A stretch of DNA of 64,000 nucleotides, taken from NCBI GenBank assembly GCA_964358485.1, contig CAYHPY010000001.1:81382-145381 (forward strand), written 5' to 3'. The notes below the pieces were generated by a model. That model made no database searches. It was given only the letters and a program-made list of their open reading frames with translations, and had not been told where the DNA came from. Positions 1-64,000 of the stretch are shown piece after piece; within the stretch, counting starts at the first letter, position 1; each line of letters begins with the position of its first letter. Both the position numbers and the translations under genes were made by a program. This DNA comes from an uncultured Elusimicrobia bacterium (GTDB taxonomy: Bacteria > Elusimicrobiota > Elusimicrobia > UBA1565 > UBA9628).

Positions 1-329
1 TTTTTGGAAATCGTCTCGGTGGTGATGCCGGCCATAAGGCTGATGACGAGCTGTCCCGGCCGGACGGCGGGGGCCAGCTCCTCGAGCACCGCGCCCGCGG
101 CCTGGGGCTTGACGCAGAGCACGACAACGTCGGCGCCGGCGACGGCCTTCCTGTTGTCGCTCACGGCATGCACGCCCCACTTGCGGCGCAGTTCCTCCAG
201 GGCCCCTTCCGAGCGGCGGCTGGCGGTCACCTGCTTGGGCTTGGCTAGCCCCGCCTTGAGGATGCCGCCCATGAGGGCCGAGCCCATGTTCCCCGTTCCG
301 ATGAAAGCGATCTTTTTGTTTTTCAGCAT
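1..329 (-). CDS. proC: pyrroline-5-carboxylate reductase, N-terminal part (gene runs off the window start)
   Basis: Reverse-strand ATG at 329-327 translates to MLKNKKIAFIGTGNMGSALMGGILKAG...VVVLCVKPQ, a Rossmann NADP-binding N-terminus typical of ProC. There is no stop before the window edge, so it is absent from the ORF track. Confidence 0.7.
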   Translation of the reverse strand, partial: MLKNKKIAFIGTGNMGSALMGGILKAGLAKPKQVTASRRSEGALEELRRKWGVHAVSDNRKAVAGADVVVLCVKPQAAGAVLEELAPAVRPGQLVISLMAGITTETISK

Positions 330-469
330 CGATGTCCCAGATTCCCCAAAACGGCAAAAAAAAAGAGGACCGCGGGTCGGCGGTCCTGCGCACTAAGTGT
401 ATAACAGGATATTGCGGGTTCGTCAAGCCCCCCCTGGTTACGGCGGCCGTCCGCGCCCCCGGCCTCCCG

Positions 470-1156
470 CTACAGAGCCCGCCTGACGTATTTTCCGCGC
501 GGCGCGATCCGGCCCGCCCTTTCCAGGCCGCCGACGACATCGAGCAGTTCGAAGCGGGCCCTGTCGATTTCCACGTCCCCCAGGCGTTCCAGGTAGCTCA
601 TGGACTCTTTGAGCAAGACCGCCGCGCCCGCCGACATGTTCGAAAAGAAATGGTTGATCAAGCCTGGAGGAGCTTTTTGGAGCGCGCGGGCCAGATGCTC
701 CGTTCTGAGGTTGCGAACGATGGATTGCATGTCGCGGTCGGAGATGGCGGCGAGGTCTTCAAATGTGGGGTAATGCCTGCGAAGCTCTTCGTATATTTCA
801 GGTTTTTTCGTTTTTAAGTAGGTGACGATGTTGTAGCGGGTCTCAAAATCCGCCCTTTCCAGCTCTCCTCCCAGCCGTTCCATGCCGTCCACGATGAAAT
901 CAACGTTCGCTTTGACATGCTCGTCGATGGCGGTCAATTGTTCCCGGGTCAGCGTTCGGATGGTCAGACCCATGAGGCCGACCTTGGATTGAAGCTCCGC
1001 GGGCAAGGAGAGAAGCAGTTTTCGGGCCAACTCCGGATTCATGTAGGTGGCGACGACCGCGATGACCCACGGTTCTTCTTTTCGGAGAATGAACATGTAG
1101 GCGAGGCGGGTGATGTTGTCTTCGGTGAGATAGTGAAACGGCCGAGTCTCATTCAT
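470..1156 (-). CDS. FliG-like domain protein (short flagellar motor switch FliG homolog)
   Basis: The 228-aa C-terminus FSNMSAGAAVLLKESMSYL...DVEIDRARFELLDVVGGLERAGRI matches the FliG C-terminal signature F.NMS.RAA.LLKE.M.Y...DVE.A...LE.AG.I. It is shorter than canonical FliG and has no other flagellar genes nearby. Confidence 0.45.
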   Translation of the reverse strand: MNETRPFHYLTEDNITRLAYMFILRKEEPWVIAVVATYMNPELARKLLLSLPAELQSKVGLMGLTIRTLTREQLTAIDEHVKANVDFIVDGMERLGGELERADFETRYNIVTYLKTKKPEIYEELRRHYPTFEDLAAISDRDMQSIVRNLRTEHLARALQKAPPGLINHFFSNMSAGAAVLLKESMSYLERLGDVEIDRARFELLDVVGGLERAGRIAPRGKYVRRAL

Positions 1157-1178
1157 GAACGGCCTTTCCCCCGCTCCG

Positions 1179-2012
1179 CTATAAAATCGCGCACTGGCGC
1201 GCGAGATTGAAGGCCTTCTCCTCGGTTTCGGCGAACTGCTTGCTCTCCAGGGGGGAGAGCTCGGGGATGATCGCCTGGCCGCCCCACTGCTTCATGCGCT
1301 GGTAGAATTCCTTCTTGAGGTCGGGATCGGAGATCGTCGAGCCGGGGTTGAACTTGATGGTGCGGTAGGCTACGCCGCGGGAAAGCTGGAGGGCCCAATA
1401 GCGGGCCTTCACGTCCAGGATGCGGCGCTCCATGGCGTCGACGCGGTCATGGGCGCTCTCGCAGGGGTCGTAGTCCGAGGAGCCTTCCCGCATGGCCAGG
1501 GAGTCCTCCATGTCCAGGACCGGCGGCTCGATGGAAAAACGCGGCGGAGCCACCACCAGGTCCCGGTCCATCCGCCACTCCCCCGCGGGCTCGGACTCTC
1601 CCGTTTTAATGTTCAGGAGAAAGGCCTTGGCCACCGAGATCATCCCCTCGGCCTTGAAACTTCCGCCCACGATGGCCTCGACATCCAGGATTTTCCCCAG
1701 CCGGCGAAGTTCCGCGGGGTTGGCCAGCTTGCGCTTGTCGAGGCGGTGCTCCTCCATCACTCGGCTGAGCGCCCGCCAGTCCAGGGCCAGAACCTCGCGG
1801 CCGCTGCCCAGGTGGGGGAGGAGCTTGACCGCCAGGCGCCAGCCTTCCGCCGGGTCGGCTCCCAGGGCGGGAAGGAAGGGAAGAACCGCCACTCTCCGGG
1901 GAAGCCGGGCGGCCGCGGCGTGCTGGGCTTGGCACCCAAAGAAGAGGACCATCCCCACCACCAGGCGGATGGTCCGGCTCCCTGCTCCCCACGGCCCCTC
2001 GGCAAAAGGCAC
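1179..2012 (-). CDS. hypothetical protein with hydrophobic N-terminus (possibly secreted)
   Basis: Long ORF with coding-like composition and an N-terminal hydrophobic stretch (VVGMVLFFGC). No recognisable family; exact start uncertain. Confidence 0.4.
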   Translation of the reverse strand: MPFAEGPWGAGSRTIRLVVGMVLFFGCQAQHAAAARLPRRVAVLPFLPALGADPAEGWRLAVKLLPHLGSGREVLALDWRALSRVMEEHRLDKRKLANPAELRRLGKILDVEAIVGGSFKAEGMISVAKAFLLNIKTGESEPAGEWRMDRDLVVAPPRFSIEPPVLDMEDSLAMREGSSDYDPCESAHDRVDAMERRILDVKARYWALQLSRGVAYRTIKFNPGSTISDPDLKKEFYQRMKQWGGQAIIPELSPLESKQFAETEEKAFNLARQCAIL

Positions 2013-2351
2013 GTCTTTACTATAACAGGGGGACCGTGTAATGTAAATTCACATTCGAGTTACTTTGTGTAACTCCGATGTTACTCATATAAATTTATTA
2101 TTAAAATTAATAGACAATTTTAAGTGAAGCACAGGTCCAGCCCCGCGTAGGTGTTGCGGCGCTGGGGCTGTTGGGGCGCGTTCATTATGGCGCCGAACAG
2201 GCTGGCGCCGCCGCCGCCGCCGCCCAAGCCGCCTCCGCCCGCCGGCCGACAATTATAAAATCGAGGGGTAACAAGGGTGTAAGCCCAAGTAACGAGCCTG
2301 TGAATTGAAGACGGCGGTCGTTCGTGGTACCCTTCGCCAGAGGTACACGCT

Positions 2352-3035
2352 ATGAGGAAGTCAATATCATGCTTCTTGGCCGCCGTCGTTTCGGGTCTGC
2401 TTTTCATCGTGCCGGCGAGCGGAACTCCGCAGGACGACGACCCGCTGTTGGCCCATAGGCTGGAGATAGAAACCTCCGATCGCATCAAGAGCCAGATCCT
2501 CGACCCGCTTCTGGGACCCGGCCGGAGCTTCGCCTTCGTCGAGCTGGACCTTGGGGTCAAGCGGGTGCGGGAGGCCAGAGATAAATGGGGCCAGGGAGTC
2601 GCCCGGCGAGTATCGCAAAAAGTTGATTCCACTAGGGGCGTCTCGGATGGGGAGGTAAATGATGAGAATCTCTTTTCGGGATTCGGTCGGGATTTTTTTG
2701 ATGATTTTTCCTCCCGTGCGGCCGGGGCCAACCCCCGGCATCCGGTCAAGGCGAGCACCGATACGGGGAAATCTTTCGCGGGGGAAGATCGAAGGGTGAC
2801 CAGCGGTTCCCAGCGGCTCCAGGAATCCCGGCAAGAAATGGGGGTGGAGGAGCGGAGTTCGGAAGCCCGCCTGATCTTTAAACGATTCAGCGTCTTGGTC
2901 GTCCACGACGCCGGCGTGCCGCCGAAAACGCTGCGTATCGTCCGGGAGATTATCCTGCAGGCCTACAAACGAGACCTTAAACGCGAGGACATTCGTTTCC
3001 ACGGAGCGGATTTTTTTAACGCGAACTTGCCCTAG
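2352..3035 (+). CDS. secreted hypothetical protein
   Basis: Signal peptide MRKSISCFLAAVVSGLLFIVPASG and a plausible RBS (gaggtacacgct) before the ATG. Lies downstream of an AT-rich promoter-like region. Confidence 0.5.
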   Translation: MRKSISCFLAAVVSGLLFIVPASGTPQDDDPLLAHRLEIETSDRIKSQILDPLLGPGRSFAFVELDLGVKRVREARDKWGQGVARRVSQKVDSTRGVSDGEVNDENLFSGFGRDFFDDFSSRAAGANPRHPVKASTDTGKSFAGEDRRVTSGSQRLQESRQEMGVEERSSEARLIFKRFSVLVVHDAGVPPKTLRIVREIILQAYKRDLKREDIRFHGADFFNANLP

Positions 3036-3094
3036 CGGGTTCCCCTCCTTGAAGATGATTCTTCTTGGACCGCAAATGAGATTCAACTCCTAGG

Positions 3095-3991
3095 CTACCA
3101 ATCAGCCGGCTTGATCTTCTCCTTTATCGCCGACGCCCTCAATTCAGCCTGCAAACGCTCATTCGGGGTCATTAAAAGAGAAACTTCCTCAAGATTTTGC
3201 CGCGCCCTTTCATCTTTCTGGGCCGCGGCCAATAGGAACCAGGCGCAGGCCTCAAGCAAATCCCGTTGGACGCCCTGGCCATTCCGGTACATGACGCCCA
3301 GGGAGGCTTCCGCCTCCGGAATGCCTTGATTGGCCGCCAAATCAAACCATTTGAAGGCTTCCGGGTAGTCTTGGGGAACTCCCGAACCGGAATAGTAGAC
3401 CGCCCCCACCGCATTCTGCGAGTGGGCCTCTCCCCGGCGCGCGCCTGCCTGCCACCACGCCAAAGCCCCCGAAAGGTCCGGTTCGCAACCGCTTTCCCCG
3501 TAAAATAAGAGCCGCCCAAGATTGAATTGAGAGCGCGAGTCTCCTTTTTCCGCGGCTTTTTTAAACCAATCGCGCGACGCCTGACAGTCCTTGGCCGTTC
3601 CCTTTCCGTCCAGGTATCTTACGCCAAGCATGTACTCGGCGTCCATGTTTCCCTGGGCCGCGGCCTTCCGATACCAAGCGATCGCGGCTTGGTGATCGAC
3701 CGCGATGCAGTCCCCTTCATCGTAGGAGAGGCCAAGATTGACTTGCGCGGTGGAATTCCCTTGATTCGCCGACTTGCGATACCAATAAATAGCTTGAGCG
3801 CAGTCTTTTGGCATGGCTTGGCCCTTTTGATAGAACCAGCCCAAGGAATTGGCGGCACAGGGGTCCCCAGCCTTCGCGTCCGCCCGAATCTTCTCGATTT
3901 CTTTCTCCTCACATTGCGCCGCGAAGGAACAGGGGCGGGAGGTTCGGTTGGGATTGGCGCAAGCCCCTAGAGCGATTGCCAAAAGAAACAT
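3095..3991 (-). CDS. Sel1-repeat (SLR/TPR-like) protein, probable lipoprotein
   Basis: Multiple Sel1 repeats (AAQGNMDAEYMLGVRYLDGKGTAKDCQASRDWFKKAAEKGD, AANQGIPEAEASLGVMYRNGQG). The start is trimmed to MFLLAIALGAC at 3991 (signal plus lipobox-like Cys), which also avoids overlap with the upstream gene. Confidence 0.7.
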   Translation of the reverse strand: MFLLAIALGACANPNRTSRPCSFAAQCEEKEIEKIRADAKAGDPCAANSLGWFYQKGQAMPKDCAQAIYWYRKSANQGNSTAQVNLGLSYDEGDCIAVDHQAAIAWYRKAAAQGNMDAEYMLGVRYLDGKGTAKDCQASRDWFKKAAEKGDSRSQFNLGRLLFYGESGCEPDLSGALAWWQAGARRGEAHSQNAVGAVYYSGSGVPQDYPEAFKWFDLAANQGIPEAEASLGVMYRNGQGVQRDLLEACAWFLLAAAQKDERARQNLEEVSLLMTPNERLQAELRASAIKEKIKPADW

Positions 3992-4023
3992 GGGACAGAT
4001 GGCGCGGGGGGAAATCCTGATTA

Positions 4024-5010
4024 TCACTGGCCCGGGGCGAGCTTCTCGTCCGATTCTCTTGCCCGAAGCACGGCCGATTCTATCTCCTGGGCCGTCATCA
4101 GCGGCCGAAGCCGCTTCATGTCGGTGAAGGCCACGGGAGTGCCGCGATTGCCGGATCGGACGTACCAATAATAGGCCTCGACCCTGTCGACCGGTACGCC
4201 GTATCCCTCGTCGTAAAAAGTCCCCACCCATTGCATCGCCGCCGGGATGCCCCGGTCCGCCGCTCGGCGAAACCAGCGCAGCGCCGCCCCATAGTCTCGG
4301 GGCGCCCCTTCCCCGTAATAGTTCATTTCCCCGAGCATGTAGTCCGCGCGGACATCATCCGCCGCGGAGGCTTTCGCGTACCACTCCCGCGCCAAGGCTA
4401 AGTCTTTGGGCTGCGCCAGTCCGCGCCGATAATATTCGCCTAAAGAAGTCATCGCCATGTTGAAGCCTCCAGCGGCGGCCTGCTTCCAGAGTTTTAGAGA
4501 TTTTTTGGGGTCTTTCGGCACGCCGTCCCCGCGGTAGTAGGCATCTCCCAGATTTAGCATGCCGACGGTCTTTCCTTTTTTCGCGGCGCTTTCAAACAAC
4601 GCGAGGGCTTTGGCCCGGTCCCGCTCGCCCCCGAGTCCTTCGCTGTAGAGGTTGCCGAGGTTCACCTCCGCCTCGCCGAAGCCATGCGCGACGGCCCGGG
4701 CATACCATTCACGGGCCTTGACGAAATCCTTCGGCACGCCCCAGCCTTGGCCGTACATGTCCCCGATGCTGGTTTCCGCGATTGGGAGGTTCTGGGCGGC
4801 GGCCTTGAGAAACCACTTCATCGCCTCGGCGTGATCAGTCTTGACGCCGATTCCGGAAACATAACGCGCGCCGAGCCGATGTTGCGCCGCCGCATCGCCC
4901 GCAAGCGCGGCCTTCTCGAGCGACGCAAGGTCATTTTGAGGAGCCGCGGTCGGCGCGGGCCGGGCTGCCGTCAAAGCGAGGAAAGAGAATAACAAGATTC
5001 GATTCTTCAT
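4024..5010 (-). CDS. Sel1-repeat protein with signal peptide
   Basis: Signal peptide MKNRILLFSFLALTAARPAPTAAP followed by about 7 Sel1 repeats (A..G.A.AQ..LG..Y..G.GV..D...A..W...AA). Confidence 0.75.
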   Translation of the reverse strand: MKNRILLFSFLALTAARPAPTAAPQNDLASLEKAALAGDAAAQHRLGARYVSGIGVKTDHAEAMKWFLKAAAQNLPIAETSIGDMYGQGWGVPKDFVKAREWYARAVAHGFGEAEVNLGNLYSEGLGGERDRAKALALFESAAKKGKTVGMLNLGDAYYRGDGVPKDPKKSLKLWKQAAAGGFNMAMTSLGEYYRRGLAQPKDLALAREWYAKASAADDVRADYMLGEMNYYGEGAPRDYGAALRWFRRAADRGIPAAMQWVGTFYDEGYGVPVDRVEAYYWYVRSGNRGTPVAFTDMKRLRPLMTAQEIESAVLRARESDEKLAPGQ

Positions 5011-5061
5011 GATATTCCTTCCAAGGATATAACCCCGGCCGCGGGAGATGTCAATGCCTCT

Positions 5062-7161
5062 TTAGGGAAGAACCAGAAACCGCGCCGAGGCTTTCTCCCC
5101 GGAGCGGGAGACTTCCACGGCATGCTTTCCCGGTTTTAGGGGCCACCAGGCGCCGGACTCCGTGGCGGGAAGAAGTTCCCCGTCCACCTTCCAGGTTAAA
5201 TCCCCTTCCGCCACGGTCGCCTTGAGCCGGAGGACCTGCGCCCCGCGCGGAGTGGACGGGTCGAGCCGGAAGACCGCGCCGTCCATGGGAAATTCCACGG
5301 CCAGCGGCTTTGGGGCGGGCGCCGCGGGCGCGCCTTCGGGTCCATGGCTGCGGCACGGTCCGTCCGGCGGATGCTTGGAGGAAAAGACCTCCAGAATCCG
5401 GTCCGGGCACCAGGCCCCCGGAGTTTTTCCGGAAACCGGGCAGACCTCGATTTCCCGGATGCCCGCGGGAACCGGAAAGGGACGCGTCCCCAGTCTTTCC
5501 GCCACGGCCAGGGCGGCGTCTTTTAAAAGCGGGGCCGCGCCCGTGATTCCGGACACCTTTCTCATAGGACTGCCGTCGAAATTTCCCACCCAGACGGCCA
5601 CGGTCCAATCCGGGGTGTAGCCCGCCGCCCAATTATCCCGGTAGTCCTTGGTGGTCCCGGTCTTGGCCGCGAAGGGAAAGGGCAGATGCAGGGGCGAGTT
5701 GAGCCCGAAGGCCTCGGCGCGGGCGGCGTTGTCGGAGAGGATGTGGGTGATCAAGTAGGCGCTTTCGCGGTCCAGGACCCGGCGGGCGGGCTCGGCCGGA
5801 GGTTCTCCCTTGATGGTCCGCGCCGGGAGCCACGCTCCGCCGCGGGCCAGCGCGGCGTAGGCGTCGGCCAGCTCCAGCAAGGTGACTTCCCCGTTGCCCA
5901 GCGCCAGGCCCAGGCCGTAATGCTCGGCGCTCCGGTCCAGGGATTTGAAGCCCGCCGCCCGCAGAACGGCCAGCAGGGCCGGGGCGCCGTAGGACTCGGC
6001 GGCGCGGATGGCGGGGACGTTGTAGGAATTGGCCAGCGCCTCGCGCAGGCGCACGAGGCCGTGGTAGGTCTGGTCGTAATTGCGGGGGGAAAATCCTCCC
6101 GCGGTCTGGATCGGCAAGTCCTCCAAAATGTCCGAGGTCCGCATCCCCCGGGCCAGGCCCAGGCCGTAGACGAAGGGTTTCAGGGTGGAGCCCGGCTGGC
6201 GCGGGGCCAGGACCCCGTCCACCTGTCCATCGGCGGGCCGCCGGAAGTCGGCCGAGCCGACCCAGGCCAAAACCTCGCCGCTCCGGTTGTCGAGCACCAC
6301 CAGCGCTCCGTTGGTGACATTCTGGCCCTTGAGCCGCGCCACATGGGAGGCCGTCAGTTCCTGCAGGCGCCCCTGCAGGCCCGCGTCCAAGGTGGTCGTT
6401 ATCCGCGCCTCGCCGGAGGCGGCCAGGCGGCCGGTGAAATGGGGCGCCAGGAAGGGCCGCGCCTGGGGGAGGACCTCGATTTTCTCGGCTCGGGCGAACT
6501 TCCAGGTGTCTTCGTCCACCCAGCCCAACTCCTTGAGCCGCTTGAGAATCCGCTCCTGCCGGGCGCGGGCCTGGCCGGGCCGCCGGGCGGGGTCGTAGCG
6601 GGCGGGGGATTTCGGAATCCCGGCCAAAAGCGCCGCCTGCGCCAGCGAGAGCTCCGCGGCGGGAACCCCGAAATAAGCGCGGGACGCGGCCTCGGCCCCG
6701 GTCAGTTGCGGGCCGTAGGGGGCGCGGTTGAGGTATTCTTCCAGAATTTCGGCCTTGTCCAGGTTCTTCTCCAGAGTGAAGGCCCCCAGCGCCTCGCGGG
6801 CCTTGCCCCACAAAGTCCGCGGCCGCGGCGAGAGGGCCCGGGCCAATTGCTGGGTCAAGGTCGAGCCCCCGGAGACCCGCCGCCCTTGCCGGGTGTTTTG
6901 CCAGAGCGCGCGGAGCGTGGCCTTGAAATCCATTCCTGGATGGGAGAAAAACCGACGGTCCTCGGCGGCCAAAGTGGCGAGGATGAGCCACGGGGAAATC
7001 TTTTCCAAGGGGACCGGACGGGACAGGGTCGCCTCCTCCGAAAGAACCGTTCGCAGCGCCACGCCGTGGCGGTCCACGATTTCCCGGGAGGCGGACGGAG
7101 GCGCCGGTCGCTCCCCGGCGAAAGCGGGAAGAACCAGCAGGAGGAGAGCCTTAGCGAACAA
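5062..7161 (-). CDS. pbpC: penicillin-binding protein 1C (transglycosylase plus transpeptidase)
   Basis: The N-terminal glycosyltransferase-51 motifs (EDRRFFSHPGMD, GGSTLTQQLAR), a central transpeptidase region and a C-terminal PbpC-type domain match the PBP1C architecture. It overlaps the upstream A2M gene by 11 bp, as in yfhM-pbpC operons. Confidence 0.85.
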   Translation of the reverse strand: MFAKALLLLVLPAFAGERPAPPSASREIVDRHGVALRTVLSEEATLSRPVPLEKISPWLILATLAAEDRRFFSHPGMDFKATLRALWQNTRQGRRVSGGSTLTQQLARALSPRPRTLWGKAREALGAFTLEKNLDKAEILEEYLNRAPYGPQLTGAEAASRAYFGVPAAELSLAQAALLAGIPKSPARYDPARRPGQARARQERILKRLKELGWVDEDTWKFARAEKIEVLPQARPFLAPHFTGRLAASGEARITTTLDAGLQGRLQELTASHVARLKGQNVTNGALVVLDNRSGEVLAWVGSADFRRPADGQVDGVLAPRQPGSTLKPFVYGLGLARGMRTSDILEDLPIQTAGGFSPRNYDQTYHGLVRLREALANSYNVPAIRAAESYGAPALLAVLRAAGFKSLDRSAEHYGLGLALGNGEVTLLELADAYAALARGGAWLPARTIKGEPPAEPARRVLDRESAYLITHILSDNAARAEAFGLNSPLHLPFPFAAKTGTTKDYRDNWAAGYTPDWTVAVWVGNFDGSPMRKVSGITGAAPLLKDAALAVAERLGTRPFPVPAGIREIEVCPVSGKTPGAWCPDRILEVFSSKHPPDGPCRSHGPEGAPAAPAPKPLAVEFPMDGAVFRLDPSTPRGAQVLRLKATVAEGDLTWKVDGELLPATESGAWWPLKPGKHAVEVSRSGEKASARFLVLP

Positions 7162-10100
7162 TTTCGATCTCCGAGGAGGCCGTCCGCCCGAACACCTCGG
7201 GCTCGTACATCTGCTCGGCCCAGGCGGCGGGGGCGTGATAGCGCCCCGGGGTGGTGGCCTGGATCAAATAGGAATAACGGTGCTCCCCGGCGGTCAGATA
7301 ATCGGCGAAGATCGCGATCCGGTCATCGTATTTCTCGTTCCGGTGGAAAGTCCCCCAGTAAGGCGCGCGGGCCGCCTCGGCCCGCAGAACCCGGGCGTCC
7401 TCCCTTCCCTCGACGGCAAACGACGGATCCACGATTTCCCACCCGGCGGGCAGAGGATCGTCGACCGCCACGAAGGTCCGGTCCTGGGGGGTGGTCACGG
7501 TGAGGGTGACTACGGCGCGGGAGCCGGCCTTTAGCTTGTCGCCGCTGTAAAGCGGCTGGAATGTTCGTTTAATCTCAAGCCCTTCTTTGGCTGGCTCCTT
7601 ATATGACGAGGGAGAGAACGACATTTGGAGGGCATAGTACAACCTTCCGATTCCGGTTTTCCGGAATCGGATCATAGCCTTTTGATCCGTTCCCGAAATT
7701 GTTTCTAAAGAATAATCCTTTTTCCGGGCAGTCAAAGACCGCCCGGAAAATTCCTCCTTCCAGGCCGCCGTTGTTCCGTTCGTTACTTCCGCCGAAAACC
7801 TCGGCTCGTCTTTCTCATATCGGCGGAAGTAATCGGTCAGAGCCCGCAACCCCGCCGCGTTCTCCTGCGTCGTCCTCCACCGCCCCTTATCCTTTCTCTC
7901 ATCCGTCAACCATTTCACCGCCTTTTCGTCGTTGGGAAACCCTCCCCGCGCCTCCAACAGGGCCTGCAATAAAACCGCGGTGGTCTTGACGTTGGTGCCG
8001 TGGATCCAGGGCATGGCCATTCCTTCGGGCTCCTCGAAGTGCAGGGAGCGCGGGGATTGGCGGGCCTGGTTGAGCAGTTCGTCGGCCAACAGGCGCCCGG
8101 GGCGCAGGTCGCGGCTCAAGAGCGGCGCGGCCTTGAGCAGGTGGGCCTTGGCCAGGAAGGGGAGTTGGTCCCGCCGCTCGTACAGGTTCTGGAAATAGCC
8201 CGTGAGTTTCCGGCCGTGGAGTGCCAGGGCGTAAACCGCGTAGGCCTGCGCCGCGAAAAACTCGTGGTTGTTGTAGGGATAGGCCCAATCGTCCTGGCGA
8301 TTGATGGCCGCCGACAGCCAGCCGACGGCCCGGTCGATGACCGGCTCCGGGAGGCGGTAGCCCTCTTTCTTGGCCAGATGGGCCACTTCCAGGGCGTAGG
8401 CCGTCACATAGGGATCGGGCAAATCGGGGTTGGGCCAGTAGCCGAAGCCCCCGGAAGGATGCTGGAAGGTTCCCAACTTGTCGAGGTTGGACTGGACTTC
8501 GGCCTTCAATGGGCCCACCGAGCCCAAACCGAAAACCTTGGCCAATTCCTCGCCGACGATGACCGGCATCATCCGGGAGAGCCGCTGTTCCAGACAGCCG
8601 TACGGATATTCCAGGAGGTAGCGCGCGCCTTCGGAAAGCCCGGTCAGCGCGGTGGGCGCCAGGGAAATTTTCAGGCGGCCCGAGCCCGGCACGCCGTTTT
8701 GGGGCCGGGCCACGGCCTCTTCGGCGGTCCCCTCGGTGGCGCCGCTGGTGGCCGACCACTCCAGGCGTTCGGGGGCGCGCACCGGCACCTTCCACTCCAA
8801 GCCGTCGGTCTCGGTCCCCGCCGCCGCCCGGAATTTGAACACGGCGGTTCCGGTGGAGGCCGCCTGGCAGTCCCAGGGGACTTCCGCCGCCTTGCCCGCG
8901 GCCACTTCCAGCTCGCGGCGGGCGTCGCCGGAAACGGAAACCGCCCCTCCGGCCAAGGTCAGTTCCAGGCGCACCCTGGCCGTGGAGGAGGAATAGTTGT
9001 GGACCACGGCCCCGCATTGAAAGGAGTCTCCGACCCGGGCGAAGCGCGGCAGGCTGGGCCTCAGCAGAAGGGGCTTGGACACCGTCAGCCGCGCCTCCCC
9101 GGAGCCGAATTGTTTGCCCGCGTGGGCCACGGCCATCAACCGGAAGCGCGAGAGATTGTCGGGCAAGGTGAAGGAGACCTTGGCCCGGCCCTGGGCGTCG
9201 GTTTGGACGGAAGGCGCCCAGAAGGCCGTGGGAATGAAGCGCGAGCGCAGGTCGACGCCCTCCAGGTTGGCCCCGGAGGCGCCCCCGCCCCCGCGGCTTT
9301 TGCCCTTCTCGCCGAAACTGCGCTGGCCGATCACATACGGCCGCGAGTCGGCGGAGGCGACTTGAAGCGGCCTGGCCCCGTAAAAATCCACGAAGGCGTC
9401 GGGGGTGGCGTAGCCGGTTAGGGCTAGGACGCCTTCATCCACCGCGTAAGCGGTGGCTTCTCCCGTTGTTCCGTTGCCGTTTGAATCCGTTATCTCGATT
9501 TCAACATCAACCTTTTGCCGCGGCCGGAATTGGTTCCGTTGCGGTTTGATCTTTACTTTTAATCTCCGGCCTCCGGGGTCAACGGCCAACGTCGCGTATC
9601 CGAATTTGGCTTGAGGTTTGGCTAGATCTTCGCCGTCCGGGGAGTAGTTGTCGCCCGTTCGTCCTTGGAGAAGAACTACGGAAACAAAGACATTGGGGAC
9701 GGAACGGTCATTCAACGGAATCTGAACGAAGCTGGCTCCGCCGTCGATCCATTCCTCACGACGAGAGATGATCCCTTCCCTCTCCACGGTCACCAGGGCC
9801 CGCGATTTCGGGAAGGGAGATTTCACCATCAGCCGCGCCGTCTCCCCCGGCTTGTAGCTGGTTTTGTCCGGCACGATTTCGATGATGTCGGTATCCGACC
9901 GCGACCACCACGCGTCCCCGGTCCCGGTCACATAGAAGGAATCCGCGGCTTCCGCGGGCCGCCCCTGCTCGTCCTTGGCCGTGACGCTTAAGAAATACTG
10001 CCCCGGCCGGTCCGGGTTCCAGGTCCAGGTGAAGGTGTCCCGGCTGGAGGTGAAGGAAAAGCTCGAGACCTCCAGGTCCCGCTGTTCGCTGACCCATTCC

Positions 10101-12820
10101 AGGCGGCCCGCCACCCCGGCGCGTTGGACGCTCAGCCAGTCGCGGCGGACGACCTTGCCCGAGACCGCCGCGTTCTCGGCCGCCTTCCCCAAGGGGCGCA
10201 AGGCTACGACCTCGGCCCGATAAGCTTGGCCCTTCTCCAGAAATCGAGAAGAAGAGCGCACGCCCAGATAGAGGTCGGCGCGGTGGACCACGGTCAGCGC
10301 CCGGCCGAAGAGGCGCTGGCGGTCGGGGCTGGCCACCCCGGCCTCCAGGACCGCCGCCATGGGCCCGCGGAGATTTCCGGGATCGAGCTTGGCCGAAACC
10401 GGCGCCCGTCCTTGACCGTCCAAGGAAGCGGACCCGGAACCCGCCAGTCGCCCGGTCTCGGAGGTGCGCTCCCACCAGCCCGCGGAAAAATTGAAGCCCT
10501 CGAAGCCGGGAGGGGAGAAGGACCAGGGCTCCAGGCGGAGCTTCCAGTCCATTTTGGCCTCGGTCATGGGGGCCCCGAACAAGTACCAGCCTTCCACCGA
10601 GGCGCGGTACTCGTCGCCCGCCAAATAGGAGTCCCGCTCCGGCGCGACGCGGACTTCAAAGGACGCGGGCTTGAAGGCCTCCACCCGAAAGCCCGCAGCC
10701 AGGTTAATTTTCTTTTCAGGGCCGGGGTTGTAGGGCTCCCCATCTTCTTCAGCGTTCAAGTCGCTGACATGGATGGTCGGGGTGCTCGTGGCCGGGAGCG
10801 CCTCGGTGACCGACAGGGTCCACTCTCCGGTGGGCGCTTCCTCGGCCAGGGCGTGGGCGAAATCGAAGGAAGAGACCGCGGAAAGGGCCGCGGTGCTGAT
10901 CCGGACCTGGGCCCCGCGCGAGTCGGTCACGGTGAGGACCATGGTCCGGGGATCTTTTTCGCCCAGATGGGCCCAGTCCCCCGAGAGCAGTTTCCTCAAG
11001 ATGCCCTTGGCGTAAACCGTTTCACCCGGGCGGTAGACGCCCCGCTCGGTGAACAGGGAACCTTGGTACAGGTGGGGCCGGGGGGCCCAATCGTAATTGA
11101 CATTAAAGCGCCAAGGCGCCAGTTCGTCCTTGCCGTGCATGGTCACCACGGCCGTTCCCTTCGGGTCCTTGGCGAACGCCCAGAGCTTGGGCCGCTTCCA
11201 GCGGGGCCAATCGGTAATGCCCAGCTTGTGCCAGCCCGGGATGTCGGCAAACCCCCGCTTGTCGGTCAGGCCCGTCCAAAGCACCCGGTTGTCGTCGTCG
11301 CGCACCTCGACGGGCACGCTCGGGGCGGGGCCGCCGGTCTTGAGATAAGTCGCCCAGAGCAGGCCCGAGTCCGGCGAGGTCTTGAAGTGCAGGCCCAGGC
11401 GGGTGACGTTGTCGACCGCCTTGACCCAGCAGCCGCCGGGCTCCGGAGTGCGGACCGCCGCGAAGGCCAGGCCCCCGCCGTCGCCCAAGACCTCGTCCAA
11501 ATTGATGAAGGTCCGCAGGCTGACGTTGCGCTTCTCGCCCAAATTCCAGGCTTTGACGGCGGCGCCCTCGGGCGTTTCGGGGGAGTCGCAGTTCCATTTC
11601 AAGCCGTTGAAGAACGGGATGAACTTGTCCTCGGGAATGCGGGTCTTGACCAGGGGCACTTCCCCGGTGTTGACCGCGTTGACCGGATGGCGGGCGGGGA
11701 GATAGCCCTCCAGCACCCCGAAGCCCTGGGGTGTGGTCAGGCGCGGGCAATAGGGCCCGGTCCGCAGTTGAAAGCGGAGTTCCGAACCCAGCCGGTTGCC
11801 GAAAACGTCCTTTAGGCCCGGATCCACCCGGAAGGAATAATCCGTGTCGGGGGCCCAACCAAGATCCGGAAGGTGGTGCCGGACCAGGCGATCCCGGTGG
11901 TTCTGCCCCCCGCTGTATTCGGCGCGATGGCCCTCCACGACGGGCATGGGCGTGGAGGGGCTGACCGTCAGGTGGGCCAACAGGTCTGCGAAGCGGACCG
12001 GATTGGAGAACGAGAGGGGAAAAGAGCGCGGCAAGCACTCGGTTTGGGGGAACTCCAAAGCCCGGAAGGAATACCAGGTCTCAAAGACGATGTCCCGGCG
12101 GGCGATGAGTCCCAAGGTCCCCGCTTCGGCGGGCAGGTCTTGCTTTAAAGTCAGTCGATAGCTCCGGTCGGGCCGCAGTTCCCGGCCCGGCTTGAGGGCC
12201 AGGACATTGGAGGTGGAGGGCAGTACCGCCCCCCAGGCGTAGGGCCAGGCCGCCTTGACCTCCTCGGCCGTCGCGCGCCGCACGCCCAAGGCCACGCCCT
12301 CCCCGCCGCCGCCGTCCAGTCGGGTTTCCTCCAGGGAAATGAAATCCCGCGCCCGGCGAGGGTCCATGTCCATGTTGAAATGCAGAAACAGGGTGGCCCC
12401 CAGTCCGATCCAGCGCTCATCGTGCCGGGGGCGGCTGTCGGTCAGAACGGGACGCAAGGTCTCGAATTCCCAGGAGACCTCCGTGTCCAGGGCCGCGCCC
12501 GACACCCGCGACTTGGTTCCCGCCGGGATCACGGCTTTGTAGGCCGTGGCGGGGGTCAGCGGCTCGGCCGGCTCGAAGGCGACGGTATTGGTCCCCTGCC
12601 AGCGGCACCTTCCCTTAATAGGGGGGGAAAGCCTCAAGGGACAGTCGGCTCCCATGTCCGCGGCCGAGGCCAAGGGCACCATCGGCTGGTTGAAGGTGGC
12701 CGTGATCGCCGAGGCGGCCGTCCTCGAGTCGGTCCGCCCCGCGGGGACGCGGCTGACCACCAGCAACTCGGGGCTCTCCCCGGCCAAGACCGGCCACGCC
12801 GCCAGCAGCAGCCACCGCAT
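7151..12820 (-). CDS. yfhM: bacterial alpha-2-macroglobulin family protein with intact thioester
   Basis: 1889 aa with a signal peptide and the thioester motif YGCLEQ (EYPYGCLEQRLSRMMP). The size and the downstream pbpC match the conserved A2M-PBP1C pair. Confidence 0.85.
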   Translation of the reverse strand: MRWLLLAAWPVLAGESPELLVVSRVPAGRTDSRTAASAITATFNQPMVPLASAADMGADCPLRLSPPIKGRCRWQGTNTVAFEPAEPLTPATAYKAVIPAGTKSRVSGAALDTEVSWEFETLRPVLTDSRPRHDERWIGLGATLFLHFNMDMDPRRARDFISLEETRLDGGGGEGVALGVRRATAEEVKAAWPYAWGAVLPSTSNVLALKPGRELRPDRSYRLTLKQDLPAEAGTLGLIARRDIVFETWYSFRALEFPQTECLPRSFPLSFSNPVRFADLLAHLTVSPSTPMPVVEGHRAEYSGGQNHRDRLVRHHLPDLGWAPDTDYSFRVDPGLKDVFGNRLGSELRFQLRTGPYCPRLTTPQGFGVLEGYLPARHPVNAVNTGEVPLVKTRIPEDKFIPFFNGLKWNCDSPETPEGAAVKAWNLGEKRNVSLRTFINLDEVLGDGGGLAFAAVRTPEPGGCWVKAVDNVTRLGLHFKTSPDSGLLWATYLKTGGPAPSVPVEVRDDDNRVLWTGLTDKRGFADIPGWHKLGITDWPRWKRPKLWAFAKDPKGTAVVTMHGKDELAPWRFNVNYDWAPRPHLYQGSLFTERGVYRPGETVYAKGILRKLLSGDWAHLGEKDPRTMVLTVTDSRGAQVRISTAALSAVSSFDFAHALAEEAPTGEWTLSVTEALPATSTPTIHVSDLNAEEDGEPYNPGPEKKINLAAGFRVEAFKPASFEVRVAPERDSYLAGDEYRASVEGWYLFGAPMTEAKMDWKLRLEPWSFSPPGFEGFNFSAGWWERTSETGRLAGSGSASLDGQGRAPVSAKLDPGNLRGPMAAVLEAGVASPDRQRLFGRALTVVHRADLYLGVRSSSRFLEKGQAYRAEVVALRPLGKAAENAAVSGKVVRRDWLSVQRAGVAGRLEWVSEQRDLEVSSFSFTSSRDTFTWTWNPDRPGQYFLSVTAKDEQGRPAEAADSFYVTGTGDAWWSRSDTDIIEIVPDKTSYKPGETARLMVKSPFPKSRALVTVEREGIISRREEWIDGGASFVQIPLNDRSVPNVFVSVVLLQGRTGDNYSPDGEDLAKPQAKFGYATLAVDPGGRRLKVKIKPQRNQFRPRQKVDVEIEITDSNGNGTTGEATAYAVDEGVLALTGYATPDAFVDFYGARPLQVASADSRPYVIGQRSFGEKGKSRGGGGASGANLEGVDLRSRFIPTAFWAPSVQTDAQGRAKVSFTLPDNLSRFRLMAVAHAGKQFGSGEARLTVSKPLLLRPSLPRFARVGDSFQCGAVVHNYSSSTARVRLELTLAGGAVSVSGDARRELEVAAGKAAEVPWDCQAASTGTAVFKFRAAAGTETDGLEWKVPVRAPERLEWSATSGATEGTAEEAVARPQNGVPGSGRLKISLAPTALTGLSEGARYLLEYPYGCLEQRLSRMMPVIVGEELAKVFGLGSVGPLKAEVQSNLDKLGTFQHPSGGFGYWPNPDLPDPYVTAYALEVAHLAKKEGYRLPEPVIDRAVGWLSAAINRQDDWAYPYNNHEFFAAQAYAVYALALHGRKLTGYFQNLYERRDQLPFLAKAHLLKAAPLLSRDLRPGRLLADELLNQARQSPRSLHFEEPEGMAMPWIHGTNVKTTAVLLQALLEARGGFPNDEKAVKWLTDERKDKGRWRTTQENAAGLRALTDYFRRYEKDEPRFSAEVTNGTTAAWKEEFSGRSLTARKKDYSLETISGTDQKAMIRFRKTGIGRLYYALQMSFSPSSYKEPAKEGLEIKRTFQPLYSGDKLKAGSRAVVTLTVTTPQDRTFVAVDDPLPAGWEIVDPSFAVEGREDARVLRAEAARAPYWGTFHRNEKYDDRIAIFADYLTAGEHRYSYLIQATTPGRYHAPAAWAEQMYEPEVFGRTASSEIEIVR

Positions 12821-12977
12821 GCTCCCTATATAGCACCTTCCCCCCTAAACTTACAATCCTCGGTGCCGGTGGTTGACTTGCTTGACTTACTTGCCTTGCG
12901 GGGCCTTGGGGGTCGGGTTCAACTCGGTGCGCGGTCCTATTGAAAAGTACAAGATTGCGTACTATACTAAGTAATAT

Positions 12978-13259
12978 ATGAAGACCCAAATAATGCCGGC
13001 CTCCGAATTTCGGACCCATTTGGCCCAAGTTCTGACGACGATCCGCGAGGAAGAGTCTCCCTGCTTCATCACCAAGGGGGGAAAAGCGGTGGCGGCGCTG
13101 GTTCCGATCGCGCTCTATGACCAACTGATCAGCGCCCTGGAGGATCGTTTGGATGAGGCCGACCCGGTCTTGGCTTCCGAGGTGCGGGACTCCCGCAGGG
13201 AATACAAGGCCGGGGAGACGGTCTCCTTGCCCAAGCTCAAGAAACTTCTCGGGCGCTGA
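12978..13259 (+). CDS. Phd/YefM family type II antitoxin
   Basis: 93 aa (TIREEESPCFITKGGKAVAALVPIALYDQL) typical of Phd/YefM. Sits immediately upstream of a RelE/ParE-like ORF. Confidence 0.8.
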   Translation: MKTQIMPASEFRTHLAQVLTTIREEESPCFITKGGKAVAALVPIALYDQLISALEDRLDEADPVLASEVRDSRREYKAGETVSLPKLKKLLGR

Positions 13260-13517
13260 GTGCACAGCCTGCGGTTTAGTTCCAAGGCGGCGCGGGAGCT
13301 TTCCTCCTGCCCGAAGGACCTCGGGGAAGCCCTTCTCCGGGCGATCGAAGGCCTGGCCCTCGACCCTCGGCCCCCAGGCGCCAAGAAGCTCTCCAGCGGC
13401 CTGGCCGGGGCTTGGCGCATCCGGGTTCGAAGTTGGCGGGTGATCTACGACATCTTCGACAAGGACAAGGTGGTCCTGGTCGCCAAGATCGGGCCTCGCA
13501 AATCCATCTACCGCTGA
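13260..13517 (+). CDS. RelE/ParE family type II toxin
   Basis: 85 aa (WRIRVRSWRVIYDIFDKDKVVLVAKIGPRKSIYR) with the RelE/ParE C-terminal signature. A GTG start abuts the antitoxin stop (TGAGTG). Confidence 0.75.
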   Translation: MHSLRFSSKAARELSSCPKDLGEALLRAIEGLALDPRPPGAKKLSSGLAGAWRIRVRSWRVIYDIFDKDKVVLVAKIGPRKSIYR

Positions 13518-13639
13518 CCGCGGACTGTGTTTGAACACAGTTGAAATTTAGGGCCAACGGTCCCCCCGGGGCTTGGACCCAATGCCGCCCCGGGTCTGGT
13601 CCCTTCGGCCCTAGGGCGTTTGGCCGGGTCCGTGCTACC

Positions 13640-16327
13640 ATGCATGTCTTGAAAAAACTGATCAGTCTTCTGCTTTCTTGGTCCTTGGTCGTTCCCGCCG
13701 CCGCCCAAGTCCGCTCGGTGCGGCCGGTCCGGCTTTCCGCCCCTTCGGCCCCCGCCGTTTCCCGGCTAGGCGCTCCCCGGTTTACCCCCGTCACCGCTCC
13801 GGGCTCGTCCTTGCCCCGGGTCGAGGCGGCTCCCCGGCTGGCCCCCGCTCCCGCTCCCCGTCCGGCCCAGGCGTTGGCCGTCCACGCCGAGGAGGCGCTG
13901 GCCGACTTCCAGACTTCGCCGGTCGAGAACCTCGCGGCCGAGGAAGCCAGCGGCGCCGGCTCCCGCCTGCTCGATTTCGGCCAAGCCCCTTCCCGCTCCG
14001 GCTCCGTTGAAGCCGTCGCCGAACTTCCGGGCGCCACGGGCCTTTCGGCCCCCGGAACCGAGGAGCCGACCCGCGTCCCGGCCGCCCCCGCCCCGTCCGC
14101 CGCCCCCGAGAAAAAACCCTTCTTCATCCGTCATTGCCGCCTAGCGCGCTGGGCGCTATTGCCCGTCGTCAAACTGCTCTACTCCGTCCGCTCCGCGGGC
14201 CTGGAGAACCTTCCCGCCGGGCCCGCCTTGGTCGTGCCCAACCATGTCTCCTATGCCGACGCCTTGATCGTGGCCTACGCCGCCGGGCGGCCCATGCGCT
14301 TCATGCTGTACCGCCCCATCTACGAGACCAAGGGCCTGCAATGGCTGTTCAAGGCCCTGGGCGCCATCCCCGTCAGCTCGAAAGATTCTAAAGAAGAGAT
14401 CGAGCGCTCCCTGGCCCGCGCCTCCTCGGCCCTCAAGGCCGGGGAAACCGTGGTCATCTTCCCCGAGGGCGCGCTGACCCACACCGGCAACATGGCGGGT
14501 TTCCGCCGGGGATTTGAGCGCATCGCGGCGGCCTCCGGGGCGCCCGTCATCCCCGCCCACATCGACGGCCTTTGGGGCTCGCTGTTCTCCCGCCAAACCG
14601 GCCGCTCCCTCTGGATCCGCCTCAAGGAAATCCCCCGCCCCGTCGCGGTCCGTTTCGGACCGGCGATGGAGCGGCCCGAGGCAAACCTCGTCCGCGAGGC
14701 CGTCCAAGAGCTTTCCGCCGCCTCCATGGAGGACCGCCTACGCCGCTCCGCCGAGCCTCTCCCCCGCGCTTTCTTAAGAACCGCCAAGAGCAAATGGTCC
14801 CAGCGCGCCTTCGCCGACTCTCTGGGACAGGACCTCTCTTACGGAAAGGCGCTGACCGGCGTGGTCCTTTTGGCGGGCTTGCTCAAGCCTGAAATCGGCG
14901 CCGCTTCCCATGTCGGCGTGCTCCTGCCTCCTTCCGCGGGCGGCGCCTTGGCCAATATCGCCGTCGGGACCCTCGGCAAGGTTCCGGTCAACCTCAACTA
15001 CACCGCCTCCGCCGAGGCCATGGCCCACGCCCTCAAGAAGGGCGAGGTCCAAACCATCGTTACCTCCCGCAAATTCCTGGAGGCCCTCAAGGCCAAGGGC
15101 GTCTCCGCCCCGGAGGGAAAGCTCGTTTTGCTTGAAGACCTCCTTCCCAAGGTCCCCGGCTGGAAGAAAGTCGTGACCTTGCTGGCCCTGCGCCTCATTC
15201 CCCGCGCCCTGGCCGCGCGCGTCTATTTCAACGAAGCGTCCCGTTCCTTGGACGATCCCGCGACGGTGCTCTTCACCAGCGGCTCGAGCGCCTTGCCCAA
15301 GGGCGTGGTTCTCTCGCATCTCAACATCCGCGCCGACATCGAGATGGTCCGCGAGGTCTTCCCCATCGGCGCCAAGGACGCCATCATGGGCGTGCTCCCC
15401 TTCTTCCACTCCTTCGGCTATACCGTCACCCTCTGGTACGCCTTGGTGACGGGCATTCCGGCCATCTATCACACCCATCCTTTAGAAACCGACGCCATCG
15501 CCAAGCTGGCGGCGAAGTTCAATCCGACCATCCTGCTGGGAACTCCGACCTTCCTTCAGCGCTATGTGCAAAAAATCCCGGCGGAGGCCTTCCGGGCCTT
15601 GAAGTTCGTCGTGGCCGGGGCCGAAAAATTGCGCGGGAGCATCGCCGACGAGTTCGAGAAGAAATTCGGCGCCCGCCCCTACGAAGGTTACGGCGCCACC
15701 GAGCTCTCCCCCGTGGCCTCGGTTAATCTTCCCGACACCAAAAAGCAGAAGGGCAACAGGGAAGGCTCCGTCGGCCAGGCCCTGCCCGGCAGCGTCATGA
15801 AGGTCGTCGATCCCGACACCGGGGCCTCGGTCCCCGCCGGAGAGCCCGGCATGCTCTTGGTCAAAGGCCCCCACGCCATGCGCGGCTATCTGGACGAGCC
15901 CGCCAAGACCGCCGAGGCCTTGAAGGACGGCTGGTATGTCACCGGCGACATCGCTTCCATCGACCGGGAAGGCTTCGTGACCTTGGTGGGGCGGCTCTCG
16001 CGCTTCAGCAAGATCGCCGGCGAGATGATCTCCCATGTGGCCGTGGAGGAAAATCTCCAGGCCGCGATCGGTTCCGCGGAACAGGTCTTTGTCGTCTCCG
16101 CCGTGCCCGACGAGCGGCGCGGGGAGCGGTTGGTGGTGCTCTACGCCGGGTACGACGGCTCCATCGAGGAACTTCTGGCCAAGGCCAAGGCCGCGGGCCT
16201 GCCGGGGCTGTGGACGCCTTCCAAGGAAAGCTTCCACAAGGTGGACGCCATCCCGGTTTTGGGGACCGGCAAGCTGGACTTGAAGGCGGTCAAGGAATTG
16301 GCCGCCAAGCTCGAAGCGGGCCTTTAG
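13640..16327 (+). CDS. aas: bifunctional lysophospholipid acyltransferase / acyl-ACP synthetase (Aas-like)
   Basis: PlsC-type acyltransferase motif NHVSYADALIV, followed by an AMP-dependent synthetase/ligase domain (TSGSSALPKGVVLSH, YGATE, GDIASIDREGFVTLVGR). The start is chosen at MHVLKKLISLLLSW (13640); the track ORF begins at 13541 with a Pro/Ala-rich extension. Confidence 0.8.
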   Translation: MHVLKKLISLLLSWSLVVPAAAQVRSVRPVRLSAPSAPAVSRLGAPRFTPVTAPGSSLPRVEAAPRLAPAPAPRPAQALAVHAEEALADFQTSPVENLAAEEASGAGSRLLDFGQAPSRSGSVEAVAELPGATGLSAPGTEEPTRVPAAPAPSAAPEKKPFFIRHCRLARWALLPVVKLLYSVRSAGLENLPAGPALVVPNHVSYADALIVAYAAGRPMRFMLYRPIYETKGLQWLFKALGAIPVSSKDSKEEIERSLARASSALKAGETVVIFPEGALTHTGNMAGFRRGFERIAAASGAPVIPAHIDGLWGSLFSRQTGRSLWIRLKEIPRPVAVRFGPAMERPEANLVREAVQELSAASMEDRLRRSAEPLPRAFLRTAKSKWSQRAFADSLGQDLSYGKALTGVVLLAGLLKPEIGAASHVGVLLPPSAGGALANIAVGTLGKVPVNLNYTASAEAMAHALKKGEVQTIVTSRKFLEALKAKGVSAPEGKLVLLEDLLPKVPGWKKVVTLLALRLIPRALAARVYFNEASRSLDDPATVLFTSGSSALPKGVVLSHLNIRADIEMVREVFPIGAKDAIMGVLPFFHSFGYTVTLWYALVTGIPAIYHTHPLETDAIAKLAAKFNPTILLGTPTFLQRYVQKIPAEAFRALKFVVAGAEKLRGSIADEFEKKFGARPYEGYGATELSPVASVNLPDTKKQKGNREGSVGQALPGSVMKVVDPDTGASVPAGEPGMLLVKGPHAMRGYLDEPAKTAEALKDGWYVTGDIASIDREGFVTLVGRLSRFSKIAGEMISHVAVEENLQAAIGSAEQVFVVSAVPDERRGERLVVLYAGYDGSIEELLAKAKAAGLPGLWTPSKESFHKVDAIPVLGTGKLDLKAVKELAAKLEAGL

Positions 16328-16344
16328 GCCCGCCCCGAAGGCAC

Positions 16345-17817
16345 TCAGCTATTGATGGCGGATTTCTGGAGTTCTTCCTCCATCTTCATCAGTTCTTCTT
16401 CCGTCCCCAACTTCTTGGGCCCCTGGAACACCCCTTTGACCGCGGCCAAATAGTAGACCGTCAAGGCGGTCGAAACGCCGGCGAACAGAAAGCCGGATTG
16501 CTGGTTGGGGGGGGCGACGAAGAGGACGGTGATCAGCGCCACCCAGCCCACCGCCAGGGCGTTGATCAAGCCGCCCCATTTCCCCAGGTTCCAGGGCCCC
16601 AGTTCCTTCCAGGTTCCATTGCGGCGGGCCCGCAAAACCAGAGCGACGGGGATGACATAGGAGACGTACAGTCCGATCGTGGAAAGAGACACGATAACCG
16701 TGAAGTGTTTTGAGAATAAGGCGATGCCGAAGGCCAAGACCACCGCCAGCCACACGGCCGGGGCGGGGGTGCGGAACCTCGGGCTGACCTGGGCCCAAAG
16801 CTTGGAATAGGGCATCCCGCCGTCCCGGGCGAAGGCGAAGATCATGCGCGCGTTGGCCGTGATGGACGATAGCCCGCAGAACCACATGGCGGGGAGGATG
16901 GCCCACACCATGGCCTTGCCGAAGCCCTTGCCGAAGGCCTGCTCGGCCACGAAGATAAAGGGATTGGGCGCGGCGGCGGTCGCGGCCAGGTCCTGAATGG
17001 CGCAGGTGACGGCCAGGAGCATGGGATAGCCGAAGACGGCCGAGACCAGCACCGCGATGAACATCCCCCAGGGCGCGTTGCGGCGCGGGTCCAAGGTCTC
17101 CTCGGTGATGTGGGCGGAGGCGTCGTAGCCGGTCAGGGTCCATTGGCTTTGGAGCAGGGCCACCAGGAAGGCCCACGGATAAGGATAGGAAGAGGTGGTG
17201 AATCCCGTCTCGAAGGCGAAAGAGAGCGGCCGGCGCTCGGCGAAGAAGCCGAAGGCCACGATCAGGGCCACCGTGACGGCCATGTGATACCAGACGCTGA
17301 TGTCGTTGCAGATGGCGATGGCCCGGATGCCGTAGTGGTTGAGCAGGCCGTGGCTCAAGAGGAGCGCCGCGTAGACGGCCAAAAGCGGCCCGGTCCCGGT
17401 CCAGCCCATGAGGTCCACCACGAACAGGGCGATGCCGTAGTCGATGCCGGCCGTGGTGGCCAGCTGTCCGATGAAATTAAACCACGCCGTGTACCAGCCC
17501 CAGCCCGGACCGCCCAAGAGGGCGGCCCAGTGATAGACCGCTCCGGCCGTCGGGATGGCGGAGGCGATCTCGGCCATGGAGGCCGCGACCAGGAGGGTGA
17601 AGAAGGAGACCAAGAGCCACCCGATCCCGTTGGCGGCGGGGCCGCCGAAGTTCAGGCCGTGGCCGAAGAGGACCAAAGCCCCGGTCACGATGGAAATGAT
17701 GGTGAAGGAAACCGCGAAGTTGGCGAAGCCCCCCATGTCGCGCAGGAGCTGTTGGGCGTAGCCGTATTGGTGGAGGTCCCGGGCGTCCTTGTGGAGTTGT
17801 TCCTCGTGCGAGGTCAC
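16345..17817 (-). CDS. APC-family amino acid permease
   Basis: 490 aa with about 12 predicted TM helices. The N-terminal region FANFAVSFTIISIVTGALVLFGHGLNFGGPA is typical of amino acid/polyamine/organocation transporters. Confidence 0.8.
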   Translation of the reverse strand: MTSHEEQLHKDARDLHQYGYAQQLLRDMGGFANFAVSFTIISIVTGALVLFGHGLNFGGPAANGIGWLLVSFFTLLVAASMAEIASAIPTAGAVYHWAALLGGPGWGWYTAWFNFIGQLATTAGIDYGIALFVVDLMGWTGTGPLLAVYAALLLSHGLLNHYGIRAIAICNDISVWYHMAVTVALIVAFGFFAERRPLSFAFETGFTTSSYPYPWAFLVALLQSQWTLTGYDASAHITEETLDPRRNAPWGMFIAVLVSAVFGYPMLLAVTCAIQDLAATAAAPNPFIFVAEQAFGKGFGKAMVWAILPAMWFCGLSSITANARMIFAFARDGGMPYSKLWAQVSPRFRTPAPAVWLAVVLAFGIALFSKHFTVIVSLSTIGLYVSYVIPVALVLRARRNGTWKELGPWNLGKWGGLINALAVGWVALITVLFVAPPNQQSGFLFAGVSTALTVYYLAAVKGVFQGPKKLGTEEELMKMEEELQKSAINS

Positions 17818-18653
17818 TGCTTGGGCGCTTCCGGCGGGGCCGTTTGAACCGGCCCGGTGCAGGAGAGTTCCCGGGTCAGACGGTCCCGGCGGGTCGAGAG
17901 ACCATCGAGCGCCGAGAGGCGGGTTTTCAGGGAGTCGCCCGCCCCGTCCAGGGGGCCCAGGATCTTGGTGGTTTCCCCGAAGAGATCGTTGGTCTTGGCG
18001 ATTTTCTCTCGGGCCGCGGCCAGGTTGTCGGCCTGGGTTTTCTGGCGGCGGAAGTTTTCATCCTGCAAAAGATCCTTGGTGATCTGGGAGAAAGCGGGCC
18101 AGGAATAGCGGGCGCAGTACCAGGACCGGATGGCGCGCTCATGGGTGGCGCAATCCTCCTTGAGCTTCTCGGCGGCGGCCTTGCGGCAGGTTTCAAGTTG
18201 AGCGGGCTTCTGATCCTCCGGGACCAGCTTGGTGATCGTCGCGCCCAGTTCGTCGCAGCGGCCCTTGCGGGTCCGGGTCAGGCAGGCCTGCCGCCGGACG
18301 AAATGGTCGGCCAAAAAGCCCCGGGTCTGGTCCATGAGGGCGTCGTAGTCCTTGAGTTCGGCGAAATTCATGCGCCCGCGGATCGTCCCGGAGGAGTCCA
18401 GCCAGCCTTCCTTGACTTCCTTAAGCATGGGCGTCAGGACGAATTCCCGCTGGCATTGGACGGTGAGGTCCATCAGGGTCATCGCGCGCCCGGGTCCGGA
18501 GGCGGCGTCCAAGAGCCGGTCGACCTCCGAAAGCTCCGCCTTCAGCCGCGCGGCCAGGGAATCCAGTTGTTTTTCGGGGGAGTCGGCGGCGCGCGTAGGT
18601 GGAGCCGCGAAGGCCAGGGCCAGGAGACCGGCAAGGAGGGCTTTCTTGTTCAT
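17814..18653 (-). CDS. secreted hypothetical protein (Cys-containing, alpha-helical)
   Basis: Signal peptide MNKKALLAGLLALAFAAPPTRA; overlaps the permease start by 4 bp, so likely co-transcribed. Confidence 0.5.
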   Translation of the reverse strand: MNKKALLAGLLALAFAAPPTRAADSPEKQLDSLAARLKAELSEVDRLLDAASGPGRAMTLMDLTVQCQREFVLTPMLKEVKEGWLDSSGTIRGRMNFAELKDYDALMDQTRGFLADHFVRRQACLTRTRKGRCDELGATITKLVPEDQKPAQLETCRKAAAEKLKEDCATHERAIRSWYCARYSWPAFSQITKDLLQDENFRRQKTQADNLAAAREKIAKTNDLFGETTKILGPLDGAGDSLKTRLSALDGLSTRRDRLTRELSCTGPVQTAPPEAPKQ

Positions 18654-18661
18654 GGCACGAA

Positions 18662-19192
18662 TTATACTGAGGCCGGCCGGGGAAGTCCAGGCATGGCGAC
18701 CCCTTCCTTGACCGCGGCCAGCACGATCCGGGCGCAGGCCTCGGCGTCGGAAAGGGCCTCATGGTGCTTGAGCTCGATGCCCAAGGCCGAGCAGACGTTG
18801 GGCAGGCGGGTCGGCCGGATGTTCCAGGCCTTGCGGGCCAGGCTCACGGTGCACACGAAGGGGTTCTTGGGTCCGGGCACCCCCGCCGCGGAGCAGCAGG
18901 CGGCCAGCACGCCCTTGTCGAAGGATGCGTTGTGGGCGGCGATGAAGTCTGCGCTCTCCAGAATCGGGGAAAGCTCCGGCCAGACCTGCCCGAAGGAGGG
19001 CTCTTTTTCCACCTTGGACCAGGTGATGCCGTGGATATAGGTGAAGAGAAATTCCCGGCGGGGAGGCCGAACCAGGCGGTGGATTTTTTGGACGATCTTG
19101 CCGCCCTCGACCACCACCAAGCCCACCGCGCAGGCCGAATCCCGTCCTTGGTCGGCCGTCTCAAAGTCCAGCGCGGCGAAACGCATGGTCAA
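18662..19192 (-). CDS. DnaQ-like 3'-5' exonuclease (DEDD family)
   Basis: Exo I motif FAALDFETAD, Exo II region FIAAHNASFDKGVL, and Exo III HEALSDAEA. Confidence 0.75.
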   Translation of the reverse strand: MTMRFAALDFETADQGRDSACAVGLVVVEGGKIVQKIHRLVRPPRREFLFTYIHGITWSKVEKEPSFGQVWPELSPILESADFIAAHNASFDKGVLAACCSAAGVPGPKNPFVCTVSLARKAWNIRPTRLPNVCSALGIELKHHEALSDAEACARIVLAAVKEGVAMPGLPRPASV

Positions 19193-19199
19193 TTATAGT

Positions 19200-19262
19200 A
19201 AAAATAGGGACACCCCCCATTTTTACCATCGCTTGGTAAAAATGGGGGGTGTCCCTATTTTT
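19200..19262 (-). terminator. 28-bp perfect inverted repeat (hairpin) at the lysC stop codon, likely a bidirectional terminator
   Basis: aaaaatagggacaccccccatttttacc / atcgctt / ggtaaaaatggggggtgtccctattttt: perfect 28-bp arms, a 7-nt loop and T-runs on both sides. Lies between the lysC stop and the exonuclease start. Confidence 0.5.
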
Positions 19263-20493
19263 ATTTTCTGGTTAGGCCGTAGGCTTTGTGGAGGGCGCGC
19301 AGGGCGGTTTCGGCGTGGCGGGAGTCCACCACGCAGGAGATCCGCAGGTCGGAGGCGGTGATCATGTGGATGTTGACCCCGGCCTTGGCCAAGGTCTCGA
19401 ACATCCGAGCCGCCACCCAGGGGTGGTGCCGGAAACCCGTGCCCACCGCCGAGACCTTGGCCACGGATTCATTCAAGTCCACCCGGGCCTTGAGCTCGCG
19501 GGCCACCTTCTCCAGCGCCGCCACGGCTTTGGAGCTTCCGGCGCGGGGCGTCATGAAAGAAATCGCGTTGACGCCTTCCTTGGAGGGCGCCGACTGGATG
19601 ATCATGTCCAGCGGGATGGCCTTGGCCGCCAAGGCCGACAGGATGCGGGCGGCCACGCCGGGGCGGTCCGGAACGTCGGCCACCGTCAGGCGCACCTCGC
19701 CCTTGTCCAGGGCCAGGCTCGAGACATAGGCTTTTTCCATCGCGCGGTTTTTCATGCCTCTCCTTTTACTCACGATCCAGGTTCCGTTTTGGGGGTGGAA
19801 GGCCGAGCGGACATGGATGTCCACCTTGTAGCGGCGGGCGACTTCCAGGGACCGCGCCTGCATGACCTGGGCGCCGGCTCCGGCCAGCTCCAGCATTTCT
19901 TCAAAGGTGAGCCGCTGGAGCTTGCGGGCCTGGGGGACGACGCGCGGGTCGGCGGTGTAGACGCCCTTGACGTCGCTGAAAATCTCGCAGGCCCCGGTCT
20001 TAAGGGCCGAGGCCAGGGCCACCGCGGTCAAGTCCGAACCGCCCCGGCCCAAAGTGGTGACGTCGTCGCTGGGGTTGAGAGCCTGAAAGCCCGCCACGGT
20101 CACGATCCGCCCGGCCTTGAGATGCGCCCGAATCCGGTCGGTCCGGATGCGGACGATCTGCGCTTTGGTGTGGGCTCCGGCCGCCACGATGCCCGCCTGC
20201 GGGCCGGTCAAGGAAACCGCGGGCGCGCCGCGGCCGATGCACGCCATGGCAAACAGGGAAATCCCCACCTGCTCGCCGGTGGAGACCAGCTGATCCAGCT
20301 CCCGCTCGTCGGGCTCGGGGACCACGCGGGCGGCCAGCTCCAGAAGCTCGTCGGTCATCTCTCCGGGGGCCGAGACCACCACCACCACGGCATAGCCCGC
20401 CCGGCGCAAAGCCACGGCCCGGTCGGCCGCCCGCTGGATCTTCTCGGGATCAGCCACCGAGGTCCCGCCGAACTTGAGCACTTTGATCTTCAT
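19261..20493 (-). CDS. lysC: aspartate kinase with C-terminal ACT domains
   Basis: MKIKVLKFGGTSVADPEKI...VVVVSA is the classic aspartokinase N-terminus. The start is trimmed to the ATG at 20493 (the track ORF extends upstream). Confidence 0.9.
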   Translation of the reverse strand: MKIKVLKFGGTSVADPEKIQRAADRAVALRRAGYAVVVVVSAPGEMTDELLELAARVVPEPDERELDQLVSTGEQVGISLFAMACIGRGAPAVSLTGPQAGIVAAGAHTKAQIVRIRTDRIRAHLKAGRIVTVAGFQALNPSDDVTTLGRGGSDLTAVALASALKTGACEIFSDVKGVYTADPRVVPQARKLQRLTFEEMLELAGAGAQVMQARSLEVARRYKVDIHVRSAFHPQNGTWIVSKRRGMKNRAMEKAYVSSLALDKGEVRLTVADVPDRPGVAARILSALAAKAIPLDMIIQSAPSKEGVNAISFMTPRAGSSKAVAALEKVARELKARVDLNESVAKVSAVGTGFRHHPWVAARMFETLAKAGVNIHMITASDLRISCVVDSRHAETALRALHKAYGLTRK

Positions 20494-20587
20494 TCCGGGG
20501 GCCATCATAGCAATTTGCCCGGTCCCGGGGCGCTCATGCATTGAAAAACCGGTGGCACAAACCGATATTTCAAGGTATACTATTCGG

Positions 20588-21730
20588 GTGATCCAGCGCC
20601 CACGCGCCCTGCGGGCCGTTCGTTCCTTGCTGATCCGCCATCCCGTCGTTGCCCTCTTGGGCGCCCGCCAAGTCGGAAAAACCACCTTGGCCCGGGAGGT
20701 TCAGCGGGGTTTTGGCGGATCGTCCTCTTGGTTCGACTTGGAGGATCCCGCGCACCTGGCCCGCTTGTCGGAGCCGATGCTCGGATTGCGGGGCCTCAAG
20801 GGCTTAGTCGTGATCGACGAAGTCCAGCGCCTCCCGGGTTTGTTCCCGGCTTTGCGCGTCCTGGCCGACCGTCCGGGCCGGCCCGCCCGTTTTTTGCTCC
20901 TGGGAAGCGCGTCTCCCGACATCCGCCGGCAGGGCGCGGAGTCCTTGGCCGGAAGAATCGCCCATTACGCGTTGGGGCCCCTGGCGCTGGACGAGGTCGG
21001 CCGGCCCGCCCTGAACCGTCTTTGGCTGCGGGGGGGATTGCCGCGGTCCTTTCTGGCCCGCTCCGAGGCGGTCGGCGCCGAGTGGCGCAGGGAGTTCGTC
21101 GCCAGCTTTCTGGAGCGCGATTTGGGGCAGTTGGGCTTCCGGTTCCCGGCCCAGACCATGCGCCGGTTTTGGACCATGCTGGCCCATTATCATGGGCAGA
21201 TTTGGAACGCGGCGGAGTTCGCGCGCTCCTTCGGGGTCGCGGACACCACGGTCCGCGGTTATCTGGACGCCCTCTCGGCCAGCTTCCTGGTCCGCCAGCT
21301 TCAGCCTTGGCACGAGAACCTGGGCAAGCGCCAGGTCAAATCCCCCAAGATCTATATTTCGGACTCGGGACTCCTGCACACCTTGCTCGGTCTTGAGACC
21401 ATGCCCCAGCTTCAGAGCCATCCGAAGCTGGGCGCCTCTTGGGAGGGTTTCGCCTTGGAGATCGTGGTCCGGGTCCTGGGCGCCCGGCCCGAGGAGTGCT
21501 TCTTCTGGGCCACCCACGCTGGGGCCGAATTGGACCTGCTGATCGTCAAAGGCGGCAAGCGCCTGGGTTATGAGTTCAAATTCACCGAGGCTCCGGCCCT
21601 GACCCCATCCATGAAGATCGCGTTCAAAGACTTGCGGCTGGACTCCCTGCAAGTCCTCCACGCCGGGCAGGACGGCTTCCCGCTCGCCGACGGCGTGCGG
21701 GCCGTGCCGTTGGCCGCTTTTAAGCCTTAA
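20588..21730 (+). CDS. AAA+ ATPase with C-terminal DUF4143 (COG1373-like)
   Basis: Walker A LLGARQVGKTTL, Walker B LVVIDEVQ, and a downstream DUF4143 region (IYISDSGLLHTLLGL...HPKLGASWEGFALE). A GTG start at 20588 is proposed. Confidence 0.7.
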   Translation: MIQRPRALRAVRSLLIRHPVVALLGARQVGKTTLAREVQRGFGGSSSWFDLEDPAHLARLSEPMLGLRGLKGLVVIDEVQRLPGLFPALRVLADRPGRPARFLLLGSASPDIRRQGAESLAGRIAHYALGPLALDEVGRPALNRLWLRGGLPRSFLARSEAVGAEWRREFVASFLERDLGQLGFRFPAQTMRRFWTMLAHYHGQIWNAAEFARSFGVADTTVRGYLDALSASFLVRQLQPWHENLGKRQVKSPKIYISDSGLLHTLLGLETMPQLQSHPKLGASWEGFALEIVVRVLGARPEECFFWATHAGAELDLLIVKGGKRLGYEFKFTEAPALTPSMKIAFKDLRLDSLQVLHAGQDGFPLADGVRAVPLAAFKP

Positions 21731-22640
21731 GGACCTTGACTCCCGCCCGGTCCGGATTCAAAGTCAGCACCCGGACGCGGACGCCGGCCTTGGCAAAGGC
21801 CTCCTTCATGCGGCGGCCCACCAGCACCGCCCGCAGGCCCGCCGGGCACAGGGCGGCCACGGACGGGCCCGCCCCCGACAAAAACGCCCCGCAGGAGCCG
21901 ACTTTGCGGGCGGCGGCCAGCGCTTCTTCCAAACCGCGGACCAGCGGCGCGCGGTAGGGCTGGTGCAGGCGGTCTTGCGTGGCCGTCGCCAATTGCGCCC
22001 AGCGGCCCGCTTCCAGGGCCGCGGCCAAAAGCACGCTCCGGGAAAGATTGGCCACCGCGTCGGCCAGGGGCACTTTCTTAGGAAGGGCGGCGCGGGATTT
22101 TTGCGTGCTCAGCGCGTAGTCCGGCACGCACACCACGACGGCCGCGTTCTTGTGCAGGCGCAGGGGCGCCACGACCAGCCCCTCCTCCGACGGCGCGCAG
22201 GCCACCAGCCCGCCGTGGACGGCCGCCGCGGCGTTGTCGGGATGGCCCTCCAGGGCGCAGGCCATTTCCAAAAGCTTGAACCGCTTGCGGGGCCGCTTTT
22301 TGTTGAGCGCGTTGCCCGCGTAGAGCCCCGCCAAGACCGCCGCGGCCGAAGACCCCAGACCCCGCCCCAGCGGAATGCAGTTGACGGCCTTGAAGACCAA
22401 ACGCCCCGACCCCGAAGGAAGGACCAGGCGCGCCGCCTTGACCATGAGATTGGAGCCGTCGCGGGGGAGCTCGTCTTCTCCTTCCCCGTCGATGCGCACC
22501 AGGTCCGGGCCCGTCCCGGTGTGCAGTTCCAAGGTCAGCTCGTTGTAGAGCGCCAAGGCCAGGCCGAAGCAATCGAATCCCGGCCCCAGGTTGGAGGTGG
22601 AGGCCGGAACCCGGACGCGCGCGCGCGCGACCAACGCCAT
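21720..22640 (-). CDS. thrB: homoserine kinase (GHMP kinase)
   Basis: N-terminus VRVPASTSNLGPGFDCFGLAL and the GHMP motif PLGRGLGSSAAA. Confidence 0.85.
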   Translation of the reverse strand: MALVARARVRVPASTSNLGPGFDCFGLALALYNELTLELHTGTGPDLVRIDGEGEDELPRDGSNLMVKAARLVLPSGSGRLVFKAVNCIPLGRGLGSSAAAVLAGLYAGNALNKKRPRKRFKLLEMACALEGHPDNAAAAVHGGLVACAPSEEGLVVAPLRLHKNAAVVVCVPDYALSTQKSRAALPKKVPLADAVANLSRSVLLAAALEAGRWAQLATATQDRLHQPYRAPLVRGLEEALAAARKVGSCGAFLSGAGPSVAALCPAGLRAVLVGRRMKEAFAKAGVRVRVLTLNPDRAGVKVLKA

Positions 22641-22641
22641 T

Positions 22642-23670
22642 TTAAATCCTGGCCCCGCCCGCCAAGTCCTTGGCCGAGACCGTCCGGCGGCGGAACTTGA
22701 AGGTCAAAGGGGTTTCCGGGTCCTTGAGGCCGTGGCCCGTGAGCACGCAGACGATCTTGCCCTTAAGAGGATAACCCTGCCGCGCGCACTTAAGCAGGCC
22801 CGCCACGCCGGCCGCGCTGGAGGGCTCGCAGAACACCCCTTCGGCCTTGGCCAAGAGCCGGTAGGCCGCCAAAATCTCCTTGTCGGTGACCGAATCGATC
22901 AAGCCGCCGGACTCGTCGCGGGCCTTGAGCGCCCCGTCCTTGGAAACCGGATTGCCGATGCGGATGGCGGAGGCCACCGTCTTGGGCTTGTCCACCGTGC
23001 GCCCCAGGACCAAGGGGGCCGCGCCCGCGGCCTGATAGCCCATCATCCGGGGGCGCAGGCCCAGCTCGGAGTAGCCGCGCCAGTAGGCGGTGATGTTTCC
23101 GGCGTTGCCCACCGGCATGAACTGAAAATCGGGGGCCTGGCCCAACTGCTCGGCCACCTCGAAGGCGGCGGTCTTCTGGCCCTCCAGGCGGTACGGGTTG
23201 GTGGAGTTGACCAAGGTGTAGCCCAGCTTGACGGCTTGCCGGCGCGCCAGCTCCAGGGCCTGGTCGAAATTGCCGCTCACCTCCACCGTCTCGGCGCCGT
23301 GCATGAGGGCCTGGGCCAGCTTTCCCTGGGCCACCGCCCCCTTGGGCAAAAACACCACGCAGCGCAGGCCCGCCCGCGCGGCGTAGGCGGCGGCGGACGC
23401 GGCGGTGTTTCCCGTGGAGGCGCACAGCACGCCCTTGGCCCCTTCCTCCACCGCCTTGGAGATGGCCAAGGTCATCCCGCGGTCTTTGAAGGAGCCGGTC
23501 GGGTTCATCCCTTCCAGTTTTAAATAGACCGCGCCCGTCGTCAGCCCCGCCGACGCCGCGATCAGGTCCGCCCGCAGCAAGGGGGTGTCGCCCTCGTGGA
23601 GGGTGACGATCGGCGTCTTGTCGGTGACCGGCAGGCGCTCGCGCCAGCGTTGGATGATTCCGGATGTCAC
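22642..23670 (-). CDS. thrC: threonine synthase (PLP-dependent)
   Basis: PLP-lysine region NPTGSFKDRGMTLAISKA and CASTGNTAASAAAYAARAG; its stop abuts the thrB start. Confidence 0.9.
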   Translation of the reverse strand: MTSGIIQRWRERLPVTDKTPIVTLHEGDTPLLRADLIAASAGLTTGAVYLKLEGMNPTGSFKDRGMTLAISKAVEEGAKGVLCASTGNTAASAAAYAARAGLRCVVFLPKGAVAQGKLAQALMHGAETVEVSGNFDQALELARRQAVKLGYTLVNSTNPYRLEGQKTAAFEVAEQLGQAPDFQFMPVGNAGNITAYWRGYSELGLRPRMMGYQAAGAAPLVLGRTVDKPKTVASAIRIGNPVSKDGALKARDESGGLIDSVTDKEILAAYRLLAKAEGVFCEPSSAAGVAGLLKCARQGYPLKGKIVCVLTGHGLKDPETPLTFKFRRRTVSAKDLAGGARI

Positions 23671-23789
23671 GGCGACCAGTTTACATTTTTGGGGGGCCGG
23701 CCTTCATTGACTTCACTTGTTGCACGGGATAAAATGTCCCGGTCCAGGACCGAGTTCCGCGTAGGCCGCAAATTGCAATACAGACTTGC

Positions 23790-23935
23790 AATTTGCAGTA
23801 AAGGTCTACCTGCGGGACAGCGGCCCGCTCCACGCCCTGCTGGAGCTGCCCTCCGCCGGGGAGTTGCTGGGCCATCCCGCCCATCGCGTCGGCCAAGGCG
23901 TCTCCCGCGTAGAGCTTCGGCCGGAAGGAGTTTGA
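23790..23935 (+). pseudogene. remnant of a second DUF4143 AAA ATPase gene (internal fragment of about 45 codons)
   Basis: The + strand translation KVYLRDSGPLHALLELPSAGELLGHPAHRVGQGV...stop aligns to the KIYISDSGLLHTLLGL region of the intact ATPase at 20588-21730. Its 3' portion shares a 45-bp repeat with the 3' end of the nucleotidyltransferase gene. Confidence 0.4.
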
Positions 23936-23967
23936 ATTTCCTACAATGCGACTTAGATAAATTCCCG

Positions 23968-25263
23968 ATGATGAAAGCGAAGACGGCCCTTCTTCTGCTC
24001 CTCACTCTCTGTCTCTGTCCATTCGGAGGACGCGCATTTGCGGCGACGGAGAACGTGTTCCGTAAGCACAAGAATGCCGTTCTGCGCGTGCGCATTCTCG
24101 AGCGCTCCTCGGGCGCGCAAGCGAGCGTGGGCTCCGGGTTCTTCGTGGGGCGCGGCGGGCTGGCCGTCACCAACTTTCACGTCGTCGCCCACCTTGTTTG
24201 GAAGCCGGGCTCCTACGAGGCCGTGGGCGTGCTTGAAAACGACGAATCGAAGCGCGTCGAGCTTTTGGCCGTGGACGTCGTCCATGATCTGGCGGTGCTC
24301 CGCATCGAGGGAGCGCCGACGCAATCTCTCATCCTGTCGGCCTCCATCCCCCCCAAGGGTCAACGGCTCTACGCCTTGGGCAATCCACATGACCTCGGGA
24401 TGACGATCATCGAGGGAAGCTACAGCGGCCTGCTTGAGGACTCTTTGGTCCAGACGGTGCATCTGACGGGAACCTTGAATCCCGGCATGAGCGGGGGTCC
24501 GGTGCTCAACGGCTCTGGACAGGTCGTGGGGGTTTCGGTGGCGAGCGCGGGAGACGAGGTGAGCTTCCTGGTGCCGGTGGCCTTCGTCAAGACCCTCGTT
24601 GAAAACGCCCCGGCCTCCGCCACTCCGGAGGCGTTGCGGGCGGCCGTGTCCTCCCAGCTCGCGTCCCACCAGGAGACCATCGCCGGCCGACTCACCGGGT
24701 CGCCCTTCCAAACGCAGAGCCTGGGGCCCTTCCAAGTTCCGGGGAAGCTTTCTCCGGCCTTCCGCTGCTGGGCCAACTCGGATGAAGCCGAGGGGCAGCC
24801 CTATGAAGTCATCCACTCGCAATGCGATGCCGACGGCACCGTCTTCATAAATGACAGGCTTAACACCGGCACGATTGACTTCGCGCATCACATGCTTGAG
24901 GGGGGGAGCCTCAACGCCTTCCGGCTCTCCGCTCTGCAGAAGCGCTATTTCCATGAGAACTCCTCGTTCGCCGGGGAAGCCGGGGGCTTTCTGTGGGCGG
25001 GCATGGGCCAGGAGGACCAGGATCTGACTCCTTATGATTGCTCTTCGTCCACCGTCGAATCGAGAGAGCTCGTTTTAAAGGCCATCATCTGCCTGCGCGC
25101 CTACAAAAAGTTCCCGGGCCTCTACGACATGCAGTGGAGGGGGACTTCCTTTGTGGACAGCCGCCGCGCGTTCACGTCCTATCTCACGGTCGAGGGAACT
25201 TCGCGCGAGAACGCGGAAAAGTTCCTGCGCCGGTATCTGGAGGCATTCACGTGGAAGAAGTAG
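23968..25263 (+). CDS. secreted trypsin-like serine protease (S1C/Do-like, no obvious PDZ)
   Basis: Signal peptide MMKAKTALLLLLTLCLCPFGGRAFA, His region VTNFHVV, Asp region DLAVLRI, and catalytic Ser motif GMSGGPV. The start is trimmed to 23968. Confidence 0.75.
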   Translation: MMKAKTALLLLLTLCLCPFGGRAFAATENVFRKHKNAVLRVRILERSSGAQASVGSGFFVGRGGLAVTNFHVVAHLVWKPGSYEAVGVLENDESKRVELLAVDVVHDLAVLRIEGAPTQSLILSASIPPKGQRLYALGNPHDLGMTIIEGSYSGLLEDSLVQTVHLTGTLNPGMSGGPVLNGSGQVVGVSVASAGDEVSFLVPVAFVKTLVENAPASATPEALRAAVSSQLASHQETIAGRLTGSPFQTQSLGPFQVPGKLSPAFRCWANSDEAEGQPYEVIHSQCDADGTVFINDRLNTGTIDFAHHMLEGGSLNAFRLSALQKRYFHENSSFAGEAGGFLWAGMGQEDQDLTPYDCSSSTVESRELVLKAIICLRAYKKFPGLYDMQWRGTSFVDSRRAFTSYLTVEGTSRENAEKFLRRYLEAFTWKK

Positions 25264-25385
25264 GGCCGCCGCCTGCTTCGCCGCCTCCCGCCGCGGAGGC
25301 GGGCCCGGGCCCGGTTGCCTGGATCGAGAGAGGGACGACGACGGCGCTGATCCTCCTGGTCACGATCCCGACCGACGCGGTGGTG

Positions 25386-25940
25386 ATGTACAACGCGATG
25401 TATCAGCGCGTCTCGCCGCCCATGATCGGGTTCATCGTGATGACTTGGCTTATTTCGAATCTCGTGATGTTCCTCCCTTGGTCCGGCCTCTGGGCGTTGG
25501 CCACCAAGGTATTCCGGCGGCGCGCGCGCTTCATCGGCCATCTCAATACCGCCCTGCTCGCGGGCCTCCTGTGGACCTGGCTGCGCGGGTCCCTGGACGT
25601 TGTCGTGTTCGCCGTGTCCGCCGACGATCAACGCAGCGTGCCGTACTTCTTGCTTCTCGGCGCGGCCTTGTCGGCCACGCTCTGGGGGCACCTGCGGCTG
25701 GTCTCCACGGCGTCCCCGCGCCGGCTGGGGGGCGTTGCCATCATCATCGGCGCGTTCGTTGTCGGGATCGCCTCCGGCGTTCGGGCGCTTGCCATCCGGC
25801 GCACCCCCGCCGCGCGGACCGCCGACATTACGATCTTTCCGCATTTCCTGCGGCTCACGGCTCCGGTGTCAATCGAGCGCCACATTCAGTCCCTGGATGG
25901 ACTCAAGAAAACGGTCGACGCGCGCGCGAAGGAACTCTAA
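25386..25940 (+). CDS. hypothetical integral membrane protein
   Basis: Several hydrophobic helices (IGFIVMTWLISNLVMFLPWSGLWALA, GVAIIIGAFVVGIASG) downstream of the protease. The start is ambiguous (25314-25386). Confidence 0.4.
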   Translation: MYNAMYQRVSPPMIGFIVMTWLISNLVMFLPWSGLWALATKVFRRRARFIGHLNTALLAGLLWTWLRGSLDVVVFAVSADDQRSVPYFLLLGAALSATLWGHLRLVSTASPRRLGGVAIIIGAFVVGIASGVRALAIRRTPAARTADITIFPHFLRLTAPVSIERHIQSLDGLKKTVDARAKEL

Positions 25941-26006
25941 AGACCGCCGTTTCCGGGGGAAGTGTGTGGCGTCCTTTTTGGCGGCTAGCCCCAAAGCTTC
26001 GCCGGT

Positions 26007-26858
26007 TCAGCGCGGAGTCGACGCGCCCATCGCGTCGGCCAAGGAGTCCCCCGCGTAAAGCCTCGGCAAGATCCCGCCCGGCCGTCCGAAATGAGGCGCG
26101 CAGTCGACGGGGGCCCCGGGGCCCGGCAGCACGAACCGCCGTTCTTGGGGGGAATAATACAGGCAGCCCGCTTCCTCCGAAGGGCGGCTCCTCGCGAAGG
26201 CCTCCGCGCCCTCCAACGCTGCCAGCCACTGGGTTTTGAGGGCGGTCGGTTCCACCGGCGCGGCCAGGTGGAGACGCTCGAAATCCACCGGCTGGTAGCG
26301 CCCCCGGCGGCGGATGAGGTCCAGCAGGGAGATCGGGGTAAATCCCGGGTCCTTGCCGACCGCCGCCCAGAGCAGGGCCGGGAAGGGGAGGAGCTCCGCG
26401 TGGGCGTAGAGCACGTCCAGGAAATCCCGAGGCTCGTCGCGGCCGGCCAGCGCCAGGACTTTGTTGACGGCCAGATCCACGGGATGAAGCGCCCAGCCCG
26501 CGCCGGCCAGGCGCACGGCGGGCATGAAACGCCACGCCGAGTCGTGCGCCCATTCGATCTTCACTCCCTGGTCCCCGGCCTCGGCCAGCGCCCGGATGTA
26601 TCCGGGCTGAGCGACTTGGACCGACACCGCGATGCCGTTGTCCTCCAAGACCTTGCGGTCGGCCGCGAAGGCCGTGGCCACCCGCTCCGCGGAATCATGA
26701 AAGTAGTCCAGGTCATTGCTGAAACGCTTGGACTCCGGGCGAAAATGCAGGGCCGCCGCTCCGGCCAGGTGGCTGTCGGGAGTCCGATTTGGGGCCAGCA
26801 AGAGGGAGACCTTCGCTTGAAAAGGAGTTAGCGGCATAAGCGCGCCGCCGTTTCCCAA
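26007..26858 (-). CDS. nucleotidyltransferase, AbiEii/AbiGii-like (DUF1814) putative toxin
   Basis: N-terminal region KVSLLLAPNRTPDSHLAGAAALHF...RFSNDLDYF matches the AbiEii nucleotidyltransferase fold signature (GG.AL...R.S.DLD.F). Confidence 0.65.
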   Translation of the reverse strand: MGNGGALMPLTPFQAKVSLLLAPNRTPDSHLAGAAALHFRPESKRFSNDLDYFHDSAERVATAFAADRKVLEDNGIAVSVQVAQPGYIRALAEAGDQGVKIEWAHDSAWRFMPAVRLAGAGWALHPVDLAVNKVLALAGRDEPRDFLDVLYAHAELLPFPALLWAAVGKDPGFTPISLLDLIRRRGRYQPVDFERLHLAAPVEPTALKTQWLAALEGAEAFARSRPSEEAGCLYYSPQERRFVLPGPGAPVDCAPHFGRPGGILPRLYAGDSLADAMGASTPR

Positions 26859-27094
26859 GCTTGCCGCCCGCCGTGTTTTTTAAGCTGCTCCACCACCCAG
26901 GGGATGTCGGACGCCGTCAGGGGGCGGGCGGGATCGAAGGACCAAAAGCAGGAGGTCTGGAATTTTCGGAAGGCGCGGCGGGCTTCCCGAAGGCGGACCA
27001 TTTCCCTGGCCGTTTCCGGGGGCAGGACGCGGCGGCTCTTGGCGCCCCCACGGCGGCCGATTTCGGATAGGTAGCGGCGAATGGACTGGTCCAT
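26828..27094 (-). CDS. small basic protein, putative cognate partner or antitoxin of the nucleotidyltransferase
   Basis: The 88-aa ORF overlaps the NTase start by 31 bp (a TA-like arrangement) and contains LSEIGRRGGAKSRRVLPPETAREMVRLREARR. It is not a canonical AbiEi. Confidence 0.45.
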   Translation of the reverse strand: MDQSIRRYLSEIGRRGGAKSRRVLPPETAREMVRLREARRAFRKFQTSCFWSFDPARPLTASDIPWVVEQLKKHGGRQAWETAARLCR

Positions 27095-27160
27095 TGGTAT
27101 ATTATAAGCCGCTTATGATAAAAAGTCAATATTACGGCCCCTGGCAGTCCTGGGCCGTGT

Positions 27161-28453
27161 TTACAGCATCCGCAGAACGGTATGCTTGGCGGCCACGGAC
27201 CCCAGCCGCAAAATCTCGCGGCGGGCGGCGTCCACCTGGCCGTGCTCGGCCTCATGGGTGGTCAGGACTATGGGCACGCCCCAGCGCGTGCGCTCGGCCG
27301 GCTGGTGGATGGTGGCAATCGAGATCCCGCGCCCGCCCAACGCCTTGGCGATGGACGCCAGCACCCCGGGCTTGTCCTGGGCGTGAAAGCGCAGGTAGAA
27401 CGGGGCCTTGGACTGGGCCACGGCAATCAAGCGCGACGGCCGCCGGTCCAGCTTGCGGGCGGGGATCGAGCCCAAAAGATCGCGGGACAGCATGAACACG
27501 TCGCCCACCACGGCGCTGGCGGCCGGTCCCGGGCCCGCGCCCTTTCCGTAGAACATCAGGTCCCCGGCGGAGGAGGCCCGGACCAAGAGGGCGTTGAACT
27601 CCCGGTGCACCGAGGCCAGCGGATGGGCCAAAGGCACCAAGGTGGGAAACACATGCGCCTCCACCCCCACCGACGCGCCCCAGTCCAGCTTCAAGGAGCC
27701 CAACAGCCGCACGGTGCGGCCCAGCTCCTCCTTGGCGAAGGCCAAATCCGCCTCGTGCAGGTTCTCGATCCCTTCGCGGGCGATCTTCATGGACGGCAAA
27801 GAGGTCCCCGTCAGCAAGGAGGCCAGCACCGAGACCTTGTGCGCGGTGTCGGTGCCATTTAAATCCAAGGTGGGGTCCTTCTCGGCCAAGCCTTTTTCCT
27901 GAGCCTCCTTCAAAGCGGCCTGTAGGGGAATGCCTTCCTGCGCGCGGCTTAAAATGTAGTTCGTGGTCCCGTTCAAAATCCCCGTCACCGCTTCAATCGT
28001 GTTGCCCGCCAGGCCGTTGTCTAAAGCCTCGATGATGGGAATGCCGCCCGCCACGCTGGCCTCGAAATAAAGGCGCGCCCCGCGCCGGGCGGCGGCCTTC
28101 TGCAGTTCGGGCCAGCAATGGGCCAGCAGGCGCTTGTTGGCGGTGACCACATTCATGCCCGACTCCAGGGAGAACAAGACCAGTCGCCGCGCGTCCTCCA
28201 GGCCGCCGATCACCTCCACGATGATGTCGATCCCGGGGTGGCTGACGAGTTGGCGGGGGTCGGTGGTCTGATAGACGTCTTTGCCCAGGCCGAGAGCTTT
28301 GGCCTCTTTCTTGACCTGGCGGTCGCAGACGGCGCCGATAACGATGTCGGCGCCCAGTCGCCGGGAGAATTTCTCTCGATTGGCCTGCAGGAGGCGAATG
28401 GTTTCCCGTCCGACGAAGCCCAGGCCGGCGACGGCCACGTTGATGGTTCTCAC
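27161..28453 (-). CDS. hom: homoserine dehydrogenase with C-terminal ACT domain
   Basis: N-terminal Rossmann VAVAGLGFVGRE, catalytic region LYFEASVAGGIPII and NGTTNYIL, plus a C-terminal ACT domain. Confidence 0.9.
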   Translation of the reverse strand: MRTINVAVAGLGFVGRETIRLLQANREKFSRRLGADIVIGAVCDRQVKKEAKALGLGKDVYQTTDPRQLVSHPGIDIIVEVIGGLEDARRLVLFSLESGMNVVTANKRLLAHCWPELQKAAARRGARLYFEASVAGGIPIIEALDNGLAGNTIEAVTGILNGTTNYILSRAQEGIPLQAALKEAQEKGLAEKDPTLDLNGTDTAHKVSVLASLLTGTSLPSMKIAREGIENLHEADLAFAKEELGRTVRLLGSLKLDWGASVGVEAHVFPTLVPLAHPLASVHREFNALLVRASSAGDLMFYGKGAGPGPAASAVVGDVFMLSRDLLGSIPARKLDRRPSRLIAVAQSKAPFYLRFHAQDKPGVLASIAKALGGRGISIATIHQPAERTRWGVPIVLTTHEAEHGQVDAARREILRLGSVAAKHTVLRML

Positions 28454-28463
28454 GGGAGGGAGT

Positions 28464-30908
28464 TTACTTTTTTTGGGGTGTTATCTTTATGACGATTGGT
28501 AGGCAATCCACGAATTCCGCAACCACGCGGAAGTCATCCTCTCCTGCATTTTCAAGGATGATGGGCTCGAATTCCGGATTGATCGGCGATAATGTAATCC
28601 GGACTCGTTTCCAGGCGCCCTCGTCAGTGACCCCGACCTCGCTCGAGTACTTCTTTACGGTATACCGGCCGTCGTTCTCAGGGTCACAGATCAAGCGGCT
28701 TTCGACTAGGACGATCTTGCCATTCCGGCTCCCACCTCTTTCCCATCGGAAAATGCACCAAGCTCCGTCCGGAATTCTTGGGAGCATTGACCGGCCTTTG
28801 ACGAAGGTAACGAACATGTCTCGATTCAGCCGCCAGCCTGAGGGAACTTCCACCCAGCCAAGGGGGTTTGTTTTTTGCTCCTCGGTGAATTCACCCGCGG
28901 CCACGGCGAGGGAGAAAACCGGGAGGTGCGTGACGTGCTGTGCGGTGAGCGCGATATTGGGCAGGATAAATGGTTCCGGTGCCGGGTTGATCTCAAGCGG
29001 AGGCGTGACGGCGTGACGGGCGGCGTTCGTGAGGTGCTCTTGCAGGTAGGCGCTCAGGTCCGTGTCCTCGCACCATACAAAGCAGCCCTTCCGGCCGCGC
29101 GTCAGCAAAGTTTTATACGTTCCTTTGATGATTTCCTGGACCCGGTCGAGAATCGCCTTTTCCGCCGCCGACTTTCCCTTCGCCGCGAGTAGGTCGGATT
29201 TCCAGCCCTTCAAAGATGAGTCGGTCTTGGCGCGCATTTCGGGGATGCCGACGACCTTCCCATCCTTTAATGAGAGGTCGCCCCCAATTAGGACGCCGAG
29301 CCAGTCGAATTCAAGGCCTTGGCAGGTATGAATGCAGCCGACCTGTCCGATGCCGTCCGGGCTGGTGGCCCAATTTTCCCCATCAAAATTCCATGGAAGC
29401 TTCAACTCATCGGCCGCCACGTGCTTGGTGCCGGCACCGCGCCCGCGTCCCTGCTTTGGCCAATCCCATGAGTAGCCCGCGATGAGGCGCGCCTTGTTGG
29501 CCGCGTTTTTGGCCCTGAGCGCGGCGTAAAGGTCTTCGGCCCTCTCGAAAACGCGAAAATCGTATTCGTTATCCCAGCCCGCGGCGGCCCCAGTTCCTCC
29601 GACTTGAAGAACTTGATCGAGCCAATTTAAATATCCAGTGGAGCCGTTGCAGCGGAACTGGGCCGATAACCGCAAGGGCTCCTGCATCTCGGCGTTAAAC
29701 TTTTTCGCGGCTTTTCTGATCGCCGCCACGGAGCCGATGTCGTTCCAGGAAACCGTTTGGCCCTCATCGATGAAAAATACGCTGACGCGGGCCGCTCGAA
29801 CCATGTCTTCGACCATGCTGTTGCCTTTGTACTGAAACGCCCCTTTCCCTTTGAGGCGATGGGCCTCATCGATTATCAGCACTTCAAATTGCCGGTCCTT
29901 GCGGTAATCGACGTCGTGGAAGGTCCATGAGGAATTCAAAAGTTGACGGCCATCTTCTCGATACCCCCGGTTTCCGCGGGATAATTGCTCTATCAACGTT
30001 TTTCGGAAGGCGGCGTTGGGGGCCACGAAGAATCCCGCCCGCTTTTCCTTTAGAATTTCGGAGAGCAGGCGAATTGCAATGACGGATTTTCCGGTTCCGG
30101 GCCCGCCCTCGATTATGAAGACATGTCGCTTGGTTAAATTCTTTTTGGTGAGGATTTCGTGGCGGACAATTTGAAATGCCTCGTACTGCTCATTGATCAA
30201 GAAGAACTCCGGATTTCCATCCAGCATGCTGCTAACTCGTCCGATCAGTTCGTCGGACGGCCGCATCTTGCCGTTTTCGATAAGGAACATCACATCCCGC
30301 TTGGGTTTCAGCGGAACGACGGTTTCGAGGTATTTTTTCAGTTCTTGGGAATCGTTCGCCAGAAATAGCCGCGAATCTTTCAACAGATCCTTGTACTTGG
30401 GGTCCTCCAAAGGTTCCGGCTTTCGACGATTTAGGTTGAAGAGATAGGCCGCGGCATGGAGGGAAATGGCCGCTTGCCGGACATCTTCGTTGAAGTTCAG
30501 AATCAGCCCTTTGTAGCCCAGCGCCTGGGCGGATGGGTGCTGAGTTATTTTCCCGCCGCCCACGGGAGCCCAGACCATGTCCTCCGGTCCGGCCGCCCTG
30601 GCATCTGCCCACGCCTTAAGTTCAATGATTAGCCCGTTGTCGGTTTTGCCGTCATTGCCGGACAGAAGAACATCCACGCGGAAGCGGCCCGCGGCCGAAA
30701 CATGATACTCGATGGCCACCTGCACCTCATCCTCGACTTGGGCGTTGCCCAAAGCTATTGAAAAGCGCGCGTATTCGTCCGCCCACACTCTCTGATCGCT
30801 GGGGACGCTGCCGGTCTTTTCCCGGAACTTGGTTACAAGCATCGATTGTAGCCGGTTTGCGTTGACATCTTCGAGGAACCCGGCTCTGGACGATTGATAG
30901 ATAATCAT
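28464..30908 (-). CDS. three-domain fusion: PD-(D/E)xK-like nuclease N-domain, DUF2075 (Schlafen-like) ATPase/helicase, and C-terminal LexA/S24-like autopeptidase
   Basis: N-terminus: RFRVDVLL...IIELKAW (D...ELK nuclease-like). Middle: Walker A IIEGGPGTGKSVIA, Walker B VLIIDEAHRL, DUF2075-like core. C-terminus: VAAGEF (LexA Ala-Gly cleavage-site-like), then about 36 aa later GRSMLP (Ser nucleophile, cf. GDSMxP), TVKKY (Lys of the Ser-Lys dyad) and LSPINPEFEPI (LexA C-terminal motif). The ATG overlaps the Fic stop by 4 bp. Confidence 0.75.
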   Translation of the reverse strand: MIIYQSSRAGFLEDVNANRLQSMLVTKFREKTGSVPSDQRVWADEYARFSIALGNAQVEDEVQVAIEYHVSAAGRFRVDVLLSGNDGKTDNGLIIELKAWADARAAGPEDMVWAPVGGGKITQHPSAQALGYKGLILNFNEDVRQAAISLHAAAYLFNLNRRKPEPLEDPKYKDLLKDSRLFLANDSQELKKYLETVVPLKPKRDVMFLIENGKMRPSDELIGRVSSMLDGNPEFFLINEQYEAFQIVRHEILTKKNLTKRHVFIIEGGPGTGKSVIAIRLLSEILKEKRAGFFVAPNAAFRKTLIEQLSRGNRGYREDGRQLLNSSWTFHDVDYRKDRQFEVLIIDEAHRLKGKGAFQYKGNSMVEDMVRAARVSVFFIDEGQTVSWNDIGSVAAIRKAAKKFNAEMQEPLRLSAQFRCNGSTGYLNWLDQVLQVGGTGAAAGWDNEYDFRVFERAEDLYAALRAKNAANKARLIAGYSWDWPKQGRGRGAGTKHVAADELKLPWNFDGENWATSPDGIGQVGCIHTCQGLEFDWLGVLIGGDLSLKDGKVVGIPEMRAKTDSSLKGWKSDLLAAKGKSAAEKAILDRVQEIIKGTYKTLLTRGRKGCFVWCEDTDLSAYLQEHLTNAARHAVTPPLEINPAPEPFILPNIALTAQHVTHLPVFSLAVAAGEFTEEQKTNPLGWVEVPSGWRLNRDMFVTFVKGRSMLPRIPDGAWCIFRWERGGSRNGKIVLVESRLICDPENDGRYTVKKYSSEVGVTDEGAWKRVRITLSPINPEFEPIILENAGEDDFRVVAEFVDCLPIVIKITPQKK

Positions 30909-32011
30909 AATGTTTGTGGCCTCAATGAATAGCTCGTGCTCCGCCCCCCCGCCGCCTCCTTAACCAGTATCCCATGCCCAATCAACCCCACAATATCCCG
31001 CTGCGCCGTATCGTGCGAACATTTCATCAGCAACGCCCACTTCGTCGTCGTCAGCTTCCCCTTGAACTCCCCATCCAACAGCCTATTCAGCATCCCCCGC
31101 TGCCTCTCGTTAAGCGAGAGATGGGCGCAAGTCTTCCAGAACGCCTCCTTCTCCAGGGCGGCCTTTAAAGACGCCTGCGCCCCCAAAATGGCGCGGTCCA
31201 GGCAAGCCAAAAACCAAAGCATCCAGTCGGTGATGTCGAGGGTTCCCTTCCCGGTGGCTTCAAGGATCGCGTAGTAGGCCTTGCGCTCCAGCTGGATTTG
31301 CGCCGACATGCTGTAGCAGCGCCGGGCTCTGTTCTCCGACCGGGCCAGCGCCCAGTCCGCGATGGCGCGGGCGACCCGGCCGTTGCCGTCGTCGAAGGGG
31401 TGGATGTTCACGAACCATAGGTGCGCCTGCGCGGCCCGGAGCAGGGGGTCGAGGTCGCCGGGCCGGTTGGCCCATTGGAAGAAGGCGCTCATTTCCGATT
31501 CCAGGCGCTCCGCCGCCGGCGCCTCGTAGTGGACTTTTTCAAGCCCGATGGCGCCGGACACCACCTGCATGGGGCCCGCGGCGTCGTCGCGCCAGCGGCC
31601 GACTTGCACGCGCTGCGGGGCGATGGGAAACAGCGACCGGTGCCAGTCCAGCAGGCGCTCCTGGGTCAGGGGTTGGGAATAGTTCCGCGTGGCTTCCAGC
31701 GTCATGTCCACCACGCCCTCCACGCGGCGGTCCGCGGGTGTGAGGCCCGCGATGTCTAGCCCCAAGCGGCGGGCGATGGAAGAGCGCACTTGGTCCGGGT
31801 TAAGGAACTCGCCCTCGATCTCGCTGGATTTGACGACGTCCTGGGTGAACGCTTTTAGGACGGCCTCGTTCTGCTGCGAGAAGCCGAGGCTTTCCAGCGA
31901 GCCGATGAGCTGTCCTTGCCTTAGGCGCGCGGCCGCCAGGGGCTGGACCAGGGCTTCCTGGCGCCAGTGGAAATTGGGCCAGTCATCGTGTTCGTGGATG
32001 TATTTGGTCAT
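30905..32011 (-). CDS. fic: Fic/Doc family protein (putative AMPylase) with N-terminal DUF4172-like region and C-terminal wHTH-like region
   Basis: Canonical Fic motif HPFDDGNGRVAR (HPFx[DE]GNGR). 368 aa; the stop overlaps the downstream fusion gene start (ATGA). Confidence 0.85.
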   Translation of the reverse strand: MTKYIHEHDDWPNFHWRQEALVQPLAAARLRQGQLIGSLESLGFSQQNEAVLKAFTQDVVKSSEIEGEFLNPDQVRSSIARRLGLDIAGLTPADRRVEGVVDMTLEATRNYSQPLTQERLLDWHRSLFPIAPQRVQVGRWRDDAAGPMQVVSGAIGLEKVHYEAPAAERLESEMSAFFQWANRPGDLDPLLRAAQAHLWFVNIHPFDDGNGRVARAIADWALARSENRARRCYSMSAQIQLERKAYYAILEATGKGTLDITDWMLWFLACLDRAILGAQASLKAALEKEAFWKTCAHLSLNERQRGMLNRLLDGEFKGKLTTTKWALLMKCSHDTAQRDIVGLIGHGILVKEAAGGRSTSYSLRPQTL

Positions 32012-32174
32012 AATACGCAGACTGTGCGTATATTATAATGCGTAAAGTTAATAATTTCAAGTCTTTATACGCTAAATGTTCGTAGAATAAGCGAATTAAT
32101 CTACGCATGGTGGCTACTTGACGAAATCCCGCCGACCTGCTAAACTTGTTGTGTATAACTAACAACTGTTAGGT
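32012..32174. promoter_or_regulatory. AT-rich divergent promoter/operator region between the fic operon and the MNT/HEPN pair
   Basis: taatacgcagactgtgcgtatattataatgcgtaaag...tacgctaaatg...ctacgcatgg: five tacgc/gcgta half-sites, including the near-palindrome tacgcagac/tgtgcgta. Low GC relative to the flanks. Confidence 0.4.
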
Positions 32175-32804
32175 ATGACTAACGATATCCCCAGCGGCCC
32201 ATCGCTTCCCCAAGAAGACGCCCAAACGCGCGTCCTGAGATTCCTTTGGCGCAGCCGGAGCGAATGGAGCGGCCGGGAGGTCGCCCGCAAGGTGGGCTTG
32301 AGCGCGCCCGCCTGCCACGCGGCCCTCAAGAAGCTCGACGCCAGGGGGCTGGTTCTTTTCAGGCGCGTCTCGAACGTGCATCTATACCAGATTAACCCCG
32401 AGAACTATCTGGTCCAGAAGATCTTCGCGCGCCAATTCGAGGCCGAGGCGGCCATGCCCAAGGAGGTCGCCGCCCTGGTGGTGAAGTCCCTGGTCGATTC
32501 CCCCAAGACCGCCATCCAGGCCATCGTGCTTTTCGGCAGTATGGCGCGGGGCACGGGGCGCATCGGCAGCGACCTGGACCTCCTGGTTGTCCTTGCGGAG
32601 AAGGAAGGCGCCACGGCTCTGGAGCCGCGAATTGAGCGGCTAAGGGAACTGCTGTTCAAGCGCTTCAGCGTCCCTTTGTCGCCCTACATCCAAACCTTGT
32701 CCGAACTGAGGGAAAAGCACCAACAAAAGCTGCCGTTGATCGGAGAGATTCTTAAAGACGGACGGACCATTTACGGCCAAGAAATCAAGGAGTTGCTGCC
32801 ATGA
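32175..32804 (+). CDS. minimal nucleotidyltransferase (MNT/MntA-like) with N-terminal wHTH, putative antitoxin
   Basis: Pol-beta-type NTase motif LFGSMARGTGRIGSDLDLLVV, and an N-terminal wHTH (SGREVARKVGLSAPACHAALKKLDARGLV). Confidence 0.75.
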   Translation: MTNDIPSGPSLPQEDAQTRVLRFLWRSRSEWSGREVARKVGLSAPACHAALKKLDARGLVLFRRVSNVHLYQINPENYLVQKIFARQFEAEAAMPKEVAALVVKSLVDSPKTAIQAIVLFGSMARGTGRIGSDLDLLVVLAEKEGATALEPRIERLRELLFKRFSVPLSPYIQTLSELREKHQQKLPLIGEILKDGRTIYGQEIKELLP

Positions 32805-33208
32805 CCCCGAAGAAGCTCAAGACGCGCTCGGTGTCGCGTGAGCGCCATTCGACCTATCTCAAGAAGGCGATGGAGTTCCTGCGGGCCGCGGAGTCGTCGA
32901 TGAAAATAGGCGATTGGGACGCCGTGGGACTCAACGCGGTCCACTCGGCGATCTCCGCCGCGGACGCGGTTCTGGTCTATTACGGCGGCGTTCGCTCTGC
33001 CGGCGATTCCCATCATGACGTGGCCGGCCTTTTGCGCCAGCACATCAAGGATGACCAGCTCGGTTCTAAAATACAGACGCTCTCCAAGGTGCTTGGCTAT
33101 AAAAACTTGGCCGCCTATGAGGATCGGGAAGTCACGGAGGCCGAGGGCCGGGACGCGGAGAAGCTGGCGCGGCGGTTTTTGGATTGGGCTCAGTCGCGCT
33201 TGGCGTGA
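32801..33208 (+). CDS. HEPN domain protein (HepT-like putative toxin)
   Basis: The 135-aa ORF overlaps the MNT stop by 4 bp and contains an R-x4-6-H HEPN motif (RSAGDSHHD). Confidence 0.7.
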   Translation: MTPKKLKTRSVSRERHSTYLKKAMEFLRAAESSMKIGDWDAVGLNAVHSAISAADAVLVYYGGVRSAGDSHHDVAGLLRQHIKDDQLGSKIQTLSKVLGYKNLAAYEDREVTEAEGRDAEKLARRFLDWAQSRLA

Positions 33209-33285
33209 GCCCTGGGGCTTCTCCTCCGGGCGGCATCTTTCCCGATGACCGGCAGTTGACGGTTATTTATCGTGGGCTTAATTGC

Positions 33286-33330
33286 GAGTTGGCTATTTAA
33301 CTTTAGTGATCTAAAGTTAAATAGCGGGAA
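33286..33330. promoter_or_regulatory. perfect 14-bp-arm palindrome in a 295-bp AT-rich spacer
   Basis: ctatttaactttag tgatc taaagttaaatag, within the non-coding region 33209-33502 upstream of the gene at 33503. Confidence 0.35.
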
Positions 33331-33502
33331 TGGCCTTAAAGAAGGCGATTTATTAATTCCATATTGGGTCTCAAAATGGAGTTATTGATTCCAAATTGAC
33401 ATTATCCCCGGCAAACCCACCTGGGCTCGGCCCCCCTCTCCCGCGGCCCTTTCCCGAAATACTCCAGTAATCATTAAGGATCATAATGAATAGCCTCCTC
33501 CC

Positions 33503-35659
33503 ATGGTTATTCATTTCCTGGCCCTTATAACCCTCCTAGCCCTCCCCGGGGCCGCGCAGGACTTGTCCCCGCTCCCCGAACCCGCGCCCCGCCAGACGCC
33601 CGCCTCCCAAACCGCCGCCCCGGAACTGGTTTTGGAAGTCATTTCCGTCGAGGGTTTCGTGGAACTGCGGCGCGTGGGGGAGACCGAGTGGAGCGAACTC
33701 GTGGAGTTTCCCATCGAGCTCAATGACCGGGACCGCATCCACACCTACAACGACGCGCGCGTTCGCCTGCGCCTCGACGACGGCACCGAGCTGACCTTGG
33801 GGCCCTACGCCATCTTCTCGGCCGACCGCAAGCGGAGCGATCTGACGGTTTTCGCCCTGGGGCGGGGGCGGTTGGAGGCCAAGGTTTCCCCGGGGGGCGG
33901 GCGGCGCAAGCGGCGGTTGGAGATCCGCACGCCGGCGGCCTCGGCTTGGACGGTGGAGGGGGAGTTGACGGTGGATCACACCTCCGAGGGGCGGACCATC
34001 GTGTCCGTGCGCGGGGGGGAAGCCGAGGTCCGGCCCAAGAGCGGTCAGCCGCGGGGGCTGATTTCCGGGGAGGAAGTGGAGATCGTGGATGGGTCGGCGG
34101 GCAAATCCCGCGAGGCGGGGGAGCGTCCGGCGCCCAAGCCGCCGCGGCGGAAGGTGGAGGTGGTGGAGGACCGTCCGGAGCGGGCGAAGGCTTGGGCCGC
34201 GCCGCCCAAGGCGGGAATGCCGGATCGGGTTCGAAGCCGGGCCCGGCGGGAAGTGGAGCGGGAGTTGGGGCTTTTTATGGCGCGGGAGGCGGTGGAGGCT
34301 TCCGCGGCCATGACGGCCAAGCACCCGGTTTACGCCGAAGGCAAGGTTCTCATGGACGCCTTCGGGCGCAGGGCGCGGGTGGAGGAGTATGTCTCCCGGC
34401 CGGATTCGACCTCTTTTAAGCTGATCACGCTCAACCAGCGGGCCGGGCGAAACGATTGGGCCGTCTTCGAGGTCACGGCCAACGCCGGGCTACCGGAGAA
34501 TTTGGCCGACGCGGGAAATCTTTGGTTTCAGCGGGGCGGGGCCAAGCCGGGCTTTTACGCGGTGCGCGAGCGGTGGACGGTCTCTAATGGACGGGATTCG
34601 GTGGTGCGGGTCATGGTGGACGGGGATTCCTTGGCGGTGGACATTCCCGTGCGGCCGGTCTATGATCCGGTCACGGGCCAATATGAGTCCCAAATCGTCT
34701 CCCCGGCTTACCAGACCGTGTTCGGCAACTCGTATGAGTTCATCAACGGCGAGGCGGCCGCCATCGACCGGATATGGAGCGAGACGGGAGCGGCGGCCTT
34801 CCGGCCCCTCAACAACGGGGTGGTCTCGGGCTCTTTGGTGGGGGGCATGGCTTGGCACGCCCAGCCGATCCAGGTGGACGTGCGGGACGCCGCGGTACCG
34901 GCCACGCGCCTGGCCACCTACTGGGAAAACGCTTTCTTAAGCACGGACCCGACCGACGCCACCGGCAACGCCACGGGGCGGACCTTGATCGAGGCTTTCG
35001 ATTATCCGGCCTCCTTCCGGGGGGAATTCCGGGAGCGGCGCTTCTACATCGACTTCCGCGACACCAACGGCAACGGCATCCAGGACTTCCCCGAGATCAC
35101 TCAGGCGGGGGCCGGCTGTTTCTACGGCAACTGCGCGGTGGCCAACGTTTTTTACGATCGCTCCAACCGGCTCAACGGGACGGCGCTGGTGGCCCTGCCG
35201 GGCTCGGGTTGTCAGGGGACGACGGCGGCCTGCGGGACCAATGACGGAGACACCGTGTTTTTCTCCGATACCAACGGCAATGGGGCCTTGAACGCCGGGG
35301 AGGCGTCCTTGGTGGGGCCGCGGACCACTTTCGACGCGGCCTTGCTGGCTTTCGCGGCGGCCTCGCCGCGGGCCTGGACGGAGAACCGGCAGTTGCTGGG
35401 GACCGACTCCGGGGAGGTGCTCGACACCGGCGGGGAGTTCTCCAGCCCCGTCACGGGGGAGTCGGTCGGGGCTTTGGACCAGGTTTCGGGGCTCTTCGAG
35501 CGCTTTGCCTACCAGCGGACCTTGACCAGCTCGGAATTCTCCGGGCGGTCCATCGATTTGGTGCTGACGCCGGTCATTTATCTTAAATCCGGCCTGCTGG
35601 ACCCGAAGGCGGTGCACGGCGAGGCGCCCGCCCCGGGCGGGGGGCCGATTTCGCCCTAA
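33503..35659 (+). CDS. large secreted protein with N-terminal FecR-like domain
   Basis: Signal peptide MVIHFLALITLLALPGAAQ. Residues 50-170 resemble the FecR/anti-sigma periplasmic fold (VELRRVGETEW..., RVRLRLDDGTELTLGP, RLEIRTPAASAWTVEGELTV); the rest is Gly/Asn/Thr-rich with beta-like repeats. Confidence 0.5.
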   Translation: MVIHFLALITLLALPGAAQDLSPLPEPAPRQTPASQTAAPELVLEVISVEGFVELRRVGETEWSELVEFPIELNDRDRIHTYNDARVRLRLDDGTELTLGPYAIFSADRKRSDLTVFALGRGRLEAKVSPGGGRRKRRLEIRTPAASAWTVEGELTVDHTSEGRTIVSVRGGEAEVRPKSGQPRGLISGEEVEIVDGSAGKSREAGERPAPKPPRRKVEVVEDRPERAKAWAAPPKAGMPDRVRSRARREVERELGLFMAREAVEASAAMTAKHPVYAEGKVLMDAFGRRARVEEYVSRPDSTSFKLITLNQRAGRNDWAVFEVTANAGLPENLADAGNLWFQRGGAKPGFYAVRERWTVSNGRDSVVRVMVDGDSLAVDIPVRPVYDPVTGQYESQIVSPAYQTVFGNSYEFINGEAAAIDRIWSETGAAAFRPLNNGVVSGSLVGGMAWHAQPIQVDVRDAAVPATRLATYWENAFLSTDPTDATGNATGRTLIEAFDYPASFRGEFRERRFYIDFRDTNGNGIQDFPEITQAGAGCFYGNCAVANVFYDRSNRLNGTALVALPGSGCQGTTAACGTNDGDTVFFSDTNGNGALNAGEASLVGPRTTFDAALLAFAAASPRAWTENRQLLGTDSGEVLDTGGEFSSPVTGESVGALDQVSGLFERFAYQRTLTSSEFSGRSIDLVLTPVIYLKSGLLDPKAVHGEAPAPGGGPISP

Positions 35660-35663
35660 GCGC

Positions 35664-36863
35664 ATGAGACTCTTGCCCGCCTTGCTTGCGCTTCTGGCCC
35701 CCGCCGCGGTTACGGCGGCCGAGGTGCTTCCCGTGCTCCGGCTGGATTTTTACGGCGGACAGTTTTTCTTCGAGCGCCAAGCCCCGTCGATCTCGGCCAG
35801 CGGGGATTGGTTGTTTTCGCCGGCGCTGCGTTTTTCCGACGGGGATCTGTTGATCCCGAGCGTGTCCGGCTCCTACCGGCGCAGCCGCGACATCCATGAG
35901 TACCTGGGCGGGGGATTTATCACCGACGAGACCCTAAACAACACCGCGGCGCTCAAATGGGTCCACTATTTGGACGAGGCCTATGCGGTCAAGCCCGCCT
36001 TTTCCTACAAGAACGAACTGGTCTCGGAAACGGCCGATGAGAAGCTGGGCAACGGGCTTTTCGATCACCATAAGATCTCGGGCGGGCTGGAGATCGAGCG
36101 GCAGGGTGAATTTCTGCGCTCCATGCGCCACGCGTTCCACGCCTTCGGGGTGCGCTACTACAACTTCAAGGCTTTGACGGCGGGGCAATTCGGGACGGAG
36201 GTGCAGTCCGGGGAGAATGTCCTGGATTTCAACTCCTTCGACTATACCTGCGCGGCCCAGCTTGTGCCCTGGGAGAAGACGACGGTCAATGTCACCGGGA
36301 CGGGGTCCTACCGGGAGTTTCTGGACCAGAAGATCGTGACCCGGGCGGGGACCTATTCCGAGGCCAACCGGAAGGACCTTTTTGCGGCCTTCTCGGCGGG
36401 CGTGGAGCGGCTTCTGCCGGGGCTGGGCTCGGGGTGGTATTCCTTCGAGCCTTCCGGGGGCTTTACGGTGGGTTGGGATCAGCTGGGTTCCAACCAGGAC
36501 CATTACGACGCCCCGCGCCTGCGCTACGATGCCGATTTTTACGATTACAAGGAAGTTCAGGTGGGGCTATTTCTCAAGGCGCTGATCGGGGGCAAGCTCA
36601 CCGTGTCGGGGCAGTACGACTACACCCGGCGGTTTTACAAAACGCGCGCCGCGCGCAACACCGAGGGGGTGGAAATGGCCGACCGCGCCTTCAACAACAC
36701 GCATGTCTTCACCTACGAGTTCTCGCGGCCCATCGCCCGGGGCTTTTCCATCAAGGCGCGGGGCGGCTACCGGGTGGAGTCCTCCAACGACAAATACGAG
36801 CGGACCTACCGCTCCAACTTCCACGCCGCCCACTACTTCCTCGGCGCCGGCTGGGCCTACTGA
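35664..36863 (+). CDS. probable outer-membrane beta-barrel protein
   Basis: Signal peptide MRLLPALLALLAPAAVTA, alternating amphipathic beta-strand pattern and a C-terminal aromatic-rich end (HYFLGAGWAY). Starts 5 bp after the preceding gene. Confidence 0.5.
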   Translation: MRLLPALLALLAPAAVTAAEVLPVLRLDFYGGQFFFERQAPSISASGDWLFSPALRFSDGDLLIPSVSGSYRRSRDIHEYLGGGFITDETLNNTAALKWVHYLDEAYAVKPAFSYKNELVSETADEKLGNGLFDHHKISGGLEIERQGEFLRSMRHAFHAFGVRYYNFKALTAGQFGTEVQSGENVLDFNSFDYTCAAQLVPWEKTTVNVTGTGSYREFLDQKIVTRAGTYSEANRKDLFAAFSAGVERLLPGLGSGWYSFEPSGGFTVGWDQLGSNQDHYDAPRLRYDADFYDYKEVQVGLFLKALIGGKLTVSGQYDYTRRFYKTRAARNTEGVEMADRAFNNTHVFTYEFSRPIARGFSIKARGGYRVESSNDKYERTYRSNFHAAHYFLGAGWAY

Positions 36864-36867
36864 TATT

Positions 36868-36932
36868 GGTGCCAGGTATCCACTTTCTTAACATTCTTCC
36901 GGGGAAAGTTTAGAAAGTGGATACCTGGCACC
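36868..36932. mobile_element. MITE-like 65-bp element with perfect 21-bp terminal inverted repeats (copy 1)
   Basis: ggtgccaggtatccactttct...agaaagtggatacctggcacc flanking a 23-bp core (taacattcttccggggaaagttt). Sits 4 bp after the OMP stop codon; a near-identical copy is at 54774-54838. Confidence 0.55.
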
Positions 36933-36936
36933 GAAA

Positions 36937-37860
36937 TTAGAACTTGCGGCGGTGGCGGCGGACGATCATCAGCGCCGAGGCGGCCGCGAGGCCGGCCAGG
37001 AGCAGGACCGCGAAGATTTTGGCGGGACCCTTGATGGCGGGGGCGAAGGGCAGGGGATGTTCGAGCACGCGGAAGGAGGCGAGGGTGTAGGAGAAGTCGC
37101 CCTCCAAAACGGGGAAATCCGCCAAATCGGCGATGCAGGTGATCAGGTAGCCCCGCTCCAGTCCCGGGACGATGATCGAGATGACCTTGAGGTCGTGGAC
37201 CTTGGTGGTCTCGGGCGTGATGAGGATTTTGGTCGTCCCCGAAAGGATGGTTTTGTAGACCGCCGGAATGACGACGACGGTTTTCTGCCCCGTGCCCGTC
37301 ACCCGTAGGGCCTTGAGCCGGTCGATTTCGATGATTTGGGCGCTCTGGCGGGAGTAGCCCTCGAACACGCCTTTGAGTTCGGACTCCACGATCTTCGCGG
37401 CCCGGTCCTTGAGCCGATCGGTCATCGGGGGAACCGGGGTTTCGGTGACCACCACGTTGAGCACGGGGGGCATCCGGCCCTCCGGGGCGGATTTGAGCAT
37501 GGAGAAAGCGTCGACAAACCGGCCTTTTTTATTTCCGGGGAAGGAGTGGTTCCAGCCGGGGGCCGGGGAAATGGCGAAGCCATAGGCCTGGTTTTTATGA
37601 GCTTCGTCGGGGATCGGTAGGCCCCGCCGCGGCGTGAAGAGCCAGAGCCCGAGGCTGACCGCCGAGACTAAGACCAGAATCCAGCCCCAAGGCCGGCTTT
37701 TGCGATCGAGCGGGCCGGTGGCCTGGGTGGAGGACGGAGCCGCGTAGCCGCCGTACTCGCGTTTGGCTTGGACCTCTTTCCAATGGGAGAAATTGATCTG
37801 ACAGCCCGCGCAATCCTTGGCCTTGTCCGGCTGTTTAAGTCCGCAATTGGGGCATTCCAT
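36937..37860 (-). CDS. membrane protein with N-terminal zinc-ribbon (CPNC...CAGC)
   Basis: MECPNCGLKQPDKAKDCAGCQ zinc ribbon, a TM helix (WILVLVSAVSLGLWLF), a periplasmic-type domain, and a C-terminal TM (IFAVLLLAGLAAASALMIV). Confidence 0.5.
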   Translation of the reverse strand: MECPNCGLKQPDKAKDCAGCQINFSHWKEVQAKREYGGYAAPSSTQATGPLDRKSRPWGWILVLVSAVSLGLWLFTPRRGLPIPDEAHKNQAYGFAISPAPGWNHSFPGNKKGRFVDAFSMLKSAPEGRMPPVLNVVVTETPVPPMTDRLKDRAAKIVESELKGVFEGYSRQSAQIIEIDRLKALRVTGTGQKTVVVIPAVYKTILSGTTKILITPETTKVHDLKVISIIVPGLERGYLITCIADLADFPVLEGDFSYTLASFRVLEHPLPFAPAIKGPAKIFAVLLLAGLAAASALMIVRRHRRKF

Positions 37861-37872
37861 GCGTGCGGCCTA

Positions 37873-38544
37873 TTATAACTGATCCCCGGCCGCCAAAGAG
37901 GCGATCTCAGCGGACGGCCAGATCCGGGTCCCTCGCTCGCCGCGCTTGGAAATGAGGACCAGGGCATGCCCCACGGCGCGGGCGGGGATCGGTTTGAGCC
38001 CCGCCAGAGGGCCCATCAGTAGGAAGGACAGCTTTCCCAGGAGCGAGAGCGCGGCCGCCTCCAAGGGGCGGCGTTCCGTGCGTTCGCCCAACAGAAGTCC
38101 CGGCCGAAGAATCTGCACGCTTTCGAAGCCCAGGCCCGACACGGCCGCCTCGATTTCGCCTTTGACGCGGGGGTAGAGAAACGGCGAGGACGCGTCGGCC
38201 CCCTGGGAGCTGACCAGGTAAAAGTTTCGCGCCCCTGAGGCGCGGCCGGCCCGGGCGGCCGCCAGGACATAGTCGAAATCCACCCGCCGGAAGGCCTCGG
38301 CGCTGCCCGCCTTTTTGCGGGTGGTGCCCAGACAGCAGAAGACGTCGTCGGCCGCGGGCAGGGGGCGCTCGGCCAAGCGCTCGAAATCAACGGGTTCGAA
38401 AGCGAGCTTCGGCGCGGCGGGAAGGGGGGAGCGTCCGGCCGCGATGACTTGGGCGAAGTCCGGGTCCTCCAGCAGGAACTTGACGCACCAACTCCCGACC
38501 AAACCGGTGGCGCCCAGGACCAGCGCCCGGCGTCCCGGGTTCAA
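37873..38544 (-). CDS. NAD(P)-binding atypical SDR/NmrA-like oxidoreductase
   Basis: N-terminal Rossmann motif LVLGATGLVGSWCV; 223 aa; 4-bp overlap with the downstream kinase gene. Confidence 0.6.
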   Translation of the reverse strand: MNPGRRALVLGATGLVGSWCVKFLLEDPDFAQVIAAGRSPLPAAPKLAFEPVDFERLAERPLPAADDVFCCLGTTRKKAGSAEAFRRVDFDYVLAAARAGRASGARNFYLVSSQGADASSPFLYPRVKGEIEAAVSGLGFESVQILRPGLLLGERTERRPLEAAALSLLGKLSFLLMGPLAGLKPIPARAVGHALVLISKRGERGTRIWPSAEIASLAAGDQL

Positions 38545-40685
38545 GCGCCGGAAATCGCCGCTTCAAACGCCGCGTAGAGCTCCGTGGCGTTGCGAAACCG
38601 CGCGTCGGGCAGGATGGCCAGGGCTTTCTTGAAGAATGGCTCCAGGGCGGGCGGGTGCGCGGCGATCTTTCCCTTGACCTTGGCCAGGTAGGGGTCCTTG
38701 CCGGTGAAGGGCAGTTCCCCGGTGGCCATCTCGAAGAGGCAGACCCCCAGGGCGTAGAGGTCGCTGGCCCGGCTGAGCTCCCCGCCGTGCTGTTCCGGGG
38801 CCATATAGGCGGGGGTGCCCATGGCGGTCTGGCTTTGGGTTTGAACGGAGGGGCTTGAGGTGCGGCGGGCCAGGCCGAAATCCATGATCTTGACCCGCCC
38901 GTGCTCGACCATGATGTTGGAGCTTTTTAGGTCCCGGTGGATGACGCCCTTGGAGTGGGCGTAGTCCAGGGCCTCGCACACGGGGCGCAGGATTCGGAGC
39001 ATTTCGGAGGGCTCCAGGCGCCGGGAGGCGCTGCGGTCGATCATCTGGAGGATGTTCTCGCCGTCCACCAGCTCGAAGACCAGATGGACTTCTCCGTTTT
39101 CGACGAACACGTCGTGGATCTGGACGATGGCGGGATGTTTGAGGGCGGCCACCGTCTTGGCTTCGGCCATGAAGCGCTCCAGCTCCTTGACGCTGGTTTG
39201 ATAGTGCTCGTGAAGCCGCTTGATGGCCACGGGCCGGTCCAGGCGGGTGTCCACGGCTTTGTAGACTTCGCCCATTCCCCCGCGGCCGATGAGCTTGCCT
39301 AATTTGAAATGCCCGCCGATGAGCCCGTCTTTGGCGGGCGGCGTGGCCGGGGGCGTGGCGGGTTGCTCCGGTTTGGGTGGCGCGGGGTGCTCCTCGGCGT
39401 GGCCCGTCACCTGGACATCCATGATTTCGGAATTGTCGGTTCGGCGCCAGGCCAGATAGACCGGGACGCTCACCGCCAGGAGGATGGCGATGAAAATAAA
39501 GGTCGGAAAATGGGGCGCCAGTTCCTCCGAGAAATTTCGAGCCCCGGGGGCCGCCGGGGTGGACGGGGCTCCCGGGGTCTTGGGGGCGCGGCCGAGTTCC
39601 GCCAGGGCTTCCGTATAATAGGAAGAGAAGGCGGGATTGAGTTCGGAGGCTTTTTTGAGGTCCTCAAGGTATTTTTCCGGGAGCTCGCCGAGGAGTTTTC
39701 GGGCCGTACCCTTCTGGACCCACGCGAAGGGGTCCTTGGGATCCAAGGCGACGGCCTTCTGAGCGTCGGCCAGGGCGTCCTTGGGCTTGCCGAGCTGGTT
39801 GTTGGCGGCGGCGCGCAGGGCAAGCAGGGCGGCGGCGTCGGGCTTGAGGGCCAGGCCGACGTTGGCGTCCTTGAGCGCGTCGGCGGGCTTTTTAAGGAAG
39901 AGGGAGGCGAACGCCCGCTGCATATAGGCTTTCGGGTTGCTGGGCATCTGGGCGATGGCCGCGGTGGCCTGACGGTGCATGGCCTCGTAGTCCCGCAGGC
40001 GCAGGGCGGTCTCGGCCTGGCCGGTGCGGCCGACGGATTCCGTAAATCCCGCCGGGCGGGTCAGGGCGGAGGCGGCTTGGCTGACGAGCAGGCGCACCTC
40101 GGCGGGGGTCGCCAATGGGGCGGGAATGCCGCCGGTGGACGCGGCCGTGCGGGGTTTGGAGAGGTTCAAGACGCCGGTCGCGGCCAGATCGTCCGGGTTC
40201 TTCTTGAGCACCGCCTGGGCGTCGGCGGCGGCTTCCGGATAGCGGCCCGAGGCGAAATTGGCGATGGCCCGCGCCTTCAGCGCGTCGGCGTTCTCCGGGT
40301 CGGCCGCGACGGCCTTTTCGGCGCGCTCCAGGGCCTTCGGATAATCCCCGGTTTGGGTGGCGAGGCGGGCGGCTGCGGCCTGGACCCCGGAGTCCTTGGG
40401 GAACATGTCGGCGAGGGCGTTGGAGTCCGTGGAGAGGGCCTGCTTTTGCTCCTCGTTCTTGCGCGCCTCTTCCGGGGCCGGGGGCGTCTTGGCCTTGGCG
40501 GCGGCGTCCTCGGTTTTTTGGATTTGTTCGATTTTGGCGCGGTTGTCTTCGAGGGTTTGGCGGGCTTTTTCAACCGTCAATAGGGAGTATTGTCCGAAGG
40601 ATGGGCGAGGAGTAGTGGGGGGCTCTTGTGAGACCGCAATCTGGCCGCAGAAAATAACGATAAGTGGGACTAGAAACGGTCTCAT
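38541..40685 (-). CDS. receptor-type Hanks Ser/Thr protein kinase with extracytoplasmic TPR sensor domain
   Basis: Signal peptide MRPFLVPLIVIFCGQIA, TPR-rich region, TM helix (FIFIAILLAVSVPVYLAW), then a kinase domain with IGRGGMGEVYKA, AIKRL, HRDLKSSNIMV, DFGLAR and GTPAYMAPE. The start is trimmed to 40685. Confidence 0.8.
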   Translation of the reverse strand: MRPFLVPLIVIFCGQIAVSQEPPTTPRPSFGQYSLLTVEKARQTLEDNRAKIEQIQKTEDAAAKAKTPPAPEEARKNEEQKQALSTDSNALADMFPKDSGVQAAAARLATQTGDYPKALERAEKAVAADPENADALKARAIANFASGRYPEAAADAQAVLKKNPDDLAATGVLNLSKPRTAASTGGIPAPLATPAEVRLLVSQAASALTRPAGFTESVGRTGQAETALRLRDYEAMHRQATAAIAQMPSNPKAYMQRAFASLFLKKPADALKDANVGLALKPDAAALLALRAAANNQLGKPKDALADAQKAVALDPKDPFAWVQKGTARKLLGELPEKYLEDLKKASELNPAFSSYYTEALAELGRAPKTPGAPSTPAAPGARNFSEELAPHFPTFIFIAILLAVSVPVYLAWRRTDNSEIMDVQVTGHAEEHPAPPKPEQPATPPATPPAKDGLIGGHFKLGKLIGRGGMGEVYKAVDTRLDRPVAIKRLHEHYQTSVKELERFMAEAKTVAALKHPAIVQIHDVFVENGEVHLVFELVDGENILQMIDRSASRRLEPSEMLRILRPVCEALDYAHSKGVIHRDLKSSNIMVEHGRVKIMDFGLARRTSSPSVQTQSQTAMGTPAYMAPEQHGGELSRASDLYALGVCLFEMATGELPFTGKDPYLAKVKGKIAAHPPALEPFFKKALAILPDARFRNATELYAAFEAAISGA

Positions 40686-40725
40686 TTCACTATTATGGTA
40701 AAATCGGGAAAGGCACTCAATAGAG

Positions 40726-41292
40726 GTGAAAATGAAAATTCTATTCCTCGTCATCGCTTTCCTCCCCGTGTTCGCATCGGCGGGAAATCCTATCCAAAAA
40801 ACAAAGCGGAATGCGCTACAGAAAAAATTTGACTCTTTGGTGTTGCGCCTGAATTCTATTCCGGGAGGCAAGTGCCTGAGTCAGGAAGTCGCTTCGTCTT
40901 TCGAGGTTCCGGAGCATTGGGAGTGCCGTTTGGAGGAAGTCGATGCTGAGTCCACCACCGATGGGATGGTGCATAACGCGAATCTCCTGGTGGAAATCTC
41001 TACGACAGCGGCCGAACGGGGAGCCAGGCGATTAGTGTTTTTTTCAATGGAGTGGGGTTCGGATCGCAGAAGCGTGGAATACTACACTTTCATCACTTCC
41101 CTGGACGGCGAACTGGTCAAGGCCTTGGAAACGCACAGCAAACGGGACGAAAAAGGCCAAGGGGTGAGGGGCTCGGCCATCGACATCCCCCAGGACCTAA
41201 AAGCCAAAGAAATCCGCGACCGCTATAAGCACGAACTCGAGTTCTGGCTCGACGGCAAGTACCGCAAGAAGCAGAAGCCGAAAAAGAACTAG
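40726..41292 (+). CDS. secreted hypothetical protein (left boundary paralog of the secreted-protein island)
   Basis: Signal peptide MKMKILFLVIAFLPVFASA. The C-terminus RYKHELEFWLDGKYRKKQKPKK matches the C-terminus of the protein at 52754-53350 ([18 protein letters not shown]). Confidence 0.5.
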   Translation: MKMKILFLVIAFLPVFASAGNPIQKTKRNALQKKFDSLVLRLNSIPGGKCLSQEVASSFEVPEHWECRLEEVDAESTTDGMVHNANLLVEISTTAAERGARRLVFFSMEWGSDRRSVEYYTFITSLDGELVKALETHSKRDEKGQGVRGSAIDIPQDLKAKEIRDRYKHELEFWLDGKYRKKQKPKKN

Positions 41293-41433
41293 CCGCCGCC
41301 CCCTTACGGATCGATGGTTTATTTACCATCAATCCCAGAGGGACCCAAGGGGATGCCCAAAAAGGCCGGCGGGAAGTAGGCCAATTCGCGCCCTTGACAG
41401 TTCCAGCCTCCGGCCCTATCCTATAGCGATCCC

Positions 41434-41853
41434 GTGACCCTATCCCGCCCCTGGCGTTTCGCCCTCGCGGGCGGCCTCTTCTTGGCCGCCGCGCCCATCC
41501 TTCAAGCGGGCACGGATTTTCTCAATTTCAGGGAGACCAGCGTTCCTCAGGAGGTCCGGGCCGATTTGGAGACAATCGGCTACGTCTTTGAAGAAAGATT
41601 CGGAGGCGTTCGAAAACCCCGTGAATGGCCCTTGGAAAAGGCTGAATATCTCGCCTTCCTGGAGCCTCACGACCTGAAAGCCAAGCCCATCGATGAAAGT
41701 CTTCGTGTTTCCTTGCTCCTTCGCGGCTACCGAATGGATCAGGACGCGGGACGCATACTGACCGGGGAGCCCGCCCGGCCACGAACTTGGAGATCCAAGC
41801 CTTCAAGAAATCCATGGAGGACGCCCAGCGGGCCAACAGCCTGGAGCGACTGA
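41434..41853 (+). CDS. secreted N-terminal ORF, possibly the frameshifted 5' part of the downstream HExxH gene
   Basis: Signal peptide MTLSRPWRFALAGGLFLAAAPILQAG. It overlaps by 67 nt, in another frame, the 41787 ORF, which lacks both a signal peptide and an ATG start. Confidence 0.4.
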   Translation: MTLSRPWRFALAGGLFLAAAPILQAGTDFLNFRETSVPQEVRADLETIGYVFEERFGGVRKPREWPLEKAEYLAFLEPHDLKAKPIDESLRVSLLLRGYRMDQDAGRILTGEPARPRTWRSKPSRNPWRTPSGPTAWSD

Positions 41854-43118
41854 CCCAATTCCTATCCGAGCAGAACCCCGATAGGCCGCTGCACTTCAAT
41901 CATTGGATGAAAGCGAAAGGGATGGGAGCGGAGGGCCCTCCCGGGTTGGTCGGCGCCCTCCAGGATCCCAACCAAAAAGCGGGCGAGCTGCTGTCAACCG
42001 CCCGCCAGGCTCAATTGGAAGGCGCCCGCGTTTTCGACGGCAAGAAATCCCTGCCTGACTGGGACAAGGACACTTTGCCGGTGAAGCCTGATTGGGGCGG
42101 GGCAAGCCGGGTGCCCTACGCGGGGGATGTGGAGCGGCGCTTGGGCTCCCTCTTAAGCGCCTCGGCGGAGACCCACCTGGCCAAGAACCCGGCGGGCCGT
42201 GAACTGCTGGACCGCTTCCGCGGCAAGGACGGCAAGGTGGAGCTGCCCGCCTTCCTCATCCTGCCGATCAACGACTCCATGGACGCCGCCTACTCGGCCC
42301 CCAACAAGGCGCTGATCTTCAATCAGACCTACGTCGTCAGGGGGATGACGGAAAAACTTCCCGAGAGGAAGCGATCGGAGCTCCGCCGGGAGCTGGCCGA
42401 CCCCAAGAAGTTCGCGGAGTATCTGTTGGCGCATCCCGAGGCCCGGGACGCCTTCATCGCCGGCCACGATGTTCAGATGGTCCACGAGTTGACCCACGGG
42501 TTTCAGGACCGCCTGGGGACGTTGTCGGAGGAGCAGGAGCGGGGAAACCTGCCGCAGGGGACCATCATCGAGAAGGAGACGGAGGCCTTTTTCGCGCATG
42601 CCAAGTACCTGCATCACAAATTGGTGCAGGATCCGGAGTCTGTGAGGGACAATCCGAGACTTGAGGAGTATGCCGAATTCATTAAAAGCGCTGAGGTTTT
42701 GGAAAAGATTGTTTCCGATGCTTACACGCAGAATTATCCGACGGGGGCGGCGACATTCCCTACCCTGAAATCCATCCAGAGGGAACGGATCAGCCAGGCC
42801 CGAATTTTAATAGGAGAGAGCGCGTACGAGAAAATCGGTGAATTGAAGCTTCGAGGCTTGCAAGCCGGCATGAAGGAATTGGAGGCCGAAGAGAGCCGAG
42901 TTTCGGCCAGGATGCTAAAATTCATGAATGACGAATACCCAGCGATTCAAATGGAGGGGCGAAGGCGATTGGCCGCCCTGTATATCGTGAAGGCGCGGCT
43001 TGAGCCGGAATGGTATAAACGGGATGGGTATTTAAATTCCGCCAAAGACTTGGTTTCCGATGAAAAATCTTTGCGCCTGATTGCGAGCTTGCGCACGGAG
43101 CCGCCCGAGGACGAATAA
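41787..43118 (+). CDS. HExxH-motif protein (putative zincin-like metallopeptidase)
   Basis: Contains VHELTHGF (HExxH). A TTG start is inferred (the first ATG is at 41814). Its 3' third is duplicated at 43936-44211. Confidence 0.5.
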   Translation: MEIQAFKKSMEDAQRANSLERLTQFLSEQNPDRPLHFNHWMKAKGMGAEGPPGLVGALQDPNQKAGELLSTARQAQLEGARVFDGKKSLPDWDKDTLPVKPDWGGASRVPYAGDVERRLGSLLSASAETHLAKNPAGRELLDRFRGKDGKVELPAFLILPINDSMDAAYSAPNKALIFNQTYVVRGMTEKLPERKRSELRRELADPKKFAEYLLAHPEARDAFIAGHDVQMVHELTHGFQDRLGTLSEEQERGNLPQGTIIEKETEAFFAHAKYLHHKLVQDPESVRDNPRLEEYAEFIKSAEVLEKIVSDAYTQNYPTGAATFPTLKSIQRERISQARILIGESAYEKIGELKLRGLQAGMKELEAEESRVSARMLKFMNDEYPAIQMEGRRRLAALYIVKARLEPEWYKRDGYLNSAKDLVSDEKSLRLIASLRTEPPEDE

Positions 43119-43645
43119 TGAGAAAGACTGTTTTCGCCATTTTTGCCGCCTTTTTCTCGGCCTGCGCCAATAAAACATCCGTTCCCGGCATGGAGTTGGC
43201 CGTTTACGAAGACCCATCGGGCCTATTCTCTTGTGAGGGTCCCGCCGATTGGCGCGTTCACGAACATCGAACGCATAAAGGTTTTGTCCAATTTTTCGGC
43301 CCGGCGGGAGACGCGCCCTTCGGAGCATCTATCGGCATCCATTACGTCCATCCCGATAATCCCGGTATTTTTACCCCGATCGACAAGTATCCCGCGCTGA
43401 TGTCATCCGGGGCCGTGCCGCGCGAGCGCCTATGGCGCGGCCAAAAAGTCATCGAGTTCGACTACCTAAAAAAGCCGTTCGAGATCCACGGCAAGGTCGA
43501 GCCGGGAATGCGGAAGCATTTAAGCGTGCTCATCCCCGCCAAGACCGGCTATTTCGTCCTCGACCATTCGGTCAACGAGAAATACCACCACGAGACTAAG
43601 CACGTGTTTGAGACCGTGGTCAACAGCTTTCGCCCGAAAGACTAA
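43118..43645 (+). CDS. lipoprotein, paralog A
   Basis: Signal peptide plus lipobox-like Cys (MRKTVFAIFAAFFSACANK). About 88 percent aa identity to 44211-44735; start is coupled to the upstream stop (TAATGA). Confidence 0.6.
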   Translation: MRKTVFAIFAAFFSACANKTSVPGMELAVYEDPSGLFSCEGPADWRVHEHRTHKGFVQFFGPAGDAPFGASIGIHYVHPDNPGIFTPIDKYPALMSSGAVPRERLWRGQKVIEFDYLKKPFEIHGKVEPGMRKHLSVLIPAKTGYFVLDHSVNEKYHHETKHVFETVVNSFRPKD

Positions 43646-43649
43646 ATTC

Positions 43650-43790
43650 AGCGTTTCGACTTGCCGCGGCGCCGTTTTTCCGGGGCTCTTGAGGCGCCCA
43701 GTGCATCCTGGAGCCGCCGCCGCCGTATCCTCGGCCTCGACCACAGCGCGTCTTCGGCCCCGGAAGGCGGCCTGCAGGCGCCGGAGCAAT
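43650..43790 (-). pseudogene. remnant of SEC-C-domain gene (internal deletion in duplicated copy A)
   Basis: The minus-strand fragment LRRLQAAFRGRRRAVVEAEDTAAA matches the C-terminal part of the intact gene at 44732-45799. Confidence 0.4.
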
Positions 43791-43807
43791 GGGGGCGCGG
43801 AATTAGG

Positions 43808-43850
43808 GAAAGCTTAAGTAGGGCGGTGCCAGGTATCCACTTTCTGCATT
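43808..43850. repeat. 45-bp junction repeat containing a solo MITE TIR
   Basis: agggaaagcttaagtagggcggtgccaggtatccactttctgca carries the 21-bp TIR (43825-43845). The same repeat ends duplicated copy B at 45838-45880. Confidence 0.6.
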
Positions 43851-43935
43851 CCCTACCCTGAAATCCATCCAGAGGGAACGGATCAGCCAGGCCCGAATTT
43901 TAATAGGAGAGAGCGCGTACGAGAAAATCGGTGAA

Positions 43936-44211
43936 TTGAAGCTTCGAGGCTTGCAAGCCGGCATGAAGGAATTGGAGGCCGAAGAGAGCCGAGTTTCGGC
44001 CAGGATGCTAAAATTCATGAATGACGAATACCCAGCGATTCAAATGGAGGGGCGAAGGCGATTGGCCGCCCTGTATATCGTGAAGGCGCGGCTTGAGCCG
44101 GAATGGTATAAACGGGATGGGTATTTAAATTCCGCCAAAGACTTGGTTTCCGATGAAAAATCTTTGCGCCTGATTGCGAGCTTGCGCACGGAGCCGCCCG
44201 AGGACGAATAA
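43936..44211 (+). pseudogene. duplicated 3' fragment (91 codons) of the HExxH gene
   Basis: Nucleotide sequence 43851-44225 is near-identical to 42755-43130. It encodes only the C-terminal 91 aa (MKLRGLQAGMKELEAE...), with no upstream gene body. Confidence 0.5.
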
Positions 44212-44735
44212 TGAGAAAGACTGTTTTCGCCATTTTTGCCGCCTTTTTCTCGGCCTGCGCCAATAAAACATCCGTTCCCGGCATGGAGTTGGCCGTTTAC
44301 GAAGACCCTTCGGGCCTATTCTCTTGCGAGGGACCCGCGGATTGGCGGGTTTATGAGCACAAAGGCGATAAAGGCCATGTCCAATTTTTCGGACCGGCGG
44401 GAAACTCGCCCTTCGGAGCCTCCATCGGCATACATCACTTGCACCCCAGCGAAGCCTGGTTTGTCCCGATCGACAAGTATCCCGCGCTGATGTCGTCGCG
44501 GGCCATTCCTAGGGAGCGCATGTGGCGCGGCCAAAAAGTCATCGAGTTCGATTACCTAAAAAAGCCGTTCGAGATCCACGGCAAGGTCGAACCGGGAATG
44601 CGGAAGCATTTAAGCGTGCTCATCCCCGCCAAGACCGGCTATTTCGTCCTCGACCATTCGGTCAACGAGAAACACCACCACGAGACGACGCAGGTATTCG
44701 ACGCCGTCGTCAACAGCTTCCGTCCCAAGGATTAA
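44211..44735 (+). CDS. lipoprotein, paralog B
   Basis: The same signal/lipobox N-terminus as 43118-43645, with a diverged central region (YEHKGDKGHVQFFGPAGNSP...HHLHPSEAWFVP). Confidence 0.6.
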   Translation: MRKTVFAIFAAFFSACANKTSVPGMELAVYEDPSGLFSCEGPADWRVYEHKGDKGHVQFFGPAGNSPFGASIGIHHLHPSEAWFVPIDKYPALMSSRAIPRERMWRGQKVIEFDYLKKPFEIHGKVEPGMRKHLSVLIPAKTGYFVLDHSVNEKHHHETTQVFDAVVNSFRPKD

Positions 44736-45799
44736 GTGCCGCGCCGCGGACCCCCGCGGCGCCGTTTTTTCGGGGCTTTGGAGGCGCCCAACGCTTCCAC
44801 GAGGCGCCGAGCCCGGTCCGCCAACTCCGCCGGGACCGGCAGGCCCAGGGCTTCCCGCATCCAGATGATGGAGGGGATGTTCAACGAGCCCGATAGTGCG
44901 TCGGGGGCGCGCGCGAGCGAGGACTCGTATTCCTTGAGCAGGTCGGCGAGAAACCTCCTCCCTTCTGAGTTGCCGGCGGCTTGGCGGGGGGTCCGGCCTC
45001 CCAAAGCGGGCACGGGTTCGTCCGGCCAGCGCCTTTCCCTTTCCTGGAGGGCTCCCGCCAGGGCGCTTCGGGGATCCGCCGCCGCCGTATCCTCGGCCTT
45101 GACCACAGCGCGTCTTCGGCCCCGGAAGGCGGCCTGCAGGCGCCGGAGCAATGGCGGCGCGGAATTGAGGAACGCCTGCCATGAAAGGCCGGGCTCATGG
45201 ACCTTGGCCATGCGGTAGGCGCCCTCTACCTCAAACTTGAGTTCCAAGCGCTCCAGAGGGGAGAACACGACGGCTTCGCCCCAGGCTTCCGCGGGTCCGC
45301 CCTGGCGCCTCAGGCGCATCCCCAAGACGTCCCAAACCGCCGCTTGGCGCGAGGACGACACGTCGGCCACATCGAACTTCTCGCCGGAGAAGAGATCCTG
45401 GACGGCCAGGCCCGTCCCGGGACGGACCTCAAGCACCTCGACGATCGTGACGGCCGTGGACTTATGCTTGGCCAACTCGGAGCGGTCGGAAGCGCTCAAG
45501 TCCTCGGCGCGCTCGGCCTCGAAGCGCTCCAGCAAGGTCCGTCCGCCCCGGCGGCGGCCGGTGATCAGCCAGTCCAAAAATAAGCCGAAACGGGGTCCCT
45601 CCTTGACCGGGCCGGCCTCTCCGTGTTCCTCCCAGGCGGCCTGCAGTTCGGCCTTGCCTGCCGCCTCGAGCGCGAAGGCGGCGATCTCCTCGGTGAGGGA
45701 CGTGAGGCGCGGCGTCGGGGCGCCGTCTTTCAGGCAGCAATTCTTATATTTCTTCCCGGAGCCGCAGGGGCAAGGCTGGTTTCGTCCGATTCTGCCCAT
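44732..45799 (-). CDS. SEC-C metal-binding motif protein
   Basis: N-terminal QPCPCGSGKKYKNCC (SEC-C/YecA-type Zn motif). The start is trimmed to MGRIGRN at 45799; 4-bp overlap with the paralog B stop. Confidence 0.6.
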   Translation of the reverse strand: MGRIGRNQPCPCGSGKKYKNCCLKDGAPTPRLTSLTEEIAAFALEAAGKAELQAAWEEHGEAGPVKEGPRFGLFLDWLITGRRRGGRTLLERFEAERAEDLSASDRSELAKHKSTAVTIVEVLEVRPGTGLAVQDLFSGEKFDVADVSSSRQAAVWDVLGMRLRRQGGPAEAWGEAVVFSPLERLELKFEVEGAYRMAKVHEPGLSWQAFLNSAPPLLRRLQAAFRGRRRAVVKAEDTAAADPRSALAGALQERERRWPDEPVPALGGRTPRQAAGNSEGRRFLADLLKEYESSLARAPDALSGSLNIPSIIWMREALGLPVPAELADRARRLVEALGASKAPKKRRRGGPRRGT

Positions 45800-45837
45800 A
45801 TATAAGAATAGGCTATCAATCTCAGAGGCGACCAAGG

Positions 45838-45880
45838 GAAAGCTTAAGTGGGGCGGTGCCAGGTATCCACTTTCTGCACT
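45838..45880. repeat. 45-bp junction repeat containing a solo MITE TIR (second copy)
   Basis: agggaaagcttaagtggggcggtgccaggtatccactttctgca; TIR at 45855-45875. Confidence 0.6.
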
Positions 45881-45896
45881 TTCCCCCGGGCCGATC

Positions 45897-46886
45897 CTAC
45901 CGCGCCAAATCGTCAAAGGCGGCTTGCGCGCGGCCATTGACGTAGTCCAGTTCCTTCTGCTCCACCCCCTCCATTTTCGCGACGGCTTCCATGAGTTGGG
46001 AGAGGTTGAAACGCATTAGAACGCAGGCCTCCCCGCTTTCCAGCTTCCAGGTCGCGCTTGGAGGGGTCTCCTGGAGAGCGGCGTCCAACGGCTTGCGCCA
46101 GGCCTTCATGGCCCAGGGTCGGGGACTTTCAGAGGCTATTTTCATTTCCTCGGGAGTCGGCGCGGGCATGTAGGGAGGGGACATCCAAGAGGCGGCGGCG
46201 ATATGCGCTCTCGCGAGCTTTCCGATTTCATCGCGAGCCATTTCCCGCCCATCGCGCCACGTCGCGGAGCTCGAGACGCTGCCAAAGCCGACTCCCTCGA
46301 AAAAGCGGCCTTCGGCTGTTTTGACGGCAGCCGAACCCCGTTGCGCCCAGGCCGGCTCGGGACCTAATTGGACGGCGGAAGAATCAAAAGCGATGAGGGC
46401 GTTATGGCGGTAGTATTGTTCGATCTTGTGGTCCAGGTTTCCCTGGGCCAGCACCGTTTTCACCGCTTCAGTGAGGGGAATCCGGACCAGGATGGATGGA
46501 GTTCCGGCAGGGGACTTCCACCGGGTCGTGGGGGGAGTTTTCTTGGCCAGGAGGAAAAGAGGGTCTTGCCAGCGAGGAGGTTTTCGCGGGATCCACTGCT
46601 CTTGGTCCTCATTAGGAAGATTGCCTGCGGTCGTAGACTCCATGTAAATGCGGGCCATGGTGTCGAAATGTTTTTTCGCCAAATCGTAGGCGGCCAAGCG
46701 GGCGGCTTCTTCGGTTTTACCGACGCCCTCGAAATGATCGCCTTCGGCCGTTTTGACGGCCGCCGTGCCCCGCTGGACCCAGGCGGGCACGGTTTCCGCC
46801 TCCCGTGCCCGGGGGCCCGCGCATGCCATGAGCGACAAAAAAATGGGCGGGGACAGAACTCTAAAGAAATCAATTCGGCGGTTCAT
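45897..46886 (-). CDS. lipoprotein with two tandem LPP20-like repeats
   Basis: Signal plus lipobox (IFLSLMACAG). Internal duplication: PAWVQRGTAAVKTAEGDHFEGVGKTEE versus PAWAQRGSAAVKTAEGRFFEGVGFGS. Confidence 0.5.
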   Translation of the reverse strand: MNRRIDFFRVLSPPIFLSLMACAGPRAREAETVPAWVQRGTAAVKTAEGDHFEGVGKTEEAARLAAYDLAKKHFDTMARIYMESTTAGNLPNEDQEQWIPRKPPRWQDPLFLLAKKTPPTTRWKSPAGTPSILVRIPLTEAVKTVLAQGNLDHKIEQYYRHNALIAFDSSAVQLGPEPAWAQRGSAAVKTAEGRFFEGVGFGSVSSSATWRDGREMARDEIGKLARAHIAAASWMSPPYMPAPTPEEMKIASESPRPWAMKAWRKPLDAALQETPPSATWKLESGEACVLMRFNLSQLMEAVAKMEGVEQKELDYVNGRAQAAFDDLAR

Positions 46887-47079
46887 CGGGTCTCATTGTA
46901 GCAGACGGCGGCCGCCGGGACCGGCAGGCCCAGTACCCCCGCGCCCCCTTACGGATCGATAGCTTATTTACAATCAATCCCAGAGGGACCCAAGGGGATG
47001 CCCAACCGCAGGCCCAAACTCCCGGGGCGGGGTTTCCCGAGGGCGACGCCCCCCGCCGGTTTCTTGCTACCATTCGCTC

Positions 47080-47628
47080 ATGAAGACCGAAGTCCGGCGC
47101 CTGAATCCCGAGACTCGCTGGGACTTCATGTCGCTGCGCGCCTACCCGGGCTGCGATTGGTGCTTTTGCGTGGCCTGGCATGTCCCGATCTGGGACGGCT
47201 GGAAGGAGCGGACCGCGGCGGAGAATCGGGCCCTGCGGGAGAATCTGTTTTCCCTGGGCCGCTACGACGGCTACCTGCTTTATGTGGACGGTCGGCCGTC
47301 GGGCTGGTGCCAGGTGGGGCCCCTGGCCTGGTTTCCCAAAATGGTCGGGCAATTCGGCCTGGAAGGGGAGCCCGAACAGACTCCGGTGGTGGGCTGCCTG
47401 GAAATCATCCCGGAGTATCGAAAACGGGGCTTGAGCCGGGTTCTCTTGGACGCGGCGCTCGCGGACTTGGGCCGCTCCGGCGTCCGGCGGGTCCTGGCCA
47501 TTCCCCGGGCCGGCCGGCACGAGGACGGAAAGGTTTGGACGGGGCCCATGGCGCTGTTTGAGTCGAGGGGTTTCAAGCCCCTGCGCGAGGCGGGGGAGCG
47601 GGTGGTGATGGAGTTCCTCGTTCCCTAG
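47080..47628 (+). CDS. GNAT family N-acetyltransferase
   Basis: 182 aa with acetyl-CoA-binding-like region LEIIPEYRKRGLSRVLLDAAL. Its 3' end is duplicated at 50100-50237. Confidence 0.65.
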   Translation: MKTEVRRLNPETRWDFMSLRAYPGCDWCFCVAWHVPIWDGWKERTAAENRALRENLFSLGRYDGYLLYVDGRPSGWCQVGPLAWFPKMVGQFGLEGEPEQTPVVGCLEIIPEYRKRGLSRVLLDAALADLGRSGVRRVLAIPRAGRHEDGKVWTGPMALFESRGFKPLREAGERVVMEFLVP

Positions 47629-47671
47629 ATTCCCCCTGCCCTGGCGTGTTCGGGGCGGAGGTGTTATCCTT

Positions 47672-48526
47672 ATGAGGATGCCAAAAAGGGGCCTTTGGGC
47701 GTTGGCGCTTTTATTCCTCCTTCCGGGAGCATGGGCGGCTCCACCCACCGATGAGGAGCTTGAGGCCGAGGACCGCAAGGAATTGGTCACGCCGGCGCCT
47801 CCGGATTTTAAGCCCGAGGACCAGGGAAAGAAGTTGAAGTTGACTCTTATTCCCCGGGACGCCGAAATCCACAGGGGGGAGGCCTTTTGGTTTCGCCTCG
47901 AAGTTCAAAACATTGGACGGACCCCTGTCCCTTTGAATGCGGAATGGTCATTTTTCAAGATCGGGTACGGTGAAGCGCTGGAATATCGATTCCTGGTGAC
48001 TCCTCCCAAGGGAGTTGAGAGGGAGGAGCCGGTCAATTTTTTCCCCACAATGGGGTATCGGTATTTTTCCCCAATCGTTCCCGGTGGCGATAAAATGTCT
48101 CCGGAGGAAAGGGCAGAGGCCTCTCGCCGTATTGAGGCGGAAATGCCATACAAGCGAGCCCGGGGATTCGGGCTTCGGATGCACTTGGCCCCAGGGGAGA
48201 CTCTCCGCACCCGCCCCTGGAAGCATCTGGAGCTAATCCAGGCATACAAGCGGTTGCGGCAGGGAGAAGATCCGTTTCCCCCTGTTCCCGGGGAATTTCG
48301 GGAAGTGGATTTCCACTCCATGGAATTCGATAAAGTCGGAACCTATCGAATTCGAATAGTTTTCACGGCTGATCCCTGGCTCAAGGCTCCGGATGGGGAA
48401 GAGATTGAGGAGGGCATCCGGCTTGGCCTTAGTCGGGAGTGGCAGATGGAGCAGTATAAGGCAAGACTTCGGGAATCCCTTGGCCGTTTCGAGTCGAACG
48501 TCGTTGAGGTTGAAGTCGTTCCGTGA
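47672..48526 (+). CDS. secreted protein, cassette copy 1 gene A
   Basis: Signal peptide MRMPKRGLWALALLFLLPGAWA. The first 49 aa are identical to 50281-51135, then about 65 percent identity; the C-terminus VVEVEVVP is shared. Confidence 0.6.
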   Translation: MRMPKRGLWALALLFLLPGAWAAPPTDEELEAEDRKELVTPAPPDFKPEDQGKKLKLTLIPRDAEIHRGEAFWFRLEVQNIGRTPVPLNAEWSFFKIGYGEALEYRFLVTPPKGVEREEPVNFFPTMGYRYFSPIVPGGDKMSPEERAEASRRIEAEMPYKRARGFGLRMHLAPGETLRTRPWKHLELIQAYKRLRQGEDPFPPVPGEFREVDFHSMEFDKVGTYRIRIVFTADPWLKAPDGEEIEEGIRLGLSREWQMEQYKARLRESLGRFESNVVEVEVVP

Positions 48527-50055
48527 TCGCGGGCTTGCTGGGTTCCTTCCTGCTGATTTTCTCCGGAGGCTTGGCCATGGCCGCCCCATGTCAGCCCCAA
48601 ATCCGGGACCGCCTATCTGCTTGCGAGCCGCCCAAGGCGGAACGCGATCTTCTTTTGGCGGTGGCTCGGAGAGTCGTCGAAGCCCATGGGATGTTTCAGA
48701 AATCCTTATCCCGGGAAGCCGCGTTAAGGAAAATGGCCGCAGGGGGCGAAGATTTGGACCTTCTTGGTCAATGGAAGCTGAGTTTTATCGAAATGGAATG
48801 GGAGCGCAAGCGGATGGAGTTATATTCGGAGCGCGCGCTGTCCGCGGCGCAAAAAATATACGGGATTGTTCCTCCGGTCGTTTCTGGAAACGTCGCCAAT
48901 GGCCCCATGGCGGGCCATCCGGTCAGTTGGAGTCCGCAGTTTTTGCGTTCCCGGGAAAACTACCGCCTTGGGGTTCGACCCGACGGCTCGGATTATTATA
49001 TGGAAACAGTCTTTGATCCCGGAGATGGTGGAATAACGGATGAGGACGGCCGGGTTAATATTGGCATCGGATCGTTTTATTTGGCAGCCGCGATGGGGGA
49101 TACCCTCTTTTTGGCCTTGACGGTACACCACGAAGGGTTTCACTTCTGGGAGCTATTGACTCGAGGTTGGGACACTCATGAGGCCGGGGAAAGTCGCGCA
49201 TGGGGCGAGACAGTCAAGGCGGCCGAGGCCATGGGGGCTGGAGAGGATGCGAAAAAGGCTGTCCACCATATCATGGCGGAAGTTGAGGAGGCGGCGCGGC
49301 AAGATGAATTGAATCCACCGTTCCATAGCGAGAAAATTCAGTTCGATGTGGCCTTGGACTACGAAAGAACCCAAATTGATTCCCATATTGCCGCAATGGA
49401 GCGAAAGGCATTGGACGCCCGGCTGGAATCAATGCGGGCCGAAGCCGCGGGGAAATCCGAGGAGGCCAAGAAGGCCGGAATGTTGGCCCGCTTGGAGGAG
49501 GAGGCCGCCCGCTGCGGGTTCAAGTTCCTTCACCCGGGCAATTGGAATCGATACGGGTTCTATGAAGAGGAGGTTCCGGGGAATAAGCACTTGGGGGCGC
49601 ACTATTATTTCGCCAGAGGCCTCACTTGGGATGAATTTCGGACGGTCCTATTTCTGGCGAGGGCTTGCCTGGATGAGGGGCTTAATGAGCCCTGCAACGA
49701 CGGCTTGGACATCATCAATCGTCGATGGGGTAAGGACGGCTTTGGGGAAGGGTGGGAACTGGCGGTGGAAGGCGGCCAGGGCGGGCAAAAGGCGTGCCTC
49801 GAATACCTTCAGGGACGGATCAAACCCCCCATGAACGTTCGCGGCATCGATAAGGCGGCCTCTCGGGCCTGGAAAGACCTCCGAAAGCGATGGAAGCGGG
49901 AGGGGGAGGCCGCCATGAGGCGCCACCGGCAACAGCAGGCGGAGGCCGAACGGCCGCGAAAACGCCGGGATTGGGAGGCTGATGATTCCGACGGGGAGAG
50001 CCGCTGCGGCAATGCGAATTCCGAAACCGGAATCGTGGGTTGCCGCTCCCGCTGA
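48523..50055 (+). CDS. secreted HExxH-motif protein, cassette copy 1 gene B
   Basis: Signal peptide, two Cys near the N-terminus (APCQPQ...SACEPPK), and an HExxH motif (TVHHEGFHFWEL). The C-terminal tail ...RCGNANSETGIVGCRSR is shared with 51132-52703. Confidence 0.6.
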   Translation: MIAGLLGSFLLIFSGGLAMAAPCQPQIRDRLSACEPPKAERDLLLAVARRVVEAHGMFQKSLSREAALRKMAAGGEDLDLLGQWKLSFIEMEWERKRMELYSERALSAAQKIYGIVPPVVSGNVANGPMAGHPVSWSPQFLRSRENYRLGVRPDGSDYYMETVFDPGDGGITDEDGRVNIGIGSFYLAAAMGDTLFLALTVHHEGFHFWELLTRGWDTHEAGESRAWGETVKAAEAMGAGEDAKKAVHHIMAEVEEAARQDELNPPFHSEKIQFDVALDYERTQIDSHIAAMERKALDARLESMRAEAAGKSEEAKKAGMLARLEEEAARCGFKFLHPGNWNRYGFYEEEVPGNKHLGAHYYFARGLTWDEFRTVLFLARACLDEGLNEPCNDGLDIINRRWGKDGFGEGWELAVEGGQGGQKACLEYLQGRIKPPMNVRGIDKAASRAWKDLRKRWKREGEAAMRRHRQQQAEAERPRKRRDWEADDSDGESRCGNANSETGIVGCRSR

Positions 50056-50237
50056 TCGGGCCGTCCTTTCCTCCCCGGTTCTGGCCCTTACTCCTGGCTT
50101 TGTCGGCTCCCGCCCGGGCCGGCCGGCACGAGGACGGGACAGTTTGGACGGGGCCCATGGCGCTGTTTGAGTCGCGGGGTTTCAAGCCCCTGCGCGAGGC
50201 GGGGGAGCGGGTGGTGATGGAGTTCCTCGTTCCCTAG
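50040..50237 (+). pseudogene. chimeric junction ORF: signal-peptide-like 5' part fused to a duplicated GNAT 3' fragment
   Basis: The 3' part (AGRHEDGTVWTGPMALFESRGFKPLREAGERVVMEFLVP) duplicates the GNAT C-terminus. The 5' part (SFPPRFWPLLLALSAPARAG) resembles the signal region of the gene at 52754. The junction is at the shared cccgggccggc. Confidence 0.5.
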
Positions 50238-50280
50238 ATTCCCCCTGCCCTGGCGTGTTCGGGGCGGAGGTGTTATCCTT

Positions 50281-51135
50281 ATGAGGATGCCAAAAAGGGG
50301 CCTTTGGGCGTTGGCGCTTTTATTCCTCCTTCCGGGAGCATGGGCGGCTCCACCCACCGATGAGGAGCTTGAGGCCGAGGACCGCAAGGAATTGGTCACG
50401 CCGGCGCCTCCGGATTTTAAGCCCGAGGGCGAAGAGCGGAAGCTGAAGCTGACGCTCATTGCCCGGGATTCGAAAATCCGCAAAGGCGAAAATTTTTGGT
50501 ATCGCCTCGAGGTCCAAAACGTCGGTCCTCGAGCCATTCCTTTTAAGGCGAAGTGGTCTTTTTTTAAGGTTGGATACGGAGAGGCGTTGAATTACCGTTT
50601 TCTGGTGACGCCTCCCGGCGGGGTCGAATTGGATCCGCCAATTCGGTTCATGTTGTCGATGGGTAGGGCCTATCTTGACCCTTTTGTTCCCGGTGGGGCA
50701 AAAATGTCGGTCGCCGAGCGGGCCGAAGCGGCTCGTAAAATTGCGGACGACATTCCCCGAAAAGAGGCGCGGGGTTTCGGGCTTCTGGTCAATTTGTCTT
50801 CGGGCGAGACTCTCCGCACCCGTTCCTGGGAATACTTGGACCAAGGCCGCGCCTATCGGCGGCTGAGACAAGGTGAGGATCCATTTCCTGCAACCCCGGG
50901 AGAATTTAGGGAATTGGCTCTCGCTTCGTTTAAATTCGATAAGGTCGGCACTTATCGTATCCGAGTGGAATTCGCGGCCGATCCCTGGCTTGTGGCTCCG
51001 GATGAGGAAGAGATTCAGGAGGGAATTGAGTTTGGCCTCACCCGTGAATGGCAAATGGAGCAGTATGAAGAGAGGGTCCAAAGATCCCTCGGCCGATTCC
51101 AATCCAATATCGTCGAAGTCGAAGTCGTTCCGTGA
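50281..51135 (+). CDS. secreted protein, cassette copy 2 gene A
   Basis: Paralog of 47672-48526. The upstream 190 bp (50238-50427) is identical to 47629-47818. Confidence 0.6.
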   Translation: MRMPKRGLWALALLFLLPGAWAAPPTDEELEAEDRKELVTPAPPDFKPEGEERKLKLTLIARDSKIRKGENFWYRLEVQNVGPRAIPFKAKWSFFKVGYGEALNYRFLVTPPGGVELDPPIRFMLSMGRAYLDPFVPGGAKMSVAERAEAARKIADDIPRKEARGFGLLVNLSSGETLRTRSWEYLDQGRAYRRLRQGEDPFPATPGEFRELALASFKFDKVGTYRIRVEFAADPWLVAPDEEEIQEGIEFGLTREWQMEQYEERVQRSLGRFQSNIVEVEVVP

Positions 51136-52703
51136 GAGTCGGGCTCCTCGCCCTTCTGTGGCTTATTTTCCCCGTTGGCCGGGCGGCTGCCGCCCCCTGC
51201 GATCTCGATCTTCAGAAACGCGTTTCGGTTTGTGAGCCGCCTAAGGAGGAACGCGAACGACTGATGAAAATGGTGCGGCGAGTCGTCGAGGCGCACGGGA
51301 TTTACCAGGATTCTTGGTCTCGGGAAATCACTCTGCGGGAAATGGCCGCCGGGAAGGAGGATTTGAATCTTCTGGGTAAATGGAGGCGGAGTTTGATCGA
51401 TGTTGAATGGCAACGGAAGAGGATGGAGTTGTATGCGGGGCGTGCTTTATTGGCGGTTCAGAGAATTTACGGAATTGTCCCCACCGCCATTTCCCGAGAA
51501 GTCTTCAATGGCCCGTTTGCGCGCCATCCTGCACGGTGGGAGCCGCGCTTCTTGCATTCAAGAAAAATCGGCGAGGGCGAATATCAGGCGGCGTATCGGT
51601 CCGAGAAGTGTCCGGATGGCTCGGAATATTTTTTAGAAACGAGATTCGGGTCTGGGGATGGTGGAGTAACTGACGAGGACGGGCAGGTTAATATTGGAAT
51701 TGAGGCGTTTTATTGGTCGGTCAGATATGGAAGCCCGCTCCTTTTGGCGTTGACGGTGCACCATGAGGAAGTCCATTTCTGGGAACTCGTGTCCAGCGGA
51801 TGGGACACGCATGAGGACGGGGAGAAGCGCGTGTGGGGAAAGACGCTCGCGGCGGCGGAGGCCATGGGAGCCGATGCTCTCATGAAGAATGACATTGAGC
51901 AACAAATGCTGAATTTTGAAAAGGACGCGGAAGGCGGGGGGGATGGAGTGGCGGCGTCGAGTTCCCCGTTTCATAGCGAGAATATTCAGTTCGATGCGGC
52001 CTTTGACTTCGAGAAAGCCTTGTTGGATTCTCAGATGGCGAATCTGGAACGCGGGGCCTTATCCCGGCGGCTGGAGGATTTGAGGGCCGAAGCCGCGGGG
52101 AAATCCGAGGCGGCCAAGAAGGCCGGGATGTTGACACGCTTGGAGGAGGAGGCCGCCCGCTGCGGGTTCAAGTTGCTTCACCCGGGCAATTGGGATCGAT
52201 ACGGGTTCTATGAAGAGGAAGTTCCGGGGAATAGGCACTTGGGGGCGCACTATTATTTCGCCAGAGGCCTCAATTGGGATGAATTTCGGACGGTCCTTTT
52301 TCTGGCGAGGGTTTGCCTGGACGAAGGGCTGGGGGAGCCTTGCAACGACGGCCTGGACATCATCAATCTGCGATGGGGAAAGGACGGCTTCGGGGATGGG
52401 TGGGAGCTGGCGGTGGAAGGCGGCCAGGGTGGGCAAGAGGCGTGCCTCGAATACCTCCAGGGGCGGCTCAAACCCCCCATGAGCGTTCGCGGCATCGACA
52501 CGGCGGCCTCGCGGGCCTGGAAAGACCTCCGAAAGCGTTGGAAGCGGGAGGGGGAGGCCGCCATGAGGCGCCACCGGCAGCAGCAGGCGGAGGCCGAACG
52601 GCCGCGAAAAATCCGGGATCGCGACACTGATGATTCCGACGATGAGCGCCGTTGCGGCAATGCGAATTCAGAAACCGGAATCGTGGGTTGCCGCTCCCGC
52701 TGA
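51132..52703 (+). CDS. secreted HExxH-motif protein, cassette copy 2 gene B
   Basis: Paralog of 48523-50055; HExxH present as TVHHEEVHFWEL. Conserved N-terminal Cys pair and C-terminal tail. Confidence 0.6.
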   Translation: MRVGLLALLWLIFPVGRAAAAPCDLDLQKRVSVCEPPKEERERLMKMVRRVVEAHGIYQDSWSREITLREMAAGKEDLNLLGKWRRSLIDVEWQRKRMELYAGRALLAVQRIYGIVPTAISREVFNGPFARHPARWEPRFLHSRKIGEGEYQAAYRSEKCPDGSEYFLETRFGSGDGGVTDEDGQVNIGIEAFYWSVRYGSPLLLALTVHHEEVHFWELVSSGWDTHEDGEKRVWGKTLAAAEAMGADALMKNDIEQQMLNFEKDAEGGGDGVAASSSPFHSENIQFDAAFDFEKALLDSQMANLERGALSRRLEDLRAEAAGKSEAAKKAGMLTRLEEEAARCGFKLLHPGNWDRYGFYEEEVPGNRHLGAHYYFARGLNWDEFRTVLFLARVCLDEGLGEPCNDGLDIINLRWGKDGFGDGWELAVEGGQGGQEACLEYLQGRLKPPMSVRGIDTAASRAWKDLRKRWKREGEAAMRRHRQQQAEAERPRKIRDRDTDDSDDERRCGNANSETGIVGCRSR

Positions 52704-52753
52704 CCGAGCCGTCCTTTCCTCCCCGGTTCCGGCATTGCTACAATCAATCCGGC

Positions 52754-53350
52754 ATGGCATTCTCCTCGGTTCTGGCCCTTCTCCTGGCTTTGACGGCCCC
52801 CTCCCGGGCCGGCGAGGCGCCCGCCGTCCCCACCTCCGCCTCCGCTCCGGCGAAGGCCGAGGTCAAGGCCTCCACCGCCGCCGCCAAGCCGGGGGCCGTT
52901 CCGGGGATGAAGAAGTTCGTCGCCCATGTCCTGGAGGAGGGGATGTCGGAATCCCTGCCCTCGGCCTTGGTCGCCGCCTATGAGCTTCCGGAGGGCCTGG
53001 ACGGAAGGATTTTGCAGGTCACTCCGCAGGAAACCACCGACGGCCTGCTCCACGCTTTCAACGCCCTGGTTCTCGAAGAAGAGCCCTCCAAGGTCCAGCG
53101 CTTGATCCTGCTGGCCCGCAAGCAGGCGGGCGACGGCCGGAACACCGAATTCCACGCCTTCATTTGCGCTCCCGACGGAACCTTGATCAGGGTGGTCCGC
53201 TCCGCCTGGAAAAACGACCCGGAGGGCCAGGCGATGGGCGCCTCGGCGTCGCATCGTCCGTTGAGCGCGGCGTCCCCGGCGGTCAAAGCTCTTTTCCGCC
53301 ACGAGCTGGATTTCTGGCTCAAGGGCCGCTTCCGGAAAAAGCAGGAATAA
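52754..53350 (+). CDS. secreted hypothetical protein (right boundary paralog of the island)
   Basis: Signal peptide [22 protein letters not shown] (start trimmed to 52754). The C-terminus [18 protein letters not shown] is like that of 40726-41292. Confidence 0.55.
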
Positions 53351-53351
53351 G

Positions 53352-54770
53352 ATGGCCCGCCAATCCGCCTACGACGTGGTCGTCATCGGCAGCGGGCCGG
53401 GCGGCGAGGGCGCGGCCATGAAGTCGGTGAAAGCCGGGCTCTCCACCGCGGTCGTGGAATCCTTCCGGGAAGTCGGGGGAGCCTGCACGCACCGGGGGAC
53501 CATCCCCAGCAAGGCCCTGCGCCAAGCCGTTCAGCAATTGGCCGAGTTTCGGCGCAATCCCTGGTATAAGCGCGCGGCCGCCCGCTTTTCCGTCGATTTC
53601 CCCGATCTCTTGAAGGAAGCCGACCGGGTGATGTCGGCCCAGGTGCGCCTGCGGACCTCGTTTTACGAGCGCAACGGGGTCAAGATTTTGGAAGGCCGCG
53701 CCGCCTTCGGCGGGAAAAACGAGATCCGGGTGGAGCATCCGGAGCACGGCGCCCTGGTCCTGAAAGCGGCCAATGTCGTCCTGGCCATGGGCTCCCGTCC
53801 TTACCGTCCCCCGGAGGTGGATTTTTCCCATCCCCGCGTGCTCGACAGCGACAAGGTCCTGGGCCTCAAGGAAACCCCGGCGTCGATCGTGATCTTCGGG
53901 GCCGGCGTGGTCGGCTGCGAGTACGCCTCCATTTTCCGGAGCCTGGGCTCGAAGGTAACCTTGGTCAACACCCGGGAGAAGCTTTTGACCTTCCTGGACG
54001 ACGAAATCATCGACGCCTTGAGCTACCACCTGCGCGACCAGGGCGTGATCCTCCTGCACAACGAGGAGCATGCCAAGGTGGAGGCCGACGAGAAGGGAGT
54101 TTCCTTGCATCTGAAATCCGGGAAAAAGATTCGGGCCGAGTGCCTGCTCTGGGCCAACGGCCGGACCGGCAACACCGATGGCATGGGGCTCGAGTCCCTG
54201 GGCGTCAAGCTCGACTCCCGGGGCAACGTCCAGGTGGACGAGAATTACCGGACCGCGGCCCCGCATGTCTTCGCGGTGGGCGACGTGGTGGGTTTCCCGG
54301 CCTTGGCCTCGGCGGCCTACGACCAGGGGCGCTTTGCCGCCACCCAGATCGTGGAGGGCCGCTGCGACGAGCGCTTGGCCCGGGACATCCCCGCCGGAAT
54401 CTATACTTTGCCGGAGATTTCCAGCGTCGGGCGCACCGAGCGGGAGCTCACGGCGGCCAAGGTGCCCTACGAGGTTGGCCATGCCTTTTTCCGGAGCCTG
54501 GCCCGGGCCCAGCTCATGGGCGAGACCGTGGGCATGCTCAAGCTTTTGTTTCACCGGGACACCCTGGAGATTTTGGGCGTGCACTGCTTCGGCTCCCAGG
54601 CCGCCGAGATCATCCACATCGGCCAGGCGATTTATTCCCAGAAGGGCCCGGCCAACTCCCTGCTCTACTTCATCAACACCACCTTCAATTATCCCACCAT
54701 GGCCGAAGCCTACCGCGTCGCCGCGCTCAACGGCTACAACCGCCTCAAAGGCATCGCCCCCAAGGCCTAG
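53352..54770 (+). CDS. sthA: soluble pyridine nucleotide transhydrogenase
   Basis: Near-collinear match to E. coli SthA/UdhA: [57 protein letters not shown]. Confidence 0.9.
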
Positions 54771-54773
54771 GAT

Positions 54774-54838
54774 GGTGCCAGGTATCCACTTTCTTAACAT
54801 TCGCCCGGGGAAAGTTTAGAAAGTGGATACCTGGCACC
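54774..54838. mobile_element. MITE-like 65-bp element with perfect 21-bp TIRs (copy 2)
   Basis: ggtgccaggtatccactttct taacattcgcccggggaaagttt agaaagtggatacctggcacc; begins 4 bp after the sthA stop. The core differs from copy 1 by 2 nt. Confidence 0.55.
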
Positions 54839-54844
54839 AATGAT

Positions 54845-55528
54845 ATGAAGGGTTTGAGGGGGGTGGGGGTTGTCGTTGGGGTGGTCTTGGCGGTCATGGT
54901 CGTTCGCGCCAAGGGCGGGTGGTTTTTGGAGTCGTTCGCTTTGGGGATGAAGAGTTTCGGCGCTTTCGCCCCCGCGGTTTTGATCTTGGCTTATGTTCCG
55001 GCCTGCCTGTTTTTGATTCCCGGGTCGGCCCTGAGCCTGGCGGCGGGAGCGGTGTTCGGGACGCTCCGGGGGACGATCTATGTTTCGGCGGGCTCGGTCC
55101 TGGGGGCGTGCGCGGCTTTTTTCGCCGGGCGCTATTTGGCCCGGGACTGGGTGCGGGGCCGGCTGGCCGAGCATCCGCGCTTGGAGGTCTTGAGCAAGGC
55201 GGTCGGCAAGGAAGGCTGGAAATTGGTCGGCTTGACCCGGCTTTCCCCGGTGTTTCCCTTCAACCTGCTCAACTACGCCTACGGGGTGAGCGAGGTTTCC
55301 TTCCGGGATTACCTGCTGGCCTCCTGGATCGGGATGCTGCCCGGGACTTTGCTTTACGTGTCGTTGGGCTCCTTGCTGGGAGAGGCGACGGGAGTCAGCG
55401 AGGCCGCGGGCTTGATGAGCGCGGCCCCCGGCTACCGGTGGGTCTCCATCCTGGGCTTTTTGGCCACGGTCGCGGTGGCGGTCCTGGCGGGAAAGCTGGC
55501 CAAGGACGCGCTCGAGAGGAAACTCTAA
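54845..55528 (+). CDS. DedA/TVP38/TMEM64 family membrane protein
   Basis: Start trimmed to MKGLRG. Typical DedA motifs (PGSALSLAAGAVFG, GLTRLSPVFPFNLLNYAYG). Confidence 0.75.
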   Translation: MKGLRGVGVVVGVVLAVMVVRAKGGWFLESFALGMKSFGAFAPAVLILAYVPACLFLIPGSALSLAAGAVFGTLRGTIYVSAGSVLGACAAFFAGRYLARDWVRGRLAEHPRLEVLSKAVGKEGWKLVGLTRLSPVFPFNLLNYAYGVSEVSFRDYLLASWIGMLPGTLLYVSLGSLLGEATGVSEAAGLMSAAPGYRWVSILGFLATVAVAVLAGKLAKDALERKL

Positions 55529-56865
55529 TGGAACCGGAACTGGGTTGCGTGCGCCGCACCTTGCGCTTCTATGGGACCCTCTTTGCCGGGTCGGGGGTGG
55601 CCTTCCTCCTGGCCGGGGGCTGGGTCCTGTGGGGGATGAACTTGATCGGGGCCCGCCTTCCCGGGGGCGCCGAGGTCCCGCTGGGGCCGGTAACGCTTTG
55701 GTTGGGATTGACCGGCTCGCTCATGGCGGTTCTGGTGGCCGCGACATTTTTCCTGGCGCGCGACCCGCGCCAGGAAAACATCTGGTTTCTGGTCATTCTT
55801 TCTAAGTTCGTTTCGGCGGGATTGTTCGCGGCGTTCGCTTTTGCCACGGGCAACTCCGGGTTTTTGCTGGCGGCGGCGACCGACGGCCTCATCGGCCTTC
55901 ATTACATTTACTTGCGGGGGATCGTCCGGTTGTACCGGCACGGGACCTTCGAGCCGTACTTTCCCGCCGCGAGCGGTCCTTTCTACGAGGTGTGGTTTGC
56001 CAAGGCCAACGATCCCAAGACCCGGAGCGCGGTCTGGGTGCGCTATGTTTTCGAGCGGGGCGTCGAAGGCGCGCGCGCTTCGTGCTGGTGGATCCTCTTT
56101 GACGCCCCCTCCGGCAAGGTGGCCCACGGGAAATGGGAATGGGACGCCTCCGAGCTCTTGAGCGGCCCGAAGAGTCCGTTCCGCCTCAATGTCTCGCGGG
56201 TGGAGCCGGGGCGGCTGTTGGGGGCGGGGGAGGGCGCTTTCTGGGATTTCGCCTGGACGAACGCCGGCGCGCCGGCGTTCTCCTTCGTCCCCCCGGTCCT
56301 GGCGGGGATTTTGCCGTCGGGGTATGCCGTTCCGTTGAGCCTCGGGCGTTTCACGGGCAGCGCGACCATCGACGGCACGACGCTGGAGCTCAAAGACGCC
56401 CCGGGTTCTATCGGCCACCTGTGGGGCCCGCGCATGGCCCAGTCCTGGCGCTGGGCCCACGCGGTCTTGGACGGAAAAAACGGCCCTTCGGTTCTGGAGA
56501 TCTTGACGGCGCGGGTCATGCTCGGGCCGTGCCGCTCCCCGGAAATGACCACGGCTCATTTCTGGCACGAGGGGCGGCATTATCAGAGCGTCGGCCTGCT
56601 CGCGGCCCTGACCACGGCCTCCCGGCGGGAAGGGGAGACTTGGACTTTCCGGATCGATTTCGGGGAGCTGTCGGTCGAGGGGGAGTGCTCCCCCGCCGCT
56701 GGCTTAAGCGTTGCGTTGCCGTACCAAAGTCCCGACGGCCGCGCCTTGACCTGCCAGAATTCCAAAACCGGAGCCATGCGCCTGACCCTCCGCCGTCCCG
56801 GGCGGGAGGCGGAAATCCTGTCGACGGCCGATCAGGCCGCCGTCGAATTCGCCGGGCCCGCATGA
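55528..56865 (+). CDS. membrane protein with C-terminal soluble domain (tentatively CrtC/AttH lipocalin-like)
   Basis: About 4 N-terminal TM helices, then a 300-aa Trp-rich soluble domain (WEWDASELL, FWDFAWTNAG, GHLWGPRMAQSWRW). The family assignment is weak. Confidence 0.35.
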   Translation: MEPELGCVRRTLRFYGTLFAGSGVAFLLAGGWVLWGMNLIGARLPGGAEVPLGPVTLWLGLTGSLMAVLVAATFFLARDPRQENIWFLVILSKFVSAGLFAAFAFATGNSGFLLAAATDGLIGLHYIYLRGIVRLYRHGTFEPYFPAASGPFYEVWFAKANDPKTRSAVWVRYVFERGVEGARASCWWILFDAPSGKVAHGKWEWDASELLSGPKSPFRLNVSRVEPGRLLGAGEGAFWDFAWTNAGAPAFSFVPPVLAGILPSGYAVPLSLGRFTGSATIDGTTLELKDAPGSIGHLWGPRMAQSWRWAHAVLDGKNGPSVLEILTARVMLGPCRSPEMTTAHFWHEGRHYQSVGLLAALTTASRREGETWTFRIDFGELSVEGECSPAAGLSVALPYQSPDGRALTCQNSKTGAMRLTLRRPGREAEILSTADQAAVEFAGPA

Positions 56866-57242
56866 ACGCGGCCGCCCTTATTTTCCCCCTGCTGGCGGCG
56901 TACGCCGCGCACGCCCAAAGCCCGGTTTCGCAAGAAGAGCTCAAGCGCCAACTCGAGCGCCGTCTCTCGTTTTTTCCGTTTTGGATGCGGCTTTACTTCG
57001 CGGCGAGCGCCGTTTATGTCGGTTGGCTCGGCCCGACTTTGGTCCTGGGCCGCTGGCGGCGCTTTTCCGCGCTGGATGAAGTCGAGGCCGAGGACTGCCT
57101 GGGCCGCCTTCAGCGCGACGGGCGGCTCTTCATCCGCGGGCCTTTCCTGGGGATCAAGAGCCTGCTGTTGGCGTGCTGTTACGGCTCTCCCGAGTTTTTG
57201 AAAACCATCGGCTATCGGGCGGGGGCCAAGTCCCATGCTTGA
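56862..57242 (+). CDS. small hypothetical protein upstream of GMC oxidoreductases (possible small subunit)
   Basis: 127 aa with an N-terminal hydrophobic segment. Overlaps the neighbouring genes by 4-8 bp, suggesting an operon. Confidence 0.4.
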   Translation: MNAAALIFPLLAAYAAHAQSPVSQEELKRQLERRLSFFPFWMRLYFAASAVYVGWLGPTLVLGRWRRFSALDEVEAEDCLGRLQRDGRLFIRGPFLGIKSLLLACCYGSPEFLKTIGYRAGAKSHA

Positions 57243-58668
57243 GGATTTCGATTTTGCGGTGGCGGGCGGCGGAGCGGCGGGCTGCGCCTTGGCCGAGCGG
57301 CTCTCTTCGGAAGGCGCGCGGGTGCTGCTCATCGAGAAAGGCGGCCGGGCCAAGCCCGGGGCCGACGCCTTCGAGGCGGTGTATCGTTACTACACCCGCG
57401 CCGGGCTCTCCGCTTCTCTAGGCAACTGCCTTCTGCCCATTCCAACCGGGACGGCGCTCGGCGGGACCACCACCATCAACTCGGCCACCTGCCTGATGAC
57501 TCCCAAGGAAACCTTGGAGCGCTGGGAGCGGGGGGCGGCGGGCGGCTTTTCGGCGGGGGAATTTCAGGGTCATCTGGACGAGGCCTGGCGGCGCCTGATG
57601 GTCAAGACCGCTCCGGCCGAAACGATGAGCGCTTCCAGCGGATTGTTTCTCAAGGGGCTGAGCGCGCTGGGCTTGGAGGGCGGCCACCGCCTGGACCGCG
57701 CCGAGGACCGGTGCGTCGGCTCGGGGCTTTGCTGTTTCGTCTGCCCCGAGGACGCCAAGATGAGCGCGGAGAAGGCGTTTTTGCGGCGGCCCGCGGCGGG
57801 GCTTGAGATCGCCGTGGACACCGGACTGGAGTCGATTTCCGAGGAGCCCTCGGCCGTCCGGCTCCTTCTGCGCGGCCCCGGCGGAACTCGCCGGATCGTT
57901 CGATGCGGGCGGCTGGTCCTGGCCTGCGGGAGCCTGGCCACGCCCTATTTCGTCCGCCGGTTCAAGCTGGGCGCCCGTTGGGCGGCGGCGGGCAACGAGC
58001 TTTCCCTGCATCCGGCCAGCAAGGTCTTCGCCCTCTTCGACGAATCGGTGAAAAGCTGGACCGGCGTGCCCCAAGGCGCGGGCTGGGTGGACCCGCGGGA
58101 GCCGCTCATCCGCTACGAGGGCGTCTACACCCCGCCGGAGATGGCGGCGGTGACCATGCCCTTGGAGGGACGCGCGCTGGCGTGGTGGTTGTCCCGCTAC
58201 GACAAGGTGGCGACCTTCGGCTTTATGATCCGCGACCGCAGCCGGGGCAGCGTCCGCTATCCCGGAGGGCCGGACCTTCCCCTGATCCGCTACGACATGG
58301 GCCCCGAGGACGCCGCCCTCATGGTCCGGGCCATGAAGTTCGTGGGCCGGGCGTTTTTCGCGGCCGGGGCCAAGCGGGTGGTCATCCCCATCAACCGCGA
58401 AGGAAACGATTTCACGGACGCCGCGGCCCTGGAGCGCGAGGAGTTTCCCGGCGCCCGGCCCCGGGAATTTCAGATGATGGCCTTCCACCCATTGGGGACT
58501 TGCGGGGCGGGACGCGCGGTGGGCTGGGACCTGGCTTTGACGGACCGGATTTTCGTCTGCGACGGCTCGGTGGTGCCGGAAAGCCTGGGGGTCAATCCCC
58601 AGATCACGATCTACGCCTTCGCGCTGAGGCTGGCCGAGCGGCTTCTGGGAAGGGTCCATGCGGGTTGA
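57235..58668 (+). CDS. GMC family FAD-dependent oxidoreductase
   Basis: N-terminal FAD-binding motif DFDFAVAGGGAAGCALAERL. The C-terminal GMC region is present (HPLGTCGAG, CDGSVVPESLGVNPQITIYA). Confidence 0.7.
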   Translation: MLEDFDFAVAGGGAAGCALAERLSSEGARVLLIEKGGRAKPGADAFEAVYRYYTRAGLSASLGNCLLPIPTGTALGGTTTINSATCLMTPKETLERWERGAAGGFSAGEFQGHLDEAWRRLMVKTAPAETMSASSGLFLKGLSALGLEGGHRLDRAEDRCVGSGLCCFVCPEDAKMSAEKAFLRRPAAGLEIAVDTGLESISEEPSAVRLLLRGPGGTRRIVRCGRLVLACGSLATPYFVRRFKLGARWAAAGNELSLHPASKVFALFDESVKSWTGVPQGAGWVDPREPLIRYEGVYTPPEMAAVTMPLEGRALAWWLSRYDKVATFGFMIRDRSRGSVRYPGGPDLPLIRYDMGPEDAALMVRAMKFVGRAFFAAGAKRVVIPINREGNDFTDAAALEREEFPGARPREFQMMAFHPLGTCGAGRAVGWDLALTDRIFVCDGSVVPESLGVNPQITIYAFALRLAERLLGRVHAG

Positions 58669-60190
58669 GGATTTCTCGGACCTCCCGGAGGAGGGACACT
58701 TCGATTTCGTGGTGGTGGGCTCGGGCTTCGGGGGCTCCGTGGCGGCTTTGCGCCTGGCGGAAAAGGGTTACTCCGTGGCGGTCCTGGAGGCCGGGCGGCA
58801 TTTCCGGGACCGGGATTTTGCCGGGTCCAACTGGAACCTGGCCAAGACCTTCTGGCTCCCGGAATTCTTCCTGCGCGGAATCATGCGCCTGACCTTGCTC
58901 AAGGACGTCCTGATCCTCTCCGGGGCGGGCGTGGGCGGGGGCTCCTTGGTCTACGCCAACACCTTGCTGGAACCCGGGGACCGGTTTTACGATTCGGAGC
59001 AGGTCAAACGCCTGGCGCCCAATCTCCGTGAACTGCTCCGCCCTCATTACGCGATGGCCAAGCGCATGCTGGGCGTGGCCGTCAACCCCCGCCTTTTTCC
59101 CGCCGACGAGACTTTGCGCGAAATCGCGGAGGAAACCGGACGGGGGGACACCTTTGAGCCCACCAAGGTCGGGGTGTTTTTTGGCGAGCCCGGCAAGACC
59201 GTGCCCGATCCTTACTTCGAGGGCGCGGGCCCGGAGCGGGCGGGCTGTCTTTTCTGCGGGGCCTGCATGGTGGGCTGTCGGCACAACGCCAAGAACACCT
59301 TGGCCAAGAACTACCTGTACCTGGCCTCCGGCAAGGGCGCCCGGATTTTTTCGCTATCCCAGGTGTCTCGGATCGAGGAAGGCCCCAAGGGTTTCGAGCT
59401 GAGCGTGCGCCGCCCCGGCTGGGGCGGGGGCCGGCGCAAACTGCGGTGCGCCAAGCTCGTGGTGAGCGCGGGCGTGCTGGGCACCATCCGCCTGCTCCTG
59501 TCCCCGGAAAACCGCCTTTCCGCCCTGCCCGCGCGCCTGGGCCGGGACGTGCGGACCAACTCCGAGGTGATCATGGGCGCGACGGATTTGGCCGGCAAAA
59601 AAGATTACTCCCAAGGCCTGGCCATCAGCGCCGGCTTTTGGGCGGACGAGGACACGCACATCGAGGCCGTGCGCTATCCGGAAGGTTCCGACGCGATGAG
59701 CCTGCTCTCCATCCCCTGGAAAAAAGGCCTCGGGCTCTTCAAGCGCCTTCGCCTGGCCTGGCCCCTGGGCTGGGCCAAGAACAGCACCATTCTCCTGGTG
59801 ATGCAGGCCCTGGACACCCGGCTGCGCTTGGTTTTGAAAGGCGGCCGCCTTCACAGCGAACCCGAGCCGGGATCCGCGCCCCTGCCCCTTTCGATCCCCG
59901 CCGCCGACCGCACCCTGGAGCGCTATTGCGAAAAGACCGGCAGCTCAGGCCTGGCCTCGGCCGCGGGCGAGCTCCTGGGCGTTTCCACCACCGCCCACAT
60001 CCTGGGCGGGGCGGTGATGGCGCGCGGGCCGGAGGACGGGGTCACCGGCCTGGACGGCAAAGTCTTCGGCTACGACAACCTGTGGATCCTGGACGGCTCC
60101 GTGGTCCCGGCCAACCTCGGGGTCAACCCGTCTCTCACCATCACGGCCTTAAGCGAGCACGCCATGAGCCAGGTCCCACCCAAGCCATGA
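58658..60190 (+). CDS. GMC family oxidoreductase (cholesterol-oxidase-like subgroup)
   Basis: FDFVVVGSGFGGSVAALRLAEKG, the FCGACMVGCRHNAKNTL segment typical of the cholesterol oxidase/GMC group, and a C-terminal LDGSVVPANLGVNPSLTITAL. Confidence 0.75.
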   Translation: MRVEDFSDLPEEGHFDFVVVGSGFGGSVAALRLAEKGYSVAVLEAGRHFRDRDFAGSNWNLAKTFWLPEFFLRGIMRLTLLKDVLILSGAGVGGGSLVYANTLLEPGDRFYDSEQVKRLAPNLRELLRPHYAMAKRMLGVAVNPRLFPADETLREIAEETGRGDTFEPTKVGVFFGEPGKTVPDPYFEGAGPERAGCLFCGACMVGCRHNAKNTLAKNYLYLASGKGARIFSLSQVSRIEEGPKGFELSVRRPGWGGGRRKLRCAKLVVSAGVLGTIRLLLSPENRLSALPARLGRDVRTNSEVIMGATDLAGKKDYSQGLAISAGFWADEDTHIEAVRYPEGSDAMSLLSIPWKKGLGLFKRLRLAWPLGWAKNSTILLVMQALDTRLRLVLKGGRLHSEPEPGSAPLPLSIPAADRTLERYCEKTGSSGLASAAGELLGVSTTAHILGGAVMARGPEDGVTGLDGKVFGYDNLWILDGSVVPANLGVNPSLTITALSEHAMSQVPPKP

Positions 60191-60840
60191 CGCGGCGCGC
60201 GCCCTGGATCGTCACGGTCGAATACGCCCTGGGGCTCTCGGCCCTGGCCGCGGCCTTGGGGATCAACTACTGGGCCGGCCGCCTGGCCGACACTTTCGGG
60301 GAAGGCGCGCCGATTTTGCAGGACCTGTTTTTGTCCACCCTTCCGGTGGTGGACACCCAGGTGATCTTCGTCTACGGCTACGGATTTTTTTTAGCGTGGC
60401 TGTTCACCGCGGTCCTGCTGTGGGAGCGGCGGCGGGCGCCCTATATCGCCTGGTCCTTCGCGCTACTCATCGTGGTCCGGTCCTTCTTTATTCTGCTGAC
60501 GCCTCTGCACCATCCCCTGGCGGAGCTGCCGGTGGCGGGGGACCCGCTTTATGAGGCCATCGGCCGCTACCTCACCTTCAAGCATGACCTGTTTTTTTCC
60601 TCGCATACTTCAACGCCGTTTTTGGCCGCGCTGATTTTGCGGGGGCGTTGGGTGCGCCGCTCGTTTTTGGCGATTTCCCTGATCATGGCGGCGACCGTGC
60701 TGTTGGGGCGCTATCATTATTCGATCGACGTGTTCGGGGCTTTTTTCATCACCTACGCCCTGCACAAGGGCGAGGTGCGGTGGTTTCAGCCCGCGTATGG
60801 CCGGCTTAAGGCCCGGCTGACGGCCGTTTCGTCCTCTTAG
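60187..60840 (+). CDS. PAP2-superfamily (sphingomyelin-synthase-like) membrane protein
   Basis: 6 TM helices with PAP2 C-motifs (SSHTS, GRYHYSIDV). Confidence 0.55.
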   Translation: MTRRAPWIVTVEYALGLSALAAALGINYWAGRLADTFGEGAPILQDLFLSTLPVVDTQVIFVYGYGFFLAWLFTAVLLWERRRAPYIAWSFALLIVVRSFFILLTPLHHPLAELPVAGDPLYEAIGRYLTFKHDLFFSSHTSTPFLAALILRGRWVRRSFLAISLIMAATVLLGRYHYSIDVFGAFFITYALHKGEVRWFQPAYGRLKARLTAVSSS

Positions 60841-61067
60841 GGCAGGCAGGCAAAAAACCGCGCCGCGGAGCAGACCAGGACTTCGTCCCGGAGGGTCAAG
60901 AGCTCCGCGGGAGCGTCGCGAACCACCTGGAGGGCCGCCTCCGGCTAGGCGTTCCTTGAAGTCGCGCATGGCTTTTATGGTTTACATGAAACTATAAAAA
61001 AGTCATGACCTATTTATATGTATATATAAAAAAGTCATACCCATTCCGCCTAAAAAAAGGGGCCCGC

Positions 61068-61112
61068 CCGGGGCTCCTGGGACCCCGGGCGGACCTTTCT
61101 CGGCACGACTAA
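61068..61112 (-). terminator. rho-independent terminator for the minus-strand cytochrome gene
   Basis: aaaaaaa ggggcccgcccgggg ctcctggga ccccgggcggac: a GC-rich hairpin followed on the minus-strand transcript by a U7 run, 16 bp after the stop at 61128. Confidence 0.5.
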
Positions 61113-61127
61113 GTTTTCAGCGCTTCG

Positions 61128-61565
61128 TTATTTCTTGTGGCACTTCATGCAGCCGCCCTTGGAGGCGAAGGCCTTCTTGCCGTCATGGCAGGAACCGCAG
61201 TTCTTGCCGGCGTACATGTCGGACATCTTCAGCCCGACATCGGACTTCTTCTGCTGGAACAAGGCGGGCTCGCCCTCATGGCAGGTCTTGCAGTCCGCTT
61301 TCGCTTGGTGCTTGCGGTGGGGGAATTTGACCGGGGCCATTTTGGCGGTCTTGTCGAAGAGGATCGTCTCCGGGCCGTTCTTGGCGTCGGCGGCCGGGGC
61401 GGCTTCGGCCGCGGGGGCCGCTTCCGGGGCCTTGGCTTCGGCGGCGGGCGCCTTGGCCTTTTCTTCCTTGGCCTTGGCTTTGCCTTCGCCGGCGCAAGCG
61501 GAGCCGGACAGAAAGGCCGTCATCAACAACGCGCTCAGAACTGCGGTGAAACGGGGCATGGTCAA
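61128..61565 (-). CDS. triheme c-type cytochrome lipoprotein (c3/c7-like)
   Basis: Signal plus lipobox (LLMTAFLSGSACAG), an Ala/Lys/Glu-rich linker, then three CxxCH motifs (CKTCH, CGSCH, CMKCH). Confidence 0.7.
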   Translation of the reverse strand: MTMPRFTAVLSALLMTAFLSGSACAGEGKAKAKEEKAKAPAAEAKAPEAAPAAEAAPAADAKNGPETILFDKTAKMAPVKFPHRKHQAKADCKTCHEGEPALFQQKKSDVGLKMSDMYAGKNCGSCHDGKKAFASKGGCMKCHKK

Positions 61566-61665
61566 TCCTCCTTGTCGAGGGCCGGTCGGGACCCTCCTGC
61601 CGGAAACTATGCAACATTTTCGCCTAATTTAAAAAGGCCAGACTGTTGCAATCTGATAGGGCGCT

Positions 61666-63459
61666 ATGAATTTCTTCGCGGTCGGCGGGGTGTTATTCGC
61701 CTTCGCGGCTTCCGCCGCCTTCGGAGCGGTTCCCCCGGGATTGGAGAAATCCGTGCACGCGGGGCTGGATTGCGCGTCCTGCCACTCCGGGCCCGAGACG
61801 GGAGGCATGGCCAAGGCGGACTGCTCGACCTGCCATGACGGCCCGGCCAAGGCCTTGGGGGCCACCCGGCACGGACAGGCCTTGGCCCGGAGCAAAGGGG
61901 CGGGCGCTGGGGCCTGCTTGGCTTGCCACGGGTCCGGCCATCAAATAAAAAAAGCGGCGGCCGAGGGTTCCCCCACAGGCCGGGCCAATCAGCCCGCGAC
62001 CTGCGGCGCCTGCCACGGCAATGGAGGCAAGGGCGCCCACATGCCCGACGGGCACGCGGCCCTGGAGTCCTACCGTCTGAGCGTTCACGGCCAAGCCCTG
62101 GCGGCCGGAAACGCCAAGGCGGCGGCCTGTTCCGATTGCCACGGGGGCCACGACATTCGGAGCCCGGGCAAGGCCGGTTCCAAAGTGGGGCGCGCGAACT
62201 TGGCCGCGACTTGCGGGGCTTGTCACGCCAAGGAAGCGGAGGGTTACCGGGGCGGCGTCCACGGCCGGGCCTTGGCCCGAGGCGTCCGGGAGTCGCCCTC
62301 CTGCACCGACTGCCACGGGGAGCACACGATCCGCTCCCCGAAGGAATCCGGCTCCAGCGTCTGGCGCGGGTCGGTGACCAAGACCTGCTCGGGCTGTCAT
62401 GGCTCCGAGCGCATCGCCGCCAAATTCGGGGTCCCCACCGACCGGCTCAAGACCTTCATGGATTCCTACCACGGCCTGGCGGCCGGGGGCGGGAACTTGA
62501 GCGTGGCCAACTGCGCCTCCTGCCACGGCTGGCACGACATTCTGCCCTCCGACGATCCCCGCTCCACCGTCCATGGCGGCAACCTGGCCGGGACCTGCGG
62601 GCAATGCCATCCGGGCGCCGCGATGAAGCTTTCCGGGGGCAAGGTTCACGCCTCCTTGGCGGGGTTCGGCGAGGGAAGCCGCATCGCAGCCATACTCAAG
62701 AAAATTTACCTGATTCTGATTCCCCTGGTGATTCTGGGCCTGCTGTTTCATAATTTCGCGGATCTCCTTCGCAAGGCCTTGGCGTCGGCCCCCTTGCCGC
62801 CCTTGAAAGACGAGACCGGGGATATCCTGTTGACCCGGGGAGAGCGGCTCCAGCATGGAGCGTTGGTCGCGTCCTTCGTTCTTCTGGCCATCAGCGGCTT
62901 CGCCCTCAAGTATTCCGGCTCCTGGCTGGCGGCGGCTTTCTCCTTGCTGGGGGGAGAAGGGGGCCGTCTGTACGCTCATCGGGCGGCGGCCGCGGCCTTC
63001 GTCGCCTTGGCCGTCGTGCATCTGGGCTATTTGGCCTTCTCGGCCCCGGGCCGCCGGCGCCTGCGGGCGATTTTCCCGGCGCGCCGCGACCTTCCCGACG
63101 CGGCCGCGCTTCTGCTCTTCAACCTGGGGCTCTCCGGAGACCGCCCCAAGCTCCCGCGCTGGTGCTACATCGAAAAATCGGAGTACTGGGCCCTGATGTG
63201 GGGCTCGGCCGTCATGATCGCGACGGGGGCGGTTCTCATTTTCCACAATTTCGTGATGGCGAAATTTCCGTTGTGGGTGATCGAGGCGTCGCGGGTCGTG
63301 CATTTCATGGAGGCGGTGCTGGCCTGCCTGTCGATCATCGTGTGGCACGGCTACTGGGTGAGCTTCGACCCCGAGGTCTATCCCATGAGCTGGGCGTGGT
63401 TGACGGGGCGCCATCGTTTGGGAGGGGCGCACCGCAAAGGAGAGCCGGGCCATGATTGA
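61666..63459 (+). CDS. CbcL-like fusion: decaheme c-type cytochrome domain plus C-terminal dihaem b-type cytochrome (HydC/FdnI-like) membrane domain
   Basis: Signal peptide and ten CxxCH motifs (CASCH, CSTCH, CLACH, CGACH, CSDCH, CGACH, CTDCH, CSGCH, CASCH, CGQCH). Then 4 TM helices, each with a conserved His (LQHGALVASF, VVHLGYLAF, LIFHNF, IVWHGYW). Confidence 0.75.
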   Translation: MNFFAVGGVLFAFAASAAFGAVPPGLEKSVHAGLDCASCHSGPETGGMAKADCSTCHDGPAKALGATRHGQALARSKGAGAGACLACHGSGHQIKKAAAEGSPTGRANQPATCGACHGNGGKGAHMPDGHAALESYRLSVHGQALAAGNAKAAACSDCHGGHDIRSPGKAGSKVGRANLAATCGACHAKEAEGYRGGVHGRALARGVRESPSCTDCHGEHTIRSPKESGSSVWRGSVTKTCSGCHGSERIAAKFGVPTDRLKTFMDSYHGLAAGGGNLSVANCASCHGWHDILPSDDPRSTVHGGNLAGTCGQCHPGAAMKLSGGKVHASLAGFGEGSRIAAILKKIYLILIPLVILGLLFHNFADLLRKALASAPLPPLKDETGDILLTRGERLQHGALVASFVLLAISGFALKYSGSWLAAAFSLLGGEGGRLYAHRAAAAAFVALAVVHLGYLAFSAPGRRRLRAIFPARRDLPDAAALLLFNLGLSGDRPKLPRWCYIEKSEYWALMWGSAVMIATGAVLIFHNFVMAKFPLWVIEASRVVHFMEAVLACLSIIVWHGYWVSFDPEVYPMSWAWLTGRHRLGGAHRKGEPGHD

Positions 63460-64000
63460 TTGGAAAAAGTGGCTGTCCTGGAAGACGCTCTTCAGCGTGC
63501 CCAGCATCATCGTTCTTTCCTTGGCGGGGCTGGGCGGGGTCGTGCACTACTCGGAAACCCCGTCTTTCTGCCGCTCCTGCCACATCATGGAGCCGTATTA
63601 CAAAGCCTGGAACGACTCCAAGCACAAGAACGTCAAATGCGTGGAGTGTCACTATCCGCCCGCCCAGCCCAAGACTTTGCTTTGGAAGAAGTTCCAGGCG
63701 TTCTCGCAGGTGGCCAAGTACGTCACCCGGACCTATTCCTCCAAGCCCTTCGCCGAGGTTGACGATTCCTCCTGCCTGCGCTCGGGCTGTCATTCCACCC
63801 GGTTGTTGGAAGGCAAGATCCGGACCAAGGGCGGGATCAACTTCGACCATCGTCCCCACTTGACCGAGGTCCGCCGCGGGCGCAAGCTGCGCTGCACCTC
63901 CTGCCACGGTCAGGTCATGGTCGGCAATCATATCGAAGTGACCTACGACACCTGCTACCTCTGCCATTTCAAGGGCCGCGGGGAAGGGCGGGAGCTCAAG
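63452..64000 (+). CDS. NapC/NirT family tetraheme membrane-anchored quinol dehydrogenase (partial, runs off window end)
   Basis: ATG at 63452 overlaps the previous stop by 8 nt. N-terminal TM anchor, then CRSCH, CVECH, CTSCH and CYLCH motifs. No stop before the window edge. Confidence 0.7.
   Translation, partial: MIDWKKWLSWKTLFSVPSIIVLSLAGLGGVVHYSETPSFCRSCHIMEPYYKAWNDSKHKNVKCVECHYPPAQPKTLLWKKFQAFSQVAKYVTRTYSSKPFAEVDDSSCLRSGCHSTRLLEGKIRTKGGINFDHRPHLTEVRRGRKLRCTSCHGQVMVGNHIEVTYDTCYLCHFKGRGEGRELK

Follow-up and report, generated by a model that had tools for sequence, protein, structure and literature searches.

RAYT-like genes that have long terminal inverted repeats (TIRs), and not REP hairpins, at their flanks have been described as TIRtrons, and the proteins that they encode as TIRYTs (Di Nocera et al. 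2013, PMC3733652). Many or the majority of these TIRs, but not all, carry the head GGGGWSAS, and the families are moderately abundant, with TIR copies scattered singly, as dimers, or in groups (PMC3733652). According to Quentin et al. 2018 (PMC6006769), TIRYTs correspond to TnpA-REP subclass 2.1, whose members have a C-terminal HTH domain of the Bac_DnaA_C, HTH_23, or HTH_28 type; the HTH of the TIRYT clade resembles domain IV of DnaA, and the TIR head is unlike a DnaA box (PMC6006769). A route through single-stranded hairpin DNA is established for IS200/IS605 elements and has been proposed for REP/RAYT systems (PMC3337134, PMC8266576).

We describe here a 21-nt repeat in a 64,000-nt stretch of chromosomal DNA from an uncultured Elusimicrobia bacterium, referred to below as the window, in which the repeat forms two 65-nt palindromes and is also present as two single copies. 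We propose, with a probability of about 0.78, that the palindromes are miniature, gene-less TIRtrons and that the 21-nt repeat is the TIR of a TIRYT (TnpA-REP subclass 2.1) unit. An earlier note, made from the sequence of the window alone, had regarded the palindromes as a small MITE-like element with terminal inverted repeats, for which a cognate transposase might be found elsewhere in the genome; this was right in spirit, and the class is most likely that of a tyrosine-transposase (REP-like) repeat.

The REP-like character suggested in that note is upheld. As in REPIN/RAYT systems (Bertels & Rainey 2011, PMC3116915; PMC3337134), inverted units with a short spacer form a single long hairpin, the repeats are intergenic and occur as both singlets and doublets, and there is an association with a single-copy IS200-like tyrosine transposase, represented here by a Y1/HUH REP-type ORF beside the same repeat. 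However, the unit is not the 20–40-nt imperfect palindrome of a strict REP, and single copies do not fold; there is no terminal GTAG/CGTC tag, only an internal GTGG on the reverse strand. Unlike in REPINs, singlets here are no less conserved than doublets, and the copy number is apparently in the tens or fewer, as judged from the approximately 72 kb of this genome that were read, compared with hundreds for REPINs. MITEs such as the Correia elements of Neisseria are likewise small and gene-less, with terminal inverted repeats, a location near genes, and possible RNA hairpins, but they are moved by DDE enzymes with target-site duplications (TA for Correia elements), and there are none at the elements described here.

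Results

The 21-mer GGTGCCAGGTATCCACTTTCT matches the window six times, at 36868 (+), 36912 (-), 43825 (+), 45855 (+), 54774 (+), and 54818 (-), where none is expected from shuffled sequence, and no further match is present in the window at up to three mismatches. Four of these matches form two unstranded 65-nt elements with perfect 21-nt arms that are complementary throughout, as first reported, each composed of two repeat units with their outer ends facing outward. Doublet A (36868–36932) has arms at 36868–36888 and 36912–36932 around a 23-nt core, and takes up 65 nt of a 73-nt spacer separating convergent genes, from the stop codon of ORF 35664–36863 to that of ORF 36937–37860 (-). Doublet B (54774–54838) has the same architecture and lies between the stop codon of sthA and a VTT-domain gene, upstream of the latter. 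The reported near-identity of the two is correct, with 97% identity between 36867–36932 and 54773–54838 and differences at two core positions (TT versus GC). The placement of both elements 4 bp after a stop codon holds for doublet A, which starts 4 nt past the TGA at 36861–36863, but doublet B starts 3 nt past the sthA TAG at 54768–54770. The sthA assignment itself is borne out by a domain search, and ORF 35664–36863, earlier labeled as an OMP gene, has no Pfam match.

Both doublets are strongly foldable, as had been anticipated, with predicted RNA folds of -52.4 and -47.5 kcal/mol and z-scores of -10.2 and -9.3, and single copies have no fold of their own (z-scores of +0.33, -0.43, -0.34, and +1.04). 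The doublets are also recovered in independent ENA assemblies from the same groundwater population (Hainich), A in contig L017 and B in contig L007, and are thus not artefacts of a single assembly. An exact match to the sthA protein is present in ENA sample ERZ1292621, and the closest named sthA relatives are from Elusimicrobia. Three further contigs (L008, L018, and L019) terminate within the palindromes, showing that these disrupt short-read assemblies. The elements are 48–51% GC and the region of the transposase ORF is 46% GC, in a genome of 63% GC.

The two single copies at 43825 and 45855 are present in the window as claimed, although their relationship to the surrounding tandem duplication is not quite as first thought. 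The copy referred to here as S2 (45855–45889, +) contains the 21-nt invariant part and an inner part of the right-end type, GCACTTTCCCCCGGG, and its 35 nt are 91% complementary to the right arm of doublet B; it lies between the stop codon of ORF 45897–46886 (-) and the start, at 45799, of a SEC-C-motif gene (-). The other copy, S1 (43825–43848, +), is the S2 copy truncated after ...CTTTCTGC(A) by the duplication junction, such that the sequence from 43847 onward corresponds to that from 42754 onward, in the middle of gene 41787–43118, whereas S2 runs on with CTTTCCCCCGGG. A shared block around the two copies, previously delimited as a 45-bp repeat, is indeed present, but it extends over 43805–43853 and 45835–45885 (94% identity, with a 44-nt core at 98%). 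Self-comparison of the window aligns 42754–43719 with 43847–44809 (91.5% identity, the first 300 nt being 100% identical) and 43710–43813 with 45072–45175. The single copies do lie at the ends of both duplicated units, but the junction truncates the 43825 copy inside the repeat.

This geometry does not support the earlier proposal that the repeat served as a recombination substrate. The junction inside the repeat joins it to mid-gene sequence through the short microhomology GCAyTTCCC, which indicates that the repeat was passively duplicated, and the event is a plain tandem duplication in which the repeat is cargo and not cause. Because it is truncated by the junction, the 43825 copy is a segmental copy of that at 45855 and not an independent insertion, and the window consequently has three independent sites, A, B, and S2. 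The 20 nt preceding S2 (45835–45854, +), AGGGAAAGCTTAAGTGGGGC, are similar to the inner part of the opposite unit, GGGAAAGTTTAGAAAGTGG, and by this similarity may be what is left of a further repeat copy that was truncated; the stretch has a weak fold (z = -2.05) on the minus strand only, and the same piece precedes S1 at 43805–43824.

Several other features of this region were noted. ENA contig L020 joins window position 44254 to 42808 and so is without one duplication unit; either the 300-nt identical stretch was collapsed in assembly, or the strain has no duplication. Another contig, L021, stops precisely at the 43847 junction. The SEC-C gene (44732–45799, -) encodes an N-terminal SEC-C motif and weakly matches the C-terminal domain of Xre/MbcA/ParS antitoxins; it is almost wholly deleted in the left duplication copy, with remnants at 43710–43813. 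A 64-nt intergenic repeat (41297–41360 and 46942–47005, 95% identical), containing the small hairpin GATGGT-TTATTT-ACCATC, flanks the duplicated region on both sides. Another tandem duplication (47504–50112 and 50113–52733), roughly 2.6 kb in size, carries a gene pair without Pfam matches, encoding 284 aa and 510/523 aa, and is 99% identical at its start and 75–84% further in; identity is similarly uneven in the 42754/43847 duplication, a pattern suggestive of gene conversion that acted recently on the 5' ends.

A seventh copy of the repeat lies outside the window. ENA contig L025 overlaps window positions 1–4975 at 99.98% identity and extends 5.6 kb past the left edge, and at L025 position 10128 it contains a copy in which 28 nt (GGTGCCAGGTATCCACTTTCTTAACATT) agree without a mismatch with the left arm of each doublet; the right arms and the single copies have just the first 21 nt in common with it. 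The ATG of an ORF (L025 10196–10578) lies 68 nt downstream of the start of this copy, with 47 nt between the 21-nt invariant part and the ATG. The ORF, located about 5.2 kb to the left of the window, runs off the end of the contig after 127 residues (MGRRPRTYYPGAIFHVIARGNHRERIFF...HAYCLMPNHFHLLLE...RYIHLNPVRA) and is Y1/HUH transposase-like, with an HUH motif (HFH, residues 60–62) and the tyrosine motif YIHLNP. It matches the Pfam family Y1_Tnp (E = 5.9e-12, 46 bits, cut-off 23), and its sole NCBIfam match is NF047646, REP-associated tyrosine transposase (E = 6e-18), at 65 bits for the truncated protein against a cut-off of 80; the sole PDB match is 4ER8, the E. coli TnpA-REP. The earlier suggestion of a cognate transposase elsewhere in the genome is thus answered by a REP-type Y1/HUH ORF with the same repeat upstream of its start.

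Where it was counted, the copy number of the repeat is low. Among 185,579 species-representative genomes there are four exact 21-mers, in three contigs, all from the Elusimicrobiota MAG JBGFSC01, where dimers and singles both occur and three unrelated loci have 40–44 nt in common at 97.5–100% identity. A metagenome scan allowing Y at position 10 returned the C variant only (two matches inside a coding region, one unrelated contig), a scan of a viral collection with the repeat found nothing, and a protein-database search for spurious ORFs over other copies, made with six-frame peptides of the element joined end to end, also found nothing.

Alignment of 11 copies of the first subfamily (six from the window and five from JBGFSC01) defines a unit with a 21-nt outer part, invariant except for one transition in one copy, followed by 10–25 nt of less conserved inner sequence. 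The unit ends are GGTGCC... and ...CTTTCC, and the inner part consists of imperfect 9-nt repeats, (C/A)ACTTTC(T/C), of which the window genome has two and JBGFSC01 three. In doublets A and B the right-arm type reads ...GGGGAAAGTTTAGAAAGTGGATACCTGGCACC. There are 13 first-subfamily units in all, and the 21-mer is invariant in 12 of them (eight of nine at the main loci of the two genomes, plus the copy beside the transposase); seven units fall within the approximately 72 kb of the window genome. JBGFSC01 also contains a second subfamily, represented by a perfect 48-nt palindrome (L002 7812–7859), GGTGCCAGGGATTGACTTTCG-CCTAGG-CGAAAGTCAATCCCTGGCACC, whose arms are changed at positions 10, 13, 14, and 21 relative to the first, each change being compensated in the partner arm. 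The difference in inner sequence between the genomes (two versus three 9-mers) points to propagation of the repeat within each genome.

All of the copies are intergenic or overlap the last codons of a gene, and at five sites the element begins 3–8 nt past a stop codon. The spacers that they occupy are very short. The flanking genes are convergent at doublet A and at the second-subfamily palindrome, where the stop codon of the upstream gene is within the left arm; co-directional, in both orientations, at doublet B, S2, and the JBGFSC01 sites L001 (murC/secA) and L003 (after pilB and between two paralogues); and divergent at L002 (guaB and an ftsH-like gene). In other genomes, homologues of the gene that follows the JBGFSC01 copies have spacers of 12–18 nt that do not contain the repeat. 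On JBGFSC01 contig L016 (9951–11294) the repeat precedes each of two tandem paralogous genes of 203 and 207 aa, the latter with a Peptidase_S74 domain. This gene pair interrupts a type IV pilus / type II secretion operon between its pilB/gspE-like and pilC/gspF-like genes; the repeat and the first ~50 coding nucleotides (76 nt in total) are 98.7% identical between the paralogues, and the remainder has diverged.

Comparison of the orthologous site at sthA is confined to the same species, since the nearest relative, contig L009 (98.8% nucleotide identity overall, 3x coverage), belongs to it and more distant relatives are not syntenic. L009 is the sole strain variant found, and empty sites, excision products, and polymorphism for presence or absence of an element were not observed; in L009 the left arm of doublet B is partly deleted, which could be assembly noise.

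The 127-residue fragment has plasmid-borne homologues with up to 45.7% identity, of which four were inspected, from Sporomusa, R. rubrum, Legionella, and P. aeruginosa. The best of these, a 295-aa protein of Sporomusa termitida, combines Y1_Tnp with a weak, sub-threshold match to Bac_DnaA_C, the architecture described for TIRYT subclass 2.1 (PMC6006769). Inverted repeats flank all four genes, with the head GGGG(T/A)CAG in three and AGGGTCAG in Legionella. In Sporomusa, R. rubrum, and P. aeruginosa the repeat lies 49–81 nt upstream of the ATG and the inverted partner 11–19 nt past the stop codon; the Legionella repeat, read by eye, is further upstream, with its partner at the end of the gene. 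The head of the window-genome repeat, GGTGCCAG, agrees with GGGGWSAS (GGGG[AT][CG]A[CG]) at six of eight positions.

Discussion

The position of the repeat, the partial match of its head, and the family of the neighboring protein all agree with what has been described for TIRtrons and TIRYTs. The likeness includes a Y1/HUH gene of RAYT-like type, preceded at 68 nt by a long repeat that is not a hairpin, a distance within the range scored in three of the four homologues; a head resembling the consensus; an absence of target duplications; and a moderately sized family, represented in the window by two dimers as well as two singles and next to the gene by one further copy. There are also differences. 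The head GGTGCCAG departs from GGGGWSAS at two positions; the gene is known here from its 5' flank and first 127 residues; the host belongs to Elusimicrobiota, a phylum without mention in PMC3733652 or PMC6006769; and the dimers can be read as a left and a right end, which is not stated in either report.

We envisage that the gene-bearing unit would be a TIRtron, in which a single-copy REP-type Y1/HUH tyrosine transposase gene is situated between long inverted repeats. The left arm of the doublets, which matches the gene's 5' repeat for 28 nt, would correspond to the left end, and the right arm, with its different inner sequence, would be of the predicted right-end type. Each doublet would then be composed of a left end, a few bases, and a right-end-type arm, with the ~0.7–0.9 kb gene missing from between them, and the singles would be solo ends of the right-end type, one of which was recopied by ordinary tandem duplication. 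By our own reading, the JBGFSC01 doublet has a left arm of the right-end type and a right arm that looks like the left-end type. The Y1 enzyme would act on the single-stranded hairpin DNA to make or move copies, and we infer that the dispersed copies were mobilized in this way. Such action would account for the missing target-site duplications, for the intergenic location within a few bases of stop or start codons, and for the occurrence of near-identical copies at unrelated loci. Any effects on neighboring genes, such as protection of mRNA by a 3' hairpin or attenuation, would be secondary.

The strongest competing explanation is that the repeat is a cis-acting element of the host, either a 3'-UTR hairpin acting as a terminator, attenuator, or mRNA stabilizer, or a 21-nt protein-binding site, and that its adjacency to the transposase ORF is coincidental. 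The starts 3–8 nt past stop codons at five sites are in keeping with this, as are the great stability of the hairpins and the compensated arm changes between subfamilies, and the invariance of the 21-mer in nearly all first-subfamily copies would fit sequence-specific recognition. However, the terminator role put forward in the earlier note is not borne out: no hairpin is followed by a T-tract, the doublet tails being GAAATTAG and AATGATAT, whereas a canonical terminator with a GC stem and T6 is present nearby at 44741–44770, and a consensus scan calls neither doublet. The hairpins are therefore not canonical terminators. Furthermore, the single copies do not fold, copies are not consistently oriented with respect to the genes on either side, and, in other genomes, homologues of the gene after the JBGFSC01 copies have short, repeat-free spacers. 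With seven units in about 72 kb, the chance of finding one within 100 nt of a given point is approximately 1%, and this copy is at the position where four homologues carry a TIR. We thus regard a primary host function as rather unlikely, although a secondary, co-opted host role for a TIRtron-derived repeat is possible.

A classical MITE, in which an internally deleted DDE insertion sequence would use its 21-bp terminal inverted repeats for cut-and-paste movement, is considerably less probable than a host element. The perfection of the inverted repeats, the small size, and the near-identical copies at unrelated intergenic sites would all be expected of one. But no target-site duplication is present at any of four doublets examined with several choices of element ends, the left/right flanks being TGATATT/GAAATT, CTAGGAT/AATGAT, CCATGTT/GCCAGC, and TCTCAA/GTTGCT. 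No DDE or other transposase domain is encoded among the approximately 50 ORFs of the window, nothing similar to the element is present in plasmid or phage collections, and the only transposase-like gene found beside a copy is of the Y1/HUH type. IS200/IS605-type HUH Y1 enzymes act on single-stranded DNA and leave no target-site duplication, so that the absence of duplications fits such an enzyme and argues against a classical MITE. For the same reason, the view in the earlier note that a lack of duplications would favor a local regulatory palindrome is not applicable here.

The least probable of the alternatives, that the 21-mer is a DNA uptake sequence kept by biased uptake through type IV pili, with inverted pairs as in Neisseria, draws on the inverted pairs directly after genes, the two copies inside the JBGFSC01 type IV pilus / type II secretion operon, and a pilin with a ComP_DUS Pfam match, but that match is marked as weak, and the density of about one per 10 kb in the window, with the four exact copies in the whole genome collection confined to one MAG, is far too low against the roughly one per kb of known uptake sequences.

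Other candidates were considered and set aside. The reverse strand contains CTGGCAC, as in a sigma-54 promoter, but no TTGC is present at the right spacing in nine flanks; TATAAT or TATACT follows two JBGFSC01 copies, as for a sigma-70 promoter or donation of a -35 element, but copies are not consistently oriented with respect to genes, and a scan calls nothing at the elements. There is no tRNA in the window from which an attachment site could derive, no enrichment of DnaA boxes in the window indicative of a cluster or replication origin, and the flanks fit neither the integron attC nor the dif consensus. No known RNA family reaches its gathering score, with sub-threshold miRNA-hairpin models alone appearing at a relaxed E-value, and a conserved 5' leader of the gene family after the JBGFSC01 copies is at odds with the 12–18-nt spacers of homologues elsewhere.

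Returning to the TIRtron interpretation, we note that the inner part of the repeat contains GTATCCACT, directly after the GGGGWSAS-like head, which agrees with the DnaA-box consensus TT[AT]TNCACA at seven of nine positions. On this resemblance it could be a candidate target of the DnaA-like HTH of the clade, or of host DnaA, and if so would be the first candidate recognition site for the HTH domain and would link the repeats with the replication machinery. We consider this improbable because, by reading, the TIRs of the other four homologues contain no comparable box, and the C-terminus of the protein encoded here lies beyond the contig end. Three near-perfect DnaA boxes, TTATCCACC, GTGGATAAG, and TGTGGATAA, lie between murC and secA in JBGFSC01 (L001 6133–6165), about 60 nt from a single repeat copy, and this could be an origin-like or DnaA-regulated region.

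The TIRYT/TIRtron systems are a known kind of bacterial repeat, and our observations do not point to a new kind of system. They would instead extend this class of domesticated tyrosine-transposase repeats to Elusimicrobiota, and they offer a clean and small case, with dimers readable as left and right ends, a compensated subfamily, and a 21-mer kept in two genomes with differing inner parts, that could help in working out how such repeats arise and are recognized.

Further features of the window were noted. An unrelated perfect palindrome at 19199–19263 (TAAAAATAGGGACACCCCCCATTTTTACCA / TGGTAAAAATGGGGGGTGTCCCTATTTTTA), AT-rich and with arms of 30 nt around a loop of 5 nt, occurs once in the window, with TATAAT adjoining it, and is situated between an aspartokinase gene (19261–20685, -), whose stop codon overlaps the right arm, and an RNase T-like gene (18662–19192, -). 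The segment 28464–33208 has a lower GC content (55–60%) and contains defense- or toxin-type genes, including a Schlafen-like helicase fused to an S24 peptidase, a Fic/DOC protein with DUF4172, and a nucleotidyltransferase/HEPN pair, and a Phd/YefM-ParE pair is encoded at 12978–13517.

What the first reader, a model, noticed from the sequence alone, without database searches (positions are those of the whole stretch)
40726..53350. 12.6-kb island of secreted proteins bounded by distant paralogs and enriched in HExxH-motif proteins
Two about 190-aa secreted proteins with matching C-termini (RYKHELEFWLDGKYRKKQ versus [18 protein letters not shown]) sit at 40726-41292 and 52754-53350 and bracket the island. 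Between them are three HExxH-motif proteins (41787, 48523, 51132), two paralogous lipoproteins, two paralogous secreted proteins, an LPP20-like lipoprotein, a SEC-C protein and a GNAT. None is a recognisable housekeeping gene. The whole unit could be an undescribed secreted peptidase/effector system, possibly with immunity-like lipoproteins, next to a receptor Ser/Thr kinase.
Basis: partly seen in the sequence, partly recalled or inferred. Interest (0 to 1): 0.6.

Follow-up and report, generated by a model that had tools for sequence, protein, structure and literature searches.

The report
Two duplicated exported metallopeptidase–partner gene cassettes
The "island" is not one secretion system: it is a patchwork built around two unrelated, undescribed gene pairs, each a predicted exported zinc peptidase with a small exported partner, both tandemly duplicated here, and one pair recurs in distant bacteria with an unexplained foreign codon signature.

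Summary
A1 and A2 are real distant paralogs (32% identity, E=9e-27). The three HExxH proteins, the SEC-C protein, the GNAT and the neighbouring receptor Ser/Thr kinase are all present. Three points need correcting:
- The "paralogous" lipoproteins and secreted proteins come from two tandem segmental duplications, which also left gene fragments and a chimeric junction ORF.
- The 41787 HExxH gene is the 3' part of a 562-aa gene broken by a 4-nt deletion.
- The LPP20 call has no support.

The zincin fold could not be tested, because the AF2 models were poor. Best reading: peptidase plus cognate inhibitor- or immunity-like partner cassettes. Interest is moderate.

The parts
40726..41292 (+). A1: 188-aa signal-peptide protein, distant paralog of A2, function unknown, atypical codon usage (GC3 0.66).
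   Evidence: No Pfam, NCBIfam, PADLOC or PDB-sequence hit.
41434..43118 (+). [not shown]
   Evidence: A promoter-like site lies at 41394-41422.
43118..43645 (+). [not shown]
   Evidence: A weak sub-threshold PsbP hit only.
43703..43848 (-). Internally deleted remnant of a duplicated SEC-C gene plus a half REP-like element. It marks the junction of tandem duplication A.
   Evidence: D5, D6.
43847..44211 (+). [not shown]
   Evidence: (D1).
44211..44735 (+). Lp2: 174-aa lipobox protein, 87% identical to Lp1 with a diverged central block. It is followed by a strong terminator-like hairpin at 44741-44762.
44732..45937 (-). SEC-C-motif protein. The likely true start is near 45799, giving 355 aa. Cytoplasmic, native codon usage, with a weak sub-threshold Xre/MbcA/ParS antitoxin C-terminal hit.
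45897..46886 (-). 329-aa lipobox protein with two internal repeats (P[AE]W[VA]QRG..AAVKTAEG..FEGVG). LPP20 membership is not supported.
47080..47628 (+). GNAT acetyltransferase, cytoplasmic, native codon usage. Its 3' end is the left boundary of tandem duplication B.
   Evidence: (D2).
47672..48526 (+). [not shown]
48523..50055 (+). [not shown]
50040..50237 (+). Chimeric junction ORF of tandem duplication B: an A2-like signal-peptide segment fused to the GNAT C-terminus at a CCGGGCCGGC microhomology.
   Evidence: translations; D2, D11; I9.
50281..51135 (+). S2: paralog of S1 (71% aa identity). The first 50 codons are near-identical to S1 and the body is at dS>1.
51132..52703 (+). [not shown]
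52754..53350 (+). A2: 198-aa signal-peptide protein, paralog of A1, native codon usage. It ends 2 nt before sthA, and the same arrangement holds in the relative.
36867..36932 (.). 66-nt REP-like palindrome. A second copy lies at 54773-54838 and half copies at 43825-43845 and 45855-45875. All six 21-mer matches in the window fall between 36.8 and 54.9 kb.
   Evidence: D5, D8.

Best explanation
The 12.6-kb stretch is a patchwork, not a single system.

WHAT IT CONTAINS
Its core is two unrelated two-gene cassettes. Each encodes a Sec-exported predicted zinc metallopeptidase (HExxH plus a conserved Glu on the following helix, a gluzincin-like pattern) and a small exported partner whose gene overlaps it by 4 nt:

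HOW THE REGION GOT ITS PRESENT FORM

SHOWN
- Export signals on both peptidases and both partners.
- Invariant H-E-H and a near-invariant Glu.
- Strict conservation of each gene pair in distant bacteria.
- Purifying selection on all copies.
- The duplication architecture.

INFERRED
- The HExxH proteins are active peptidases.
- Each partner binds its peptidase 1:1 in the periplasm and restrains or directs it, acting as a cognate inhibitor or immunity-like partner. Known precedents are emfourin with protealysin and PA0261 with the VgrG2b metallopeptidase.

A1/A2, the SEC-C protein, the GNAT and the repeat lipoprotein are neighbours with no demonstrated functional link to the cassettes.
For: PAIRING

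CATALYTIC MOTIF
- The AF2 secondary structure puts HExxH on a long helix after beta-strands and before a second helix in both models.

EXPORT

DUPLICATION

SELECTION
- dN/dS is 0.1-0.4 throughout.

ACCESSORY CHARACTER

PRECEDENTS
- Protealysin-emfourin operon (PMC9505478).
- VgrG2b C-terminal domain with the periplasmic or lipoprotein immunity protein PA0261 (PMC6899460).
Against: - There are no significant Pfam, NCBIfam, PADLOC or PDB-sequence matches, so peptidase activity rests on motif conservation alone.
- Nothing shows that the partners bind or inhibit the peptidases.
- The partner is upstream in one cassette and downstream in the other.
Confidence: 0.5

Rival explanations
1. [not shown]
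For: - Neighbourhoods in other bacteria are core envelope clusters: between ftsA and ftsZ (L091); between waaA and a GT9 heptosyltransferase, with lpxK downstream (L095); next to lptB/lptA/lptC (L088); next to an ECF sigma, anti-sigma and RseB-like gene (L093).
- S carries a lipobox-like Cys in four lineages.
- Purifying selection.
- No mobile-element genes seen nearby.
Against: - The family is rare: 183 representative clusters among 1.84 billion, and every looked-up 90% cluster has 1-4 members.
- Its position differs in every lineage.
- GC3 is 0.2-0.3 below that of the flanking core genes wherever flanks could be compared.
- Synonymous divergence is twice that of neighbouring genes, and the two window copies are deeply diverged.
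- Duplication and pseudogenisation in one strain.
Confidence: 0.25
2. One reading: the whole 12.6 kb is one secreted peptidase/effector system with immunity lipoproteins, delimited by the A1/A2 paralogs and possibly controlled by the adjacent receptor kinase.
For: - Eight of ten distinct genes encode exported proteins.
- The region averages 59.7% GC against 64.4% elsewhere in the window.
- A1 and A2 are true paralogs at the two ends.
- The REP-like element occurs only between 36.8 and 54.9 kb in the window.
Against: - In distant bacteria the two cassettes occur separately, and none of the other island genes accompanies them.
- A2, GNAT and SEC-C have native composition.
- A2 is tightly linked to sthA in both genomes.
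- No dedicated secretion-machinery, trafficking-domain or mobility genes were found.
Confidence: 0.07
3. The conserved HExxH sites bind metal but the proteins are not peptidases. They could be structural or chaperone-like envelope proteins, or hydrolases of non-protein substrates such as peptidoglycan or lipid-linked substrates. The partners would then be substrates or co-factors rather than inhibitors.
For: - No peptidase family is detected by sequence or fold.
- Several neighbourhoods are LPS or cell-wall clusters.
Against: - The invariant Glu inside HExxH and a conserved downstream Glu are the catalytic signature of zincins rather than a purely structural site. This rests on established knowledge of the MA clan.
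- The only weak Pfam hits are to metallopeptidase toxin families.
Confidence: 0.12
4. The duplications and paralog mosaics are artefacts of metagenome assembly, with strain variants collapsed or chained together, rather than real tandem copies.
For: - The window appears to come from a metagenome assembly: identical or near-identical contigs come from groundwater metagenomes.
- L087 shows many 1-nt deletions typical of low-coverage assembly.
- The junction of duplication B at about 50113 is not covered by any other contig I retrieved.
Against: - The junction ORF is a clean microhomology fusion.
- Both copies are intact ORFs under purifying selection.
Confidence: 0.05

Closest known systems
Protealysin-emfourin (M4in) bicistronic operon of Serratia proteamaculans (PMC9505478)
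   Same: A zinc metallopeptidase gene and the gene of a small dedicated protein inhibitor lie in one operon. The inhibitor binds the active-site region 1:1. The arrangement has been interpreted as toxin/immunity-like.
   Different: - Protealysin is an M4 thermolysin-like protease described there as intracellular.
- The partners S and Lp are unrelated to each other and match no Pfam family.
- Inhibition is not shown here.
VgrG2b C-terminal metallopeptidase with PA0261 (Tpe-Tpi type T6SS effector-immunity pairs) (PMC6899460)
   Same: An HExxH metallopeptidase acts in the periplasm and is neutralised through complex formation by a cognate periplasmic immunity protein. That protein is a predicted lipoprotein in some lineages. 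The immunity protein depends on disulfide bonds.
   Different: - Those toxins are fused to or delivered by T6SS components, and the immunity gene lies downstream.
- No T6SS genes are nearby.
Periplasmic protease plus lipoprotein adaptor (NlpI-Prc, LbcA-CtpA), and the periplasmic Zn-metallopeptidase BepA acting on LptD (own knowledge; BepA papers listed)
   Different: - Prc and CtpA are serine proteases.
Polymorphic toxin / orphan immunity arrays (CDI, Rhs; PMC3482391, listed)
   Different: - There are no trafficking or pre-toxin domains.
- The arrangement is fully explained by simple tandem duplication.

Membership tests
Zincin / gluzincin metallopeptidases (MEROPS clan MA(E)) | HExxH motif (two His zinc ligands plus the catalytic Glu), conserved across the family | tested here: met
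   [not shown]
Zincin / gluzincin metallopeptidases (MEROPS clan MA(E)) | Third zinc ligand: a Glu on a helix downstream of HExxH | tested here: inconclusive
   [not shown]
Zincin / gluzincin metallopeptidases (MEROPS clan MA(E)) | Zincin fold: mixed beta-sheet with an edge strand, an active-site helix and a Glu helix | tested here: inconclusive
   [not shown]
Zincin / gluzincin metallopeptidases (MEROPS clan MA(E)) | Sequence membership in a described peptidase family | tested here: not met
   [not shown]
Toxin/effector-immunity pair (T6SS Tpe-Tpi or polymorphic-toxin type) | Trafficking or delivery domain, or an adjacent secretion apparatus | tested here: not met
   Only Sec-type signal peptides are present. 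No PADLOC or Pfam hits to T6SS, T7SS, CDI or Rhs components in the island or its flanks.
Toxin/effector-immunity pair (T6SS Tpe-Tpi or polymorphic-toxin type) | Cognate small partner gene strictly adjacent to the enzyme gene and conserved as a pair | tested here: met
   [not shown]
Toxin/effector-immunity pair (T6SS Tpe-Tpi or polymorphic-toxin type) | Partner neutralises the enzyme; the enzyme is toxic without it | not testable with these tools
   Needs expression and binding experiments.
Genomic island (horizontally acquired unit) | Atypical composition across the whole unit | tested here: not met
   [not shown]
Genomic island (horizontally acquired unit) | Integration hallmarks: tRNA, integrase or transposase, flanking direct repeats | tested here: not met
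   No tRNA or tmRNA. No integrase or transposase domain in the ORFs scanned. The only flanking repeats are REP-like palindromes at convergent or terminal gene ends, 17.9 kb apart, enclosing core genes too.
Genomic island (horizontally acquired unit) | Present or absent as a block in related genomes | tested here: not met
   The relative has the two cassettes in different contexts (L001, L083). No closer genomes were retrievable: the genome-contig scan with SthA gave at best 66% identity.
LPP20 lipoprotein family (Pfam PF02169) | Match to the family profile | tested here: not met
   No hit for the 329-aa protein or for either repeat at E<=10.
SEC-C motif proteins (PF02810) | CPCGSGKKYKxCC metal-binding motif | tested here: met
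   E=2.7e-9, 37 bits against a cut-off of 20.4.
GNAT acetyltransferases (PF00583) | Match above the gathering score | tested here: met
   E=1.2e-5, 25.9 bits against a cut-off of 20.7.
PsbP / Mog1p-like fold (for Lp) | Match to the PsbP profile above threshold | tested here: not met
   17.3-17.5 bits against a cut-off of 23.5, covering the C-terminal 40 residues only. NCBIfam E=0.099. No PDB-sequence support.

The most novel reading that the evidence does not exclude

On this reading:
- It inserts into core envelope operons, even between ftsA and ftsZ.
- It keeps a foreign codon signature in every host.
- It diversifies by allelic replacement of the S body together with the catalytic half.
- The variable C-terminal Cys-loop or amphipathic tails serve as targeting or receptor-binding peptides for killing competitors, in the manner of a bacteriolysin.
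Probability: 0.15. Interest if true: 0.75.

Novelty: new variant of a known kind. Interest (0 to 1): 0.5.

Why it matters

For annotation, the result warns against reading clustered exported hypothetical proteins plus paralogs as one "system" when tandem duplication explains the paralogy.

Tried and rejected
The best hit was 66% identity across many phyla, so there is no synteny information and the organism's phylum remains unknown.
- Metagenome scans. Alignments A4 and A5 were too divergent to seed a search. A6 found nothing. A7 gave one locus, L088.
- PADLOC, NCBIfam and PDB-sequence searches of all island proteins returned nothing meaningful.
- Rejected: common origin of S and Lp (only the signal peptides align).
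- Rejected: homology between A2 and the third gene of the L088/L090 loci.
- Rejected: strain polymorphism in A1 between the window and L087. The differences are 1-nt deletions typical of a low-coverage assembly.
- Rejected: positive selection on the paralogs. dN/dS is 0.1-0.4 everywhere.
Full report
**Gene map**

ORF listing, Pfam and repeat analysis give this order:

| Gene | Coordinates | Notes |
|---|---|---|
| A1 | 40726-41292 (+) | signal-peptide protein |
| Lp1 | 43118-43645 (+) | lipobox protein |
| SEC-C remnant | 43703-43848 (-) | duplication by-product |
| Lp2 | 44211-44735 (+) | lipobox protein |
| SEC-C protein | 44732-45937 (-) | likely start near 45799 |
| GNAT | 47080-47628 (+) | acetyltransferase |
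| S1 | 47672-48526 (+) | signal-peptide protein |
| Chimeric ORF | 50040-50237 (+) | duplication junction |
| S2 | 50281-51135 (+) | paralog of S1 |
| A2 | 52754-53350 (+) | paralog of A1 |
| sthA | 53352-54770 (+) | flanking core gene |

**Checking the observation**

A1 and A2 align over 137 residues at 32% identity (E=9e-27), including the quoted C-terminal tail.

Composition predicts about 0.1 such motifs in the island's roughly 3,900 residues, and four occur. Across the crude 45-ORF set for the whole window, six occur against 0.53 expected. The fourth island motif, in Lp1, is not conserved in Lp2 and looks like chance.

SEC-C (E=2.7e-9) and GNAT (E=1.2e-5) are confirmed. "LPP20-like" is not: no profile hit for the protein or either repeat, even at E<=10.

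**The paralog pairs are tandem duplications**

- Unit A (42754-43846 and 43847-~44940, period about 1,093) and unit B (47504-50112 and 50113-~52760, period about 2,610-2,650) are direct repeats. Their first few hundred bases are 99-100% identical.
- Unit B's junction is a microhomology (CCGGGCCGGC) between the A2 signal-peptide region and the GNAT 3' end. The 65-aa ORF at 50040-50237 reads A2-like signal peptide followed by the GNAT C-terminus (D2/D11; I9).

**The copies are mosaics**

- In unit B, DNA identity is 100% across the GNAT tail, the spacer and the first ~43 codons of S.
- Synonymous divergence in the diverged block is saturated (dS of 1 or more). It is about 0.2 in the C-terminal half and 0 at the start. 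dN/dS is 0.1-0.4 everywhere.
- The diverged block is therefore older than the split from the nearest relative I could find (sthA dS 0.6). The flanks have either been homogenised by conversion, or the centre was replaced by a divergent allele.
- Both copies remain under purifying selection.

The orthologue P0005 is 562 aa, 88% identical and intact, with a signal peptide. The window lacks 4 nt (CCGT within GAGCCCGTCCGCCCGG). L087 has the same deletion. The signal peptide is thereby separated from the catalytic part.

**Is the island a unit?**

No.

- Two short contigs from one other sample (SRR22388291) represent a relative.
- No tRNA or Rfam element was found, and no integrase or transposase domain appeared in the ORFs scanned.
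- The REP-like 66-nt palindromes at 36867-36932 and 54773-54838 sit at gene ends. They enclose core genes as well.

- The word-indexed search found only self, the paralog and the relative.
- A full HMM search of 1.84 billion cluster representatives found 183 proteins at E<=1e-3, of which 104 are at E<=1e-10. Most are 450-600 aa.
- In a 93-member alignment with 12% mean column identity, the only invariant columns are H203, E204 and H207. E223 (ExxA[YW]), Y113, P138, G176, P194, C382, C425 and P486 are at least 90% conserved.
- 83 of 91 full-length members start with a hydrophobic segment.
- No member belongs to a Pfam family. Single members graze Tox-MPTase2 (E=0.0034) and Peptidase_M91 (E=0.0054).
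- The PDB sequence profile search hits only coiled coils.
- The twenty 90%-identity clusters looked up have 1-4 members, mostly from SRA assemblies. The only name given is "hypothetical protein".

| Locus | Neighbourhood |
|---|---|
| L088 | next to lptB/lptA/lptC |
| L090 | after a 5,243-aa protein; shares a third gene with L088 |
| L091/92 | between ftsA and ftsZ |
| L093/94 | beside a histidine kinase and an ECF sigma / anti-sigma / RseB-like set |
| L095/96 | between waaA and a GT9 heptosyltransferase, with lpxK downstream |

BLASTP of these S-like proteins against S1/S2 gives E=8e-11 to 4e-28.

- The two 717-aa relatives (L084-86 and L089, GC about 75%) are each followed by an overlapping 164/165-aa lipobox protein. 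It is homologous to Lp (E=1e-5, shared GWRV...FxGP...VLxH...SFRP motifs). Each is preceded by a lipid A acyltransferase.
- S and Lp are unrelated.

**An unexplained signature**

- The third gene in L088/L090 shares the low GC3.
- Other exported proteins in the same loci (lptA, the RseB-like gene, the OMP, A2) are normal.
- The proteins are only about 20-35% identical between lineages, so one recent transfer cannot explain this.

**Fold test**

This failed technically.

- Foldseek against PDB gave nothing below E=0.18.
- In both models HExxH sits on a long helix that follows beta-strands and precedes the helix with the conserved Glu. That is compatible with a gluzincin but is not evidence for one.

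**Interpretation**

Shown:
- Two exported HExxH families with catalytic-type conservation.
- Each is locked to a small exported partner gene.
- Both are duplicated here, and one is pseudogenised.

Inferred:
- Peptidase activity.
- A physical complex between enzyme and partner.

- Translational coupling, with the small protein translated first.
- Co-divergence of the S body and the catalytic half.
- The foreign codon signature.
- A different chromosomal position in each lineage.
- Rapid turnover.

The main rival is a housekeeping envelope protease with a lipoprotein adaptor, suggested by the lpt, LPS, dcw and ECF neighbourhoods. I cannot exclude it and give it about half the weight.

**Provenance**

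Noticed in passing
[not shown]
   Followed up: partly
[not shown]
   Followed up: partly
[not shown]
   Followed up: partly
window 36867-36932, 54773-54838, 43825-43845, 45855-45875: A REP-like 21-mer (GGTGCCAGGTATCCACTTTCT) forms two 66-nt palindromes at gene ends and two single copies. All six matches in the 64 kb lie between 36.8 and 54.9 kb. One half copy marks the junction of duplication A.
   Followed up: partly
window 41297-41360 and 46942-47005: A 64-nt intergenic direct repeat (95% identical) lies after A1 and upstream of the GNAT gene. Function unknown.
   Followed up: no
window 28464-32804: A separate low-GC patch (56-60%) holds a Schlafen-group-3-like helicase fused to an S24 peptidase domain, a DUF4172-Fic/DOC protein and an HTH-nucleotidyltransferase (MNT-like). 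It looks like a defence or toxin-antitoxin cluster, next to homoserine dehydrogenase.
   Followed up: partly
window 44732-45799 (-): The SEC-C-motif protein also gives a sub-threshold hit to the Xre/MbcA/ParS antitoxin C-terminal toxin-binding domain (E about 1e-3, 19-20 bits against a cut-off of 24.5).
   Followed up: no
[not shown]
   Followed up: partly
[not shown]
   Followed up: no
L087:8960-9480 (= window 40700-41100): The near-identical contig from another assembly has many 1-nt deletions in the AT-richer A1 region. These look like low-coverage assembly errors, not strain variation.
   Followed up: yes
window 7151-12820 (-): A 1,889-aa ORF elsewhere in the window was not examined.
   Followed up: no

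Follow-up and report, generated by a model that had tools for sequence, protein, structure and literature searches.

A tandem duplication of a ~2-kb lipoprotein-bearing segment with mosaic divergence between its copies in an uncultured member of the Elusimicrobiota

Gene conversion between tandem bacterial paralogs is known, for example in the duplicated tuf genes, and the orphan toxin-tail/immunity modules of CDI and Rhs loci comprise a full gene, its partner, a 3′ fragment and a second partner. Homology-facilitated illegitimate recombination was reportedly described by de Vries and Wackernagel in natural transformation. The term itself is used in PMC6382021. The spontaneous duplications of enterobacteria, our remaining comparison, are unstable laboratory events, with junctions on record that hold 4–15 bp of identity in E. 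coli lac amplification (PMC1428787) and at least 11 bp in Salmonella chemostat rearrangements (PMC3411829). The locus described here resembles those duplications in being a few-kb head-to-tail repeat with a single novel junction, one breakpoint beside a hairpin-forming sequence, and breakpoints outside long repeats and IS elements, but differs from them in a junction identity of 2 bp and in being fixed in a natural population and remodelled by deletion.

The host is an uncultured groundwater bacterium of the Elusimicrobiota, and positions below count from the first nucleotide of the 64,000-nt stretch of its DNA that was analysed (the window). Self-comparison of the window resolves copy A (42754–43848; 1,095 nt), which holds the 3′ end of a gene encoding an HExxH protein, lipoprotein gene A, two remnants of a SEC-C gene and a 44-nt repeat, followed head to tail by the full-length copy B (43847–45878; 2,032 nt), with one novel junction. 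The A/B homology is collinear along the whole unit and lies far beyond chance. This head-to-tail repeat of a ~2-kb lipoprotein-bearing segment is confirmed as a genuine tandem chromosomal duplication: the repeat blocks, the single junction, other assemblies and a single-copy relative bear out the tandem duplication that an initial annotation had placed here, and the extent it gave the unit, which starts within the HExxH gene, takes in the lipoprotein and SEC-C genes and ends in a palindrome-derived repeat, also stands. It is an ordinary structural variant, with a history more complicated than first proposed.

The junction lies at 43847–43848, where the sequence reads CTTTCTGCA to the left and TTCCCTACC to the right and the end of copy A has the dinucleotide CA in common with the start of copy B. 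Among random breakpoint pairs in the window, an overlap of at least 2 nt occurs at P = 0.18, a chance level that does not sustain the earlier description of the event as microhomology-mediated; the acattccc/actttccc similarity put forward for it requires a gap, the strict overlap being 2 nt. Assignment to the microhomology class, in which a direct repeat, typically of at least 4 bp, is present at both ancestral breakpoints, was considered and rejected, as the junction shares CA alone. The right breakpoint falls after 45878, at the arm/loop boundary of a palindrome-derived element (45835–45891, plus strand), the first 44 nt of which recur as the repeat closing copy A (43805–43848, plus strand; 43/44 positions identical to 45835–45878). 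Within this repeat is a single arm (GGTGCCAGGTATCCACTTTCT) of a perfect 66-nt palindrome, full versions of which lie at 36865–36932 and 54773–54839. The "45-bp solo-TIR repeat" previously reported to end both copies is thus correct as a shared end repeat and incorrect in its length, which is 44 nt, and what it holds is a palindrome arm. We propose that a 2,032-bp segment, comprising the last ~120 HExxH codons, the lipoprotein gene translationally coupled to them, the SEC-C gene convergent to it and a portion of the palindromic intergenic element, would have been duplicated in tandem by illegitimate (non-homologous) joining with a 2-nt overlap.

At the assembly level, L001 and L002 share this junction, and the repeat borders coincide with breaks in L003 and L005. 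L001 contains the duplication in full, with 2 SNPs; in L002 the junction and the two SEC-C deletions are likewise present; L003 begins exactly at 43847; and the two contigs of the L005 scaffold each stop 55 nt inside a 462-nt block identical between the copies. Copy number in related strains, a check the initial annotation had suggested, agrees with a duplication, with the two-copy junction in L001 and L002 and one copy in the related organism L010. In the latter (85% nucleotide identity), a single HExxH–lipoprotein pair is present and the HExxH gene runs unbroken across the equivalent of the left breakpoint at 42754; an OMP gene, not a SEC-C gene, follows the lipoprotein gene, and the right breakpoint is thus not comparable. 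Coverage of every supporting assembly is 4–5x, and the sequences are metagenome-derived with evident strain variants (L002, L004), which lends something to the idea that two strain alleles of a single-copy locus, one with lipoprotein A and a deleted SEC-C gene and the other with lipoprotein B and an intact one, were concatenated during assembly, as does the tendency of several assemblies to break or scaffold at the repeat. We nevertheless regard such an artefact as very unlikely: breaks at 43847 and 55 nt into the block are the behaviour of a true repeat, an identical junction occurs in three assemblies that otherwise differ by SNPs and indels, and no k-mer or overlap assembler can fuse the remains of the palindrome with an internal part of the HExxH gene across 2 shared nt unless reads contain that fusion.

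Compared with its L010 counterpart, which is intact and encodes 562 aa, the HExxH gene carries a frameshift: in the alignment, a deletion of 4 nt near 41771 severs an N-terminal ORF containing the signal-peptide part (41434–41853, plus strand) from the main ORF (41787–43118, plus strand); the same frameshift is present in L001, L002 and L005. The motif itself (H233-E234-x-x-H237, at ~42483–42497) lies outside the duplicated part. As a candidate gluzincin-like zinc metallopeptidase, the protein has H233, E234, H237 and the downstream Glu E264 invariant in four homologues; dN/dS against L010 is 0.12. Sequence searches of Pfam, NCBIfam and the PDB returned no relative of this protein, and its structure model was poor (pLDDT 66) and gave no fold match. 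The orphan 3′ fragment of the gene (43847–44211, plus strand) consists of the last ~120 codons, without the HExxH motif, and retains the ribosome-binding context of lipoprotein gene B; gene callers mark an 82-aa ORF in this region of L001 and L002. The duplicated portion had been given as the last 91 codons, a count that corresponds to the ORF from the first TTG (43936), whereas the actual length is 365 nt.

An intact SEC-C-motif gene occupies 44732–45799 in copy B (minus strand; 355 aa from the ATG at 45799). Copy A keeps this gene as two separate pieces, namely remnant 1, from the gene's 3′ end (43646–43719, minus strand; ~70–80% identity to 44736–44809), and remnant 2, an internal piece (43710–43807, minus strand; 96% identity to 45072–45170), and we therefore assign two deletions, equivalent to 44810–45071 and 45171–45834 of copy B, which together removed ~930 nt of SEC-C. 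A later deletion in one SEC-C copy had been anticipated, though with about 24 codons left; the two pieces amount to ~55 codons' worth. The upstream SEC-C copy may have become dispensable and decayed because the duplication parted it from the region upstream of its own start codon. Pattern matching places a terminator-like GC hairpin with a T-run after lipoprotein gene B, within the SEC-C 3′ end (44741–44762, plus strand); the same scan detected no hairpin after lipoprotein gene A, the left arm being mutated in SEC-C remnant 1. Since that hairpin has degenerated, lipoprotein gene A, the HExxH fragment and lipoprotein gene B probably form one transcript from the HExxH promoter, as judged from pattern scans. 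Upstream of the HExxH operon there is a promoter-like site (TTGACA-17-TATCCT; 41394–41422, plus strand), taken from a consensus scan that found 2 sites against 1.5 expected and hence not significant by itself.

Lipoprotein gene A (43118–43645, plus strand; 175 aa, lipobox FSAC) has a start that overlaps the HExxH stop (TAATG), and its exact protein is also found in L001 and L002; lipoprotein gene B (44211–44735, plus strand) encodes 174 aa. The two proteins are 87% identical, with differences at residues 48–104 and 157–167. The comparison of A with B suggested earlier gives a dN/dS of 0.22 across the genes and, for the variable tract, 0.27, and both genes are shown to be intact and under purifying selection.

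Identical and diverged tracts alternate sharply between the copies, synonymous and non-coding sites included. From the left border, 462/462 nt are identical (42754–43215 and 43847–44308), a run with a chance probability of ~1e-17 at the mean A/B divergence, subject to the caveat that de Bruijn-graph collapse of a near-repeat could inflate this identity as well as that of an 829-nt tract in L002. There follow 47 differences in 212 nt with a 3-nt indel (43216–43430 versus 44309–44520; ~22% over 215 nt), 3 in 152 nt (43431–43582 versus 44521–44672; 98% identity) and 14 in 63 nt (43583–43645 versus 44673–44735), up to the SEC-C remnants. Within the lipoprotein genes, dS between A and B is 0 for codons 1–32, 0.68 for codons 33–105, 0.067 for codons 106–155 and saturated from codon 156 to the end, and synonymous divergence differs among these segments (Fisher P = 1.3e-6). 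On a reading along the lines of the initial annotation, a microhomology-mediated duplication was followed by a deletion, and the paralogs then diverged through ordinary mutation, with selection perhaps speeding up change at residues 48–90. The tandem structure and the deletions it called for are confirmed, and the variable tract does fall where the family alignment is least conserved and rich in indels and where loops are predicted, the A–C lipobox being nearly invariant. Gradual change after duplication is, however, at odds with the 462 identical nt, with the perfect conservation of the functionless HExxH fragment (365 nt) within them and with the jumps in dS, an on/off mosaic at synonymous sites beyond the reach of protein-level selection; the variable tract also gives no sign of positive selection, and the 2-nt overlap is at chance level. 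We accordingly give that account hardly any weight. As the mosaic extends to synonymous sites, recombination must have shaped the copies, and either gene conversion or import of foreign alleles is needed. A diversity-generating retroelement target was also considered and rejected: its differences would be limited to adenine positions of one copy, and here every one of the four bases is affected, with changes running both ways.

The explanation we favour, with somewhat better than even confidence, over an old duplication with gene conversion is a recent illegitimate 2,032-bp duplication with divergent patches imported by recombination. The duplication would be recent because functionless DNA (365 + 143 nt) is still 96–100% identical between A and B and has not been purged. 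The divergent tracts (43216–43430 and 43583–43719) would then derive not from post-duplication mutation but from diverged alleles present in the population and brought in by homologous recombination. L004 gives a direct view of patchy import at this locus: it matches copy B exactly over 1,050 nt but has 20 differences inside a 90-nt stretch (43992–44079). No donor of these patches was found.

If the dS of the variable tract is instead read as a date, the duplication becomes as old as the split from the lineage lacking it: lineage-level dS to L010 is 0.54–0.89, against 0.68 for the A/B variable tract, and in this variable part A, B and the outgroup L010 are equidistant. Under such an old duplication (dS ~0.7) with concerted evolution, repeated conversion within the genome would have erased differences in the 462-nt, 152-nt and SEC-C/palindrome blocks while selection keeps the variable tracts distinct, and this would also explain the alternating tracts, together with the derived patch that each copy shows of its own relative to L010. 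In L002, SNPs at 43025, 43034 and 43063 are mirrored in copy B at 44118, 44127 and 44156, and its copy B carries an A-type variable tract that yields the 829-nt identical tract; this looks like a conversion captured within the population, although exactly the same pattern would arise from collapse of a repeat node in that 4.6x SPAdes assembly. The locus has in common with paralog gene conversion long identical tracts beside diverged ones and, unless assembly collapse produced them, the same SNPs in both L002 copies; it differs in that the identical tracts cover functionless DNA and the divergent tracts stand as far apart as an ortholog from another lineage. An old duplication would require ~500 nt of functionless DNA to outlast the time since the L010 split, and the locus is single in L010, with no SEC-C gene next to it. 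We consider it possible but rather improbable.

Alternatively, the recent duplication could have started out with two different alleles, if incoming DNA was joined by homology-facilitated illegitimate recombination. The pattern suggests that this process may have operated here: it provides a homology anchor at one end and a join of a few bp at the other, and so diverged alleles in tandem with a tiny overlap, as at this locus. In such a one-step origin, which we put forward as a tentative and on balance unlikely proposal, DNA of a diverged strain would have integrated beside the resident allele through a homologous anchor and a 2-nt illegitimate join, and the cell would have gained a second, functionally distinct lipoprotein variant, the variants still exchanging tracts. 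If so, the gene would encode a hypervariable envelope lipoprotein, possibly the inhibitor or immunity partner of an uncharacterised, so far Elusimicrobiota-only HExxH enzyme.

The gene order at the duplicated locus is also that of the CDI/Rhs modules (full gene, partner, 3′ fragment, second diverged partner), and the copies might accordingly be read as an orphan effector-tail/immunity module or as exchangeable lipoprotein cassettes for programmed surface variation. Identical blocks flank the variable tract, L002 has a swapped tract, and the T6SS immunity protein Tsi3 and the Eag chaperones belong to the same fold class as the lipoprotein. Such a cassette system nonetheless appears highly improbable. 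The fragment matches the tail of the parent gene at 100% identity and is non-catalytic, leaving no alternative effector or toxin domain, and on its left it is bounded by a one-off illegitimate junction whose formation also copied the unrelated SEC-C gene. No secretion-system genes adjoin the locus. At seven other module loci (L010, L011–L014, L071 and L073), the recovered contigs hold one HExxH gene and one lipoprotein gene each, with no duplicated partner or orphan fragment, though several of them stop no more than a few hundred bases past the lipoprotein gene.

The HExxH protein and the PsbP-fold lipoprotein constitute a conserved, uncharacterised two-gene module. The duplicated lipoprotein is predicted to combine a lipobox with a PsbP/Mog1p-like alpha-beta sandwich fold: the model of lipoprotein B (pLDDT 86.8) has a PsbP/Mog1-like fold, and all 32 PDB matches at E ≤ 1e-3 belong to the PsbP/Mog1/DcrB class (Foldseek E down to 2e-7, TM 0.5–0.6, sequence identity 8–19%). 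By sequence, the Pfam PsbP score is ~17–17.5 bits, below the 23.5 threshold. Among the members of this fold class compared (DcrB, the Tsi3 immunity protein, the EagT6/SciW chaperones and LpqN), the likeness is one of predicted fold; DcrB and LpqN also have a lipobox signal peptide, and the obligatory pairing with an HExxH protein, not described for these families, sets the present lipoprotein apart. The co-duplicated SEC-C gene encodes a SEC-C motif protein, its CxC...C(C/H) motif scoring above the Pfam threshold (PF02810; E = 2.3e-9, 37.4 bits versus a cutoff of 20.4, residues 6–23) and matching SecA C-terminal zinc motif peptides in the PDB; gene callers extend its start to 45937 (401 aa).

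Self-comparison of the window revealed a head-to-tail repeat consisting of copy A (42754–43848; 1,095 nt) and copy B (43847–45878; 2,032 nt). Copy B, the full-length unit, comprises a 3' fragment of an HExxH-motif gene (43847–44211, the last ~120 codons), lipoprotein gene B (44211–44735), whose ATG overlaps the HExxH stop codon (TAATG), a convergent gene on the minus strand encoding a SEC-C-motif protein (44732–45799; Pfam SEC-C, E = 2.3e-9, with SecA zinc-motif matches), and a 44-nt end sequence (45835–45878). Copy A has the same gene order, with SEC-C reduced to two remnants (43646–43719 and 43710–43807) following lipoprotein gene A (43118–43645); the counterparts of copy B 44810–45071 and 45171–45834, ~930 nt in total, are deleted. 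The 44-nt ends of the two copies are 43/44 identical, and each holds one arm of a 66-nt perfect palindrome. Only ~80 nt separated the duplicated SEC-C copy, on its upstream side, from the breakpoint, so that it became detached from whatever sequence drives the intact one; its decay in copy A fits with this separation. A weak match of the SEC-C protein to Xre_MbcA_ParS_C (E = 9e-4, below the cutoff) was dropped as a toxin–antitoxin lead, as there is no adjacent toxin partner.

Other assemblies support the repeat as genuine. Judged by its aspartate kinase, which has ≤75% identity to any GTDB representative, the organism belongs to an uncultured Elusimicrobiota lineage, and contigs L003 and L005 from Hainich groundwater match the window at 99.97% and 99.99% identity, respectively; assemblies ERZ1292620–22 derive from Hainich well H52. 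Contigs L001 (ERZ1300416) and L002 (ERZ2470813) contain the identical junction, both deletions and both lipoprotein genes, while carrying SNPs and indels relative to the window elsewhere. Contig L003 starts exactly at 43847, and in the scaffold L005 a run of 100 N joins 42808 to 44254, both of its contigs ending 55 nt inside the identical block; these breaks are the behaviour of a true repeat in a de Bruijn graph. An assembly artefact is thus unlikely: the junction recurs in L001 and L002, the contig breaks are of the repeat type, and the assembler could not have invented a junction whose two sides share only 2 nt. Coverage of all supporting assemblies is 4–5x, and the duplication was checked at the assembly level. 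The observation in the initial annotation holds once its numbers are corrected, and of its interpretation the tandem duplication and the later SEC-C deletion stand; the duplication is real, previously undescribed and mechanistically ordinary. For metagenome-assembled genomes, this illustrates that other assemblies and contig break points allow a tandem duplication to be checked even where reads are lacking.

The ancestral arrangement is indicated by L010 (from SRR22388291), a single-copy relative with 85% nucleotide identity to the window and 88% identity in the HExxH protein. Its locus contains one intact 562-aa HExxH gene, followed directly by the lipoprotein gene and then by an outer-membrane beta-barrel gene, with no SEC-C gene and no second copy. 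Since the L010 HExxH gene runs uninterrupted across the position equivalent to 42754, the left side of copy A is ancestral and the fragment at 43847–44211 is the derived product.

Turning to the mechanism of joining, the left boundary reads ...GGCGGCGA[CA]TTCCCTACC, the right boundary ...CACTTTCTG[CA]CTTTCCCCC, and the duplication junction ...CACTTTCTG[CA]TTCCCTACC, giving a strict overlap of 2 nt; the junction-spanning sequence, with the point of join marked by a bar, is ...CCACTTTCTGCA|TTCCCTACCC.... Random breakpoint pairs drawn from the window (200,000 pairs) overlap by 2 nt or more with P = 0.18, whereas experimentally characterised bacterial duplication junctions have 4–15 bp (PMC1428787) or at least 11 bp (PMC3411829). 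The two SEC-C deletion junctions show a few ambiguous bases of microhomology at most, with none clear at deletion 2. The microhomology-mediated mechanism originally proposed is therefore not demonstrated, and the accurate label is an illegitimate join with minimal overlap. The right breakpoint coincides with the arm/loop boundary of the half palindrome element. Insertion of a mobile element as the origin of the shared 44-nt end was rejected: in copy A this end is bounded on the left by a deletion junction and on the right by the duplication junction, and the palindrome arm occurs only six times in the window, twice solo, with one solo arm being the duplicate.

The two copies differ in a strikingly uneven manner. 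They are identical over 462/462 sites at 42754–43215, 22% different in the variable tract at 43216–43430, 2% different at 43431–43582 and again 22% different at 43583–43645; beyond the lipoprotein genes, the SEC-C 3' remnant is ~25% different, and the internal SEC-C remnant and palindrome piece are 96–98% identical. At the mean divergence, an unbroken run of 462 identical sites would have P ~1e-17. The same mosaic appears at synonymous sites, with dS between lipoproteins A and B of 0 in codons 1–32, 0.68 in codons 33–105, 0.067 in codons 106–155 and saturation from codon 156 to the end (Fisher P = 1.3e-6 for the contrast between segments). Because both copies show dS of 0.36–0.99 to L010 in every lipoprotein segment, differential protein constraint is ruled out as the cause. 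Simple paralog divergence after duplication, as initially envisaged, does not account for this pattern; instead, the synonymous-site mosaics point to recombination, and uneven identity between copies should for this reason not be taken as divergence after duplication. Both lipoprotein genes are under purifying selection (A versus B dN/dS of 0.22 across the whole gene and 0.27 within the variable tract), with no signal of positive selection by this measure. Within the variable tract, A, B and L010 (outgroup O) are equidistant, informative sites are split among BO|A (24), AB|O (18) and AO|B (17), and each copy has a strongly divergent private patch, at 43216–43300 in copy A and 43336–43430 in copy B. 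Mutagenesis of the DGR type was excluded for this tract, as the mismatches are not adenine-specific.

Two histories could generate such a mosaic. We propose that the duplication would be recent and that recombination with alleles already diverged would have supplied the divergent tracts. The locus itself gives a direct view of such patchy import in L004 (from another sample, SRR32696700), which matches copy B exactly over 1,050 nt but shows 20 differences in a 90-nt stretch of the HExxH tail; the non-matching first 23 nt of this contig are Illumina adapter CCTACACGACGCTCTTCCGATCT and were rejected as an alternative junction. Possibly, both events occurred in one step: homology-facilitated illegitimate recombination that captured an incoming allele would leave tandem copies already diverged and a tiny junction overlap. 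Less likely is an old duplication maintained by concerted evolution through gene conversion, a history supported by L002, which has three SNPs in both copies and its copy B carries an A-type variable tract, giving an identical tract of 829 nt; however, the same pattern is equally expected from a collapsed repeat node in a low-coverage assembly. Reading the divergent tracts as a clock would place the duplication no later than the split from the L010 lineage (HExxH dS 0.54), which is single-copy and differs in its downstream neighbour. Moreover, the HExxH fragment and SEC-C remnants, ~500 nt of DNA without function, would have had to persist that long while being homogenised to 96–100%. As such survival is the less likely course, we favour a recent duplication with recombination, at roughly twice the probability of an old one with conversion. 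An orphan cassette in the style of CDI/Rhs systems was unsupported: the fragment is identical to the tail of its parent gene, has no catalytic motif and was duplicated along with a gene unrelated to it, and no such arrangement recurs within the contigs recovered for other loci of the HExxH–lipoprotein family.

The HExxH protein and lipoprotein form a conserved, unannotated two-gene module in groundwater Elusimicrobiota. Stop and start codons overlap (ATGA, GTGA or TAATG) in L010 and in the more distant loci L011–L014, L071 and L073, at ~30% protein identity; one genome (L072) has the lipoprotein homolog without the HExxH gene. In L011–L013 the pair lies directly downstream of a lipid A biosynthesis acyltransferase gene (Lip_A_acyltrans), and in L072 the lipoprotein homolog, without a lipobox cysteine, likewise follows Lip_A_acyltrans; this neighbourhood in distant relatives hints at a cell-envelope context. 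Residues H233, E234, H237 and E264 are invariant in the HExxH family, which has no relatives in Pfam, NCBIfam, the PDB or GTDB representative genomes, has one locus in JGI metagenomes, and gave a poor structure model. For the lipoprotein, a single-sequence search returned its own cluster only and a profile search 20 distant members. Its confident model (pLDDT 86.8) has a PsbP/Mog1p-like fold, a class that also includes DcrB, LpqN, the T6SS immunity protein Tsi3 and Eag chaperones, which suggests a protein-binding partner and nothing more specific. Predicted loops (50–56 and 78–86) contain the variable residues, which also map to where the family alignment is least conserved; the lipoprotein is a partner with a fast-evolving, recombining surface region. 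Relative to the intact L010 homolog, the window's HExxH gene is broken by a 4-nt deletion near 41771 that splits the signal-peptide part (41434–41853) from the main ORF (41787–43118), a frameshift present in all four assemblies of the population; dN/dS of 0.12 against L010 indicates that this inactivation is recent. By pattern scans, a promoter-like site lies at 41394–41422 and lipoprotein B is succeeded by a GC-rich hairpin and T-run (44741–44762), but no terminator-like site follows lipoprotein A, where the corresponding left arm is mutated; lipoprotein A, the HExxH fragment, which keeps a GAGGA ribosome-binding context, and lipoprotein B may therefore share a transcript from this promoter-like site. 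The pair is a reasonable target for work on envelope proteases and inhibitors in uncultured phyla. Overall, the locus offers mostly a caution and a small case study, and none of these findings overturns existing knowledge.

The 66-nt palindrome (arm GGTGCCAGGTATCCACTTTCT) is complete at two intergenic sites, 36865–36932 and 54773–54839, one of which sits exactly between two convergent stop codons; the solo arms lie at 43825–43845 and 45855–45875. As a DNA hairpin it has an energy of ~−29 to −30 kcal/mol (z = −10.9). A separate, unrelated 65-nt palindrome is present at 19199–19263. These palindromes look REP- or MITE-like, and an Rfam scan of 36.5–55.5 kb returned only sub-threshold miRNA-hairpin matches on perfect palindromes.

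A second, older tandem duplication lies downstream (47504–50123 and 50113–52813; 75–89% identity), containing two orphan genes (284 aa and 510/523 aa) and beginning inside the 3' end of the upstream GNAT gene (47080–47628). Unlike the 2-nt junction of the copy A/B unit, its junction has a clear 10–11-nt microhomology, CC(C)GGGCCGGC. The L005 scaffold differs here, in that its second copy resembles copy 1 (99.7%) rather than copy 2 of the window, through either a strain difference or an assembler loop. A 68-nt direct repeat (41293–41360 and 46939–47005; 94% identical) flanks the block that extends from the HExxH promoter region up to where a 329-aa lipoprotein gene starts, and may be either a shared regulatory element or a scar left by a further rearrangement; it is missing from L010 because homology there begins only at 41389. 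This 329-aa lipoprotein (45897–46886, minus strand, upstream of SEC-C) belongs to no Pfam family and has an internal repeat (46288–46360 versus 46720–46792; 79% identity), indicating that it is built from two homologous halves. The segment 40708–41127, the 5' part of ORF 40726–41292, is hypervariable or recombined: within 420 nt it has ~25 small indels and several substitutions relative to L001 and L002, in which the ORF is not called, and it is identical in L005. Finally, an unusual fusion, perhaps defence-related, is an 814-aa protein (28464–30908, minus strand) with a Schlafen group-3-like helicase domain (E = 3e-85) and, at its C terminus, an S24 (LexA-like) peptidase domain.

Follow-up and report, generated by a model that had tools for sequence, protein, structure and literature searches.

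Deeply diverged cores between near-identical ends in a tandemly duplicated pair of secreted protein genes

How do two adjacent copies of a gene pair come to share almost identical ends while their middles differ as much as genes from separate organisms? The question is raised by a locus within a 64,000-nucleotide stretch of bacterial DNA, hereafter the window. Positions 47504-52813 of the window consist of two tandem units, 2609 and about 2700 nt long, that arose by duplication. Each unit contains a translationally coupled pair of genes, A (284 aa) and B (510 or 523 aa). The original prediction described a two-unit tandem duplication of a secreted gene pair, and all of its structural statements hold. 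The host is an uncultured groundwater bacterium. The features of the locus are listed below.

47080-47628, + strand: GNAT acetyltransferase gene (Pfam Acetyltransf_1, E 1.2e-5); its last 125 nt, from 47504, start the duplicated unit, with the breakpoint at codon 142
47504-50112, + strand: repeat unit 1, 2609 nt, comprising the GNAT 3' end, a 43-nt leader, A1, B1, the B 3' UTR and a D-5' relic
47567-47819, equal to 50176-50428, + strand: identical tract of 253 nt, comprising the GNAT tail, the Shine-Dalgarno sequence GGAGGTG and A codons 1-49
47672-48526, + strand: gene A1, 284 aa, predicted Sec-exported Ig-like beta-sandwich protein
47820-49435, + strand: variable core of unit 1, comprising the A body (codons 50-284) and the B N-terminal domain (codons 1-304)
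48523-50055, + strand: gene B1, 510 aa, exported, uncharacterised HExxH family, GTG start
49436-50055, + strand: C-terminal part of B1, with a Cys-rich domain, charged linker and Cys-loop tail; homogenised tract
50040-50237, + strand: chimeric junction ORF, TTG start, 65 aa, a D signal-peptide remnant fused to the GNAT C-terminus
50056-50237, + strand: junction relic, comprising the B 3' UTR and then a D-5' fragment that meets the final 125 nt of GNAT at 50113-50123
50113-52813, + strand: repeat unit 2, about 2700 nt, comprising a GNAT-3' relic, leader, A2, B2 and, as far as the microhomology, the D 5' end
50281-51135, + strand: gene A2, 284 aa, 71% identical to A1
51132-52703, + strand: gene B2, 523 aa, overlapping A2 as GTGA
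52754-53350, + strand: gene D, exported, 198 aa; the right breakpoint, 52803-52813, is inside its signal-peptide region

The GTG start codon of B1 likewise overlaps the A1 stop codon as GTGA. Codons 1-49 of A encode a signal peptide and a conserved DRKELVTPAPPDFKPE segment. D is a neighbour in this lineage only and lies outside the conserved A-B pair. A paralogue of D is located at 40726-41292.

An 11-nt microhomology, CCCGGGCCGGC, is present at the left breakpoint (47504-47514), at the junction between the units (50113-50123) and in D (52803-52813). A chimeric junction at this shared sequence had been predicted, and our alignments show an exact join of the D 5' end to the GNAT 3' end at that point. 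The units are repeated head to tail, and the direct repeat 47504-47803 / 50113-50412 is 99% identical. The array arose by illegitimate recombination at this GC-rich microhomology, between the 3' end of GNAT and the 5' end of D. Where the junction derives from D, 42 nt have been lost between GGTTCYGGC repeats, a private deletion that took away the D start codon (ATG), and there are five mismatches to D in 38 nt. The GNAT relic differs from GNAT at four positions, every one in its first 63 nt. Overall, the relics diverge from GNAT and D by 0-13%. Divergence peaks at the breakpoint (13% for the D relic and 6% for the first 63 nt of the GNAT relic) and drops with distance. The junction ORF is probably a non-functional relic.

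Alignment of unit 1 with unit 2 bears out the expectation that divergence is not uniform along the unit. However, there are three identity regimes, rather than just near-identical ends and diverged cores. Identity is 98.7% across 47504-47819, 66.4% across the core (47820-49435, aligned with 50429-52083) and 92.0% across the C-terminal tract (49436-50055, aligned with 52084-52703). The first core mismatch is at 47820 and the 3' breakpoint is near 49436, at B codon 304. The 190-bp leader had been called identical; 47629-47818 does equal 50238-50427 exactly, as part of a 253-nt run, although this identity may in part be a product of assembly. When alignment sites, 23% of them mismatched, were shuffled, none of 10,000 permutations reached a run of 253 nt (longest 56), so the pattern is no product of chance. 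From these 253 identical nucleotides the alignment passes to about 35% mismatch inside 10 nt. So abrupt a change is typical of recombination breakpoints. At the protein level, A1 and A2 are identical at 201 of 284 positions; the first 49 residues match completely and the remainder is 64.7% identical, close to the 65% anticipated. B1 and B2 share 357 of 523 positions. Their HExxH motifs are HEGFH in B1 (49129-49143) and HEEVH in B2 (51762-51776), and both tails read RCGNANSETGIVGCRSR, as foreseen.

The core and the ends have different ages. In the core, pS is 0.63-0.76 (dS from 1.4 to saturation) and dN is 0.21-0.33, both for the within-genome pair and for each comparison with the cassettes of two related organisms, L001 and L005. 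Between the units, core synonymous sites are saturated (pS 0.55-0.80), with dN of 0.2-0.4. Pairwise dN/dS is 0.09-0.43 in all 50-codon windows, and is roughly equal for the core and for the conserved C-terminal domain compared between organisms (roughly 0.2). Since the ratios are similar, the core is older and is not evolving faster. The cores are old lineages under purifying selection. The earlier suggestion of diversifying selection is thus not supported, as dN/dS is low throughout and dS is saturated. Conversely, dS for the B C-terminal domain (205 codons) is 0.20 within the genome, against 0.78-1.26 to L001 and L005, and dS for A codons 1-49 is 0 between the units; the core, by comparison, exceeds 1.5. 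For the genes flanking the array, dS between the window and L001 is 0.69 (D) and 0.60 (sthA).

Phylogenies point the same way. The B1 and B2 cores are 56% identical in amino acid sequence, less than the 56-62% identity of either to L001 or L005; the core tree is an unresolved star. B1 and B2 form a clade, with 98.5% bootstrap support, in the C-terminal domain only. Hence, B C-domain paralogues are closer than orthologues, synonymous sites included, within a delimited tract. The nearest relative of A2 is P0008, from another metagenome (99% bootstrap for A2 with P0008). The L001 and L005 cassettes have no recognisable orthology to type 1 or type 2, and close homologues number only four, two of these on short partial contigs. 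From these comparisons, the two cores appear no closer to one another than to the cassettes of the two related organisms, and their divergence appears to exceed that of those organisms' flanking genes. That the cores would be older than the species split is read from pS and dN contrasts, which are not a reliable clock given saturated dS and a low core GC3 (0.60-0.61, compared with 0.84-0.87 in flanking genes). The other process originally put forward, gene conversion or recombination at the conserved ends, fits the low dS of the ends, the saturated dS of the cores and the C-domain clade. The mosaic was made by recombination and not by selection for change.

We prefer an account in which duplication at the microhomology was followed by exchange of a core between recombining conserved ends, and give it about an even chance of being correct. 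The middle segment (A body and B N-terminal domain) would exist as several anciently diverged types in related bacteria, two of which are carried by the units. The conserved ends (the A N-terminus with the leader, and the B C-domain) would share a far younger ancestry in this genome. The junction, and hence the two-unit array, would have formed about 0.1-0.2 substitutions per site ago, after the split from L001 and L005. Homologous recombination, with the conserved ends as anchors, may then have replaced the middle segment of one unit by that of another type, with breakpoints at domain boundaries, A codon 50 and B codon ~304. The leader tract would have been homogenised last, or partly collapsed by the assembler. 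The cores need not have diverged in place once the units had been duplicated; their divergence far exceeds that of the junction relics.

The strongest competitor is an ancient duplication in place. Conversion would have kept the ends and the junction relics alike, while the cores drifted so far apart that they became too dissimilar to recombine. This history explains the mosaic, the C-domain clade and the contrast in dS as well as our preferred account does and, with periodic refreshing of ends and relics, fits most of the data equally well. Divergence is highest at the breakpoint, as for conversion tracts that end at the edge of homology. The ends are also intrinsically more conserved between organisms (77-88% nucleotide identity, compared with 62-70% for cores). 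However, non-coding relics would need repeated refreshing, to the last homologous bases, for more than 1.5 substitutions per site, and the 42-nt deletion in the relic was left unrepaired. L005 can be read in two ways. It shows B-to-A adjacency, so arrays may be old in the clade; yet its junction is without a GNAT or D relic, which suggests a separate duplication event. The lack of recognisable orthology between its cassette, or that of L001, and either type also argues against divergence in place. We regard such a history as a real possibility, though one that would sooner be wrong than right.

Every dataset used here is a short-read metagenome assembly with about 4-5x coverage (from contig names). 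Hence, the array could in principle be an artefact: a repeat resolved wrongly, or a single-copy cassette whose alleles from two strains were assembled one after the other. Besides the window, two independent assemblies from the same groundwater population, L003 (ENA replicate R3) and L013 (ENA replicate R2), contain the chimeric junction together with the deletion and SNPs private to it. The order in L003 is GNAT-A1-B1-junction; L013 independently joins the B1 3' end, the junction, A2, B2, D and sthA. A chromosome entering by GNAT and leaving by D must therefore hold GNAT-(A1B1-J)n-A2B2-D with n of at least 1, and the A1B1 copy number in these assemblies is compatible with n of 1 or 2. The junction thus recurs in three assemblies, which jointly support the unit order. 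Moreover, an 11-nt overlap in a de Bruijn graph cannot account for the 42-nt deletion and the SNPs that are peculiar to this junction. Some observations do favour an artefact. After the junction, L003 runs into another A1/B1 core, which matches the earlier one in that assembly base for base. Contigs break at repeat edges; ENA contig L002, which encodes a protein (P0002) identical to B2, begins at window position 50414, 14 nt short of the end of the identical tract. We consider a wholly artefactual array very improbable.

A probable collapse of the leader also speaks for an artefact. In other assemblies, four SNPs (47651, 47687, 47714 and 47731) travel with the core, haplotype V1 with A1 and V2 with A2. 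Because of this co-occurrence, the 100% identity of the leader is probably in part a short-read collapse. In L013, B1-type bases are present at three B2 3' sites (52580, 52611 and 52612), a hint of continuing exchange. Repeat collapse could affect the leader identity, these apparent conversion sites and even the copy number. The practical lesson is that "100% identical" repeat tracts in short-read MAGs deserve caution.

Least credible is a recent duplication after which positive selection drove the secreted cores apart and constraint held the ends: both products are exported, the variable part spans the putative catalytic half of B and the A body, and pairwise averages can hide positively selected sites, but saturated core synonymous sites make the divergence old rather than fast, omega in each 50-codon window is near that of the conserved C-domain, and the identity shifts are abrupt and recombination-like.

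The A-B pair is conserved and has not been described before. The 4-nt start/stop overlap between the genes occurs twice in the window, in L001 and, between A-like and B-like genes, at five distant loci (L009, L010, L011, L012 and L019). Searches with HMMER place 183 distant cluster representatives in the B family. In B, an N-terminal domain that holds the near-invariant HExxH-x15-E motif is followed by a Cys-rich C-terminal domain, a charged linker and, at the very end, a Cys loop. Across 30 diverse members, conservation of each of the residues H203, E204, H207 and E223 is 90% or more; the HExxH motif is missing from one member, P0019. E223, a putative third zinc ligand, falls in the next predicted helix (H216-236), and the order strands, HExxH helix, Glu helix appears in a low-confidence model of B (pLDDT 41). 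The B1 product recorded by NCBI (P0001, 420 aa) is without the family-conserved signal peptide and Cys pair. B had no sequence match in Pfam, NCBIfam or PDB; faint matches to Tox-MPTase2 (E 0.18) and Peptidase_M91 (E 0.2) were each obtained with one member. The proposal that B is a zincin peptidase draws some support from the family-wide HExxH...E pattern, but no peptidase family gave a significant match, and the structural model is unusable for this purpose. From its motif, B would be a secreted zinc-metallopeptidase-like protein.

For A, an Ig-like fold had been suggested, and modelling does predict an Ig-like or CARDB-like beta-sandwich. There are structural matches, although the fold is generic and hundreds are equally good. 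The A/B pair contains no PADLOC, PHROG or Pfam domain. A is found without an intact B in L005 (8-codon remnant), L006 and L007 (solo), and L016 and L017 (truncated B). B without A was seen in none of 8 informative loci, a small sample; L015 is uninformative, its contig ending inside a B-like ORF. As A persists where B is lost, and B is never seen without A, A would most likely be a cognate binding partner of B, protective or inhibitor-like. The co-varying middle segment would in that case be the module for A-B interaction and specificity. This asymmetry rests on a handful of loci.

An extension of this reading is that the locus encodes a polymorphic cognate system. In it, A would serve B, a secreted zincin-like effector, as a protective or recognition partner specific to its type. 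The contiguous block of A body and B N-domain would define several ancient specificity types, maintained in related groundwater bacteria and shuffled between conserved recombination anchors, much as in agr or pherotype hypervariable blocks or orphan toxin-immunity cassettes. With tandem arrays, a single cell could have two or more types at its disposal. We think this rather unlikely. If the middle block does turn out to be a specificity module, the locus would add a new example of type polymorphism among pairs of secreted proteins. The locus is in any event a clean natural example of a mosaic tandem array built by recombination: one uncultured bacterium combines a microhomology junction that can be dated with ends that have been homogenised and middles that have diverged deeply. 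It also brings to notice an undescribed pair, in which an exported HExxH-x15-E protein is coupled in translation to an exported Ig-like protein.

The locus resembles three kinds of known system, each in part. For duplicated prokaryotic genes subject to gene conversion, one study describes paralogues closer to one another than to orthologues (PMC6053082). Here, too, paralogues within the genome are the closer ones in the B C-domain and at the A 5' end, in sharply bounded tracts with homogenised synonymous sites. Unlike concerted tandem paralogues, only the ends are homogenised, and the middle 1.6 kb is as diverged as the copies of other organisms.

Microhomology-mediated tandem duplication, RecA-independent and with short junctions, is reportedly treated by Reams and Roth in bacterial gene duplication and amplification. 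As a rule, duplications of this kind are unstable and have identical units. The 11-nt GC-rich join between unrelated genes and the chimeric junction ORF conform to this pattern. Conversely, the locus has persisted, its junction has decayed (the 42-nt deletion, with divergence of up to 13%) and its units are not identical.

In staphylococcal agrB-D-C and the Bacillus comQXP pherotypes, a hypervariable segment extends over adjacent genes between conserved flanks, and polymorphic toxin systems (CDI, Rhs) have orphan cassette arrays. The A-B locus differs from these in that no signalling-peptide, toxin or immunity domain was found in the pair, and in that a single genome has two complete units in tandem. 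It is like them in three respects. The variable block runs without a break from the later part of one gene through the first part of the following gene; related bacteria seem to have several old types, with conserved flanks that may serve as recombination anchors; and the upstream partner appears to be kept where the downstream gene is lost.

The A–B array lies between an upstream GNAT acetyltransferase gene and sthA, and comprises the following features.

Genes and spacer of the A–B array and its flanks
47080–47628, + strand, GNAT acetyltransferase gene (Pfam Acetyltransf_1)
47672–48526, + strand, gene A1, 284 aa
48523–50055, + strand, gene B1, 510 aa; likely GTG start, in a GTGA overlap with the A1 stop
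B1–A2 spacer, 225 nt: B 3' UTR, copy of the D 5' end, then GNAT 3' end
50281–51135, + strand, gene A2, 284 aa
51132–52703, + strand, gene B2, 523 aa; GTGA overlap with the A2 stop, as in B1
52754–53350, + strand, gene D, exported protein, 198 aa
53352–54770, + strand, soluble transhydrogenase gene sthA (NCBIfam PRK05249)

A repeat finder applied to the window matched 47504–47803 to 50113–50412 with 99% identity, and found additional repeat families, spaced 2633–2648 nt apart. The spacer changes from D-derived DNA to the final 125 nt of GNAT at CCCGGGCCGGC (50113–50123). The same 11-mer is present at 47504–47514, in GNAT, and at 52803–52813, in D. The original prediction described this junction exactly, as a D 5' copy joined to the GNAT 3' end at the shared 11-mer. 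The D-derived relic has 5 mismatches in 38 nt, and a 42-nt deletion private to it, lying between two GGTTCYGGC repeats, has taken out the D start codon. The GNAT-derived relic has 4 mismatches, every one inside its first 63 nt. Promoter and terminator scans gave signals no more than those in shuffled controls, and scans of the window for tRNA genes and Rfam elements found neither.

Every assembly used is a short-read metagenome. The comparison contigs come from independent assemblies of the groundwater population to which the window belongs (Hainich well H52, 0.2 μm fraction, as read from contig names). Contig L003 (ENA, replicate R3) has the order GNAT-A1-B1-junction. In contig L013 (ENA, replicate R2), the 3' end of B1 is followed by the junction and then by A2-B2-D-sthA. 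A third contig, L002, covers the A2 core, B2, D and onward; its first base corresponds to window position 50414, 14 nt short of the end of the identical tract. The D-to-GNAT junction carries its own deletion and SNPs, features that a de Bruijn assembler could not generate from an 11-nt overlap. Therefore, the tandem array is genuine, and the unit order of the window is supported. The tandem duplication first noticed in the sequence is thus confirmed by independent assemblies that recover the junction, with L013 linking the B1 end to A2-B2-D. In L003 the junction is followed by another A1/B1 core that matches the first at every base; this reflects either a loop in the assembly graph or a variant with three units.

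Across the assemblies compared, leader sites 47651, 47687, 47714 and 47731 fall into two haplotypes. L003 and L004 pair the A1 core with T,C,A,C; L013, L014 and the window pair the A2 core with C,A,T,A, and in the window this second haplotype occupies the four sites of both units. On the simplest interpretation, the two genuine leaders differ at these four positions (~98.4% identity) and were merged when the window was assembled. Alternatively, the haplotypes are a strain polymorphism, with both leader copies homogenised within each strain; this, if true, would mean active gene conversion. The practical lesson is that a fully identical repeat tract in a short-read MAG may partly be assembler collapse.

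Other repeats occur nearby. A second tandem duplication (42754–44940, period 1093 nt) lies 3.5 kb upstream of the A–B array. Its unit combines the final ~365 nt of a 443-aa ORF (41787–43118; HELTH motif, no Pfam match, unrelated to B) with a lipoprotein-like gene of 175 aa (43118–43645; second copy 44211–44735). The copies are 100% identical over ~470 nt, then a 60–100% mosaic, and at exactly this place the independent scaffold L003 is interrupted by 100 Ns. A 64-nt direct repeat, 95% identical, is found at 41297–41360, just after a D paralogue (40726–41292, ~30% identical to D), and at 46942–47005, just before the GNAT gene. There are several copies of a REP-like palindromic intergenic element (GGTGCCAGGTATCCACTTTCT...), at 54773–54839 (with 33-nt arms), 45855–45889, 43805–43848 and about 36865–36940. 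On the − strand, 45897–46886 encodes an exported, internally duplicated 329-aa protein; its DNA repeats (46288–46360 and 46720–46792) are 79% identical, and the motif PAW.QRG.AAVKTAEG is present twice.

B has extremely few close relatives. A word-indexed search with B1 recovered only B1 itself, B2 and one further protein, and pattern scans found no relative in GTDB genomes or JGI metagenomes. When 1.84 billion cluster representatives were searched with a profile, 183 distant relatives were detected at E ≤0.001, and 104 relatives at E ≤1e-10; among the matches listed, most are 450–600 aa. An alignment of 30 members defined the family features. These are a signal peptide with an N-terminal Cys pair (PC...PCTP), conserved residues W136, P138, T172, G176, P194 and A198, a charged linker and a C-domain with four conserved Cys; many members also have a Cys loop at the C-terminus. 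H203-E204-x-x-H207 is near-invariant, with E223 16 residues on, giving a gluzincin-like HExxH-x15-E arrangement. The NCBI record of the B1 product (420 aa) begins at Met91 and lacks the family-conserved signal peptide and Cys pair. B1 likely starts at the GTG at 48523, in which case the record omits 48523–48792.

Searches with A, B and D against Pfam, NCBIfam, PADLOC, PHROGs and PDB sequences gave no significant match. Ten isolated HExxH domains, scanned at E up to 10, produced faint matches, none recurrent; those to zincins were Tox-MPTase2 and Peptidase_M91, in one member each, at E ~0.2. The AF2 model of B (input B1, B2 and protein P0003) was unusable, with pLDDT 41; its secondary structure was strands, the HExxH helix, then a helix bearing E223. 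B may therefore plausibly be a secreted zinc metallopeptidase. Kinship of B with the upstream 443-aa HELTH protein was rejected (hhalign probability 0.2%).

The model of A was usable (pLDDT 78, pTM 0.71) and predicts an Ig-like beta-sandwich with helical insertions. Its structural matches include the Bacillus subtilis intracellular proteinase inhibitor (IPI), an AsaP1 chain and macroglobulin domains, and Foldseek returned nothing significant. Likeness to IPI or the AsaP1 propeptide was weighed and not accepted as specific. The modelled fold is generic, and no function follows from it alone.

An A-like gene immediately precedes a B-like gene, overlapping it by 4 nt, at five distant loci: L010, L011, L012, L019 and L009, the last from an Elusimicrobiota MAG. 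One relative, at 34% identity, has an Elusimicrobiota label. In the terminal unit of L005 (2250–2290), A is kept and B is cut in frame to eight codons, MTVGCRSR and a stop. A is solitary in L006 and L007; in L016 and L017, B is truncated after ~140 residues and A is present. L015, whose B-like ORF is cut off by the contig end, was left out of this comparison. No B without A was seen in the small sample of 8 loci with upstream sequence available. Translational coupling with A first, and the keeping of A where B is lost, are what an inhibitor, an immunity-like protein or another protective or cognate partner would be expected to show. On this small sample, A may be such a partner of B; an obligate folding helper fits less well. 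A further possibility, which we consider unlikely, is that the co-varying block of A body and B N-terminal domain acts as a specificity module, of which several ancient types exist. D was rejected as a third module member, being missing from distant loci. Separately, L011 (1993–2796) and L012 (2675–3337) have a third exported gene after B, with no counterpart in the window; the two are alike and have a common LGI[AV]DIT segment.

The cassette is atypical in composition wherever examined. GC3 of the core (A body plus B N-terminal domain) is 0.57–0.65 in the window, L001 and L005, against 0.84–0.89 in flanking genes, with the B C-domain in between (0.69–0.76). In L009, GC3 is 0.77 for the A–B cassette and 0.93 for host genes. 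The low values could stem from foreign origin or from GC-biased conversion.

Identity along the unit is non-uniform, as the original prediction of conserved ends and variable cores had it, and follows three regimes.

Identity between units, by segment (unit 1 coordinates)
47504–47819: 98.7%
47820–49435: 66.4%
49436–50055: 92.0%

The left boundary is sharp: 253 identical nt are followed by 7 mismatches in 10 positions. No run of this length arose in 10,000 site shuffles, the longest being 56. The right boundary is at ~49436 (maximum chi-square). Both boundaries coincide with domain edges. The left is A codon 50, where the conserved N-terminal segment gives way to the sandwich's first beta-strand; the right is B codon ~304, in the variable charged/coiled linker joining the HExxH domain to the Cys-rich C-domain.

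We compared substitution rates within the window and with two other organisms, L001 (Logan contig, A'-B'-D'-sthA') and L005 (NCBI metagenome contig GCA_040960315.1, JBFOMO010085085.1; B-A-[B remnant]-D).

Nei–Gojobori divergence; between organisms means window versus L001 or L005
Core, all pairs within genome and between organisms: dS 1.35 to saturated (pS 0.63–0.76), dN 0.21–0.33
B C-domain (205 codons), B1 versus B2: dS 0.20, dN 0.05
B C-domain, between organisms: dS 0.78–1.26, dN 0.14–0.17
A codons 1–49, A1 versus A2: dS 0, dN about 0
D, window versus L001: dS 0.69, dN 0.13
sthA, window versus L001: dS 0.60, dN 0.05

The core is as saturated when the window is compared with either L001 or L005 as when its two copies are compared with each other. 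Likewise, the B1 and B2 cores have 56% of residues in common, no higher than either has with L001 or L005 (56–62%). The core tree was an unresolved star. A2 grouped with P0008, a partial JGI metagenome protein (99% bootstrap). The C-domain tree placed B1 and B2 in one clade (98.5% bootstrap). Diversifying selection, one of the two proposed causes, is unsupported, with core dN/dS at 0.09–0.43 in 50-codon windows. Because dN/dS is ~0.2 both in cores and in the between-organism C-domain, the cores are older, not less constrained. The other proposal, gene conversion at the boundaries, was essentially right: the B C-domain and A codons 1–49 are closer within the genome. Thus, the mosaic consists of core types of ancient divergence flanked by ends of recent common ancestry.

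The junction relics, expected to evolve neutrally, are 0–13% diverged from GNAT and D. This is close to the B 3' tract (8% of nt, dS 0.20) and far under the cores. The order of events that we prefer, and to which we give an even chance, begins with a recent array. Two units would have formed ~0.1–0.2 substitutions per site ago, later than the split from L001-like relatives. The middle segment of one unit would next have been replaced by another type, already in existence, through homologous recombination in the conserved ends. Last, the leader tract would have been homogenised, or else collapsed by the assembler. The main alternative, which we hold somewhat less likely, is an ancient duplication whose ends were repeatedly refreshed by conversion as far as the breakpoint. 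The divergence gradient does peak at the breakpoint, as this would have it, but the 42-nt relic deletion was never repaired. Moreover, the B-to-A junction of L005 differs, having no GNAT or D relic, and looks like an independent duplication. L013 has B1-type bases at three sites where B2 and B1 of the window disagree; conversion polymorphism or assembly mixing could produce these, and they hint at inter-copy exchange.

The locus documents well how an evolutionary process that is already known has acted on a secreted gene pair not described before. Concerted evolution is usually defined by paralogues being more alike than orthologues (PMC6053082). The window locus fits that definition, but in its ends only.
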